Positions 1 through 47,623 of a stretch of 47,623 nt of DNA are shown in pieces. Origin of the DNA: Deltaproteobacteria bacterium (GTDB lineage: Bacteria > Desulfobacterota > Desulfobaccia > Desulfobaccales > 0-14-0-80-60-11); NCBI GenBank assembly GCA_016208235.1, contig JACQYN010000021.1:1-47623 (forward strand), given 5' to 3'. Below the pieces are notes generated by a model that saw nothing but the letters and a program-made list of their open reading frames with translations, had not been told where the DNA came from and did no database searches. The translations under genes were made by a program, and so were the position numbers. Each line of letters begins with the position of its first letter. Within the stretch, counting starts at the first letter, position 1.

Positions 1-725
1 AACTCCTTCTGGAATTGGCCGAGGCGGGTTTCAATCAAAGACCGGCTGAGATTCAGCGAGGTCTTCAAAATCGAGGACGCAGCCGTAGTTTCCCGATCGA
101 GTTTCTTCAAGTCCACCAAAACCCCCACCATTAAAACCGGGGCGCCTCGGGGCCGGACGGTGATAGGCACCAGAAAGCCATAGTATTCGGATGAGGAGGT
201 TTTAGGCAGTGTAACTTCACAGATGTTGGGGACCCATTTTTTCCTGGTGGCCAGTTCCGTCGGGGGCTGGGCCAGAGTGGGGCATTGCCACAGGCTCTCC
301 ACCTCCTTCTCGGCGAAGGGGATGCAGCAATTAAGCAAAATCTTGCGATGCTGGGGGTCCAGGAGAAAGGTCGTCCCCACGCTCCCCACCGGCTGCACCG
401 CAATCTGGCGAAATTCCGTATCCGCCAACACCTCTTCCCAAGGAGTGGATTGATTAAGGACTAAAAAGAGGGACAACTCCTGGGCCACATCCAGGGCCTT
501 CTGGCGCATCTGGCTGCGCACCAGGTTGTGCTGTTCCTCATGGAGTCGCATTCCTTCCCTGGCCTTGATATTTTCCAGGGAACGGTCAAAGTCGCCTTTC
601 AGTTGCCGGGAGAAAAAGCCAACCCCCAGGATGAGGGTGACCAGGGGGAGGAGCCAACCCACTATGCCCAAAAGGAGAACGCGAAATTTAAAGGTTTTGG
701 TTAAAGGAACCTGCAATTTAGTCAT
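1..725 (-). CDS. N-terminal part of a membrane-anchored sensor protein (TM helix plus Cache-like extracytoplasmic domain); runs off the left edge
   Basis: Read by hand (absent from the ORF track because it has no stop): ATG at 725, MTKLQVPLTKTFKFRVLLLGIVGWLLPLVTLILGLAFFSRQLK...EFRQIAVQPVGSVGTTFLLD...LMVGVLVDL, open to base 1. The output domain is not visible. Confidence 0.7.
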   Translation of the reverse strand, partial: MTKLQVPLTKTFKFRVLLLGIVGWLLPLVTLILGVGFFSRQLKGDFDRSLENIKAREGMRLHEEQHNLVRSQMRQKALDVAQELSLFLVLNQSTPWEEVLADTEFRQIAVQPVGSVGTTFLLDPQHRKILLNCCIPFAEKEVESLWQCPTLAQPPTELATRKKWVPNICEVTLPKTSSSEYYGFLVPITVRPRGAPVLMVGVLVDLKKLDRETTAASSILKTSLNLSRSLIETRLGQFQKE

Positions 726-890
726 TAACGGTTACTCTGAATTGCCGCTCTTCGGTCAACGCCATTACGCCCCCGTCTCGGTCCACCTGGCCGTTAAAAA
801 CATATCTTCCCCTGCCCGCGAAATAGATATATTTCCCTAAGGGCGCCACTCTCTCCACCTTCTCCTGTCAGAAACTTCCCGAACCACATT

Positions 891-1910
891 TTACTGGCTT
901 TCCTGATAAAAATGATGCGCCTGGCAAACCAACCGCCTGGGCAACAAAAGACCCAGTTCCTGGGCTACTTTCAGGTTAATGGTCAGCTTCTTGATTTGGG
1001 GAGACTCGGGCGGCACCTGGTCCAGGGGCACCCCCTTCAACACTTGGGCGGCCTGCCGCCCCGATTGGCGGCCCATGTCCATAAAGTCACAGTGATAGGC
1101 CAATAGGGGGCCATGAGCCACGGAATGACCGTCCGGCACCATCACGGGGATAGCGGCCTGCAAGGCGGCATCGCAAATAAGCTTCAGGTTCTTGGGTTTC
1201 CTAAGCACCGGATCGAAGGGGATTAACAAGGCTTCGATTCCTTGGTCGATCAGATCCGTGAGTACCTGGTGCAGAGGTTCGGGACGATCGTCTGGAACTG
1301 TGCGGGAAAAGGGAATGAGACCTATTTTCGGGCTCTCTGTCTCTGTGGCCTTGCCGCACGCCACCGCCTGGGGGGTGGCGGTGCAGAAAAGGATTCCCAG
1401 CCGTTTTAATCCTGGCCGAGCTAAAAGTAAAAACCGTAATTGCTCCAAAACGGGAACTTCCGCACTGGTGCCCGTAAAGCGAATAGCCTCGGGAGGAGCC
1501 GGGCGGGAAAGACCGGTGGCGTCGGGAAAGCCCACGTTTGTGTAAACTATGGGGATCTGGCTGTTCCGGGTGACTTCCAAAGCAATCAAAGTGGGCACCG
1601 TGCCCACGGTGATGAGCAGGCGAATCCCCTTTTCCTGGAATTCCCGGGCCGCGGCCGCGGCTTCATCCCTTTCCCCCCGGACGTTCCTTATTTCCAGGCG
1701 GATATTGAGCCCGTCCTGGTAGCCTTCCTCCCGCAGCCCCTCCATCACCCCCTGGGTGCTGTCTTCAAAACTTTTAGGCTCACTTACCCACTGGATTACC
1801 CCCACCAGAGGGAGATGGGGGAAAAGCACCTGGTGGCCCACATAAATCCCGGAAAGAACCAGGATCAGGCCCAGAACAATGCGGATGGAATATTGGCGCC
1901 AAAGGTTCAT
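891..1910 (-). CDS. ABC transporter substrate-binding-like protein (ABC_sub_bind type)
   Basis: N-terminal hydrophobic segment; family-like motifs GLREEGY, LITVGT, IPIVY, GRQAAQVLKG, INLKVAQELGL. Confidence 0.85.
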   Translation of the reverse strand: MNLWRQYSIRIVLGLILVLSGIYVGHQVLFPHLPLVGVIQWVSEPKSFEDSTQGVMEGLREEGYQDGLNIRLEIRNVRGERDEAAAAAREFQEKGIRLLITVGTVPTLIALEVTRNSQIPIVYTNVGFPDATGLSRPAPPEAIRFTGTSAEVPVLEQLRFLLLARPGLKRLGILFCTATPQAVACGKATETESPKIGLIPFSRTVPDDRPEPLHQVLTDLIDQGIEALLIPFDPVLRKPKNLKLICDAALQAAIPVMVPDGHSVAHGPLLAYHCDFMDMGRQSGRQAAQVLKGVPLDQVPPESPQIKKLTINLKVAQELGLLLPRRLVCQAHHFYQESQ

Positions 1911-2145
1911 TTTAGACCAATCCTCAACTAGTTATCGATCCCAGTGATATTTTTCTTTAATGAAATTTCTTAAACTTATGAACTAAATGGTGGGCAAGTA
2001 TCTTACATTTTGATTAATTCAAACATCAGGGGCTCCACACGGTATAGTATAAACAGAATTTTAAGTAAAACTCAAAATATTCCTTATAGCTTGAAGGCCA
2101 AACAGGCCTATGGTAAAATTTCGTACGGGGGAGTTAAAGCTTCAG

Positions 2146-3309
2146 ATGGTTAATCTGGGGGAACTGCGCCAAATTCTTGACCGCCAGGAGGAATCCTGGC
2201 TTTCCCTCTATGCCACGCGCAGCACCCAGGCCATCCGGCGGCGCTTTGAAGAGCGCATCGCCGAGGGCCACCGGCAGAACTTTGCGGTGGACGCGGACCG
2301 CATCCTCCATTCCCGGGCCTATACCCGTTATATCGACAAGACCCAGGTCTTTTATCTCATCGACCATGAGCACATCAGCCACCGGGTCTTGCACGTGCAG
2401 CTCCTCTCCAAGATCGCCCGCACCATCGGCCGCTTCCTGCGCCTGAACGAGGACCTCTTGGAGGCCATCGCCCTGGGCCACGATATCGGCCATCCCCCCT
2501 TCGGCCACGACGGGGAGCGCATCCTTTCCGCCATCTGCGAATCCCAGGGCATAGGTCCCTTTCTCCATAGCCTCCAGGGGGTATGGTTCCTGGAAAAGGT
2601 GGAGAAGGGCGGCCGGGGGCTCAATTTGACCCTCCAGGTTCTGGACGGCATTCTCTGTCACGATGGGGAGACCCACCTGGAGCGCCTGGCCCCGGACCGG
2701 GAAAAGACCTTTGCCCATCTGGAGGAGGAGATGCGCGCCAAGCTGGCCGACCCCCGGATCCCCCTCAAGCCCATGACCCTGGAAGGCTGCGTCGTGCGGC
2801 TGGCGGACACCATCAGTTATATCGGCCGGGACCTGGAAGACGCCGTTACCCTCAATCTGGTGCAGCGGGAGGAATTGCCCGCCCTGGTCGTTCAACGCCT
2901 GGGCCGCACCAATGGGGCTATTGTTTACAGCCTGGTGGCCGATCTCATCACCCACAGCTTTGAAAAGAATTACGTGGGCTATAGCCCGGAGGTGGGCCAA
3001 GCCCTGAAATCTCTGAAGGCCTTTAATTACGAGCGTATCTACAATAATCCCCGGATTAAGGCGGAAACCCCCAAGATCGAGGGCCTCTTTGACTCCATGT
3101 GGATTCGCTTCCTGCAGGATGTCCGGGAGCGCCGACTTGAATCCCCCATCTGGCGGGATTTTTTGTCCTTCATGGACCCCGTTTATCTGGAAAATCAACA
3201 GCTTCCGGAGATCGTCCGGGATTTTATCGCCTCCATGACTGACGCCTATTTCCTCAGGCAGAGCGCAGAGCTTTTCTTTCCCCAGACCATGCCCGGGAGG
3301 TTCGCTTGA
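2146..3309 (+). CDS. dgt: HD-domain deoxyguanosinetriphosphate triphosphohydrolase-like protein
   Basis: DADRILHS, KTQVF, HR..H, ALGHDIGHPPFGHDGE, ADTISY..RDLED, DFIASMTD motifs. Start ATG 2146 chosen (alternative 2110). Confidence 0.85.
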   Translation: MVNLGELRQILDRQEESWLSLYATRSTQAIRRRFEERIAEGHRQNFAVDADRILHSRAYTRYIDKTQVFYLIDHEHISHRVLHVQLLSKIARTIGRFLRLNEDLLEAIALGHDIGHPPFGHDGERILSAICESQGIGPFLHSLQGVWFLEKVEKGGRGLNLTLQVLDGILCHDGETHLERLAPDREKTFAHLEEEMRAKLADPRIPLKPMTLEGCVVRLADTISYIGRDLEDAVTLNLVQREELPALVVQRLGRTNGAIVYSLVADLITHSFEKNYVGYSPEVGQALKSLKAFNYERIYNNPRIKAETPKIEGLFDSMWIRFLQDVRERRLESPIWRDFLSFMDPVYLENQQLPEIVRDFIASMTDAYFLRQSAELFFPQTMPGRFA

Positions 3310-3317
3310 GGCCGGAT

Positions 3318-4079
3318 ATGCGCCTGATGACCTTCAATCTCCGGTTTGCCACGCCCATAGACGGCCCCAATGAATGGGAGTACCGTAAAGAGTTGGTAGT
3401 GGAGATCATCCTGGCCCACGGCCCCCACCTTCTGGGCACCCAGGAAGGCACCGTGCCCCAGTTGGAGTATCTGGCCCCGCATCTGCCCAATTATAAGCCC
3501 CTGATCGCCCACCGCCAGATTGACCCCACCTGCCAGTATCCCACCATTTTTTACCGGGAAGACCTGTTTCGGGTGGCGGATTCCGGGGAATTCTGGCTGT
3601 CCGAGACCCCCACGATGCATCGCAGCAAGAGCTGGGACAGCGCCTTCCCCCGCATGGTCACTTACGGCCTTTTCCAGGAGAAAACGCGGGATTTGTGGTT
3701 TTACTTCATCAATACCCATCTGGATCACATCTCCGCCCTGGCCCGCCTGCAGGGAGCCCGGATGATCCGGGAGCATTTCTTCCCCCGGCAGAAGCCGCTG
3801 ATTCTCGTGGGAGATTTTAATGAGCCGCCGGACTCCCCGGTTTACCGGGAATTCCTGGACGGCGACGGCCTGGTGCAAGATACCTGGCGGGCCCTTTACC
3901 CCCCCGGAGTGGAAGCCACCTCCCAACACAATTTCGACGGCATTCCCCGGGGGAGCCGCATTGACTGGATTTTGGTATCACCGCCTTTCAAGGTCAAGGA
4001 AGCCTTGATGGTTACCGATAATCAGAAAGGGCGCTATCCGTCCGACCACTTTCCCTATGCCGTAGAGGTGGAGTATTAA
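3318..4079 (+). CDS. Endonuclease/exonuclease/phosphatase family protein
   Basis: MTFNLR, GTQE, NTHLDH, GDFN, RIDWI, PSDHFP motifs. Confidence 0.9.
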   Translation: MRLMTFNLRFATPIDGPNEWEYRKELVVEIILAHGPHLLGTQEGTVPQLEYLAPHLPNYKPLIAHRQIDPTCQYPTIFYREDLFRVADSGEFWLSETPTMHRSKSWDSAFPRMVTYGLFQEKTRDLWFYFINTHLDHISALARLQGARMIREHFFPRQKPLILVGDFNEPPDSPVYREFLDGDGLVQDTWRALYPPGVEATSQHNFDGIPRGSRIDWILVSPPFKVKEALMVTDNQKGRYPSDHFPYAVEVEY

Positions 4080-4080
4080 G

Positions 4081-5064
4081 ATGCTTGGACTGGTATTATC
4101 GATCTGTCTTTGCTGTCTGGCCGCGGCGGCTACGGCCGGCGCGAACATCACGGAGGTCAACCTCTACCAACAGCTGGCCGGGTGCGAAGAGCAGTACCTG
4201 GTGGAAAAACGGATCACCGTGGACCGCCTGGCCCAGGAGAAGGGATTGCGCTGGCCCGTGGTAGTCAGACAAAATAATCTGAAAAAACCCTATCGCTTGA
4301 AAAAGGGCATGACCCTGAAAATCGACAACACCCACGTTGTGCCCGACGATTTGAGCCACGGCCTGGTCATCAACCTGCCGGAGTTGAACCTCTACTATTT
4401 CAAGGATGGCGCGTATCAGCGGCGCTATGCCCTGGCGGTGGGCAAGCCTTCCTGGCCGACCCCCACCGGGAACTACAAGATCAACGACAAACGCAAGAAC
4501 CCCACCTGGAACGTCCCGGAGTCCATCCAGGAGGAAATGGATGAAGAGGGTTATGAGGTGGTGGAAAAGGTGCCGCCCGGGCCCAAAAATCCCCTGGGGA
4601 AGTTCTTTATGGGCACCACCGCCGACGGGGTGGGCATCCACGCCACCAACCGCCCCTGGAGCGTGGGCTACTACGTCTCCCATGGTTGCATTCGCATGCT
4701 CCCCGATGAAATCGAGAAGCTCTTCCCCCAGATCCCCATCGGGACGCCGGTGAAGATTATTTACCGGCCCATCAAGATGGCTCTCACCGCCCAGGGGCGC
4801 ATCTTCCTTGAAGCCCATCCCAACATTTACCAAAAGAAGATGAAACCCCTGGCCCTGGTGAAGGACTTGGCCGGGAAAAACCGGCTGGAGGACCGCATCG
4901 ACTGGGACCTGGTGGCCAAAGTCCTGAAGACCCGGGAAGGCGTCGCCCGGGACATCACCAAAGACCCGCCGGAGGCCAAAGCCACCACCACCGCCACTCC
5001 CGCCCCTCGCCCCCAGGAGAATACCCTTTTCCCTTTACAGGGGAAAGAAGCCAAGTTAGAATAG
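4081..5064 (+). CDS. L,D-transpeptidase (ErfK/YkuD family) with LysM-like N-terminus
   Basis: Signal peptide; INLPEL.LYY, WPTPTG, GPKNPLG and catalytic IHATN...SHGCIRM. Confidence 0.9.
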   Translation: MLGLVLSICLCCLAAAATAGANITEVNLYQQLAGCEEQYLVEKRITVDRLAQEKGLRWPVVVRQNNLKKPYRLKKGMTLKIDNTHVVPDDLSHGLVINLPELNLYYFKDGAYQRRYALAVGKPSWPTPTGNYKINDKRKNPTWNVPESIQEEMDEEGYEVVEKVPPGPKNPLGKFFMGTTADGVGIHATNRPWSVGYYVSHGCIRMLPDEIEKLFPQIPIGTPVKIIYRPIKMALTAQGRIFLEAHPNIYQKKMKPLALVKDLAGKNRLEDRIDWDLVAKVLKTREGVARDITKDPPEAKATTTATPAPRPQENTLFPLQGKEAKLE

Positions 5065-5094
5065 GTCCCTGCTGACTTTTGCGGGAGAAGACCG

Positions 5095-5355
5095 GTGCCG
5101 GACAAGGATACCCCCCCGGAGCGCCTGCAGGCCCTGCGGCAAGAGAACCGGAATCTGCGATTTCTCCGGTTTCTGGTGGACCTGGCCCTGATGGAGATCC
5201 GGGCCGGCAGCTTCACCCTGGATGAAGCGGAGAAGGTGATGGAGAATGTCCGCAGCCAGGCCCTGCAGCTCTTCCCCGGCAAAGAAACGGCCTTTGACTG
5301 GATCTACCGGCCCCGGTTCCGCCGGGCCATCACCGAAACCTTTAAACTCCATTGA
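5095..5355 (+). CDS. Small helical hypothetical protein
   Basis: 86-aa ORF with genome-typical codon style filling the gap in a co-oriented gene run. Confidence 0.65.
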   Translation: MPDKDTPPERLQALRQENRNLRFLRFLVDLALMEIRAGSFTLDEAEKVMENVRSQALQLFPGKETAFDWIYRPRFRRAITETFKLH

Positions 5356-5370
5356 CAGAGGACGGAAAAG

Positions 5371-5895
5371 ATGCGCTTGAGCCGCTTTAGTCGAATCGTG
5401 CTGGGCATGCTGATCGTGCAGGGATTATTGCTGGCGGGTACGGGCCTGGCCCAGACCCAGAAGCCCGCTTGCGGTCCGGATCACGCCATCCTCTACAAGA
5501 GGGCGGTGGGCTTGTTGGATAAGGCGGAGAAGAAACTGGCCGCCAAATACACTGCGGAGGCCAAGTCCCTGCTGAAAGAGTCCAATTCTCTATTCACCAT
5601 CCTGGTGAAGGAGTGCGGTCCGGAACAGAAAGCCCGGACCTTGACCCCCCAGGAGGAGCAGCAGGAGGCGGTGAACAAAAAGCTGGCCGCGGATGAACTG
5701 GTCCAGGCCGAGCGCCTGGAAAAATCCGCCGCGGAAAAGCTCAAGAAGAGCGACCAGACCGCCCAGCAGGAGCTCGCCGTAAAATACGCCCGGGAGGCCA
5801 AGGGGGAATCCGAACTGGCCCAGGTGCGCTCCATCAAAGCCGGCATTTATTCCCTTCGCAATCAGCAGATGATCTTCCGGTTCCTGGCGAAATGA
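5371..5895 (+). CDS. Exported alpha-helical hypothetical protein
   Basis: Signal peptide (..LAGTGLA/QT), K/E/A-rich helical body, purine-rich RBS region upstream. Confidence 0.7.
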   Translation: MRLSRFSRIVLGMLIVQGLLLAGTGLAQTQKPACGPDHAILYKRAVGLLDKAEKKLAAKYTAEAKSLLKESNSLFTILVKECGPEQKARTLTPQEEQQEAVNKKLAADELVQAERLEKSAAEKLKKSDQTAQQELAVKYAREAKGESELAQVRSIKAGIYSLRNQQMIFRFLAK

Positions 5896-5932
5896 TCGTC
5901 TGCCCCTGCCCGGTCGCCACGGGAGCGGGAAT

Positions 5933-6580
5933 TTGCATCTAAGCGTCACTGCCGAACAGGTGGGTCCCCTGGCGGTCCTCACTTATCTGGTGGCCTACCC
6001 GGAGACGGGCGAGGCTCTCCTGATCGATCCCGGCGGCCCGGCCCCGGCCTTGGCTACCCAGCTCCAGAAAAACGGCTGGCGGCTGAAGTGGATCGTTAAC
6101 ACCCACGGCCACGCAGATCATATCGCCGGCAACGACCGCTGGGCCGCCCGAACCGGAGCCCGGATCGTCATGCACCGCCTGGATTGGGAGTTCTTCAGCC
6201 GTCGGGAGATGCAAGACGCGGCTCTATCTGAGGGTTTTCCACCTTTGACCCGGGTGGATCTGCCGGTGGAAGACGGCATGCGGCTCCCCCTGGGCCGGGT
6301 GGAGGCCGTGGTCTTGCACACCCCGGGGCACACCCCCGGCGCCATCTGCCTTTACTTTCCCGGCCACCTGTTCACCGGGGATACCTTGTTCGTGGACGCG
6401 GCCGGACGCACCGATCTGCCGGGGGGGTCCCTGGAAGAATTAATCCAATCCCTCCAGGACAAAATCATGCCTCTGCCGGATGAAACCCGCATCTGGCCGG
6501 GCCATGATTACGGAGAAACTCCCACCTCCACCCTGGGCCGGGAGAAGTCCACCAACCCTTATCTCACCGATTTTTTTTAA
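5933..6580 (+). CDS. MBL-fold metallo-hydrolase (glyoxalase II-like)
   Basis: THGHADH, HTPGHTPG, FTGDTLF, GRTDLPGGS, PGH motifs. Confidence 0.9.
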   Translation: MHLSVTAEQVGPLAVLTYLVAYPETGEALLIDPGGPAPALATQLQKNGWRLKWIVNTHGHADHIAGNDRWAARTGARIVMHRLDWEFFSRREMQDAALSEGFPPLTRVDLPVEDGMRLPLGRVEAVVLHTPGHTPGAICLYFPGHLFTGDTLFVDAAGRTDLPGGSLEELIQSLQDKIMPLPDETRIWPGHDYGETPTSTLGREKSTNPYLTDFF

Positions 6581-6663
6581 ACAGCCCTCAGTGCCGAAAG
6601 CCCCTCCCCAGAGGCCGGTCCGCCCCGCTCTGATGAGCCACGAAAATTTTACGCCTTGATATT

Positions 6664-9600
6664 TCAAGGGTTTTTCTGTAGGTCACCATGCCCCAGAGGG
6701 TTGTCCGCAGCATTCTCTGAGGGAGACTGTTGTTGCCCCGGGGTGTTGGACTCCGGCAGATATACAGTCACCCGGGTGCCTTTGTGGGGCTCGCTGTCGA
6801 TGACGATTTCTCCCTGGTGCGCTTGGATGATTTTCTGAGAAATAGCCAGCCCCAGGCCGCTTCCCTTGGGCTTGGAGGAAAAGAAGGGCTGGAAGATTTT
6901 TTCCTGAACCTCCGGCGGGATTCCCACTCCAGTATCGCTAATTTGCATAAATATCAGGCCTTCCCGCCGACCGGTGGTAATGGTCAGGGTCCCCCTGGTC
7001 TCCATGGCCTCAATGCCATTCTTGGCGATATTCAGGATCACCTGACGCAGATGAGCCGGGTCAAATTGCATCTCCGGGAGGTTGGGGTCCAATTCCAACA
7101 CCAACTCGATATTACTTTCCCGGAGACTCGGTTCCAGGCGCTGGCAGGTTTCCTGGATCAGGGCATTGAGATTTCCCATGGTCTTTTGGGGTTCGGAAAA
7201 TTTGGCATAGCTGCCAACCTCAACCAGGAAATCTTCCAGCCGTCTGACTTCATCCACGATAATCTGAAGCTTTCCCAGGTTTTTTTGCGGGTCCTGAGCA
7301 ATATCTTTCAGAACCTGGCGGGCAAATCCCCCGATGAGCATTAAGGGGTTTTTAATTTCGTGACTAATGTGGGCCGCCATCTTGCCCAGGATGGCCAGGC
7401 GTTCACTCCGTAAGAGTTCATCCTCCATACGTTTCCGTTCCCGCAGATCTTTAAAATGGCCGATCATGCCGATTTCCCGGTCGTTTTCTTTAAGCACCCG
7501 CGCGGAAAGCCAGATGGGCACCAAAGCGCCATCCTTATGTCGCATCCACGTTTCATAATTCTCGAGGATGCCCTCTCCACCGTAGAAAGAATCGCGGATT
7601 TTAGTGTTGATTTCCTGGAGTTGGCCCGGTGCATAGATTTCCTTGACATTCACTTTGCCCATGACTTCTTTCGGTTCATAACCGAGGATTCTGGCGGCTG
7701 TGTCATTAAAGGTGCGGATCACACCTTCCATGTCGTGGGCTACGATTCCGTCCATACAGGTATCGATCAACAGGTGTTGAAAGTAAATGCCGCGCTCCAC
7801 CTCGGCGGTCAATTCCTCTTCGGCTCGCTGGCGCTTGATCTGCGACCACATGCCGTTCATCAATAAAGTCAACTGCCGGACGTCCGATTCATCATAATCC
7901 TCATCCTTGTTTCCCACACCCGCCACCGCCACTATGCGGGCACCGTCAAAGACCGGGATGTTCAGGTGGCGCCGGATTTCCACATGCCCTGCGGGGTAGC
8001 CTTTCTTATAGGGGTTGGGGGCGGCATAATCATTGGTAATAATGGGCCGCCGCTGCCGCACGGCTTCACCCCAGAGCCCGGTGGTCTCCAGGGGATAGAT
8101 GAAAGGCTTATCAGTAATGGCGCATTCCTCCATGGCCGTCTTGGACCAGGCTTGCATCGTCAGAACGGTCTCCTCCTCATTCATGAAAGCCAGGTAACCG
8201 ATCGTGCTTTTGGTCAGCCGGACCCCTTCTTCCAGGGCGAAATCGGTAATCTCTTTGAGAGCTGCCTTGGTCATCTGGCTAATTTGCCATACCGCTTCGA
8301 GACGGGACTCATCAAGGCGCAGCGCCTCCTCCATGTTGGCGGTGCGCACTGCCAGTCCCAATTGCCCGGCCAGGGATTGAAAGAACTCCACGTGTTCTCT
8401 GGTAAAAAACCCTTTCTGGCTACTGGCCGCGGTCAAAACCCCGAGAGTCAGGGTTTCAGTAGTTATGGGCGCCAGCACCGCGGAGCCCATGGTTTCCTCT
8501 TTCAGAAGCCCCTGGAGACGATCCGCCACTTCCGAGGAATCCGTTACGGAAATCACCTGGGAGGTACGTAAACATTGCCCCAAAAAGGATTCCGGATCAG
8601 GTTTGACCACCATCTCCCGGGCCTGGGAGGGGAGACCCCGGAGACCTCTGATATGCAGGAAGCCTTCTTCATCTAACAGCCGCACGGCACATTTCTCCAC
8701 CCCCAGCTGTTCCCCCAGCACTCCCAACACACCTTCCAGGAGATCGGGAATATAAAGAGAAGAAGCTAACCTGCGGGCCGCTTCATAGAGCACCGAGAGC
8801 TCCGCCACGCGTCTTTTTAGTTGTTGTTCACTTTCCTCCAGGGAGCTGGAAATCCGACCGAAGAGATCAAAAACATCTTCCATCCGGGAACCCACTGAGG
8901 AGAAGTAACCTTCCACTATTACCCGGGCCGCCGCCGGGCCGATGGAGCCGGCAATGGTACGCTCTATAAAGCCTGCCAGCCGGAGCTTTTCCCGGTCCCC
9001 CCACTCGGATTCGGAAATCGCCACCTCCTGGAGAAAGGCCCGCTGCGCCTCTGCAGCCTTCCGGGGGCCGATGAGCTTCTCCATGAAGCTGGTCAAATGG
9101 TCCAGGCTGGGAAAATAAGTATAGCGTTTCTCTAAAGGCAGCTCTCTTTCCTGTTCAAAGACTTCGACAAAACGCCGGGACTGCTCCTCCTCCACCGGAG
9201 TGGGCACCGTTAGCAAGGAAACGCTTACAAAGGCGCCGGCATTGACTATCAGGGACCAGAAAAAGGCATGGGAGAGCTTATCCAGGCCGGTCAGGCCCAA
9301 AAAAGCAGTGGGATTAAGAATGGCCAGGCCGAAGGGGCCCGCATTTAAAATACTCTGAGGGAACCAGCCTGCTTCCACCAGATAGGGGAGGACCAGGGTA
9401 TAGGCCCAAAGGAAAAACCCTGACATCAATCCCGAGATCGCCCCCCAGCGGGTGGCTTCCCGCCAATACAGGGCCCCCAGCATGGCCGGCACCAATTGCA
9501 TCACCCCGCAAAAGGCGATCAGCCCGATATCCACCAGCATGACCGTAGGAAAGATCAGGTGATAACCGAAGTACCCTAAGAGAATCAACAACAGGATGGC

Positions 9601-10767
9601 GCCCCGTTTGATGGTCAACAGATGGGGAGTGATCCGCTCTTGCAGTCTTAGCCGAATGGCCAGAGGCATCACCAGGCTGTTGACGAGCATAGTGCTCACC
9701 GCGATGGAGGCCACCGCCACCATGGCGGTGGAGGCCGACAACCCTCCCAAAAAGACCAGCAAAGCCAGATAGGGATGCCCGGTTTGCAAAGGAATGCGGA
9801 GAACAAAGGTATCGCCTTGTTCCGGCGGCAGACCCAGCAGCAGTCCCCCGAAGGCGATGGGCAGGACAAACAGGTTTATCAACAGCAGGTACAGGGGAAA
9901 GAGCCAGATCGCGGTCAGAATATGCCTTTCTTCGGTATTCTCCACGACCGCCATGTGGAACATCCGGGGCAGAAAGTGAATGGCCCCCATCGCCAGGAGC
10001 GTGAGCACCAGGAGCAGGGAATAGCTGTTCTGAGGCCCGGTGTTCACCAGGAGAAGCTGCTGAAATTCGGGGCTCTGCTGGATACGCGTGAAGATTTCTC
10101 CCCAGCCCGGGAAAAGACTAAATGTCACCAGGATGCCTAAACTAAAGAAAGCCAGGAGTTCGATGAGAGACTCAAACACCACCACTGCCACCAGCCCTTC
10201 GTGGCGTTCTGTGGGGTCCAGATGACGGGCCCCAAACAGGATTCCGAACATGACCAGCAGCAAGGCCACATAAAAGGCGGTATCTTGATAAATGGGGATG
10301 GCAAGGGGAGGGGTAATTTCTTTATGAACCAGGATGTTAAAGGTGTCGGAGATGGACTTGAGCTGGAGGCTGATGTAAGGAGTTATGGCAAAAAGCACTC
10401 CCACGGTGGCGAGCGCCCCCAAAAAGGCCCCTTTGCCATAACGCAGCGTCAGGAAGTCGGACATCGTGGTCAGGTTGTTTTCCTTGCAGATACGTAAAAG
10501 CTTGCGCAAGCCAAACCACCAGGAAAAGGCGATGATGGTGGGGCCCAGATAGATGGTGAGAAAGGTCACGCCCGAGGTGGCTGCCTTGCCGACGCTGCCG
10601 AAAAAAGTCCAGGCGGTGCAATAAGCCGCCAGAGAAAGGGCGTAGATATAGGGATTGGCGATAATACTCTTGCCCCGGGCCCTTTGCCTGTCCCCATAAT
10701 ACGCAATGGCAAAGAGCATTAAGAGATAACCAAAGGCGGCGGCGGCTACCAGACCTGTATTGAGCAT
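6664..10767 (-). CDS. SLC5 symporter-STAC-GAF-GAF-PAS histidine kinase (CbrA/CrbS-like)
   Basis: About 13 TM segments with YALSLAAYCTAWTFFGSVG and PYISLQLK; STAC-like IERTIAGSIGPAAARVI; two GAF-like blocks; PAS; H-box SHEIKNPL; NIAKNGIEA, DTGVGI, FQPFFSSK, GSGLGL. Confidence 0.9.
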   Translation of the reverse strand: MLNTGLVAAAAFGYLLMLFAIAYYGDRQRARGKSIIANPYIYALSLAAYCTAWTFFGSVGKAATSGVTFLTIYLGPTIIAFSWWFGLRKLLRICKENNLTTMSDFLTLRYGKGAFLGALATVGVLFAITPYISLQLKSISDTFNILVHKEITPPLAIPIYQDTAFYVALLLVMFGILFGARHLDPTERHEGLVAVVVFESLIELLAFFSLGILVTFSLFPGWGEIFTRIQQSPEFQQLLLVNTGPQNSYSLLLVLTLLAMGAIHFLPRMFHMAVVENTEERHILTAIWLFPLYLLLINLFVLPIAFGGLLLGLPPEQGDTFVLRIPLQTGHPYLALLVFLGGLSASTAMVAVASIAVSTMLVNSLVMPLAIRLRLQERITPHLLTIKRGAILLLILLGYFGYHLIFPTVMLVDIGLIAFCGVMQLVPAMLGALYWREATRWGAISGLMSGFFLWAYTLVLPYLVEAGWFPQSILNAGPFGLAILNPTAFLGLTGLDKLSHAFFWSLIVNAGAFVSVSLLTVPTPVEEEQSRRFVEVFEQERELPLEKRYTYFPSLDHLTSFMEKLIGPRKAAEAQRAFLQEVAISESEWGDREKLRLAGFIERTIAGSIGPAAARVIVEGYFSSVGSRMEDVFDLFGRISSSLEESEQQLKRRVAELSVLYEAARRLASSLYIPDLLEGVLGVLGEQLGVEKCAVRLLDEEGFLHIRGLRGLPSQAREMVVKPDPESFLGQCLRTSQVISVTDSSEVADRLQGLLKEETMGSAVLAPITTETLTLGVLTAASSQKGFFTREHVEFFQSLAGQLGLAVRTANMEEALRLDESRLEAVWQISQMTKAALKEITDFALEEGVRLTKSTIGYLAFMNEEETVLTMQAWSKTAMEECAITDKPFIYPLETTGLWGEAVRQRRPIITNDYAAPNPYKKGYPAGHVEIRRHLNIPVFDGARIVAVAGVGNKDEDYDESDVRQLTLLMNGMWSQIKRQRAEEELTAEVERGIYFQHLLIDTCMDGIVAHDMEGVIRTFNDTAARILGYEPKEVMGKVNVKEIYAPGQLQEINTKIRDSFYGGEGILENYETWMRHKDGALVPIWLSARVLKENDREIGMIGHFKDLRERKRMEDELLRSERLAILGKMAAHISHEIKNPLMLIGGFARQVLKDIAQDPQKNLGKLQIIVDEVRRLEDFLVEVGSYAKFSEPQKTMGNLNALIQETCQRLEPSLRESNIELVLELDPNLPEMQFDPAHLRQVILNIAKNGIEAMETRGTLTITTGRREGLIFMQISDTGVGIPPEVQEKIFQPFFSSKPKGSGLGLAISQKIIQAHQGEIVIDSEPHKGTRVTVYLPESNTPGQQQSPSENAADNPLGHGDLQKNP

Positions 10768-10778
10768 AATCTTTCAGT

Positions 10779-10982
10779 TTACTCCCGGGAGGGTAACCGG
10801 CTAAAGGCATAAAGGCCGGCAATGGCCAAGATCCAGACTAGATGGATGTATAAAACCAGACCCGGTATCCCTCCCAGCGAAGCCTCGCGGTTAAAAATTT
10901 GCATCAAAGGAGGGTTCAGAAGGAGAAAGACAAAGATTCCTAACAATGCCCAAAGCTTGCGCTTCTTAGTCCCGGCAGGCAT
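10779..10982 (-). CDS. Small two-TM protein upstream of the SLC5 kinase (CbrX/DUF3311-like)
   Basis: 67 aa, two hydrophobic helices, NPPLMQIFN...GGIPGLVLYIHLVW, AGGAG RBS, ends 11 bp before the kinase start. Confidence 0.75.
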   Translation of the reverse strand: MPAGTKKRKLWALLGIFVFLLLNPPLMQIFNREASLGGIPGLVLYIHLVWILAIAGLYAFSRLPSRE

Positions 10983-11053
10983 AATTTTACTCCTCGGGAT
11001 CCCCCTGAGTCATATGGGAGCATCCTTGTATATATTATTAACCATATAATGCC

Positions 11054-11167
11054 TTGAAACAAGAAGTCATTCTGCTCATTGAGCAACACCAGGGAGAAAT
11101 CAGCATTGACCGCAGAATCGGACAGGGTATCACCTACCTCCTCCGCCTGCCCCTGAGTTCCACCTGA
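11054..11167 (+). pseudogene. Remnant of a histidine-kinase HATPase C-terminus
   Basis: Hand translation LKQEVILLIEQHQGEISIDRRIGQGITYLLRLPLSST*; in-frame TAA at 11039-11041 just upstream. Confidence 0.6.
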
Positions 11168-11549
11168 CCCCCCGCAGAGCGGCTTCTGTTCACGGAAAAT
11201 CCCTGGATTTGCCTTTCTCCGAAATTTTAATGGGACCTGGACAACAGCCGATAAGAAATTAGGAGCAATTCCTAGGTTAAGACCCACCGGCGTATTCAGC
11301 CCGGGCCCATACTTCTTCCCTGGAGGCTGTCCAAGTCAATGGCAAGGTGACGCCCCTTTCTTTCCAGAATCCTGAAGAAGTGGAGAGGCCCGGATGTCTA
11401 GATATCATCAACCAACGGCTTGGGGTTGGAAATCATGGGAGTCCACAGATTAAGGGCTATGCCAGGGGGATTACCGGATTATCTCCCCTTGGTCTGGAAG
11501 GCGCCCCCCAGGGGTTCCCGGCCATCCCCCGGGAAGGGGTTCTGCTGCC

Positions 11550-12209
11550 ATGGGCTGGCCTGATGCCCCCCTTTCCATTTTGGTCGCTGAAGATGATGAG
11601 ACCCTATCCGCAGCCTTGGCGGAGTTTCTCAGGGGGAAGGGCCACCGGGTGGACCTGGCTCCCCACGGCGGCGAAGCCCTGGTTTTATTGGAGAAACAGG
11701 CTTATCCCCTGATCATCACCGATCTGGTGATGCCCGAAGCTGACGGTCTGACGGTGCTCAGGGCCGCCCGCCAGCGGGACCCGGCCACCCTGGTGGTGAT
11801 TATGACCGGCTACGCTTCATTAGACAGCGCCGTTGGCGCCATCCGGGAAGGGGCTTATGATTATCTGTGCAAGCCTTTCAAATTGCAGGAAATTGAGATT
11901 GCCGTGACTAACGCCACCCGGCTCATCCATCTGCGACGGGAGAATCAAAGATTACTCCATAAACTCGACGATTTGACCGCCAAGCTGAGGGAAGTGCAGG
12001 AATTGCCTCAGCTTCTCGGGGGGGAAGCACGCCCCGGAACGCACTCCCGGACGCTGTGGTCCCCCGGCCCCGTCCCTTTGAAGGATTATTCCCCCGAGGA
12101 ACAACACCAGCAGTATTTGGGGGACTTGGAGCGGCTCCGGGATCTGTATCGAGAAAATATGTTGACCAAAGAAGAGTACCAAAAGATCAAAGAACGGCTC
12201 CTTATTTAA
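11550..12209 (+). CDS. Response regulator receiver with coiled coil and C-terminal SHOCT-like tail
   Basis: VAEDD, ITDLVMP, MTGY, KPF; tail LERLRDLYRENMLTKEEYQKIKERLL. Confidence 0.85.
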   Translation: MGWPDAPLSILVAEDDETLSAALAEFLRGKGHRVDLAPHGGEALVLLEKQAYPLIITDLVMPEADGLTVLRAARQRDPATLVVIMTGYASLDSAVGAIREGAYDYLCKPFKLQEIEIAVTNATRLIHLRRENQRLLHKLDDLTAKLREVQELPQLLGGEARPGTHSRTLWSPGPVPLKDYSPEEQHQQYLGDLERLRDLYRENMLTKEEYQKIKERLLI

Positions 12210-12230
12210 AATGCGTATAGGTTAGCCATC

Positions 12231-13502
12231 GTGTCGAGTCAACCTAAATCCCCCCTGGCCTTCAACCCGCGGAAATCCGCCCCCAAGGCCGAATCCTTCC
12301 AAATGGCTTTGCCGGGAGGGAATTTTACCTTGACTCTCACCTTGGAGCCCCTGGCTCAGTCCGACCCCCAGCCTCCCGAACTGATTAGCTTGAACGATTT
12401 GTCTGATCTCTTCTCCAGTCTCCTGGATTCCCTTTCGCCGGACCAACGCCAGGGCCTCAATCTTTCGCCGCCGCCCACGTCGATGCAGGAGAATCCCGCA
12501 GGATTATTTTATTGGGCCAATTCCATTATGCAGCGCCTGGGCCGGGTCAATAGCGGTGAAGATTTCTACATGCAACTCCTCAGGCTGGTGGTCAAAATCA
12601 CCAAAGTCCGCCAGGCCGCGTTTTTCGGGAAAAACGGGAATGGGCGTCTGCGCCTCCTGGCCAGCCTGGATCGCCAGAACCTGCCCCATGGTTATTTGGA
12701 AGCCGCCAAGGAAGTGGTCCAAAACGGCGCTCCCCTTCTCTTTACCCCCCGGGGCCAGGAGAAATCCCCGCCGATCCTGGCGGTGCCCTTAGCCCAGGAG
12801 GGTAGTCTTAGCGGCGTGTTACTGCTCGGCGACCGCCCGGATAGGCCCCTGGACCGGGATGATCTCAACCTGGTGACCATGCTGGCCGAAAACCCCTCAC
12901 TGGTTTCCGATAACCTGGCCCTTCACGAAAAAAACACCATTTCCCTTCTGGAATCCATTAAAGCCCTGGTGCGAAGCCTGGAAGCCCGGGATCCTTATAC
13001 CGGCCAGCATTCCTCCAGGGTCACCGAGATCGTCTCCCACTTCGGGCGCCACCTGGGAATGCCCCCCGTAGAACTGGAATTATTGAAGACCGCCAGCTAC
13101 CTCCACGACATCGGCAAAGTGGGGATCAGCGATTTCATCCTGTTAAAACCCGGGCCCCTGACCCCGGAGGAACGGGGGATCATCGAAACCCATCCCCTGA
13201 TCGGAGGCAAAATTGTGGAGCCGCTGGGACTGCGGACCCAGGAAAAGGACGTCATCCTCTACCACCACGAGCGCTGGGATGGCCGCGGTTATCCCCGGGG
13301 CCTGGCAGGGAAGGAAATTCCCTTTGTCTGCCGCCTTCTGACCCTGGCGGACGTCTATGACGCCCTCACCACCGACCGCCCCTACCGGCGCCGCTGCAGC
13401 ATTCCCGAAGCCCTGACCGAGATCCGCGCCCATGCCGGCACCCAGTTCGATCCGGAACTGACCCTGGAATTCGTGGACATGCTCTCCACCCAAACCGCCT
13501 GA
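12231..13502 (+). CDS. GAF plus HD-GYP phosphodiesterase (cyclic dinucleotide, probably c-di-GMP)
   Basis: EARDPYTGQHS.RV, LHDIGK, HHERWDGRGYP, ADVYDALTTDRPYR, GTQFDP. Confidence 0.9.
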   Translation: MSSQPKSPLAFNPRKSAPKAESFQMALPGGNFTLTLTLEPLAQSDPQPPELISLNDLSDLFSSLLDSLSPDQRQGLNLSPPPTSMQENPAGLFYWANSIMQRLGRVNSGEDFYMQLLRLVVKITKVRQAAFFGKNGNGRLRLLASLDRQNLPHGYLEAAKEVVQNGAPLLFTPRGQEKSPPILAVPLAQEGSLSGVLLLGDRPDRPLDRDDLNLVTMLAENPSLVSDNLALHEKNTISLLESIKALVRSLEARDPYTGQHSSRVTEIVSHFGRHLGMPPVELELLKTASYLHDIGKVGISDFILLKPGPLTPEERGIIETHPLIGGKIVEPLGLRTQEKDVILYHHERWDGRGYPRGLAGKEIPFVCRLLTLADVYDALTTDRPYRRRCSIPEALTEIRAHAGTQFDPELTLEFVDMLSTQTA

Positions 13503-13667
13503 CCATAACTTTTTCTGATAAGTCCCAACCACATGGCAATTTTTGGGGGCAATCAGTAAGATTTGATGGTAAAATCCGTTCAAAGGTAGCTCAGGATTAC
13601 CCGGGTCTGGACCTGCAAATTTTCACTTACCCCGTCACTCGCCAGGGAGCGGAAAAAGAGAACTCGC

Positions 13668-14471
13668 GTGACTTCCGGTAAACCTCTCTCCCCAGAGCAG
13701 ATGCTGGAGCGCTGCTGCCAAGAAATGGTGCGCTTTTACCGCCACTCTGCCACGGGCCGCCGCTGCACCGGCATCGTTCACAATATGAACACTCCCCTCC
13801 AGGTCCTTTCTTTCCATCTGGAACTCCTGGAGCAAAAATCCCGGGAAGAACTTGATTGCCTGAAAGGATGCCCCCCGGAGATCTCGGAAAAGCTGTACTC
13901 CTTATACCAATACCGCCAGGATAAACTGCGGCAGTTTTATCAAGAGGTGGAAAGCCTTCGCCTCCAAGCCCGCCGCATTGTCACCCAGGGGGTTCATGAG
14001 GAGAGCCAGGAAAGGCATCATCTGGACCTCAACCAGGTCTTTCAAGAGGAACTGGAGCTGTACCGGGCCCATTCCTTTTTTAAGCACCAGGTGGAAAAGG
14101 ACTTTCGTTTTGCGGAAGGCCTGCCCCCGATTCACGGCCACTATATCGATTTCAGCCAGACCTTTCGCAACCTGGTGGATAATGCCCTGGAGGCCATGGA
14201 AGGAGCGGAGGTCCGGAAATTGACGGTGGAAACCGCGGTGGAGAAGGGTCACCTCTTCCTCCGGGTGGGCGATACGGGCGCGGGGGTTCCGCCGGAGATC
14301 AAACCCTGGCTCTTTGAGCCTTTTACCACCTCCAAGGCCCACCATAACCCGCCCCATGCCGGCCTGGGCCTCTTTATGGCCCGGCGCCTCTTGGCCCCCT
14401 ACCAGGGACGGATCCAGGTGGAAAGCAAACCGGGGAAGACCTGGGTCACCGTGATCCTGCCTCTGGGTTAA
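13668..14471 (+). CDS. Soluble histidine kinase (HisKA plus HATPase, no sensor domain)
   Basis: GIVHNMNTPL, NLVDNALEA, DTGAGV, FEPFTTSK, AGLGL. Confidence 0.85.
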   Translation: MTSGKPLSPEQMLERCCQEMVRFYRHSATGRRCTGIVHNMNTPLQVLSFHLELLEQKSREELDCLKGCPPEISEKLYSLYQYRQDKLRQFYQEVESLRLQARRIVTQGVHEESQERHHLDLNQVFQEELELYRAHSFFKHQVEKDFRFAEGLPPIHGHYIDFSQTFRNLVDNALEAMEGAEVRKLTVETAVEKGHLFLRVGDTGAGVPPEIKPWLFEPFTTSKAHHNPPHAGLGLFMARRLLAPYQGRIQVESKPGKTWVTVILPLG

Positions 14472-14472
14472 G

Positions 14473-14679
14473 TACGGTTTTCAGTTTTCGGTGAAAAGAT
14501 TTTTAGGCTTTTCGCGAATTGGGAATGATTTGAAAGAAAGACAATCTGGTGGGACGGGCCTCTGTGCCCGCCTTAAACTTGCCTTGCCGCCACAACTTTT
14601 ATTATTTCCCCCAAACTCTCTTATAGTTTATTGACAATCCTCATTCTTCTTAACCGAAAACCGAAAACTGAAAACCGTA
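14473..14679. repeat. Spacer bounded by a perfect 20-bp inverted repeat made of CGGTTTT/CAGTTTT heptamers, with an internal REP-like hairpin (14549-14572)
   Basis: tacggttttcagttttcggt (14473-14492) is the exact reverse complement of accgaaaactgaaaaccgta (14660-14679); internal gtgggacgggcctctgtgcccgcc. Confidence 0.85.
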
Positions 14680-15852
14680 TTACGGGCGGTCCAGATTAGC
14701 GGATTGCAAAAAGACCTCCGCGGCCCTTCCGGCCTGGAAGTACCGGGCGATTTCTTTCATCCGGGCCATCCTTTCCAGGGACGCGGGGTGGGAATCCAGG
14801 AAGGAGGCCCGGTAAAAGGGGTCCTTTTCCACTGCCGCGGCCAGCCGTTCCATGACCGCCAACGCCCCCTCCACATCATAGCCCGCCTGAAAGGCATACC
14901 ACATCCCGTAAGCATCGGCCTCCCGCTCATCTCCCCGGGAAAAGGCGCTCACCGTGGCCTGGGGAATCTCCCGGAGCAGATCTCGATCAAAAACGGGGAG
15001 GTACCATAACTTTAGAAGATAACCCAGAGTATAGGTGATAAAGGCCGAGACTGTGTCTACGGCCAAGGTCAGTTGGCGTTGGCCGGCCCGGCGCAACCGG
15101 TGCCCCAGGACCTGGTGGGCCAGTTCATGGCCGATGACCAGGGCCAGCTCATCATCGGTACGGCAAAAATTGACGTAGCGCCGGGAGAGAATGATCCTCC
15201 CGGGCGCGGCCCAGGCGTTGATTTCATTGGCAATCCGGGGGTGGGTGGCCACCAGGATGGCGTATTCCCCGGGCAGATGCTGGGGATAAAGGGTTACCGT
15301 GCGTTTTTCTTCTTCCCGCTGGACCAAAAGCTCCACCGGGCCGCTGAGATATTGCTCCCGGAGGTCCATGCGCACGTATTTAACCGCCAATAACAGAGAC
15401 ACCAATAGTTCTCCGGGGATGCTGCCGCCGCACACCGCCCGGGTGGTTTGCAGATACCTGTCCCCCTCCGCCATCCAGGGATATAGGGGCCAGTTGTGCG
15501 CGGCCAGGATCACGTCTCCGGGCTTGAGGCCCGCGTCCTGGGCGGGAGAAGGACGCCAGACCTGGTCGATAACGACTTGGTCCCGGGCGGTGACCCACCA
15601 ATTGAAGCCCAGGAAGGGATAGGTGCGGCCGTGGACTTGGGGGACCTTGCCCAACAGCCGCAGAAAGACCCGGGAGGTGCGTTCCAAAGCCCAGGATTGG
15701 GGAGGATGGCGCCGGCTGGCAGCAAGCTGCAAGTCCTCTTGCTCGCCCGCGGTGGGGTGGGGACCGGTCACCTCCGCACAACCTGCCAGCAGCAGGAGGG
15801 TAAGTAAGATCCGGATCAGCCTCCCAGGTTTTATGGCAATTTCCCTTTCCAA
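14680..15852 (-). CDS. M48-family Zn metallopeptidase lipoprotein with PDZ-like domain
   Basis: Lipobox LAGC; PDZ-like SPAQDAGLKPGDVIL; INAWAAPG, GHELAH (HExxH), EREADAYG, SHP. The true start is uncertain. Confidence 0.85.
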   Translation of the reverse strand: MEREIAIKPGRLIRILLTLLLLAGCAEVTGPHPTAGEQEDLQLAASRRHPPQSWALERTSRVFLRLLGKVPQVHGRTYPFLGFNWWVTARDQVVIDQVWRPSPAQDAGLKPGDVILAAHNWPLYPWMAEGDRYLQTTRAVCGGSIPGELLVSLLLAVKYVRMDLREQYLSGPVELLVQREEEKRTVTLYPQHLPGEYAILVATHPRIANEINAWAAPGRIILSRRYVNFCRTDDELALVIGHELAHQVLGHRLRRAGQRQLTLAVDTVSAFITYTLGYLLKLWYLPVFDRDLLREIPQATVSAFSRGDEREADAYGMWYAFQAGYDVEGALAVMERLAAAVEKDPFYRASFLDSHPASLERMARMKEIARYFQAGRAAEVFLQSANLDRP

Positions 15853-15888
15853 GGCTGCAACCTATGTTGCCGACCTACAGATTTTTCT

Positions 15889-15949
15889 GTAGGGGCGAAC
15901 CTTGTGTTCGCCCCCGCCATTTAAGGGCGAACACAAGGTTCGCCCCTAC
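15889..15949. repeat. REP doublet (REPIN-like): GTAG-led palindrome in perfect inverted pair
   Basis: gtaggggcgaaccttgtgttcgccc (15889-15913) and gggcgaacacaaggttcgcccctac (15925-15949); another REP-like unit at 15986-16006. Confidence 0.9.
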
Positions 15950-16045
15950 ATTTTCTTAGTTTTTATTGTTACTTGGCAGATTGATGGTGCATAAAACGCA
16001 CCTTACGAAAACCCCCTTCTTTTAACCGAAAACCGAAAACCGTCT

Positions 16046-19000
16046 TTAAAAGGCGTAACGGAAAGATAGTCCCACCGTCAGCAGGCGATAGTTGTCCACC
16101 CATTCCCGGAAATAAAAGACGTAGGGATCGAGGAAGAAGTTATGGACCGGTTCCCATTCCAAGGGCCGGGCCCCAATCGCCGTGCTGTCCCACTCCCTGC
16201 ACCGTGCCCTGGAGGATCAGGGTGGGCAGCCGGAAGAACTGGCGGTGAAAATTCAGACCCAGACCCAGGGCCAGGTACTGCCCGGGGCTGAAGTAGGCCT
16301 CCCGGCGGGTTTGATAGGCCGCCAGGTAAAAGTGGGGGTTAAATTCCAACTGCATGCGGGGCTGCCGCAGGGCCTGCCAGGAGAGGCCCTGATAGACGGT
16401 GAGACGGCGGTTCTGATCCGAAAAGAGGGCCCCGCCCAGGTTGCCCTGCCAATCCAGCCCCGGGCGGAATTGGTGGTTATAGGCCAGATCCACCTGGTGC
16501 ACCCCGGTTATCTGGGCCTTTTCCAGATTCTGCACTCCCTGGTAAAGACGGGGATAGATATGGGGGTCCTGGTCAAAGATGTCCCGGCGGCTGTAGGTCA
16601 AGGTGGCTTCGGTGCGGGAGCCCAGGGACGCGGCTGCGGCCAGGGACCCGAAGAGACGGTTCCGGTGTTCCTTGTGGGTGGAACTCAGGTTGAGGCCTTC
16701 GGGAAAATCGGGGTTTATGCCGGGTACCGCTCGCCGGTCATGATCAACCCGCTTCCAGTAGCGCCGGCCGATAATCTCCCCGCTGAGCCGCAGCCGGTCC
16801 CCCACTGAGAGCGGCCCCAGCCCCAGGGCCACCTCGCCCCGGCGCAGGCGGCTGGCCACCTGTTCCGGCAATTCGGTTCTCTCGCGGGAAATCCGGGCAC
16901 CGGGGTTGGTGGTGTTTTGATTGTATTCCCGGTATTCCACCGCCAATTGCACAGGCAGGACCTTGGTGATCCAGAAACCGCCCGCAAGACGGAAGATGCC
17001 GCCATAGAGCTTGTTGCTGTCCGTGAACCCCAGGGCTTCCGGGAGGACCAGGATTTTGCCCTCCAGGGGCAACTGCATCAGGGAAGCCAGGGAACGGCCC
17101 AAATATTCCCGGTCGTAGCGGGAAAATATAAGCCCGGGCCCAATCCCCCCGGCTCCGGTCCCGCCGGGCCCGGGCGATCCGGGCCGCCTGGGAATCCGGC
17201 TGGCTCCGGATGATTCCCTCATAAACCCCGGCGGCCCTCTTATCCCCCATGCCCTCCAGGACCCGGGCCTGTTCCATGAGCAGCTCTTCCCGGGGCACGC
17301 GGCCGGAAAGCTTCTCCAGGGTCTTCAGAGCTTCTTTGTAGTTCCGCTCCAGCCGGTTGGCTTGGGCCGCCAGGAGCAGGGCCTGGGGATAACAGGGATG
17401 TCCCTCCGGGATTTTTCGGGTGGCCGCCTTGACCCCTTCATATTGCCCCTGCTGCAAATAGAGGCGGGCGACGGCCAAGGCCGCGGCCGGATCATTTCCT
17501 TGTTTTTGCAGGGTCTTGAGGACCTCGCTCCAATCCTGGCGCCTCATTTGGCAATTGAGCTTCAGGGCGGCGATCCGCTGATCTCCAGGCCTGAGGGCCA
17601 AGGCCCGGTCATAATAATGGGTAGCGGCCAGGGAATCCCCCAGTTCCCGGGCCAGCTCCGCCAGGGCCAGGAGTTCTCCGGGACTGTCCGGCCAGCGGTG
17701 GTGGCGGTATTCCTTTAAGACGTGGAGGAGATAATCCAGTTTCCCCCCCTGGCGGCCCAGGTTGCCGTCGAAAAAGGCCAAAGCCGCGACATACTCCGGG
17801 CCGTCGGCCCGGATGCCGGGGATGCGCCGAACCATGCGGGACAGGTCCTCATAGCGGGGCAAACGAGGTAGAAGATAGCTGAGAATGAGGAGAGAAGGGT
17901 GATGATAGCGGTTTTTTCGCAAGTTAAGGATTACCAGATCACAGGCGGTGCGAATGATCTCCCCGTTTTTCTCCAAATCCGGGTGGCGGCACAAAACCCG
18001 GGCCACCCAGGCCCGTTCTTCCAGGTCCAAGGCGGTCGGGGGCGGCCCTTCCTGGAGCCAGCTGCGGGCCTCCGCCCAATCCCGGGCCAGGCGGTGTTTT
18101 CCGGGAAATTGGGAGCAGAAGAGGCGCAGGGCCCAGCGCTGGGCCTCCGGCCAATCCCGGTGCGCCAGTGTTGCTTCAATATGGGCCGTCAACAGGACCC
18201 GGTCTCCCGGCTGGTCCAGGCGCACCCCGGCCTGGCCCACCCTTAAGGCCCGTAGAACCTCCAGGGCTTCCGGGGCCCGGCCCAGGTAGACCAAGACCCG
18301 AGCCATCTCCAGGGAGGCCTCCCGGTGGCGGGGCTCTTTTTGGAGAAAGGCCTGATAATGCCCCAACGCGGCCTCCAGGTCCCCCAGCCACAGACAGAGC
18401 CGGGCCTGCTCCCGGAGGAACTGGGGCTCCTGGGCCCGAGGGCAGTCTTTGAGTTCCCGGGCCGCGTCTTGCCAGCGGCGGTTGCTAAGGAGGAGGGCGA
18501 CGCGCTTGAGGCGCAGGGCCAGGCTGTCCCGGCGTTTCAGGATCGCCCCGTATTGGGACAGGGCCTTCTCCCTGGTCTCCGGCCGGAAGGAGAGAACCTC
18601 GGCCAACTGTTCTTGCACCGCCTCATCATCGGGTTTCTCCTTAAGATAGGCCGAGAAGTAGTGGGCCGCCCGGGCCCAGTTCTCCTGATAAAGATTGAGC
18701 TGTCCCAGGAAAAGGAGGACCTTGGGGTTCTTGGGGTCCCGGCGATGCAGCGGGCCCAGCGTTTCCAGGGCCTCGCCATAGCGCCGGGCATAGGAATAAG
18801 TCAGGGCCGCTTCCCAGGCCAGATCCCCTTTGAGCAATTGCCGCCGGGAGGCCTCATCCCAGAAGCCCGCGGCCCTGGCAAAATGCCGCTTCTGGGCATA
18901 AAGCCGGGCCAGGTTGACGATGGTTTCCTGGTGAGTGTCTCCGGCCTGCCAGGCGGCTTCATAGACCTTAAGCGATTTCGCGAAATCCCGGACCAGCAGC

Positions 19001-20036
19001 AGTTCCAAGGCATACCAGCGCAGCAACTCCGGCTCCGGTTTGTTCTGCGCCAGGGGACCCAGCACTGCCACGGCCTCCGCGTGATTTCCTTTTTGGGACC
19101 AGAGGCGGGCCAGGGCCAGGGCGTATTCCGGCTTTCCCTGGTAACGCCCGTAAAGCCAGAGGTAATGGCCCAGGGCCTGGTCCACCTGCTGGGCCGCGTC
19201 CGCGGCCTGGGCCGCCTCCCGGCGCAAGGCCGCATCCTCCGCGCCCCGCTCCAGAAGACGCTGATAAACCTGGGCGGCGGCCTGGTAATCCTGCTGCCAG
19301 TAGTGGAGCAGGGCCAGGCGGTGCAGGGCCTCCTGGTTTTCCGGAAACTGCCCGGCTTCCTCCTCCTGGAGGGGCATGGCCTCCTTAAATCTTTCCGCGG
19401 CCACCAGCAGGTCCAGCAATTGGCGGCGCACCAGGGGATCCCGGGTCTCCTGGTAGAGGCGCTGGTAGTAATCGATGGCCGCGGCCTGATCCGCCGCGCC
19501 CCGGGCCGCGAACTCGGCGGCGAACTGGAGGATCTCCCGATCCTGGGGATGTTCCCGGAGATACGCAGCCAACAGGGCCAAAGCCGCGGCCCGGTCTCCC
19601 AGCAGCTCCAGGGCCTGGGCCTGGCCCTTAAGGGCCCCGGTGGCCCGGCCATCTTGGTCCCAAACCCGGCGGAAGACCTCCAGGGCCGCCTGGGGTTGAC
19701 GGGACTCCAGGGGCCCTTAAGGGCCCCGGTGGCCCGGCCATCTTGGTCCCAAACCCGGCGGAAGACCTCCAGGGCCGCCTGGGGTTGACGGGACTCCAGG
19801 CAGAGCCAGCCCAATAAAACACCATACTGGGAATTATCCGGTTCCCGGGTCCAGGCCTTGCGGGCCAGTTCCAGGGCTGGGAGGATTTCTCCCCGCCCGG
19901 ACGCTTCCCGGGCGGCCCGATGGAGGTTGGCAGAAGAACGCCAGAAATCCGCGTCCCGGCGCCAGGCGGACCACAAGATCAGGCCCAGGAAGATTAAGGG
20001 CAGGAACCACGCCAGCCAGCGTCTTTTAACCACCAT
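16046..20036 (-). pseudogene. TPR-repeat plus C-terminal outer-membrane beta-barrel protein (BcsC/PgaA/PelB/NfrA-like architecture), split into four frames here (real pseudogene or assembly error)
   Basis: N-terminal hydrophobic segment from 20036; TPR-like helical repeats (945-aa ORF); beta-strand-rich ORF 16140-17222; true end in another frame LEWEPVHNFFLDPYVFYFREWVDNYRLLTVGLSFRYAF* (stop 16046-16048, terminal Phe). Breaks at 19623-19800, ~17127 and ~16160. Confidence 0.75.
19623..19800. repeat. Exact 89-bp tandem duplication inside the TPR gene
   Basis: 19623-19711 equals 19712-19800; removing one copy restores ...ATGALKGQAQALELLGDRAAALALLAAY... Confidence 0.95.
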
Positions 20037-21603
20037 AAACCCGCCTCGGGTCCAGGTCCGGACTCCATTGGAGTTTGGCCCCCGCGGTCAACACCAGGTC
20101 CGCCAGCACCCAGATAATGACGGCTGAGAAGACGGCATTGAAGACGATGAGCCGGGGCAGGACCCAGCCCAGCCAGAGGGAGAGAAACGGCAAAATAAGA
20201 TGCAGAATAATAACCCCGAAGTGGAGGGTCAAAGGCAACCAGACCCCGGATTCGGCGAAGGGGTGGCGGTTGTTGACCCGATACGCGGGTTTGCGTCCTG
20301 GGGGATAGAATAAGGCCGCCAGGGTCGCGGCTCCATAAACCGGAAAAAGACCGAACAGCATCTTAAACTGCTTAAGAGCGTTCCCCCGGACAAACAGGTA
20401 GCGGAACATCAGGATGGTGGCCCCCAGATAGGCCCCCCGGAGCGCCCAATACACCGTTTCCTGGCCCAACAGGCTGGAGTCGCCCCCCAGGTAAACCAAC
20501 AGGGGAATCACGCAAAAAATGGGGAAAACCAGACCGCTTACGAGGTAACTCAACATGATCAGCAAAAAATGGCGGCGTTGCCGGAAACTAAGGCCGGATT
20601 TGAAGAGGGGGTTATCCCAGAAGAAAAGCCGCATGGTGTCCAGACACCACTGGAACCGCTGGCGATAGACCCCGGCCAGGGTCTGGGGCGCCAGGCCCCG
20701 GGACAGGGCATAAGGGAAATAGATGCCCTTCCAGCCCCGGCTCAACAGTTCATAGGAGGTGGTGACGTCCTCCACGATGTTCCAGGTGGCAAACCCGCCC
20801 ATCTCCTCCAAGGCCCGGCGCCGGTAGAGCACCCCGGAACCGCAGGAGATCACGGCGTTGGCCTGGTCGTTGCTCAGTTGCACCGCGTCGTAAAAGACCT
20901 CATCCCCGTTATAGAAGGGGTCCCCTTCCGGCAGGAAAAAGGCTTGCTTGGTCTGGACAAAAGCCACCCGAGGCAGCCGGAAAAAACCCGCCAACCGGGA
21001 GAGAATGTCCGGCGCCGGCACCTGGTCGGCGTCCAAGACCAGGATCAACTCGCCCCGGCTGCGGCTGAGGCCGAAATTGAGGTTGCCGCTCTTGGAATCC
21101 AGCAAGGGCAGCCCCGCTTGCGGGCGGGAAAGATAATGGCCTCCCAGGGAGCGGGCCAGGTCCGCCACCTGCGGGGAGCCGGCGTCGTCCAGGACATAGA
21201 CCTGGACCGGGGCATAGGCAATCCCGGTCACCGCCCGGAGGGTAGTGCGGATCACCTCCAGGGGTTCGCCGCAGCAAGGAACGAAAATATCTATGGGATA
21301 AGCCGCGGTGGGCTCCAGGCCTTCGGGGGGATGGAAGCGCAGGTGCCAGACGTCGCCGGCCAGAATAACCAGGAGAAAGAAGGCCAGAGCCTCCGCGCCC
21401 AGGAATAGCACATCTTGTATTCCCGGGTTTCTGAAGACCACCAAGCCCACCCACAAGATATATGCCGTTCCCAAGATTAGGGTCAGGAGGGAGAAGAACA
21501 GGGCGCGCAAACGCCGGGGCCGGTCTTCCCGGTCCCGGTAACGCCGGCAGGGGAGGCGGTCGAGGCACTCCGCCAAAAAAAATGAAAAAGGATTCTTGCT
21601 CAT
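20026..21603 (-). CDS. GT2 processive glycosyltransferase, cellulose-synthase (BcsA)-like, lacking PilZ
   Basis: Two N-terminal TMs, LDDAG, KSGNLN, LDADQ, VQTKQ, CGS, VED, GLAP, QRFQW, then several TMs; ends at 525 aa; overlaps the TPR gene start by 11 bp. Confidence 0.85.
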   Translation of the reverse strand: MSKNPFSFFLAECLDRLPCRRYRDREDRPRRLRALFFSLLTLILGTAYILWVGLVVFRNPGIQDVLFLGAEALAFFLLVILAGDVWHLRFHPPEGLEPTAAYPIDIFVPCCGEPLEVIRTTLRAVTGIAYAPVQVYVLDDAGSPQVADLARSLGGHYLSRPQAGLPLLDSKSGNLNFGLSRSRGELILVLDADQVPAPDILSRLAGFFRLPRVAFVQTKQAFFLPEGDPFYNGDEVFYDAVQLSNDQANAVISCGSGVLYRRRALEEMGGFATWNIVEDVTTSYELLSRGWKGIYFPYALSRGLAPQTLAGVYRQRFQWCLDTMRLFFWDNPLFKSGLSFRQRRHFLLIMLSYLVSGLVFPIFCVIPLLVYLGGDSSLLGQETVYWALRGAYLGATILMFRYLFVRGNALKQFKMLFGLFPVYGAATLAALFYPPGRKPAYRVNNRHPFAESGVWLPLTLHFGVIILHLILPFLSLWLGWVLPRLIVFNAVFSAVIIWVLADLVLTAGAKLQWSPDLDPRRVYGG

Positions 21604-21804
21604 ACAAGAATCCTCTCACCGCGCGCCGAGGCCGGAAAATCATCCTGTAAACATTTAGGCCTATTAGAATCAGCCATTTTCCCTCCCTGGGTGGCTGTCG
21701 GGCCTAACAATAATAAACAATTTTCAACACTTAGGAAGACGGTACCCTTTAATACACCCTTCCCAAGATCGTGTAAAGAGTTTTGTAAAAAATTTTAAAA
21801 ACTG

Positions 21805-22812
21805 CTAATTCGCGGCAGAGGCGGGGAGTCCGTGGTATTCTTTGTACCACTTAATAAAGCGGGGAATGCCCACGGCGATGGGGGTGGTGGGGTGAAAACC
21901 CAGCTTTTCTTGGGCCCGGCGGATATCCGCGAAGGTGGCCGGCACGTCCCCGGGCTGGATGGGCAGTAATTCCTTTTGGGCCTCCACCCCCAACTCCTGC
22001 TCCAGGAGGGCGATCACCCGGGTCAACTCCTCGGATTGGTGATTGCCCAGGTTGAAAATTTCGAAGGGGGCCAGGCCCGGGACCATGAGCGCGGCCAGGG
22101 TGCCCTGGACGATGTCGTCAATATAGGTGAAATCCCGTTGCATCTGCCCATAATTAAAGACTTTGATGGGCTTGCCGGCCAGCATGGCCGCGGCGAAGAG
22201 CCACATGGCCATATCCGGCCGGCCCCAGGGGCCGTAGACCGTAAAGTAACGGAGACCCACGGTGGGCAGGCCGAAGAGGTGGGTATAGGCATGGGCCATC
22301 AGCTCATCCGCCCGCTTGGTGGCGGCATAGAGGCTGATGGGCGTGTCCACCCGCTGTTCCTCCGAGAAGGGCAGTTCCGTCAGCCCCCCATAGACACTGG
22401 AGCTGGACGCGTAGACGAACCGCTCCACCGGCAGGCGTTTGGCCAACTCCAGGAGATTAAGAAAGCCTTCCAGATTGGCCTTCTGGTAGGAGAAAGGGTT
22501 GATGAGGGAATAGCGCACCCAGGCCTGGGCCGCCAGGTGGCAGATTTTTTGGGGGGCGTGGGCTTGAAAGAGTCCCTCCAGGGCCACCAGGTCGGTGAGG
22601 TCCGCGGTGATGGAGGTAAACCCGGGAAATTTCCTTAATTCCCGGTCCCGGTCTCTTTTCAGGGCCGGGGAATAATAGTCGCTGTAATTATCCAGGCCCA
22701 CCACCGGGGCGCCGGCGGCCAACAAGGCCCGGGCCACGTGATAGCCGATGAAGCCGGCGCTGCCGGTGACCAGAAAGGAATATTCCTTGATTCGGGAAGT
22801 CCAGGATGTCAT
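21805..22812 (-). CDS. NAD-dependent epimerase, UDP-glucuronate 4-epimerase (CapI/WcaG-like)
   Basis: VTGSAGFIG, HLAAQA.VRYS, YASSSSVYG, YAATK, FTVYGPWGRPDMA, RDFTYIDD, QPGDV. Confidence 0.9.
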   Translation of the reverse strand: MTSWTSRIKEYSFLVTGSAGFIGYHVARALLAAGAPVVGLDNYSDYYSPALKRDRDRELRKFPGFTSITADLTDLVALEGLFQAHAPQKICHLAAQAWVRYSLINPFSYQKANLEGFLNLLELAKRLPVERFVYASSSSVYGGLTELPFSEEQRVDTPISLYAATKRADELMAHAYTHLFGLPTVGLRYFTVYGPWGRPDMAMWLFAAAMLAGKPIKVFNYGQMQRDFTYIDDIVQGTLAALMVPGLAPFEIFNLGNHQSEELTRVIALLEQELGVEAQKELLPIQPGDVPATFADIRRAQEKLGFHPTTPIAVGIPRFIKWYKEYHGLPASAAN

Positions 22813-22925
22813 GCCCGGATTATAGTAAATAGATAGGGCAATCACAATCTTATACTAAAAGCCCTAGTAATCAGTTGCCAGTTTCCCTGAAAAACCAATA
22901 TTGATAACTGGTGGATCTCTGATTT

Positions 22926-22954
22926 ACTGACCACTGGCCACTGACTACTGGCTA
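22926..22954. repeat. 7-bp tandem array (ACTG(A/G)C(C/T))n
   Basis: actgacc-actggcc-actgact-actggct. Confidence 0.8.
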
Positions 22955-23073
22955 CCATTTCCTGGAAATAACCTCTTGGGCAAATATAACCTTGGGATTG
23001 GCAGGCTCCTGGATTGCCACGGCTGCGGCGCGTGACTATCTTTTGGGAAAATCCACAGGGAGGGAGGCCCATC

Positions 23074-23688
23074 ATGTCCATCCATCCGGTACTCAAGGAA
23101 CACTCCGGGGAACTCGAAGCCATTGTAGGGAAATTGGTCGCCGGCGCCGGGGCAGCCCGAGACGCGTTTAACCGCCATAGCCGGAGACGCATGGAGGAAC
23201 TGCGAACCCTGAACCGGACCGCGGCCCAGGAGCTGGAGGCCGCGCTGAAAAAACTGGATAAGGAGATGGCCTTGAAATCCGAAGGGGAGCGGGCGGCCTT
23301 AACCCGCCTCTCCAGTATTTATACGCATATGCAGATTATCGCCCAAAACCTGGGCGCCCTGGTGGACCCTATCCAGAAAAAGATTAAAGACGGGGTCCTG
23401 TTCTCCGATAAAGCGGTATCCCAAACCAACTATCTCTTTGACACGCAGGCAGGGATGTTGCGCTCCGTGCTGGACATCATCAAGACCGACAACGAGTTTC
23501 TCAAAAGGTACGCGGAAACGGAAGCCCGGAACTTGATCCAGGCTTGCATCAATTTCGCCACGGAACACGAAACCCGGTTGATTGAGGGTCTCTGCCTGCC
23601 CCAGGCCGCGCCCCTGTTTCTGGCGATCCTCGACAATATGCGGTCAATGGGCCAGCACGAGGTGGAAATCGTCCAGCTCTTGGCGTGA
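23074..23688 (+). CDS. Stand-alone PhoU-like helical protein resembling the cytoplasmic C-terminus of Na/Pi cotransporters
   Basis: GGAGG RBS before ATG 23074; FSDKAV and HETRLIEGLCLPQAAPLFLAILDNMRSMGQH resemble NptA-type C-termini; no TM domain. Confidence 0.6.
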   Translation: MSIHPVLKEHSGELEAIVGKLVAGAGAARDAFNRHSRRRMEELRTLNRTAAQELEAALKKLDKEMALKSEGERAALTRLSSIYTHMQIIAQNLGALVDPIQKKIKDGVLFSDKAVSQTNYLFDTQAGMLRSVLDIIKTDNEFLKRYAETEARNLIQACINFATEHETRLIEGLCLPQAAPLFLAILDNMRSMGQHEVEIVQLLA

Positions 23689-23699
23689 AAAGGAAGGTT

Positions 23700-23800
23700 G
23701 GGGAGGTGGCCAGGGAAAAACAGTGGTCAGTAGTCAGTTATCAGTTATTCAGATACTGACCACTGACCACTGGCCACTATTTAGTCCCTGACCCTCCCCC
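23700..23800. repeat. Composite hairpin: G-rich and C-rich outer arms enclosing inverted 7-bp arrays
   Basis: gggaggtggccaggga ... cagtggt-cagtagt-cagttat-cagtt / actgacc-actgacc-actggcc-act ... tccctgaccctcccc, between convergent genes. Confidence 0.75.
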
Positions 23801-23809
23801 CACAAGGCA

Positions 23810-24418
23810 TCATTTCTCTACTACCGTAGCTTTGACAATAATCACCGGCTCCCCGGGCACATTCTGGTGCATCCCCCGGTTACCGGTGGCCACCGCCTTG
23901 ATTTTGTCCACCACCTCCTGGCCCTTCACCACTTTCCCGAACACCGCGTAGCCCCAACCCTGGGGGCTCTTGTCCCGGTGGTTGAGCATCTTGTTGTCCG
24001 CCACATTGATGAAGAACTGGGAACTGGCCGAGTGGGGGTCCATCGTCCTAGCCATGGCTATGGTGTAAGTATCGTTGGTCAGGCCGTTGTCGGCTTCATT
24101 CTTAATGGGGGCCCGGGTGGGCTTCTGGGTCATATTGGCGTCAAAGCCGCCGCCCTGGATCATGAAACCGTTGATCACCCGGTGGAAAATGGTGCCGTTG
24201 TAAAACCCGTCTTTGACGTATTGGAGAAAATTGGCCACCGTGTCCGGCGCCTTTTCAGGGTTGAGTTCCAGGACGATTTCGCCCATGCTAGTTTCCAGTT
24301 TGACCAAAGGTCGTCTCCTTTCTGCCGGCGCGGCAAGCCCCAGGGCAGGGATTAAGATTAGAGAAAGACTGATCACCAGGATCAGATTCCCCCAAAACTG
24401 TATTTTCCGTCGGTCCAT
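23810..24418 (-). CDS. ppiA: Periplasmic cyclophilin-type peptidyl-prolyl isomerase
   Basis: Signal peptide; [34 protein letters not shown]; AGGAGG RBS before ATG 24418. Confidence 0.9.
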
Positions 24419-24754
24419 TCTTTCCTCCTGATTTTCCAACTAATACTTTCTCATTACTATACGGGAGGATAAGGAAGAAGGCCAGGATTAGCGGATCGGT
24501 TCATGGACTGTTGGTTAGGCGCCGCAGATGCGACGCTTGAAAAAAGCCGCTTCTAATCGGCCAGCGGGATGATCGGGGAACCTTTCCTCCGCCATTTCGC
24601 TGCCTTATTTTAAATCAGGGGGTGGTAATCGTTTATCATGAACTTATCTTCATAAATTATTACCGATGGTCAGCATCATCGGTTGATCTGGGGGAGAGAT
24701 CATCTTTTTTCTTCTGGGCCTTTTATCTGGTTAGGCGGTGACTTACCCTCCATT

Positions 24755-24788
24755 AACTTTGAACCTTGAACCTCGAACTTTGAACTTT
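24755..24788. repeat. 7-bp tandem array (GAAC(C/T)TT)n just upstream of the tkt RBS
   Basis: aacttt-gaacctt-gaacctc-gaacttt-gaacttt; near-identical array at 27549-27582. Confidence 0.85.
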
Positions 24789-24801
24789 CAAAAGGAGGCT
24801 C

Positions 24802-26652
24802 ATGGCCATGTCAGAGCAGGAGCACCTGGGCCGGTTGACAAAACTGGCCGTCTTGATCCGCTATTATATCCTGGCCGCCACCACCGCGGCCGGCTCCGGC
24901 CACCCCACCTCCTCCCTGTCGGCCACGGAGCTGATGACCGCGCTCCTCTTCGGCGGCTTTTTCAGATACAATGCCGACCACCCGGACCACCCCAACAATG
25001 ACCGCCTGATCTTTTCCAAGGGCCATGCCTCCCCGTTGTTTTACGCAATCTGGGCCGCGGCCGGGAAGCTCTCGGAAGAGGAACTGATCAAGACTTACCG
25101 CAAGTTCGGCAGCCCCCTGGAAGGCCACCCCACGGTGAGTTTTCCCCATACGGAGGCGGCCACCGGCTCCCTGGGCCAGGGACTGTCCATCGGCTTAGGC
25201 ATGGCCCTGAACGCCAAGTACCTGGACCGGCTCCCGTACCTGACGTACGTGCTCCTGGGAGACAGTGAAATGGCGGAAGGCTCCCAGTGGGAGGCCATCC
25301 AGCTGGCCGCCCATTACGAGCTGGATAATCTCATCGGCATCCTCGACGTCAACCGCCTGGGCCAGCGGGGGGAGACCATGTACGGCCACGACCTCCAGGC
25401 CTACGAGCAGCGCCTCGCCGCGTTCGGTTGGGAGACCATCCTGGTGGACGGCCATTCCTTTGAGGAGATACTGCCCGCGTATCAGCAAGCCGCGCTAGTG
25501 AGCGGCAAACCGGTGATGATCATCGCCAGGACTATTAAAGGCAAAGGCGTCTCCTTCCTGGAAGACCGAAACGGCTGGCACGGCAAGGCCCTGAAACCGG
25601 AAGAATACGCCCGGGCATTAACAGAGCTGGGAGAAATCGACAGGTCCGTCAGAGGGGAAATCCCCAAGCCCCATGACCAGAAACCTCTGGAACCCCAACC
25701 CCGGAAGGCGCAGCCCCTTTCTTACCCGGCGGATAAACCCGTAGCCACCAGGACCGCTTACGGCCATGCCCTGGCCCGGATTTACCCGGAATTTCCCCGG
25801 ATCGTCAGCCTGGACGGAGAAGTGAGCAACTCCACCATGGCCGAGATCTTTCAGAAAGCCTATCCCGAGCGGTTCTTCGAGGTTTATATTGCCGAACAGA
25901 ACATGGTGGGGATGGGCTTAGGCCTGTCCCGGCGGGGGAAAATCCCCTTTGTCTCCACTTTTGCCGCTTTTTTTAGCCGGGCTTATGACCAGATCCGCAT
26001 GAGCCAGTATTCCGACCCCAATCTCAAATTCGTGGGCTCCCACGCGGGCGTGTCCATCGGCGAAGACGGTCCGTCGCAGATGGGCCTGGAAGATATCGCC
26101 ATGTTCCGGGCGGTGTTGGACAGCGTGGTGCTTTATCCCGGCGACGCGGTGTCCACCGAAAAGTTGGTGGAGGCCATGGCCCGCCATCGGGGCATCGCCT
26201 ATCTCCGCACCACCAGGATGGCCACCCCCGTTGTTTATGCGCCGGAGGAGGAATTCAACATCGGCGGCTGCAAAGTTCTGCGCCAGAGCGACCGGGACGC
26301 GGCCACGGTCGTTGCCGCGGGTGTGACCCTCCATGAAGCCCTGGCGACTTATGAAATTTTGCAGAAAGAAGGTATCTTCATCAGGGTGATCGACCTCTAC
26401 AGCATCAAACCCCTGGATCTGGCCGCGCTTCAGGACGCGGCCCGGGAGACCCGGTGCTTGATCACCGTGGAAGACCATTACCCGGAAGGGGGCCTGGGGG
26501 AGGCGGTGTTGAGCGCCCTGGCCCCTATGTCCACCCCGGTTCATTCCCTGGCCGTGCGCCGGAAACCCAAAAGCGGTAAGCCCGGAGAACTGCTGGATTA
26601 TGAAGACATCTCCGCCGGGGCTATCATCCGTAAGGTTAAAGAACTCTTATAA
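24802..26652 (+). CDS. tkt: Transketolase
   Basis: SGHPTSSLS, FSKGHA, LEGHP, TGSLGQG, TPP motif GDSEMAEG...N, IAEQNM, GEDGPSQ; AAGGAGG RBS. Confidence 0.95.
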   Translation: MAMSEQEHLGRLTKLAVLIRYYILAATTAAGSGHPTSSLSATELMTALLFGGFFRYNADHPDHPNNDRLIFSKGHASPLFYAIWAAAGKLSEEELIKTYRKFGSPLEGHPTVSFPHTEAATGSLGQGLSIGLGMALNAKYLDRLPYLTYVLLGDSEMAEGSQWEAIQLAAHYELDNLIGILDVNRLGQRGETMYGHDLQAYEQRLAAFGWETILVDGHSFEEILPAYQQAALVSGKPVMIIARTIKGKGVSFLEDRNGWHGKALKPEEYARALTELGEIDRSVRGEIPKPHDQKPLEPQPRKAQPLSYPADKPVATRTAYGHALARIYPEFPRIVSLDGEVSNSTMAEIFQKAYPERFFEVYIAEQNMVGMGLGLSRRGKIPFVSTFAAFFSRAYDQIRMSQYSDPNLKFVGSHAGVSIGEDGPSQMGLEDIAMFRAVLDSVVLYPGDAVSTEKLVEAMARHRGIAYLRTTRMATPVVYAPEEEFNIGGCKVLRQSDRDAATVVAAGVTLHEALATYEILQKEGIFIRVIDLYSIKPLDLAALQDAARETRCLITVEDHYPEGGLGEAVLSALAPMSTPVHSLAVRRKPKSGKPGELLDYEDISAGAIIRKVKELL

Positions 26653-26676
26653 AAGAACTTGAAAAAGTCATAATTA

Positions 26677-26894
26677 TGTCATTCTGAGGGAACGAAGCGA
26701 CCGAAGAATCTCAGAAAAACCAGATGCTTCGCTTCATCTGAAAATGCCTTTTAACAGGCACACTTGGAGGCGGCCAGGGACGGCCGCCCCACCAAGAATC
26801 CTTTTGATGGTGGGGCGGGCCTCTGTGCCCGCCATACTCAAATTTTCATGCGTTATGGTAAGCTTTAGGTCATGATGGCTTACTCAGAATGACA
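26677..26894. repeat. TGTCATTCTGA...TCAGAATGACA palindromic element interrupted by a ~146-bp insert carrying a REP doublet (26765-26833)
   Basis: Left arm tgtcattctgagggaacgaagcgaccgaagaatctc...cagatgcttcgcttca (26677-26736); missing end ctcagaatgaca resumes at 26883. Confidence 0.8.
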
Positions 26895-26953
26895 AAAGCG
26901 AGTTGTGAAGTTTTCGTATAAGGCCCGACTGGAGCTAAAAAAGGGAGAACGCG

Positions 26954-27415
26954 ATGCGCCTGGGGATCGCCGCCGACCACGGCGGCTTTGAGCTCAAAGA
27001 GCAGCTGGTTGAGGAACTCCGGGAAATGGGGCATGAGGTGGTGGATTTCGGCGCCCGGGAGTATGACCCGAAAGACGATTACCCCGATTACGTGGTGCCC
27101 CTGGCCCAAGCCGTGGCCCGGGGCGAGGTGGAGCGGGGGGTGGCCATCTGCGGCAGCGGCGTGGGGGCCTCCGTGGCCGCCAACAAGGTGCCCGGGGTGC
27201 GGGCCGCGTTGATCCACGAGGTCTTCTCCGCCCACCAAGGGGTGGAGGATGACGACATGAACGTCATATGCCTGGGAGGCCGGGTGACCTGCTATGCCCT
27301 GGCCTGGGACCTGGTGCAGACCTTTCTCAAAGCCCGGTTCAAGGAAGGCGAGCGCTTTCTGCGCCGTCTGGACAAAGTGGCCCGGTTGGAAAAGATAGAG
27401 GAACAGGATTGGTAG
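26954..27415 (+). CDS. rpiB: Ribose-5-phosphate isomerase B
   Basis: AADHGG, DDYPD, ICGSGVG, ANKVPGVRAA, NVICLGGR. Confidence 0.92.
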   Translation: MRLGIAADHGGFELKEQLVEELREMGHEVVDFGAREYDPKDDYPDYVVPLAQAVARGEVERGVAICGSGVGASVAANKVPGVRAALIHEVFSAHQGVEDDDMNVICLGGRVTCYALAWDLVQTFLKARFKEGERFLRRLDKVARLEKIEEQDW

Positions 27416-27420
27416 TTAAT

Positions 27421-27582
27421 CTGTTTCCCGTTTTCCGTTTTAAAGATTTACTCATGGAGGCCTTTGGCCCATCCATAAATTATAAAAAATCGTAGAGCGG
27501 GCGTCCCCGCCCGCCACCATCATTTGATGGCGGTGCACAGCCCCCATTAACTTTAAACCTTGAACCTTGAACTTTGAACTTT
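27421..27582. repeat. Spacer with degenerate T-rich heptamers after the rpiB stop, a GTAG REP (27492-27515) and a GAACCTT array (27549-27582)
   Basis: ctgtttcccgttttccgtttt; gtagagcgggcgtccccgcccgcc; aactttaaaccttgaaccttgaactttgaacttt. Confidence 0.75.
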
Positions 27583-27601
27583 CCGAAGAAGAGCATTTAA
27601 C

Positions 27602-28153
27602 TTGATCGCCTCCCAATCCCTTAAGCCGGTCATCCTGACCATCGGCCATTCCACCCACCCCCTGGAGGCCTTTATTAAACTGCTCCACGCCCACGGGGTC
27701 ACTCTGGTGGCGGACGTGCGCACCGTGCCCCGCTCCCGCCACAACCCCCAATTCAACCGGGAGACCCTGCCGGAGCAACTTAAGCTCGCGGGTATGGGCT
27801 ATGCGCACCTGCCGGGGCTGGGGGGCCTGCGGCATCCCCGGGTTGATTCCTCCAACCGGGGCTGGCATAACGCCTCTTTCCGGGGATATGCCGACTACAT
27901 GCAGACCCCGGAGTTTGCGGAAAACCTGGAGGCCCTGATCCAAATGGCCCAAAAGGACCGCCTCGCCTTGATGTGCGCCGAGGCCGTGCCCTGGCGCTGC
28001 CACCGCTCCCTGATCGCCGATGCTCTTTGGGTCCGGGGCATCCCGGTGGAACACATCCTGGGCCTCAAGGGCCGCCAGGTCCACCGGCTCACCGGCTTTG
28101 CCCGGGTTCAGGGCTTGGAGCTTACCTATCCGGAGGAAGAAGTCCAGGATTAA
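27602..28153 (+). CDS. DUF488 family protein
   Basis: TIGHS, DVRTVPRSR.NPQF, LGGLR, LMCAE..PWRCHRSLIAD. Confidence 0.85.
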   Translation: MIASQSLKPVILTIGHSTHPLEAFIKLLHAHGVTLVADVRTVPRSRHNPQFNRETLPEQLKLAGMGYAHLPGLGGLRHPRVDSSNRGWHNASFRGYADYMQTPEFAENLEALIQMAQKDRLALMCAEAVPWRCHRSLIADALWVRGIPVEHILGLKGRQVHRLTGFARVQGLELTYPEEEVQD

Positions 28154-28217
28154 AGACTAGTGGGGAAATGGGGGAAAACTGATAGAATGTCCCCAATTTA
28201 GCCTGGATTATCTCGAG

Positions 28218-28994
28218 ATGACGCCAACTAAAGCAAATAATTTCCAAAACCAGGAGGAAACCGCCTACTTCGGCTATCGCCGGGTCCCAGCCGGGGAAAA
28301 GGGCCGCTTGGTGCGGAAGCATTTCACCACCGTGGCCGCCCGCTACGACCTGATGAACACCCTCCTGAGCCTCGGCCTTCACCACCTGTGGAAACGGACC
28401 GCGGTGAAGATGTTGGGGCTTAAGCCCGGGGACCGGGTTCTGGACGTCTGCGGAGGGACCGGGGATCTGGCCCTCTTGGCCGCCCGGATAGTGGGCCGCG
28501 CAGGCCGGGTCCTGATCTATGATATCAACCGGGCCATGCTGGCCGCGGGCCGGCCCAAGGTGGCCCGCTCCCCCCTGGCCGGGAGCATCCTCTACCTTCA
28601 GGGGGACGCGGAGCGCCTCTCCTGCGCGGATAATATTTTTGACGCGGCCATGGTGGGCTTCGGTATCCGCAACCTCACTCGCCCGGACGCAGGCTTCCGG
28701 GAGATGCACCGGGTCCTGAAGCCGGGGGGCAGGCTCATGTGCCTGGAATTCTCCCAACCCACCTGGGCCTGGTTCCGTTGGCTCTATGACCTTTATTCTT
28801 TTTATTTCATGCCCCTGGCCGGGAGAATCGTGGCGGGCTCCTCCCAGGCCTACACCTATCTCCCCGAGTCCATCCGCTTGTTCGCCAAACCGGGGGAATT
28901 GAGCGCGCTCTTGGAAGACCTCGGCTTTTCCCAAGTGCGGTACCGCCGCCTCATCAACGGCATCGCCGCGGTGCACGTGGGGGTCAAGAGCTGA
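28218..28994 (+). CDS. ubiE: Demethylmenaquinone/ubiquinone C-methyltransferase
   Basis: AYFGY, YDLMN.LLSLGLH.LWK, LDVCGGTGD, GFGIRN, RVLKPGG, LEFS, YTYLPESI. Confidence 0.92.
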   Translation: MTPTKANNFQNQEETAYFGYRRVPAGEKGRLVRKHFTTVAARYDLMNTLLSLGLHHLWKRTAVKMLGLKPGDRVLDVCGGTGDLALLAARIVGRAGRVLIYDINRAMLAAGRPKVARSPLAGSILYLQGDAERLSCADNIFDAAMVGFGIRNLTRPDAGFREMHRVLKPGGRLMCLEFSQPTWAWFRWLYDLYSFYFMPLAGRIVAGSSQAYTYLPESIRLFAKPGELSALLEDLGFSQVRYRRLINGIAAVHVGVKS

Positions 28995-29020
28995 TTTTGA
29001 GGCAAGGGGCCAGGGGGGGC

Positions 29021-29175
29021 GGCGGGCACAGAGGCCCGCCCCACCTTAAAGAAGAATTTTTCTAGTGGGGCGGCCATCCCTGGCCGCCTCCAACTGTTTC
29101 TGGGGAAGGGTTTTTCAGATGAAGGGAAAGAATCTTGTTTTTCTGAGATTCTTCCCTCTCTCGCTCCCTCAGAGT
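29021..29175. repeat. REP doublet (reverse-complement homologue of 26765-26833) followed by a degenerate GAAGAATCT/AGATTCTTC palindrome
   Basis: ggcgggcacagaggcccgccccac...gtggggcggccatccctggccgcctcca (29021-29092); gaagggaaagaatct...gagattcttccct..tcgctccctcaga. Confidence 0.8.
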
Positions 29176-29364
29176 ATCCTATTGATGCTTATCTCAGAGT
29201 TCTCCTTAATGGGTATTTGGGTCCGGAAAATAAGGCAGCCGGCCCTGTTCTCCGGATCACGAAGATAAAGACGCGCCTTTCCCTATGGACGGCCTATAAT
29301 GGCGTTCCTATATTTTATTAGGCCCCGGCTGCACTGGTGGGGGTTGGGGAGGTAGGTCTCGTTT

Positions 29365-30783
29365 ATGAGTAATAAGGGCTGCGACCTCGGCTTGGTGGGC
29401 CTGGGCGCCATGGGCCGGAACCTGGTGTTGAACCTGGCGGACCACGGCGTTGCCGTGGCCGTCTATAACCGCACCCCGGCCAGGACCCGGGAATTCATGG
29501 ACCGGGAAGCAGGCGACCGGGATATCCGCGCCGGTTATACCCCGGCGGAATTTGTGGGGCATCTGCAGCAGCCCCGGGCCGTCATCATTATGGTGGCCGC
29601 GGGGGAGCCGGTGGACGCGGTGATTGACGAACTCCTGCCCCTTCTCACCTCCCGGGACCTGCTCATCGATGGCGGCAATTCCTATTTTAAGGATACCGAC
29701 CGCCGGGGCCGGGCCCTGGCGGCCAAGGGGCTGCTTTACCTGGGACTGGGCATCTCCGGGGGTGAGCAGGGGGCTCGCCACGGCCCCAGCCTGATGCCCG
29801 GCGGGCCCCGGGAGGCCTATGACCGGGTGCGGCCCATCCTGGACGCGGTCGCGGCTAAAGTCCAGGGGGAGCCCTGCGTCGCCTACCTGGGGGGCGGCGC
29901 GGCCGGCCATTACGTGAAGATGGTCCATAACGGCATCGAGTACGCCGTCATGGAGCTGCTGGCCGAGAGCTACGACCTGCTGCGCCGGGGCCTGGGCCTG
30001 AACCCCGGGGAGGTGGCCGGAATTTTCGAAGAATGGAACCGGGGGGAATTGGCCTCTTACCTGGTGGAAATCACCGGCCCCATTCTCCGGCGGTTAGATG
30101 AAAAGACCGGCGAGCCTTTAATTGATCTGATTCTGGACCAGGCCCGGCAAAAAGGCACGGGCAAATGGACCTCCCAGGAGGCCATGGACCTGCAGGTCCC
30201 CACCCCCTGCATCGACACGGCGGTGATGATGCGGGACCTCTCCGGCTTTAAAGCCGAACGGGACGCGGCCAGCGGGGTGTTGGAGGGGCCCGCCCCGGTT
30301 TTCCCGGGGGACCGGCAGGCTTTTGTGGGACAGTTGGGCCGCGGACTTTACGCCGGTATGGCGCTGGCCTTCGCCCAGGGCCTGGCCCTGTTGCGCCAGG
30401 CCTCCCAGGCCTATGATTACGGGTTGGAACTGGCGGAAGTGGCCCGCATCTGGCGGGGAGGCTGTATCATCCGCGCGGCCCTGTTGGAGGACATCTGGGC
30501 CGCGTTCCGGGCCGACCCGGAGTTGCCTAACCTGCTGCTGGCCCCCCACCTGGGCTGGGAGGTCATGGCCCGGATGCCGGACTTGCGGGCCGTGGTCCGG
30601 GCCGCCGGGGACTTAGGGATTCCCGCGCCGGGCTTGATGGTTTCCCTGGCCTATTACGACGCTTTTCGCAGCGCCCGTCTGCCTTCGAATCTGATTCAGG
30701 CTCAGCGGGACTATTTCGGCGCCCACGGCTTTGAGCGGACGGATCTCCCCGGCGCCTTCCACACCAAGTGGACCAACGATTGA
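29365..30783 (+). CDS. gndA: NADP-dependent 6-phosphogluconate dehydrogenase (decarboxylating)
   Basis: GLGAMG, YNRT, DGGNS, ISGGEQGARHGP, KMVHNGIEY, QKGTGKW, WRGGCIIR, QAQRDYFGAH. Confidence 0.97.
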   Translation: MSNKGCDLGLVGLGAMGRNLVLNLADHGVAVAVYNRTPARTREFMDREAGDRDIRAGYTPAEFVGHLQQPRAVIIMVAAGEPVDAVIDELLPLLTSRDLLIDGGNSYFKDTDRRGRALAAKGLLYLGLGISGGEQGARHGPSLMPGGPREAYDRVRPILDAVAAKVQGEPCVAYLGGGAAGHYVKMVHNGIEYAVMELLAESYDLLRRGLGLNPGEVAGIFEEWNRGELASYLVEITGPILRRLDEKTGEPLIDLILDQARQKGTGKWTSQEAMDLQVPTPCIDTAVMMRDLSGFKAERDAASGVLEGPAPVFPGDRQAFVGQLGRGLYAGMALAFAQGLALLRQASQAYDYGLELAEVARIWRGGCIIRAALLEDIWAAFRADPELPNLLLAPHLGWEVMARMPDLRAVVRAAGDLGIPAPGLMVSLAYYDAFRSARLPSNLIQAQRDYFGAHGFERTDLPGAFHTKWTND

Positions 30784-30792
30784 GGAGGCTTT

Positions 30793-32349
30793 ATGGCGAC
30801 CGATCATCCGGCAGAGCCTACGGTTTTCGTGATTTTCGGGGCCGGCGGCGACCTGGCCTGGCGCAAGCTGATTCCCGCGCTCTACAACCTTTTCCTGGAC
30901 CGATGGCTGCCGGAAAAGTTCCTGATTCTGGGCCAGGGCCACCGTCATCTGAGCGACGCGGAATTCAGCCACCAACTGCGCCAGGGCGTGGACAAATTCT
31001 CCCGCCGGGGGAAGACCGAGGACGCGGCGTGGGACCTTTTTGCCGTCCATCTCACCTTCATTGCCTCGGAATTGGATGATTCTCAAGGCTATACCCAGCT
31101 CGCCAAGGACCTGGCAGTCAAGGATAAGGAATGGAACGTCAGGGCCAACCGGGTCTTCTATCTGGCGGTGCCGCCCCCCATGATCGGCGTCGTTACCCGG
31201 GAACTGGCCAAAGCGCGCCTCAACCTGGACCGCCAGCAGGCCCGCATTGTGGTGGAAAAACCTTTCGGCCAGGACCTGGCCTCAGCCCGGGAACTGAACC
31301 GCACCCTCGCCCAAACCTTTGACGAATCCCAAATCTTCCGTATTGACCACTACTTAGGCAAGGAGACAGTACAAAATATCCTGGCTTTCCGTTTTGCCAA
31401 CACCCTCTTTGAACCGGTGTGGAGCCGGCGCTACATCGATCACGTGCAGATCACCGTGGCCGAGCAGGTGGGCGTGGAGAACCGGGGGCATTACTACGAC
31501 GCGGCCGGGGCCCTCCGGGACATGATTCAAAATCACCTGTTGCAGATTCTCTGCCTCATCGCCATGGAGCCGCCCATTTCCTTCAACGCCGATGAAGTGC
31601 GCAACAAAAAGGTGGACGTGCTCAAAGCCGTCCGCCCCATTCTCCCGGAGCAGGTACAGCATTTCGCGGTGCGGGGGCAATACGGCGCGGGTTGGATCGA
31701 GGGCCAGCATATCCCCGGCTACCGGGCCGAACCCAACGTGGCCCCGGATTCCGCCACCGAAACCTATGCCGCGGTCAAACTCCTGGTGGACAACTGGCGC
31801 TGGCAAGGGGTGCCCTTCTATCTGCGCACCGGCAAGCGCCTCCAGGCCCGCATCTCCGAGGTCTCCATCCAATTCCGGCCTGTGCCCCACCACACCTTCC
31901 CGGCCACCGCGGTGCTGGACTGGCGCCCCAACCGCCTGATCATCGCCATTCAACCCGAGGAGGGTATCTTGCTGCGTTTTGAAGCCAAGTACCCCGGCCC
32001 CACCATGCGCCTCTCTCCGGTGATCATGCAGTTCTACTACCGGGAGGCCTTCCGCACCATTCCTCCCGAAGCTTACGAAACCTTGCTTCTGGATATCATG
32101 CGCGGTGATGCCACCCTCTTCATGCGGGCCGACCAGGCAGAAGCCGCCTGGGCGGTGCTCACCCCGGTTCTGGAGACCTGGGGGGCCATCCGGCCTACTG
32201 ACTTTCCCAACTATCAGGCCGGCACCTGGGGCCCGGAAGCCGCAGACATTTTGATCGCCCAGGACGGGCGCAACTGGGTGATGCCCACCTTCCTGCAGTG
32301 CCAGGAGGACATCGCGGTCTGCCGGGTCACCATGACGCCTTCGTCTTAG
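30793..32349 (+). CDS. zwf: Glucose-6-phosphate 1-dehydrogenase
   Basis: FGAGGDLAWRKL, EKPFG, RIDHYLGKE, DMIQNH, WRWQGVPFYLRTGK. Confidence 0.97.
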   Translation: MATDHPAEPTVFVIFGAGGDLAWRKLIPALYNLFLDRWLPEKFLILGQGHRHLSDAEFSHQLRQGVDKFSRRGKTEDAAWDLFAVHLTFIASELDDSQGYTQLAKDLAVKDKEWNVRANRVFYLAVPPPMIGVVTRELAKARLNLDRQQARIVVEKPFGQDLASARELNRTLAQTFDESQIFRIDHYLGKETVQNILAFRFANTLFEPVWSRRYIDHVQITVAEQVGVENRGHYYDAAGALRDMIQNHLLQILCLIAMEPPISFNADEVRNKKVDVLKAVRPILPEQVQHFAVRGQYGAGWIEGQHIPGYRAEPNVAPDSATETYAAVKLLVDNWRWQGVPFYLRTGKRLQARISEVSIQFRPVPHHTFPATAVLDWRPNRLIIAIQPEEGILLRFEAKYPGPTMRLSPVIMQFYYREAFRTIPPEAYETLLLDIMRGDATLFMRADQAEAAWAVLTPVLETWGAIRPTDFPNYQAGTWGPEAADILIAQDGRNWVMPTFLQCQEDIAVCRVTMTPSS

Positions 32350-32635
32350 GCCGCAGCAGGCATTAGCTAGTTTCCATTTTTCTGTTTTTTGCTAAAAGAA
32401 TTAATATAACCAATAGGTTAACCAGTAAGTTTACAGTATCTGCAAGGAAGGATGTTCGGCGATGGCATGTGCATATGGCTTCGCCATTTTCTTTAACCCA
32501 CCGCTAACACATGTCGCTTCCCAGGGTCAAAACCTAAAGAAGTCTCCCTAAACAGTTTTTGGCGGTAGGCCCAGATTGCCGTATAATTCAGGAATAAATG
32601 AAGGCGATGGAACGAACTGAGTTGGAGATCAAGAA

Positions 32636-33190
32636 ATGGGATTGTTTTACAGGATCGCGGTGCTGATCCTATTATTCATGAGGCTTGGCGCTTTGCCCAC
32701 GGAATCCTGGGGTTCCGGGCCAACGTTAGGGAAGCGGGCTCCAGACTTTCAGGTGGAATCCGGGGACAACCAAACACTCTCCCTGGATATGATTCGGGGT
32801 AAGGTGATTGTTCTCTTTTATGAATCCAGAAACGTGATCAAGAAGAATATCAAATTAAAAAATGAATTAAAACGGTTATACCTGGCGCAGCCGGCCAACA
32901 TCCAAAAAGATATTTTCCGGCTGGTGGTAATTGACTGTTCCGAAGCTTACTGGCCCACCACCCCCATCTGGAAAAGCAAGCTCAAGGAGCACTCCAGGAA
33001 AGAAGGATTCACCATTTATGGCGATTGGAACAAGAGAATGTTTGCGGACTATCATATGAAACGTGAGGAAAGTAATTTTCTCATTATTGACAAGCGAGGC
33101 GTTATCAGATATTCGGCTGCTTACAAGGTAGAAAACAGCCAATTTGAGAAAATCAAAGGTGTCTTATCCTCCTTGGTTCAGGAGAAATAA
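32636..33190 (+). CDS. Exported thioredoxin-like-fold protein (YtfJ/redoxin-like)
   Basis: Signal peptide; GKRAPDF, GKVIVLFYE, IYGDW, FLIIDKRGVIRY; no CxxC; visibly AT-rich. Confidence 0.65.
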   Translation: MGLFYRIAVLILLFMRLGALPTESWGSGPTLGKRAPDFQVESGDNQTLSLDMIRGKVIVLFYESRNVIKKNIKLKNELKRLYLAQPANIQKDIFRLVVIDCSEAYWPTTPIWKSKLKEHSRKEGFTIYGDWNKRMFADYHMKREESNFLIIDKRGVIRYSAAYKVENSQFEKIKGVLSSLVQEK

Positions 33191-33282
33191 AAAAACTCAA
33201 GCAGCGCCAGAGTATTTCCCCCGCAGGAGAATGTTGGCCACCTGCTCCACCACCTAGCCCGGGGCCGCTGCCCTCCGCGCCG

Positions 33283-34006
33283 TTGATCCTGCAGACCTTT
33301 CCCGACCTGGAGTCCTTGAGCCGGGCTGCGGCCGGACTCTTTGCCCGGCTGGCGGCAGACGCGGTGAACACCCGGGGCCGCTTCAGCGTGGCCCTCTCCG
33401 GGGGGCTCACCCCTCGCCGCGCCTATGAAATCCTGGCCCAACCTCCCTTCCGAGAGCAACTCCCCTGGGACCGCATCCACGTCTTCTGGGGAGATGAGCG
33501 CTGCTTGGACCCGGCCGATCCCCGGAGCAACGCCCGCCTGGCCCGGGAAGCCTTGCTGGATCACGTGCCTCTGCCCCAGGCGCAAATCCACCCTTTCCTT
33601 TGCCATCCTTCACCCGCGGCCGGGGCCCGGGAGTATGAAGTTTTTCTCCGGGATTTCTTCGGGGAAGCGCCGTCGCGCCTGGACCTGGTGTTTCTGGGAC
33701 TGGGGGAAAACGGCCCACACCGCTTCCCTTTTTCCTGATGACGCGGCGCTGGAGGAACAAGGGCGCTGGACCGCGGCCGTGCACGCCCCCGGGGAGGACC
33801 TGCACCGGGTTACCCTCACCCCGGCCTTGATCAATCAGGCCGCGGTGGTGGCCTTTTTGGTGGCGGGCGCGGCCAAGGCCGGGGTGCTAAGGGAAGTAAT
33901 ACAAAAGCCCCGGGACCCCCGGCGTCTGCCCGCCCAACTGATCAATCCGGAGAACGGCGAACTCTATTGGCTGGTGGACCGGGAAGCCGCGGGACAGTTG
34001 CATTGA
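33283..34006 (+). pseudogene. pgl: 6-phosphogluconolactonase with a +1 frameshift
   Basis: ALSGG.TP, FWGDER, SN, LGLGENG in one frame; HTASLFP, RVTLT, LVAG.AKA, LPA, WLVD in the next; extra C in ggcccacac (33714-33716). Confidence 0.88.
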
Positions 34007-34131
34007 AAAAACAGGGGCTAAGAAATGGTGGCCGGCCTTTGGACTGGCCGCAGACCGGCTCCGCCATTATTCTGAAGGTTTTATCGCGGTCGTATATGTC
34101 CGCATTTATTGAGGATACAGTGTAGTCCCCA

Positions 34132-34206
34132 TGGAGCCGGCACGGGGATTCGAACCCCGGACCTGCTGATTACGAATCAGCTGCTCTACCGCTGAGCTAT
34201 GCCGGC
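34132..34206 (-). tRNA. tRNA-Thr (CGT)
   Basis: GCCGGCATAGCTCAGCGGTAGAGCAGCTGATT-CGT-AATCAGCAGGTCCGGGGTTCGAATCCCCGTGCCGGCTCCA; cloverleaf with encoded CCA. Confidence 0.97.
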
Positions 34207-34245
34207 TGCTTTGCAAATTGCGGCGCTAAATCGATATTCCCTAAA

Positions 34246-34274
34246 AAGATATGCCACGATCCTGAAGCCGTCAA
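34246..34274 (-). promoter_or_regulatory. Sigma70-type promoter for tRNA-Thr
   Basis: TTGACG - 17 nt - TATCTT on the minus strand, 40 nt upstream of the tRNA. Confidence 0.55.
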
Positions 34275-34402
34275 GCAGAATTGGCGGTCAGCTCCCCCTG
34301 GTCTCCAGCTGCCGGCGGCGCAGTTTCCGGGCGACTTTATCTCATCCCTGCCTTTTAGTATCTTGACGCTGAGGGCCGGTCCGGGTTATATGTGTAAGTC
34401 AC

Positions 34403-34477
34403 AGGCACGTAGCTCAGGGGGAGAGCACTACCTTGACGCGGTAGGGGTCAGGGGTTCAAATCCCCTCGTGCCTACCA
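34403..34477 (+). tRNA. tRNA-Val (GAC)
   Basis: AGGCACGTAGCTCAGGGGGAGAGCACTACCTT-GAC-GCGGTAGGGGTCAGGGGTTCAAATCCCCTCGTGCCTACCA. Confidence 0.97.
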
Positions 34478-34485
34478 GGATTTTC

Positions 34486-34519
34486 AAGGGGTTATGGTCT
34501 GGGACTATAACCCCTTTTT
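34486..34519 (+). terminator. Intrinsic terminator after tRNA-Val
   Basis: aaggggttatggtc-tgg-gactataacccctt followed by a T tract. Confidence 0.75.
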
Positions 34520-34872
34520 GCTTTCCGGCATCCTTTCCATTATGGCCGCCGGCTTCCCTCCAGGATGGCCGCCTCCTAACCGGAGTGGCAGAATTGGGAA
34601 AATTGGTTTAAAAATGTCAAATAAACCCGATGCCCATTGGGGCTTCCATCTCCCAGGTGCGTCCCAAAGGGCTTCATCCAGGCTACAAACAGTTTTCAAG
34701 GTTCTTTGTAAGAGAATTTTGGACAAACAAATCAGAAATTATCTGATTTCAAGTCATTATTGCACCTGTTAAGTAATCTCTACAGTTTTTACTAGAGACT
34801 TGGGGCTAATTTTTTTTATCCTCCCTTGGGACAATCAAAGAGGGGAATGGATCAGATGAAGAGGAGCAGCCT

Positions 34873-36476
34873 ATGAAGACCGTGGCTGAGAAGATAAAGG
34901 AGTTGCAGGAGAAGGAGGCTAAAGTTCGGGGCATGGGTGGGGCCAAGGCGGTGGAGAAGCAGCACGCCAGCGGCAAGCTCACCGCCCGGGAGCGGTTGGA
35001 CCTCTTTTTCAGCACGCCAGCGGCAAGCTCACCGCCCGGGAGCGGTTGGACCTCTTTTTTGATCCCGGCACCTTCCGGGAGACCGATATCTTTGTGACCC
35101 ATCGCTGCGTCAATTTCGGCATGGAGAAGGTGGAGATCCCCGCGGACGGCGTGGTCACCGGCTTCGGCAAGGTGAACGGCCGCACCGTGTTCGCGTTTGC
35201 CCAGGATTTCACCAGTCGCGCCGGCTCGCTGGGGGAGATGCACTCGAAGAAAATCTGCAAGGTCATGGACCTGGCCTTGAAGGCCGGGGCGCCCTTCGTG
35301 GGCTTCAACGACTCCGGCGGCGCCCGCATCCAGGAAGGCGTGGACTCCCTGGCCGCGTACGGCCAGATCTTCTACCGGAACGCCATCGCCTCCGGGGTCA
35401 TCCCCCAGATCTCGGCCATCATGGGCCCCACCGCGGGGGGCGCGGTCTACTCCCCGGCCATGACGGACTATATCTTCATGGTGAAAAACACCTCCTACAT
35501 GTTCATCACCGGGCCGGACGTGATCAAGAGCGTCACCGGCGAAGAGATCACCTTTGAGGACCTGGGCGGCGCGCTGGCCCACAACCAGAAGTCCGGGGTG
35601 GCCCATTTCGCGTGCGAGTCGGACGCGGACGCCATCGAGCAGATCAAAAAGCTCCTGGGCTATCTCCCCAGCAACAACATGGAAGACCCGCCCATCGCGC
35701 CTTGCGCGGACCCGGCTAACCGGCAGGATGCGGCCCTGGACAGCATTGTCCCGGACAGCCCCCGGGCTTCTTATGACATGCACGACGTGATCCGGGCGAT
35801 AGTGGACGACGGGGACTTTTTCGAGCCGCACCACTACTTCGCCCAGAACATCATCACCGCGTTCGCCCGGCTGAACGGCCGGCCCGTGGGCATCATCGCC
35901 AACCAGCCCAAGGTCCTGGCCGGCTGCCTGGACGTGGACGCGGCGGACAAGGCCTGCCGCTTCATCCGCTTTTGCGACGCGTTCAACGTGCCGCTCTTGA
36001 CCATCGCCGACGTACCCGGGTATCTGCCGGGGAGCGACCAGGAGTGGCGGGGCATCATCCGCCACGGGGCCAAGCTTTTGTGGTGCTACTCCGAGGCCAC
36101 GGTGCCCAAGCTGACCTTGATCACCCGCAAAGACTACGGCGGCTCGTATCTGGCCATGTGCTCCCGGGACCTGGGCGCGGACATGGTGCTCGCCTGGCCC
36201 ACCGCGGAGATCGCGGTCATGGGCGCGTCGGGCGCGGCCAACGTCATCTTTAGAAAAGAGATCGCGGCCGCCGCGGACCCTGCGGCCAAGCGCCAGGAGA
36301 TCATCGATAATTATGAGAACCTGCTCTACAACCCCTATATTGCTGCGTCCCGGGGTTTTGTGGACCAGGTCATCGTCCCCCGGGAGACCCGGCCCCGGCT
36401 GATTGAGGCCCTGGAGGCCATGTGCACCAAGCGGGAGACCCTGCCGGCCAAGAAGCACGGGAATATTCCGGTTTAG
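34873..36476 (+). pseudogene. Acyl-CoA carboxyltransferase (methylmalonyl-CoA carboxyltransferase 12S / PccB / MmdA family), frameshifted by a 50-bp duplication
   Basis: GKLTARERLDLF, DGVVTG, DSGGARIQEG, GGAVYSPA, ITGPDV, DVPGYLPG, KKHGNIP; GAGGAG RBS. Confidence 0.9.
34960..35059. repeat. Exact 50-bp tandem duplication in the carboxyltransferase gene
   Basis: 34960-35009 equals 35010-35059; removing one copy gives ARERLDLFFDPGTF. Confidence 0.95.
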
Positions 36477-36478
36477 GG

Positions 36479-36756
36479 GCCAGTAGTCAGTGGCCAGTGA
36501 TCAGTGAATACCGGCTGTATTTCTCCCCCTCCCCTGGTGGGAGGGGGCTGTGGCATAAGCGTTGACTTATACAATATTTGTCATTCTGAACGGAGCGAAG
36601 CGGAGTGAAGAATCTCGCTTTTTCCAGAACATTTGAGATTCTTCGCTGCGCTCAGAATGACAAAAGAGCCTTAGGTTAGCGCTTATGAGGGGTTGAGGGG
36701 AGGATGGCGAAAGACGCCACCCCCACCCCGGCCCTCCCCCCTCAAGGGGGAGGGAG
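36479..36756. repeat. Nested repeat stack: CAGT heptamer array, then a C-rich/G-rich REP-like element interrupted by a CATAAGCG-ended module containing a TGTCATTCTGA palindrome
   Basis: Heptamers 36479-36506; outer ctccccctcccctggtgggaggggg ... ccctcccccctcaagggggagggag; inverted ends cataagcgttgac (36554-36566) and gttagcgcttatg (36675-36687); inner palindrome 36579-36662. Confidence 0.8.
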
Positions 36757-36816
36757 GATTCTGAGGAAGAGGAAATAGACTAGAGCCTTTGATAAAGGGC
36801 GTACAGGAGATTCGAT

Positions 36817-37020
36817 ATGCCCATAAAACCGCAAATTTTAGCGGCCATCAGCGGCGGGATTTCCGCGTATTTGGCCGATGAGGAAGCCGCGTGCCAGGCC
36901 GCGGCCTTAAGCATGGCCGCGGCCCAAGTCCCGGGTCCGCCGCCCAACCTCTGGGGCCTGGCGGGCCGCAGCGAAGCCATGCAGATGCGGATGCTGATGC
37001 AGCGCCGGAGTTTGAGATGA
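36817..37020 (+). CDS. Small accessory subunit of an acyl-CoA carboxylase/carboxyltransferase (epsilon-like)
   Basis: ILAAISGGISAYL...Ala/Pro linker...NLWGLAGR; AGGAG RBS; lies between the carboxyltransferase and biotin genes. Confidence 0.75.
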   Translation: MPIKPQILAAISGGISAYLADEEAACQAAALSMAAAQVPGPPPNLWGLAGRSEAMQMRMLMQRRSLR

Positions 37021-37023
37021 AGA

Positions 37024-37191
37024 AGCTGTCAGCTATCAGCCATCAGCTTTCAGCTAAAGAATAGCGATAAGGGCGCGCCCTGTGCGCCATTAATGGTGCG
37101 TGGAACTACGGAAAACGGAAAACAGAAAACGGAAAACAGTTATAGGGCGGCCCGTGGCCGCCATCAATCGGCGTGCACGGCACGCCCTATA
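37024..37191. repeat. Two heptamer arrays and a REP-like doublet
   Basis: agctgtc-agctatc-agccatc-agctttc (37024-37055); (acggaaa/acagaaa)n (37108-37139); tatagggcg...cgccctata (37141-37191). Confidence 0.8.
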
Positions 37192-37207
37192 AGCTAAGGA
37201 GTAACCC

Positions 37208-39156
37208 ATGGCTGGAAAAAACCCCGTCAAGTTCACGGACACCACCTTCCGGGACGGCCACCAGTCGCTGTTGGCCACCCGGATGCGCACCGAAGACATC
37301 GTGCCCTTCATGGAACGCATGGACCAGATGGGCTACTGGGCCATCGAGGTCTGGGGCGGCGCGACTTTTGACACCTCCTGGGGGACGACCCCTGGGACCG
37401 CATCCGCACCATCAAGGGGATCCTGAAGAAGACCCCCACCATGATGCTGCTTGGGGGCCAGAACCTGGTGGGCTACCGCAATTACGCGGACGACGTCACC
37501 TACCGCTTCGTGCGTTACGCCGCGGAGGCAGGCGTGGACGTCTTCCGGGTCTTCGACGCGCTTAACGACATGCGCAACTGGGAAGTGTCGGTGAAGGCCC
37601 TGATGGACGCCAAGAAGCAAGGCCTCATGGCCCACTTCCAGGCCGCGGTCTGCTACTCGCTCACCCAAAGGCGCATGGGCGGCCCCATCTTTAATCTCGA
37701 CTACTACACCAAGTTCGCCAAGCGGTCCGAGGAGATGGGCGCGGACAGCTTCGTGCTCAAGGACATGGCCGGCATGTGCTCCCCCAACGACGCCTACGAG
37801 ATCATCAAGGCGCTCAAAGAGACCATCAAGATCCCGGTGGAGTTCCACACCCACTACACCTCCGGCCAGGGTTCCATGAGTTATCTCAAAGCCATCGAAG
37901 CGGGCGTGGACGTGTTGGATACGTGCTTAAGCCCCTTTGCCCTACGCACCTCGCAGCCCGCGATAGAGCCCTTGATCGTCAGCGTGGAGCAAACAGGCCG
38001 GGAAACGGACATGGACCTCGCCAAGCTCATCGAGATCGGCCAGGACCTGGAGAAGGTGGCGGTGAAGTACCGGGACCTGTTGGACACCTCCAAGATGGCC
38101 CAGATCGACACCGGCGTGCTGCTGCACCAGATCCCCGGGGGCATGTATTCCAACCTGGTGAACCAGCTCAAAGAAGCCAACGCCCTGGACCGCATCCTGG
38201 AGGTGATGGCGGAGCTGCCCCAGACCCGGGAAGAGCTGGGCTACCCGCCCCTGGTCACCCCCACCTCCCAGATCGTGGGCATCCAGGCGGTGATGAACGT
38301 GCTCTTCGGGCGCTATAAAATGGTGCCCGCGGAGGTCAAGGGCCTGGCCTACGGCCTCTATGGCAAGACCCCGGCGCCCATGGACGCCAAGGTCCAGAAG
38401 ATTATTTTGAAGGGCTACGAACGGGGGGAGAAGCCCACCACCAAGCGGCCCGGCGAAATCCTGGAGCCGGAATGGGACAAGGCGGTGGCCGACACCAAGG
38501 GGCTGGCCAAAAACGATGGCGACGTCCTCATCTATGCGCTCTACCCCACCACCGGCGCCCGGTTCCTCAAGTGGAAGTACGGCCTGGAGGAAGTGCCCGC
38601 GGAAGTCAAGGCCAAGACCCTGGAGCAGGTGAAGCTGGAAGACGACGTTTACACTACCATCAAGGCCAAGAAGCTCTTCGCCAAGGTGAAGGAATACCTC
38701 GATTCCCTGGAAAAGCCGCTGCCGGGAAAAGGCCCGGGCCTGCGCACCTTCAACGTCTTCGTGGAGGGGCAGTACTATGAGGTGGAAGTGGAGTGCACCT
38801 CCGGCGCGCCGGTGATCACCGGGGTCACTCCGGGGATGATGGCCGCGCCCGCGGCGGCGGCCGCGCCCCGGCCCGCGGCCGCGCCCGCGGCGGCCCCCAG
38901 ACCTGCGGCTGCGGCTCCGGCCGCTGAGCTGGCCGCCGGCGAAGTGCCGCTGCGCGCGCCCATGCCGGGGATGATCATCAGCTACAGCGTCAAAGTCGGG
39001 GACAAGGTGGCCACCGGCGACCTGGTCTGCGTGCTGGAGGCCATGAAGATGCAAAACAGCCTCCCCGCACCCGCGTCCGGCACCATCAAAGCCATCAACT
39101 TCGAACCCGGCGCGTCCGTAGCCAAAGACGCCATCATCCTGGTAATCGGGAAATAA
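37208..39156 (+). pseudogene. Pyruvate/oxaloacetate carboxyltransferase (PycB/OadA/5S-like) fused to a biotin carrier; frameshift near 37375
   Basis: [25 protein letters not shown] in one frame; DDPWDRI, FRVFDALND, KDMAG, HTHYTSG, HQIPGGM, PPLVTPTSQIVG, Ala/Pro linker and EAMKM in the next; about 10 nt missing versus the family pattern. Confidence 0.88.
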
Positions 39157-39166
39157 GAACACGGCA

Positions 39167-39204
39167 GGGGGAGGGGCAGGGGCCATAAACCCTTACCCTT
39201 CCCC
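39167..39204 (+). terminator. G-rich/C-rich hairpin after the biotin-carrier gene (terminator or repeat-derived)
   Basis: gggggaggggcagggg ... cccttacccttcccc; resembles the outer arms at 23700-23800. Confidence 0.45.
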
Positions 39205-39255
39205 AGTTTCCTTATTGGCAAAAAGTAAGTCCAGACTCCGATTAAGGAGGCAGTC

Positions 39256-39537
39256 ATGGTCAAGGTATTGTTGGAGCGAGAAATCAAAGGCGAACATGTG
39301 GGCGAGATTATCCGCCTTTTGCGGCATTTAAGGGTTTTGGCCATGCAACAGCTGGGATACATCTCCGGCGAAACCCTGCATGCCGTGGATAATCCTAATT
39401 ATTATCTGGTGATCAGCAGCTGGGAATCCCTGGAACATTGGCAGGATTGGTTCAATAATCCGGAACGCCAGAAACTGCAGGAGAAGATTGACAGTTACAT
39501 GGAATCACCGACACGCATAAGGGCCTTTACTTATTAA
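39256..39537 (+). CDS. Antibiotic biosynthesis monooxygenase (ABM) family protein
   Basis: GYISGETL, YLVISSWESLEHWQDW; AAGGAGG RBS. Confidence 0.85.
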   Translation: MVKVLLEREIKGEHVGEIIRLLRHLRVLAMQQLGYISGETLHAVDNPNYYLVISSWESLEHWQDWFNNPERQKLQEKIDSYMESPTRIRAFTY

Positions 39538-39759
39538 GAGGCTGATTTCCCAAGACATTTTGCCTCCGGCGCCAAGACGTGCCCTGCATCGAACGACATA
39601 ATTACCCATGCCAGTTCAAGCTCCACCCTCAACTGGGTTTCCAGTTTGACATGCAAATGTTATTCTAACCAAATGTCATTGGGGATTTGCCCAGATCCCT
39701 AGCGGGGTCTCATTCCGGGGTGCAACTTCCCTAAAAACTGAATAAGAAGGGAGAAGGAA

Positions 39760-40410
39760 ATGATCTGGGTGGCCCGGATCTTCAGCACTTCCATCGGCAA
39801 GAAGCAGCTGATGGCCGTAACCGGCATACTTTTTCTGGTGTTCCTGACAACCCATCTTCTCGGCAACTTGAGCATTTATGGGGGCATAGAGGCCTTTAAC
39901 GCCTACGCCGAACATCTCCACGCCCTGGGCAAGTTGCTGGTGGTGGCGGAGGTGGGGCTGGTCGTCGCCTTAATAATTCACGTCACACTCGCCATTATTC
40001 TTTTTTTTGAGAACCGCAAGGCCCGGCCCATCAAGTACGCGGTGGACAAAAGCGGCGGCGGGGGCCGCACTTTATCCTCCCAAACCATGCCGTTCACCGG
40101 TTTGCTGATCCTGGCCTTCGTGGGCCTCCACCTGGCCAACCTTTCCCACCATATCGTCGATCAAACGAACCGGACCATCTTCCAAATCGCCTACGAGGTC
40201 TTTGCCAACAAAGGAATCCTGATATTTTATCTGGCCTCCATGGTGGTTGTGGGTTTGCATGTGCGGCACGGCCTCTGGAGCGCGTTTCAGACCATCGGGG
40301 CCAACCATCCCAAGTATATGCCCTTTATCGAATGGCTGAGCATCTTCTTTGCCGTCATCGTCGCGGTCGGCTTCGGCTCTCTGCCCCTTGCCATACTCGC
40401 GTTGAAATAG
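39760..40410 (+). CDS. sdhC: Succinate dehydrogenase/fumarate reductase cytochrome b subunit (b558-family, 5 TM)
   Basis: SIGKK.LMAVTG, HLLGNL, IIHV, LHL, HVRHG.WSAFQTIG. Confidence 0.92.
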   Translation: MIWVARIFSTSIGKKQLMAVTGILFLVFLTTHLLGNLSIYGGIEAFNAYAEHLHALGKLLVVAEVGLVVALIIHVTLAIILFFENRKARPIKYAVDKSGGGGRTLSSQTMPFTGLLILAFVGLHLANLSHHIVDQTNRTIFQIAYEVFANKGILIFYLASMVVVGLHVRHGLWSAFQTIGANHPKYMPFIEWLSIFFAVIVAVGFGSLPLAILALK

Positions 40411-40422
40411 GGAGGTCCTTCA

Positions 40423-42332
<1,910 letters not shown>

Positions 42333-42336
<4 letters not shown>

Positions 42337-43097
42337 GCGGCAAAAACATCAACCTTACTCTCAAAATCTGGCGGCAGAACAGCCCCGAGGACCGGGGAAG
42401 GTGGGAAATCTTCCAGGCCAAAGATATCTCCACGGAAGCCTCGTTTCTGGAAATGCTGGACATCGTCAACGAGCAGCTCGCGCTGGCGGGCAAGGAACCC
42501 GTGGCCTTCGACCATGACTGCCGGGAGGGTATCTGCGGCACGTGCGGCTGCGCGGTGAACGGCCGCCCCCACGGCCCGGACCGGGAAACCACCCTCTGCC
42601 AGCTCCACATGCGCCGCTTCCAAGAAGGCGACACCCTGGTGATTGAGCCTTACCGGGCCCGGGCCTTTCCGGTGATCAAGGACCTGGTGGTGGACCGCAG
42701 CGCGTTTGACGGCGTGATTCAGGCCGGGGGCTTTGTGTCGGTGAACACCGGCCAGGCCCAGGATGCGAACAACCTGCCCGTACCCCGGGACGACGCCGAA
42801 AGGGCCATGGACGCGGCCGCGTGCATCGGCTGCGGCGCGTGTGTGGCGGCCTGTCCCAACGCCGCAGCCATGTTGTTTGTGAGCGCCAAGGTCTCCCACT
42901 TGGCGGTGCTGCCCCAGGGCCGCACGGAAGCCGCGCGGCGGGCCCTGTCCATGGTGGCGCAGATGGACGCCGCCGGCTTCGGCAACTGCACCAATCACAA
43001 AGAGTGCGAAGTGGAGTGCCCCAAGGGGATTTCCATCAGCAATATCGCCCGCTTGAACCGGGAATTTATCAAGGCCGGGTTGGCCTCCAAGGAATAA
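42333..43097 (+). CDS. sdhB: Succinate dehydrogenase/fumarate reductase Fe-S subunit
   Basis: [34 protein letters not shown]; ATGA overlap with sdhA. Confidence 0.96.
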
Positions 43098-43185
43098 TAC
43101 CGTTTTCGGTTTTCCGTTAAAGGACTGAAATAAGTAATTGGAATCGTTGCAGCAGAAACCGAACGAGGCGAAAGTCTATTTAAGG

Positions 43186-43266
43186 TGTCATTCTGAACGG
43201 AGCGAAGCGGAGTGAAGAATCTCGTATCTTGAGATTCTTCGGTCGCTTCGCTCCCTCAGAATGACA
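43186..43266. repeat. Intact 81-bp TGTCATTCTGA...TCAGAATGACA palindromic element
   Basis: tgtcattctgaacggagcgaagcggagtgaagaatctc-gtatctt-gagattcttcggtcgcttcgctccctcagaatgaca; left arm identical to the copy at 36579. Confidence 0.9.
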
Positions 43267-43475
43267 AAATATGCATTTTTGCAGAGGTCTGAATTGGTAA
43301 AAATTCCGGCATCTCCAGGCAAAGTGAAAATTGCTTATGTGAAAGGACCTGGGGCTGGGAAAAATTGGCTTAAACGCGATTTTCGCTAAGATTGCGGATA
43401 TTATCGCCAAAATATCTCAGCCGGATATTCCTGAAGCCCTGGAAAAATGATATGTTAACATGAATATGTATACAC

Positions 43476-44075
43476 ATGAAATTGGAAAGAATGCTTATGC
43501 CCAAAACCACGGATAACACCCTGCGCCCTTCCTTCACCCTGGCGGAAAAGCTGGCCCAAGGGAATTTGTCCGCTTCCGCTTGTTACCAGTGTAAGAAGTG
43601 CTCCAGCGGCTGTCCTTTGACCTTCGCCATGGACCTTCTGCCCCATCAGGTGATTCACCTGTCCCTGTTGGGCCAGGAAGAGAAGGTTCTGACTTCCAGT
43701 ACCATTTGGGTCTGCTCCGCGTGCGAGACCTGTACCACCCGCTGCCCCAACGGCATCGATATCGCCGGCGTCCTGGATTGGCTCAAGGAAGAAGCCCTGA
43801 AGCGGGGGATAAGCGTGGCCCAACCGGAAGTGGCCACCTTTCACCGCTATTTTCTGGAGAGCATCAAGGCCGGCGGGGGCCGGGTCGCCGAGGCGACCCT
43901 GGTGCGCCGCTTCACCCTCTTCAAGCTGCGGCGCAAATTCGATATCAATGAGTTGAAAGAGAATATGAAGCTGGGCTGGCAGCTCATGAAGCGGGGACGC
44001 ATGCGCCTGCTGGGGTCCCATGCTCCCAAAGGGCAGGCGGAAATCAAAGAAATCTTGAAGCTGATAAAGTCATGA
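43476..44075 (+). CDS. hdrC: Heterodisulfide reductase subunit C-like Fe-S protein
   Basis: CYQCKKCSSGCP and IWVCSACETCTTRCP; start could be 43491 or 43497. Confidence 0.9.
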   Translation: MKLERMLMPKTTDNTLRPSFTLAEKLAQGNLSASACYQCKKCSSGCPLTFAMDLLPHQVIHLSLLGQEEKVLTSSTIWVCSACETCTTRCPNGIDIAGVLDWLKEEALKRGISVAQPEVATFHRYFLESIKAGGGRVAEATLVRRFTLFKLRRKFDINELKENMKLGWQLMKRGRMRLLGSHAPKGQAEIKEILKLIKS

Positions 44076-44932
44076 CACCCATGAAAATTACCTATTATCC
44101 GGGTTGCTCCCTGGAAAACACGGCGGTGGATTACGCCGCGTCCATTGCGGGCATCACCCCCCTCCTGGACCTGGAGTTGGAGGAGATCACCGATTGGAAT
44201 TGCTGTGGGGCCACCGCCGCGCACAGCATCAACCATGAACTGGCCCTGGCCCTGCCAGCGCGCAATTTAATGACCGCCCAGAAGATGGGCCGGGACGTGG
44301 TGGCCCCTTGCGCCTTATGCTTTAACCGCCTTAAGGTGGCGGAAAAGGCCCTGAAAAACCCGGAAGGGAACCCCTTGGGCCTCTCTTATCAGGGCGCCAT
44401 CAAGATCTGGGACCTGTTGGATTACCTGACCCAGGAAACCTATTTACAGGTCCTCTCCCAGAAGGTGGTCAAGCCCCTTAAGGGCCTGAAGGCCGTGGGG
44501 TATTACGGCTGCGTGGTGGCCCGGCCTCCGGATATTACAGATAAGAAGGATTACGAGAATCCCCAAAATATGGAGCGCCTGCTTACGGTCCTGGGGGCCA
44601 CCCCCCTGGATTGGTCCTACAAGACCGATTGCTGCGGCGCGGGCCTGGCCCTGTCCCGGCCGGATATCATCGACACCCTGACCCAGCGTCTCTATGAGCG
44701 GGCCCTGGCCGCAGGGGCCGAATGTTTCGTGGTTTCCTGCCAGATGTGCCAGGCCAATCTGGACCTGACCCAGGAGCGCATCTCCAAGAAATTCGGCAAG
44801 CATTACGATCTGCCGGTTTTATATTTTACCGAATTGATCGGCCTGGCCCTGGGCCATCCCCAGGTTAAGGAATGGCTGGCCAAGCACCTGGTGAATCCTC
44901 TGCCCTTGCTCCAAAAGAAGGGCCTCATATAA
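44072..44932 (+). CDS. hdrB: Heterodisulfide reductase subunit B-like (CCG domains)
   Basis: YYPGC, WNCCG, PCALC, YYGC, DCCG, SCQMCQANLD, PVLYFTEL. Confidence 0.92.
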   Translation: MTPMKITYYPGCSLENTAVDYAASIAGITPLLDLELEEITDWNCCGATAAHSINHELALALPARNLMTAQKMGRDVVAPCALCFNRLKVAEKALKNPEGNPLGLSYQGAIKIWDLLDYLTQETYLQVLSQKVVKPLKGLKAVGYYGCVVARPPDITDKKDYENPQNMERLLTVLGATPLDWSYKTDCCGAGLALSRPDIIDTLTQRLYERALAAGAECFVVSCQMCQANLDLTQERISKKFGKHYDLPVLYFTELIGLALGHPQVKEWLAKHLVNPLPLLQKKGLI

Positions 44933-44971
44933 CGGAAAAATCCAACTTCAAGCAAACCTGAACAAGTGATC

Positions 44972-47623
44972 ATGAATAAAGTCAAAAAAGACGCCACGTC
45001 AAAGAAAGTAGGAGCCGCGATGGTGGTGGGGGGCGGCATCGCCGGCATGCAAGCCGCCCTGGATCTGGCCAATTCCGGTATTTTCGTGCACCTGGTGGAA
45101 AGCAAGCCCGCCATCGGCGGGGTAATGGCCCAGTTGGACAAGACCTTCCCCACCAACGACTGTTCCATGTGCATCATTTCGCCCAAGCTGGTGGAATGCG
45201 GCCGCCACCTGAACATCAAGATCCATACCCTGGCCGAGGTGCAGGAAATCGCCGGGGAGCCGGGCAATCTCACCGTCACCCTGGCCAAAGAGCCCCGTTA
45301 TATAGATTCTACCAAGTGTACCGGCTGCGGCGATTGCGCCAAGGTCTGTCCGGTGGTCATGCAGGATGAGTTCAACATGGGCATGGCCGATTGGAAGGCC
45401 ACCTACCGCCTCTATCCCCAGGCCATTCCCGCCACCTTTGCCATCAAGAAGCTGGATCGGCCTCCCTGCAACCTGACCTGTCCCGCGGCCATCAATGTGC
45501 AGGGTTACGTGCAGCTCATCAAGATGGGGAAGTATGAAGAGGCCGTCAAGCTGATCATGGAGCGACTGCCTCTCCCCGGGGTTTTGGGCCGGGTCTGCCC
45601 CCATCCCTGTGAAGAAAAGTGCCGCCGCCGGGAATTGGACGAGGCGGTGGCCATCTGCAACCTGAAACGCTTTGCCGCGGACCAGGTGGATTTAACCAAA
45701 TTGCCCGTACCGTTGGTGGAGGCGCGGCCCGAAAAGATAGCCATTATCGGCTCCGGCCCCGCGGGGCTGGCTTGCGCCTATCATCTGGCCCTCCGGGGGT
45801 ACCGCCCCACCATTTTCGAGGCCCTTTCCAAAGCCGGGGGCATGCTCCGGGTGGGGATTCCGGACTACCGCCTGCCCAAAGACGTTTTGGACCAGGAGAT
45901 CAACAACATCCTCCGCCTGGGGGTGGACCTGAAGACCAATACCGCCCTGGGCCGGGACTTCACCCTGGACGGGCTCTTTGACGAAGGCTATAAAGCCGTC
46001 TTCCTGGGCCTCGGCTGCCACCTGGGCAAACCCCTGGGGATCCCTAAGGAGGATACCCCGGGTGTGGTCCAGGGGGTGGATTTACTGAGACGCCACAACC
46101 TGGGTGAACCCCAGGAAGTGGGGAAAAGACTGGCGGTCATCGGCGGCGGCAACGTGGCCATTGACGTGGCCTGCACCGCCAGGCGGCTGGGGTCCCAGGT
46201 GACCATCGTCTATCGCCGCGGACGTTCAGAGATGCCCGCGTTTCACCATGAAATCGAACAAGCCCTGTGCGAAGGGGTGGAGATTATCTACCTGGCCGCG
46301 CCCTTGGAGGTGGTGGTCAAAGACGGCAAGGTCGCGGGGCTCCGCTGCCAGCGGATGCGGTTAGGAGAACCGGACGCGTCCGGCCGCCGGAAACCCGAGC
46401 CCATTCCCGGGGACGTCTTTGAGCTGCCGGTGGACATGATCGTCCCGGCCATCGGCCAGGAAGCGGCCCAGGGCCCCCTGAAGGATTGCGGCGTCAACCT
46501 CTCCCGCTGGGGCACCATCGAAGTGGACGAAGTGACCTACCAGACCTCCCGGGCCGGGGTCTTTGCCGCCGGGGACGTGCACACGGGCCCCTGGATCGCG
46601 ATTGAGGCCGTTGGGGGCGGCATCGAAGCCGCGGAATCCATTGATCGTTATCTGCGGGGCCTCGATCTGGCCGCGGGCCGTTCCCAAGGCAAAGAAGCTC
46701 ACCAGCGATGGGCGGAAATCCCCAAGGATGAGGAAGGCCGGCCCCGGCAAGAGATGCCCACCCTGCCCCCGGAGCACACCTGCAAGGTCTTTGACGAGAT
46801 CGCCCAGGGCTACAGCGTGGAGCAGGCCCACGCCGAGGCGGACCGCTGTCTCAATTGCGGCATCTGCTCCGAATGTATGGAGTGCGTAAGGGCTTGTAAG
46901 GCCGGAGCCGTGGACCACAGCCAGGAACCGGAGATTGCCCAACTGGAAGTGGGCGCGGTGGTTCTGGCGCCGGGATTTAAGACTTTCGACGCCCGCCAAA
47001 AGCCGGAATTCGGCTACGGCCGTTATCCCAACGTCATCACTTCCCTGGAATTCGAGCGCATTCTCTCCGCCACCGGCCCTTATGCCGGGCACGTGAAACG
47101 CCCCGGAGACGGCGCCGAACCCCGGAAAATCGCCTGGATTCAATGCGTCGGCTCCCGGGACCCTTCCATCTGCCGGGATTATTGCTCTTCGGTGTGCTGC
47201 ATGTACGCCACCAAGCAGGCCATCATCGCCCGGGAACACGATAAGCGGATCGAGCCCACCATCTTCTATATCGACATCCGGGCCCACGGCAAGGGTTTCG
47301 ACCGCTACTACGAACGGGCCAAAGCGGATCAGGGGGTGCGCTACGTGCGCTCCATGATTTCCCGGGTCACCCAGGATCCCCGCACTCAAAACCTGGAACT
47401 CACTTACGTGGATGCGGACAACCGCATCCAGACGGAAGAATTCGACCTGGTGGTCCTGTCCGTGGGTCTGACCCCCCACCCCAGCACCGGGAAGTTGGCG
47501 GAGGTTTGCGGAATCGCCACCAACCCCTGGGGGTTTGTGGCCAACCCGCCCTTTGAGCTGGTCTCCACCGACCGGGAAGGCATCTTCTCCTGCGGCGTTT
47601 ATCAAGCCCCCAAGGATATCCCG
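44972..47623 (+). CDS. hdrA: HdrA-like flavoprotein with inserted GltD/NfnB-like NAD(P)H oxidoreductase module (HdrL type); runs off the right edge
   Basis: Hand-read ORF absent from the track: VVGGGIAG, DKTFPTNDCSMC, CTGCGDCAKVCP, then GRVCPHPCE, IIGSGPAG, GIPDYRLP, IGGGNVA, VYRR, EADRCLNC, then ITSLEFER, QCVGSRD, YCSSVCC, PKDIP; same frame at start and window end. Confidence 0.92.
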   Translation, partial: MNKVKKDATSKKVGAAMVVGGGIAGMQAALDLANSGIFVHLVESKPAIGGVMAQLDKTFPTNDCSMCIISPKLVECGRHLNIKIHTLAEVQEIAGEPGNLTVTLAKEPRYIDSTKCTGCGDCAKVCPVVMQDEFNMGMADWKATYRLYPQAIPATFAIKKLDRPPCNLTCPAAINVQGYVQLIKMGKYEEAVKLIMERLPLPGVLGRVCPHPCEEKCRRRELDEAVAICNLKRFAADQVDLTKLPVPLVEARPEKIAIIGSGPAGLACAYHLALRGYRPTIFEALSKAGGMLRVGIPDYRLPKDVLDQEINNILRLGVDLKTNTALGRDFTLDGLFDEGYKAVFLGLGCHLGKPLGIPKEDTPGVVQGVDLLRRHNLGEPQEVGKRLAVIGGGNVAIDVACTARRLGSQVTIVYRRGRSEMPAFHHEIEQALCEGVEIIYLAAPLEVVVKDGKVAGLRCQRMRLGEPDASGRRKPEPIPGDVFELPVDMIVPAIGQEAAQGPLKDCGVNLSRWGTIEVDEVTYQTSRAGVFAAGDVHTGPWIAIEAVGGGIEAAESIDRYLRGLDLAAGRSQGKEAHQRWAEIPKDEEGRPRQEMPTLPPEHTCKVFDEIAQGYSVEQAHAEADRCLNCGICSECMECVRACKAGAVDHSQEPEIAQLEVGAVVLAPGFKTFDARQKPEFGYGRYPNVITSLEFERILSATGPYAGHVKRPGDGAEPRKIAWIQCVGSRDPSICRDYCSSVCCMYATKQAIIAREHDKRIEPTIFYIDIRAHGKGFDRYYERAKADQGVRYVRSMISRVTQDPRTQNLELTYVDADNRIQTEEFDLVVLSVGLTPHPSTGKLAEVCGIATNPWGFVANPPFELVSTDREGIFSCGVYQAPKDIP

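Follow-up and report, generated by a model that had tools for sequence, protein, structure and literature searches.

Genes and features of the locus

The window, by which we mean the whole stretch of 47,623 nucleotides that was analysed, contains the four co-oriented genes claimed in the original prediction, all of them on the minus strand (Table 1). The gene for the family-2 glycosyltransferase (GT2) and that for the TPR-porin protein do overlap by 11 bp as had been stated, exactly at 20026–20036, with the GT2 stop codon set against the ATG of the TPR gene at 20036. The likely start of the epimerase is the Met at 22812, where the original prediction also ended, and a gap of 201 bp separates this gene from the GT2. 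Among the convergent genes beyond the M48 gene, NCBIfam gives a partial match to a family of c-di-GMP phosphodiesterases, at 125 bits where the cut-off is 400.

Table 1 Coordinates of the genes, elements and assembly artefacts described in the text
Feature	Position	Strand	Basis
NAD-dependent sugar-nucleotide 4-epimerase-like gene	21805–22812	-	Pfam Epimerase, E 2e-54; longest open reading frame 21805–22845
Conserved hairpin around the GT2 start codon	21586–21617	-	Pairing among relatives
Processive BcsA-like GT2, 525 aa	20026–21603	-	No PilZ; invariant QRxQW
Anchor-TPR-porin protein gene, true length about 1358 aa	16046–20036	-	Three assembly breaks within the window
Porin N-terminal hydrophobic helix and conserved DPDFWRS-type motif	19950–20036	-	Conservation and complex model
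Predicted porin C-terminal 16-strand β-barrel, ending R-Y-A-F	16046–17126	-	AlphaFold2, Foldseek, VIA-align
PDZ and M48 zinc-metalloprotease lipoprotein, 390 aa	14680–15852	-	Pfam, invariant motifs
Response regulator, HD-GYP-like HD_5 protein and soluble histidine kinase	11550–14471	+	Pfam; convergent neighbours
Assembly artefact 1: perfect 89-bp tandem duplication	19623–19800	.	Contigs of the runs skip one copy
Assembly artefact 2: 158 bases missing from the window	17127–17128	.	Contigs of the runs carry them
Assembly artefact 3: 17 bases missing from the window	16163–16164	.	Contigs of the runs carry them

Neighbourhoods were counted in 66 Desulfobaccales-type loci. The order GT2, TPR-barrel, PDZ-M48 is the usual one (TPR in 54 of 58 loci, barrel in 51 of 54, M48 in 47 of 51), and the genes overlap or abut. 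The core GT2-TPR pair also occurs in Gemmatimonadota and Acidobacteriota, with GT2s that carry QR[GS]QW and form a 9-row clade in the GT2 tree (support 100). The barrels were compared across the phyla by hhalign, with a probability of 96.4% and E 1.4e-9. The pairing, whose conservation the original prediction had proposed as a check, is thus kept throughout the order and extends to two further phyla. Both the start codon of the GT2 and a portion of its ribosome-binding site lie within the hairpin. Among 11 distinct relatives 85.6% of its cells are paired, against 45–63% when the partners are slid, and five pairs show changes on both sides. In 27 of 49 loci the histidine kinase gene and the M48 gene converge, and it is possible that the three convergent genes form a regulatory module of the system.

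In the window the TPR/barrel gene is split into three frame pieces, the last of which ends with GLSFRYAF and a stop. Contigs assembled independently from public runs of two studies were compared over 15900–20100; being contigs and not raw reads they show the dominant form, so that a minority broken allele could go unseen, and the present assembly may itself come from the sample sequenced in study P1. The contigs of runs X1, X2 and X5 skip one 89-bp copy, between 19622 and 19712; those of X1, X2 and X3 have 158 additional letters between 17127 and 17128; and those of X1 and X2 have 17 additional letters at 16163, which run X5 carries as 15+2. Each break is absent from the contigs of 3–4 runs from the two studies. 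The three lengths (89, 158 and 17) are all 2 mod 3, and reproduce the frame changes 0 to 2 to 0 to 1 exactly. Repairing the frames, as the original prediction had advised, restores a single frame of 1358 codons, the closest intact orthologue being 1357 aa long, and relatives are about 220 nt longer at the 17127/17128 site. Since all three breaks are missing from independent contigs they are assembly errors and not decay, and the porin gene is intact in nature. Separately, we note that the 158-base gap falls in the disordered linker between TPR and barrel, and the 17-base gap in the second-last barrel hairpin.

A true pseudogene, in a system that is decaying in this organism, would also produce three frame breaks within one gene, and rare variants do drop out of contigs. 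We regard this as scarcely credible, since none of the breaks is found in the contigs just described, and damage of the same kind is found elsewhere: exact two-copy tandem duplications of 30–130 bp occur at 50 places in the assembly, 47 of them not low-complexity, which marks such artefacts as systematic for this genome, and pgl on the same contig is split too (33283–33738 and 33425–34006). The flanking GT2 and M48 genes are also intact, with 77–87% identity to their orthologues. A search with the TPR protein gave strong matches (E ≤ 1e-116) in 28 of 30 relatives, mostly as single frames of 1305–1494 aa.

The GT2 synthase and the TPR-porin

The GT2 matches BcsA in the PDB (4hg6/5ej1, E about 2e-41). 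Its residues 74–507 align with residues 102–560 of the BcsA chain and it ends 18 residues later, before the PilZ region of BcsA; Pfam finds no PilZ domain in it. The channel-forming transmembrane region of BcsA is retained. Identity to E. coli BcsA is 32% (E 6e-46), while PgaC is matched only at E 7e-14, and NfrB gives no BLAST match at E 0.01.

The motifs DD, DAD, ED, SCGSG and QRxQW are invariant in 14 GT2 orthologues. In every member the Arg of QxxRW has become Gln, and the equivalent of the FxVTxK gating loop is KPxYRVNN. Together these changes suggest that the donor or product may differ from cellulose. Against the NCBIfam CelA equivalog the GT2 scores 202.7, far short of the cut-off of 699. 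In the phylogeny, another of the proposed checks, the GT2 groups with QxxT/Q/K-W synthases in a clade of 61 rows (support 97) and is not nested with E. coli BcsA, which lies in a separate 53-row clade, all QxxRW.

The porin is predicted to consist of an N-terminal hydrophobic helix, a TPR superhelix of around 950 residues, a disordered linker of around 50 residues and a 16-strand barrel. The original prediction of a TPR protein of about 1300 aa with a C-terminal barrel is thus borne out by the models, with the length corrected to 1358. AlphaFold2 modelled the C-terminus of an orthologue with 16 strands (pLDDT 80.2), and Foldseek, run as had been suggested, matches this model to BcsC (E 2.8e-14). 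VIA-align gives Z scores of 25.3 for BcsC, 24.9 for PelB and 24.4 for PgaA, with the next fold at 17.4. The five top structural matches are all exporters, from three synthase-dependent systems, and lie about 7 Z units above other barrels. As modelled, then, the C-terminus is a 16-strand barrel of the BcsC/PelB/PgaA type. Its terminal Phe is invariant (12 of 12 sequences).

Conservation of the h-region of the N-terminal helix equals that of the mature part of the protein (0.61 for both). A model of the GT2-porin complex gave an ipSAE of 0.67 (runs 0.66, 0.68 and 0.67) compared with 0.00 for the best of three controls, though these are probably not membrane helices, and generic hydrophobic packing could also give the 0.67. 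Among solved complexes 116 of 157 attain the docking mark, and among mismatched pairs 2 of 215 do; these figures are a rough guide here, as our own alignments were used. The contacts, at partner residues 5–35, are shared between the runs to at least 91%, and the partner has a pLDDT of 77 or more. In many orthologues the hydrophobic stretch closes with Ala and then Trp or Leu; this is a possible signal-peptidase site, and the helix may therefore be cleaved. On the basis of the model, the helix is a candidate for an uncleaved inner-membrane anchor docked on the GT2.

Putative accessory proteins and the probable polymer

By sequence, the epimerase is best matched in the PDB by 5u4q (E 6e-104) and by the 6zl6 group (E 4e-49), the latter being entries that we take to be UDP-glucuronate 4-epimerases. 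The gene does lie upstream of the GT2 in the window, as was claimed, but this holds in only 16 of 55 loci, and a relative from the same genus lacks it; the epimerase is a facultative neighbour and not part of the core. The suggestion of a uronic-acid polymer consequently has little support.

The original prediction saw no co-polymerase, c-di-GMP receptor or hydrolase. For the first two this stands: there is no PilZ domain in the GT2, and BcsB was not found in any of five genomes (91–99% complete) by a search that did find it in the controls, E. coli and B. subtilis. The hydrolase, by contrast, is absent only from the locus, as the genome search for bcsZ revealed a BcsZ-like GH8 lipoprotein encoded elsewhere in the genomes of Desulfobaccales. 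It is present in 30 of 31 genomes, in 29 of them over the cut-off. The lone relative without it, G016 (97% complete), has no match for the TPR protein or the GT2, and only paralogue-level matches for M48, a co-absence that rests on this single genome. The operon order in Gemmatimonadota is GT2, TPR, GH8. The GH8 of G000 has a lipobox, and is 32% identical to the Gemmatimonadota operon GH8 and 31.5% identical to E. coli BcsZ.

The GH8 partner favours a β-1,4 backbone, and the product is probably a β-1,4-glucan. Chitosanases, xylanases and lichenases are likewise found among the GH8 enzymes, and the same machine might instead make a mixed-linkage or substituted β-glucan or a uronic-acid chain, with the GH8 specific for that polymer. 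The invariant replacement of the QxxRW Arg, the altered gating loop, the low CelA score and a position in the tree apart from the QxxRW clade would all fit such a product, as would the 6zl6-related epimerase where it is present. However, the epimerase is missing from 39 of 55 loci, the same-genus relative included, and is 201 bp away even in the window, while among characterised proteins both the GT2 and the hydrolase are nearest to cellulose enzymes, BcsA and BcsZ respectively. We therefore consider a non-cellulose product unlikely, if still to be reckoned with, and keep to a β-1,4-glucan as the probable one.

The downstream lipoprotein had been correctly described as PDZ-M48. Pfam identifies Peptidase_M48 (E 4e-19) and, weakly, PDZ (E 7e-4), and the lipobox Cys25, a GLGF-like FLGF loop, HELAH and EREAD are invariant. 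The model of the protein is poor (pLDDT 57). It might simply share the neighbourhood, or be a general protease of the envelope, and play no specific part in the system: Gemmatimonadota and Acidobacteriota have the operon without this gene, about 190 bp with a multi-copy repeat separate it from the porin gene in the window, and its scores against the LoiP (46.3, cut-off 365) and BepA (38.9, cut-off 570) family models are far too low. On the other hand, 47 of 51 loci, drawn from two families of the order, have it downstream of the porin gene, with the two genes overlapping in some relatives (L016) and adjacent in others (L017); its orthologue is missing from the one relative that has neither GT2 nor porin; and it has a PDZ domain where the porin ends in a conserved aromatic-x-Phe. 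A bystander thus seems rather improbable, and the conservation of the link makes an accessory role in the system plausible from sequence.

Proposed mechanism and relation to known systems

We conclude that the locus is a real and uncharacterised variant of the synthase-dependent exopolysaccharide systems, and in our judgement it is likely to be a secretion system of this kind belonging to Desulfobaccales (Thermodesulfobacteriota), consisting of a BcsA-like GT2, a porin, an M48 protein and an unlinked GH8. The system would comprise three translationally coupled genes and one unlinked gene. By homology, the inner-membrane GT2, lacking PilZ and BcsB, would polymerise a sugar nucleotide and thread the chain through its own channel. 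The porin, whose predicted fold is that of an exporter, would take the chain over the periplasm and through the outer membrane. Its N-terminal helix is probably kept in the inner membrane, on the last transmembrane helices of the GT2, as the model and its conservation suggest; this would create one continuous two-protein conduit and fill the anchoring role that the BcsB tail has in Bcs. The PDZ-M48 lipoprotein would most likely be a dedicated accessory protease that helps to assemble the giant porin, controls its quality or processes it, its PDZ domain perhaps reading the conserved C-terminal Y/W-x-F. The BcsZ-like GH8 lipoprotein would trim the polymer, and points to a β-1,4-linked, cellulose-like product. 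The locus would then represent an unstudied variant of the machines for bacterial biofilm-sugar secretion.

Taken singly, a TPR fold and a barrel fold are both generic, and it could be argued that no polysaccharide is exported, the GT2 making a periplasmic or lipid-linked glycan and the TPR-barrel having some other role in transport or assembly. This is very unlikely, given that the barrel is closest to synthase-dependent exporters by the wide interval described above, that the GT2 retains the channel-forming region of BcsA, and that the two genes overlap and are conserved as a pair in three phyla. The system of the preferred reading, one for polysaccharide secretion, resembles Bcs: the GT2 is nearest to BcsA over both catalytic and channel regions, the porin combines TPR with a 16-strand barrel as in BcsC, and a BcsZ-like GH8 belongs to the gene set. 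It differs from Bcs in that BcsB was not found (five genomes) and the GT2 has no PilZ domain, in having QRxQW instead of QxxRW, an altered gating loop and a GT2 in a separate clade, in the unlinked GH8 gene of Desulfobaccales and the added PDZ-M48 lipoprotein, and in the inner-membrane anchor that the porin may have. The accessible text of the review PMC8892547 notes BcsB-less systems only with HlyD/TolC-type export.

A minimal two-protein layout had been put forward as new, but it has a precedent in nfrB-nfrA-ybcH of E. coli, with the same order of GT2, overlapping TPR/outer-membrane protein and third accessory gene (overlap 14 bp, compared with 11 bp here) and likewise an operon with neither co-polymerase nor hydrolase. 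The proteins themselves differ, with no BLAST similarity between GT2 and NfrB or between porin and NfrA at E 0.01. NfrB has 745 aa and is annotated as c-di-GMP-activated, whereas the 525-aa GT2 described here carries no additional domain, and the third gene is an M48 protease and not YbcH.

PelB also has a TPR scaffold and a 16-strand barrel. PMC12141448 proposes that its N-terminal apolar stretch stays in the inner membrane as an uncleaved helix and that PelB thereby links the two membranes, and gives the Pel polymerase as a GT4 (PelF) with PelD, PelE and PelG. The two-membrane architecture proposed there is the one that we infer here, and both systems have a lipoprotein partner encoded alongside, PelC in Pel and M48 here. 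Unlike Pel, the GT2 here would form its own channel, and the lipoprotein is a protease. The M48 catalytic domain, with HExxH and a downstream Glu, resembles those of BepA, LoiP and YcaL. These proteases of the E. coli envelope act on outer-membrane barrel proteins during assembly. The present protein differs from all three in being encoded in an exopolysaccharide operon, from LoiP and BepA in scoring far under their family cut-offs, and from BepA in having an N-terminal PDZ instead of a C-terminal TPR domain; like LoiP, it is a lipoprotein.

A conserved set of synthase, exporter and peptidase genes

The window encodes a gene set that is real, conserved, uncharacterised and mechanistically interesting, and all of whose functional steps we infer. 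It had been predicted as four co-oriented genes, and all four are found on the minus strand. The position of the TPR start codon gives an overlap of exactly 11 bp with the end of the GT2 gene, as was originally claimed.

Features of the window and of loci in other contigs
Feature	Position	Strand	Remark
NAD-dependent epimerase	21805-22845	-	ORF; likely start 22812
Hairpin at GT2 start codon	21586-21617	-	Encloses the start codon together with part of the ribosome-binding site
Family-2 glycosyltransferase (GT2)	20026-21603	-	ORF; 525 aa
Arg-rich N-terminus of GT2	21490-21560	-	Residues about 15-38
TPR gene, start ATG	20036	-	ORF in pieces
Tandem duplication in TPR gene	19623-19800		Perfect, 89 bp
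Longer stretch missing from TPR gene	17127/17128		158 letters
Shorter stretch missing from TPR gene	16163		17 letters
High-depth stretch	15900-16040
M48 peptidase gene	14680-15852	-	ORF
7-mer arrays and palindromes	14652-14677, 15890-15946, 16024-16042, 22926-22952		AACCGAA type; GC-rich palindromes
Response regulator, HD_5 protein, histidine kinase	11550-14471	+	Convergent with the operon
pgl (6-phosphogluconolactonase-like)	33283-34006	+	ORFs 33283-33738 and 33425-34006
tRNA gene	34135-34206	-
tRNA gene	34403-34474	+
Further exact tandem duplication	34960-35059		50-bp unit
Carboxylase subunit	37173-39156	+	HMGL-like, PYC_OADA and biotinyl domains
ORF	37173-37565		No match in Pfam
GH8 gene of the window's own genome	G000:C63:2935-4146
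Locus with truncated or integrase-flanked GT2	L048:4260-5459
Gammaproteobacterial GT2 relative	L097:5501-9561
Acidobacteriota clade member	L095:8083-10530

The TPR protein has a strong match (E <= 1e-116) in 28 of the 30 relatives, mostly as a single open frame of 1305-1494 aa. The match is weak in one relative, G029, whose GT2 orthologue lies at a contig end. In another relative, G016 (97% complete), neither the TPR protein nor the GT2 nor the GH8 described below has a match, and the M48 matches are at paralogue level only; this joint absence is a single event and not a statistic.

The neighbouring genes were counted at 66 loci with a GT2 at least 55% identical, taking as denominators the loci with enough flank. 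The predicted pairing of GT2 and TPR genes is well kept, the TPR gene lying directly downstream of the GT2 at 54 of 58 loci. The barrel part is found at 51 of 54 and the M48 gene at 47 of 51, with a convergent histidine kinase at 27 of 49 and an upstream epimerase at 16 of 55. The core is therefore GT2, porin and M48, and the epimerase, which is missing even from a same-genus locus, is a facultative neighbour and not the component of the system that it was first taken to be. A scan for promoters and terminators gave no decisive signal on co-transcription of the epimerase. Among the four loci where the TPR gene does not follow, the GT2 match is truncated in three, and an integrase comes next in one. 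At the L048 locus listed and at L078, L080 and L092, the GT2 either gives a match cut off at about residue 318-362 or has a phage-type integrase and a DNA methylase after it in place of the porin gene; insertion, rearrangement or another assembly fault may account for such loci.

In the window the TPR gene runs through several frames (0, 2, 0 and 1 in turn) before its translation ends in GLSFRYAF. The first break coincides with the 89-bp tandem duplication. Contigs assembled independently from four public sequencing runs (X1 to X3 belonging to a single groundwater study, X5 to a coal study) were placed on positions 15900-20100. Those of X1, X2 and X5 skip one 89-bp copy; those of X1, X2 and X3 carry 158 additional letters at the second break; and those of X1 and X2 carry 17 additional letters at the third, which X5 has as 15 plus 2. 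X5 does not bridge the 158-base site, nor X3 the 89-bp site, and each is uninformative for that break. The three lengths each leave a remainder of 2 on division by 3, and the arithmetic accounts for every frame change seen. Correction gives a gene of 1358 codons, against 1357 aa for the closest intact orthologue. The three breaks are assembly errors, on a comparison that uses contigs in place of raw reads and in which one of the two studies (P1) possibly represents the sample behind this assembly. A gene that looks broken in a metagenome-assembled genome can thus be three assembly errors, which is relevant for pseudogene calling in such genomes.

The assembly as a whole (3.08 Mb, 272 contigs, 91% complete) contains 50 exact two-copy tandem duplications between 30 and 130 bp long, of which 47 are not low-complexity sequence, a pattern that looks like a systematic assembly artefact. 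We had considered the 89-bp duplication as a reversible phase switch, and dropped the idea because about 47 similar duplications occur in the assembly and because it is missing from the independent contigs. A further duplication lies elsewhere in the window, and pgl is split over two overlapping frames, the upstream one covering profile positions 2-140 and the downstream one positions 136-225, probably by another assembly indel. The carboxylase subunit begins at position 142 of the HMGL-like profile, and its N-terminal part seems to have been lost or frame-shifted upstream.

The synthase and its missing partners

The best PDB matches of the GT2 are BcsA chains (E about 2e-41). E. coli BcsA is 32% identical (E 6e-46), and the match to E. 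coli PgaC is much weaker (E 7e-14). Residues 74-507 align to residues 102-560 of the BcsA chain, the alignments stopping at chain residue 560-573, and the protein ends 18 residues further on, too few for a PilZ domain. Pfam detects none in the GT2, and PF07238 is carried by none of the 120 homologues among the matches listed; the genome does encode PilZ in five small stand-alone frames, all on other contigs.

The DD, DAD, (V/L)ED and SCGSG motifs are invariant in 14 orthologues, and the BcsA-type channel region is present. The QxxRW position reads Q-R-x-Q-W, with Arg replaced by Gln in 14 of 14 orthologues and in four distant members; the distant GT2s of Gemmatimonadota and Acidobacteriota carry QR[G/S]QW. 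The stretch aligned to the FxVTxK loop of BcsA is KPxYRVNN. Classified by the fourth motif position, the best 150 of 9208 cluster representatives comprise 78 with QxxRW, 27 with QxxTW, 18 with QxxQW, three with QxxKW and five with other residues (V, G, M, L), the pattern leaving 19 unmatched.

A FastTree phylogeny of 128 rows with its root at E. coli PgaC, a quick method with two characterised references only (E. coli BcsA and PgaC), places the window GT2 in a nine-row QxxQW clade (support 100) together with Gemmatimonadota and Acidobacteriota members. This is nested in a larger clade of 61 rows (support 97) whose motifs are mostly non-canonical, and E. coli BcsA falls outside it, in a 53-row clade made up entirely of QxxRW rows. 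The GT2 thus does not nest with E. coli BcsA, in keeping with the original proposal. The source databases name the homologues 'cellulose synthase (UDP-forming)' or 'glycosyltransferase', and the NCBIfam model for the UDP-forming cellulose synthase catalytic subunit (TIGR03030, CelA) gives 202.7 bits, under its curated cut-off of 699.1.

The original prediction saw neither a co-polymerase nor a hydrolase. The former part holds: BcsB (PF03170) is unmatched in all five genomes searched (the window's own, 91% complete, and four relatives, 99%), a very divergent BcsB being able to escape the profile, and the control search was positive in E. coli and B. subtilis. The latter holds at the locus and fails genome-wide, where a BcsZ-like GH8 is encoded. 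A GH8 gene is found in 30 of 31 genomes, in 29 over the cut-off; that of the window's genome (PF01270, E 4e-38) encodes a 403-aa lipoprotein 31.5% identical to E. coli BcsZ. Neither in this genome nor in one relative (G021) is it linked to the operon, and its contexts there are unrelated. At two Gemmatimonadota loci a TPR protein of 1073-1110 aa comes after the GT2, and a GH8 after that, and one of these in-operon enzymes is 32% identical over its full length to the GH8 of the window's genome.

Three further observations concern the GT2 and its relatives. The cytoplasmic N-terminus is Arg-rich, with R30 and R31 nearly invariant across the order, and could be a regulatory or ligand-binding segment. 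The gammaproteobacterial relative, 34% identical and with a QRGTW motif, has a PKD-domain protein and a sortase before it and no TPR porin after it, and the QxxTW clade may belong to a different, likewise undescribed system. The Acidobacteriota member is 815 aa long, with an N-terminal extension of about 290 residues that has no Pfam match.

Exporter, lipoprotein and related systems

A model of the C-terminal 520 residues of the intact orthologue closest to the window, made from a 36-row alignment (pLDDT 80.2, pTM 0.76), shows TPR helices and 16 strands, with a disordered linker at residues 131-180. Foldseek returned BcsC first (9b8a, E 2.8e-14) and also PgaA and PelB. By VIA-align the nearest structures are BcsC (6tzk, Z 25.3, rmsd 3.5 over 308 residues), PelB (Z 24.9) and PgaA (Z 24.4), with FhaC the next fold at Z 17.4, in good agreement with the β-barrel that had been proposed. 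The Pfam PgaA_barrel profile scores 28.9 bits in one orthologue (cut-off 27) and 18.7-24.5, under the cut-off, in three others. All 33 Desulfobaccales exporters of the alignment have a C-terminal Phe; over the last 37 residues of 12 rows it is invariant, with Tyr or Trp two positions before it in 10. The exporters of Gemmatimonadota and Acidobacteriota have C-termini homologous to the barrel (hhalign probability 96.4%, E 1.4e-9, 199 columns) and do not terminate in Phe.

The N-terminus opens with a hydrophobic stretch of 19 residues, and a conserved D-P-D-F-W-R-S motif comes next, with related P-F-W motifs after the helix in the other phyla. Mean column identity is 0.61 for the stretch and 0.61 for the TPR domain that follows. 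Conservation equal to that of the mature domain is unusual for a cleaved signal peptide. In many orthologues Ala and then Trp or Leu stand where the stretch ends, which could be a peptidase site. The GT2 was then modelled with the first 108 exporter residues in three runs and three controls, yielding an ipSAE of 0.67 (0.66, 0.68 and 0.67) against 0.00 for the best control, the controls probably not being membrane helices. The partner has a pLDDT of at least 77, at least 91% of contacts are common to the runs, and exporter residues 5-35 contact GT2 residues 469-509 and 379-383. Among 157 solved complexes 116 attain the ipSAE mark, and among 215 mismatched pairs 2 do, counts that are only rough here because our own alignments were used. 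The model supports, and does not show, binding of the exporter N-terminus to the GT2. For PelB the same two-membrane architecture has already been put forward (PMC12141448).

The M48 protein belongs to the peptidase family (PF01435, 69.6 bits, cut-off 20.3), with HExxH and the downstream Glu present. Four of its features do not vary among 12 sequences: the lipobox Cys, an FLGF loop in a weak PDZ match, HELAH and EREAD. It is far under the NCBIfam equivalog cut-offs for BepA (38.9 against 570) and LoiP (46.3 against 365), and its AlphaFold2 model from a 12-row alignment is poor (pLDDT 57, pTM 0.49). PDZ proteases are known that sense unassembled barrel proteins. By analogy, the putative PDZ domain, assigned from weak Pfam matches and the FLGF loop only, would read the aromatic-x-Phe end of the exporter.

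The boldest reading, which we consider rather unlikely, is a self-sufficient two-protein trans-envelope polysaccharide conduit, in which the exporter would be anchored in both membranes, its conserved helix and PDFW motif would sit directly on a QRxQW synthase independent of BcsB and c-di-GMP, and a dedicated PDZ-M48 lipoprotein would control porin assembly by reading aromatic-x-Phe. If the conduit reading were true, this would be the simplest known Gram-negative synthase-dependent secretion machine, and the first with a built-in protease checkpoint.

The Bcs, Pga, Pel, Alg and Nfr systems are the models for synthesis and export of biofilm polymers in Gram-negative bacteria. Bcs is the closest by sequence and partners, sharing the TPR and 16-strand BcsC-type exporter and the GH8 (BcsZ), whereas three of its defining features are not found here: BcsB, in the five genomes searched, the PilZ domain and the Arg of QxxRW. 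To our knowledge, BcsB is needed by all studied Gram-negative cellulose-type synthases, and c-di-GMP by most. The nfrB-nfrA-ybcH genes of E. coli have the same layout, with a 14-bp overlap; the likeness is in layout only, as neither NfrB against the GT2 nor NfrA against the exporter gave a BLAST match at E 0.01, and the GT2 has no extra domain of the kind that binds c-di-GMP at the C-terminus of NfrB. With Pga there is a match in exporter fold, and the GT2 matches PgaC much more weakly than BcsA. In Pel the polymerase is PelF, a GT4, with PelDEG and the PelC lipoprotein ring, whereas here it is a GT2, and a PelB-like exporter fold is the sole likeness found.

A full-text search, with supplements and subscription journals outside its scope, returned no publication describing the GT2-porin-M48 set, also for Desulfobacca with cellulose synthase. 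The available part of PMC8892547 notes BcsB-less cellulose systems only with HlyD/TolC-type export, and that of PMC7112194 reports apparent BcsB losses only as gene fusions. The present set is spread across an order of groundwater and sediment sulfate reducers, and its core pair occurs also in Gemmatimonadota and Acidobacteriota. A widespread and conserved set that does without both BcsB and c-di-GMP would be a minimal system for synthase-exporter coupling, and would address whether the exporter can stand in for the co-polymerase anchor and what role the Arg of QxxRW plays.

Regulatory signals and repeats around the operon

The convergent genes beyond the M48 gene encode a response regulator, an HD-GYP-like protein and a sensor-less histidine kinase, possibly c-di-GMP-linked regulators for a synthase without its own c-di-GMP receptor. 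No riboswitch is detected by Rfam close to the operon; its matches in the window are a chance lncRNA match and two tRNAs elsewhere, divergently oriented.

Compensating changes preserve the hairpin at the GT2 start codon among relatives, and it may control translation. In relatives 85.6% of its cells are paired, against 45-63% with slid partners, and five pairs have changes on both sides, a number reached by 13 of 500 shuffles; this count leans towards the structure because we specified it from the window sequence. The consensus that RNAalifold itself derives is weak (-1.3 kcal/mol).

The 7-mer arrays and palindromes are short and lie between genes, flanking the M48 gene on either side and also upstream of the epimerase gene. 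Contig depth over the high-depth stretch is about ten times that of its surroundings, with many loose ends, which suggests a multi-copy intergenic repeat element.
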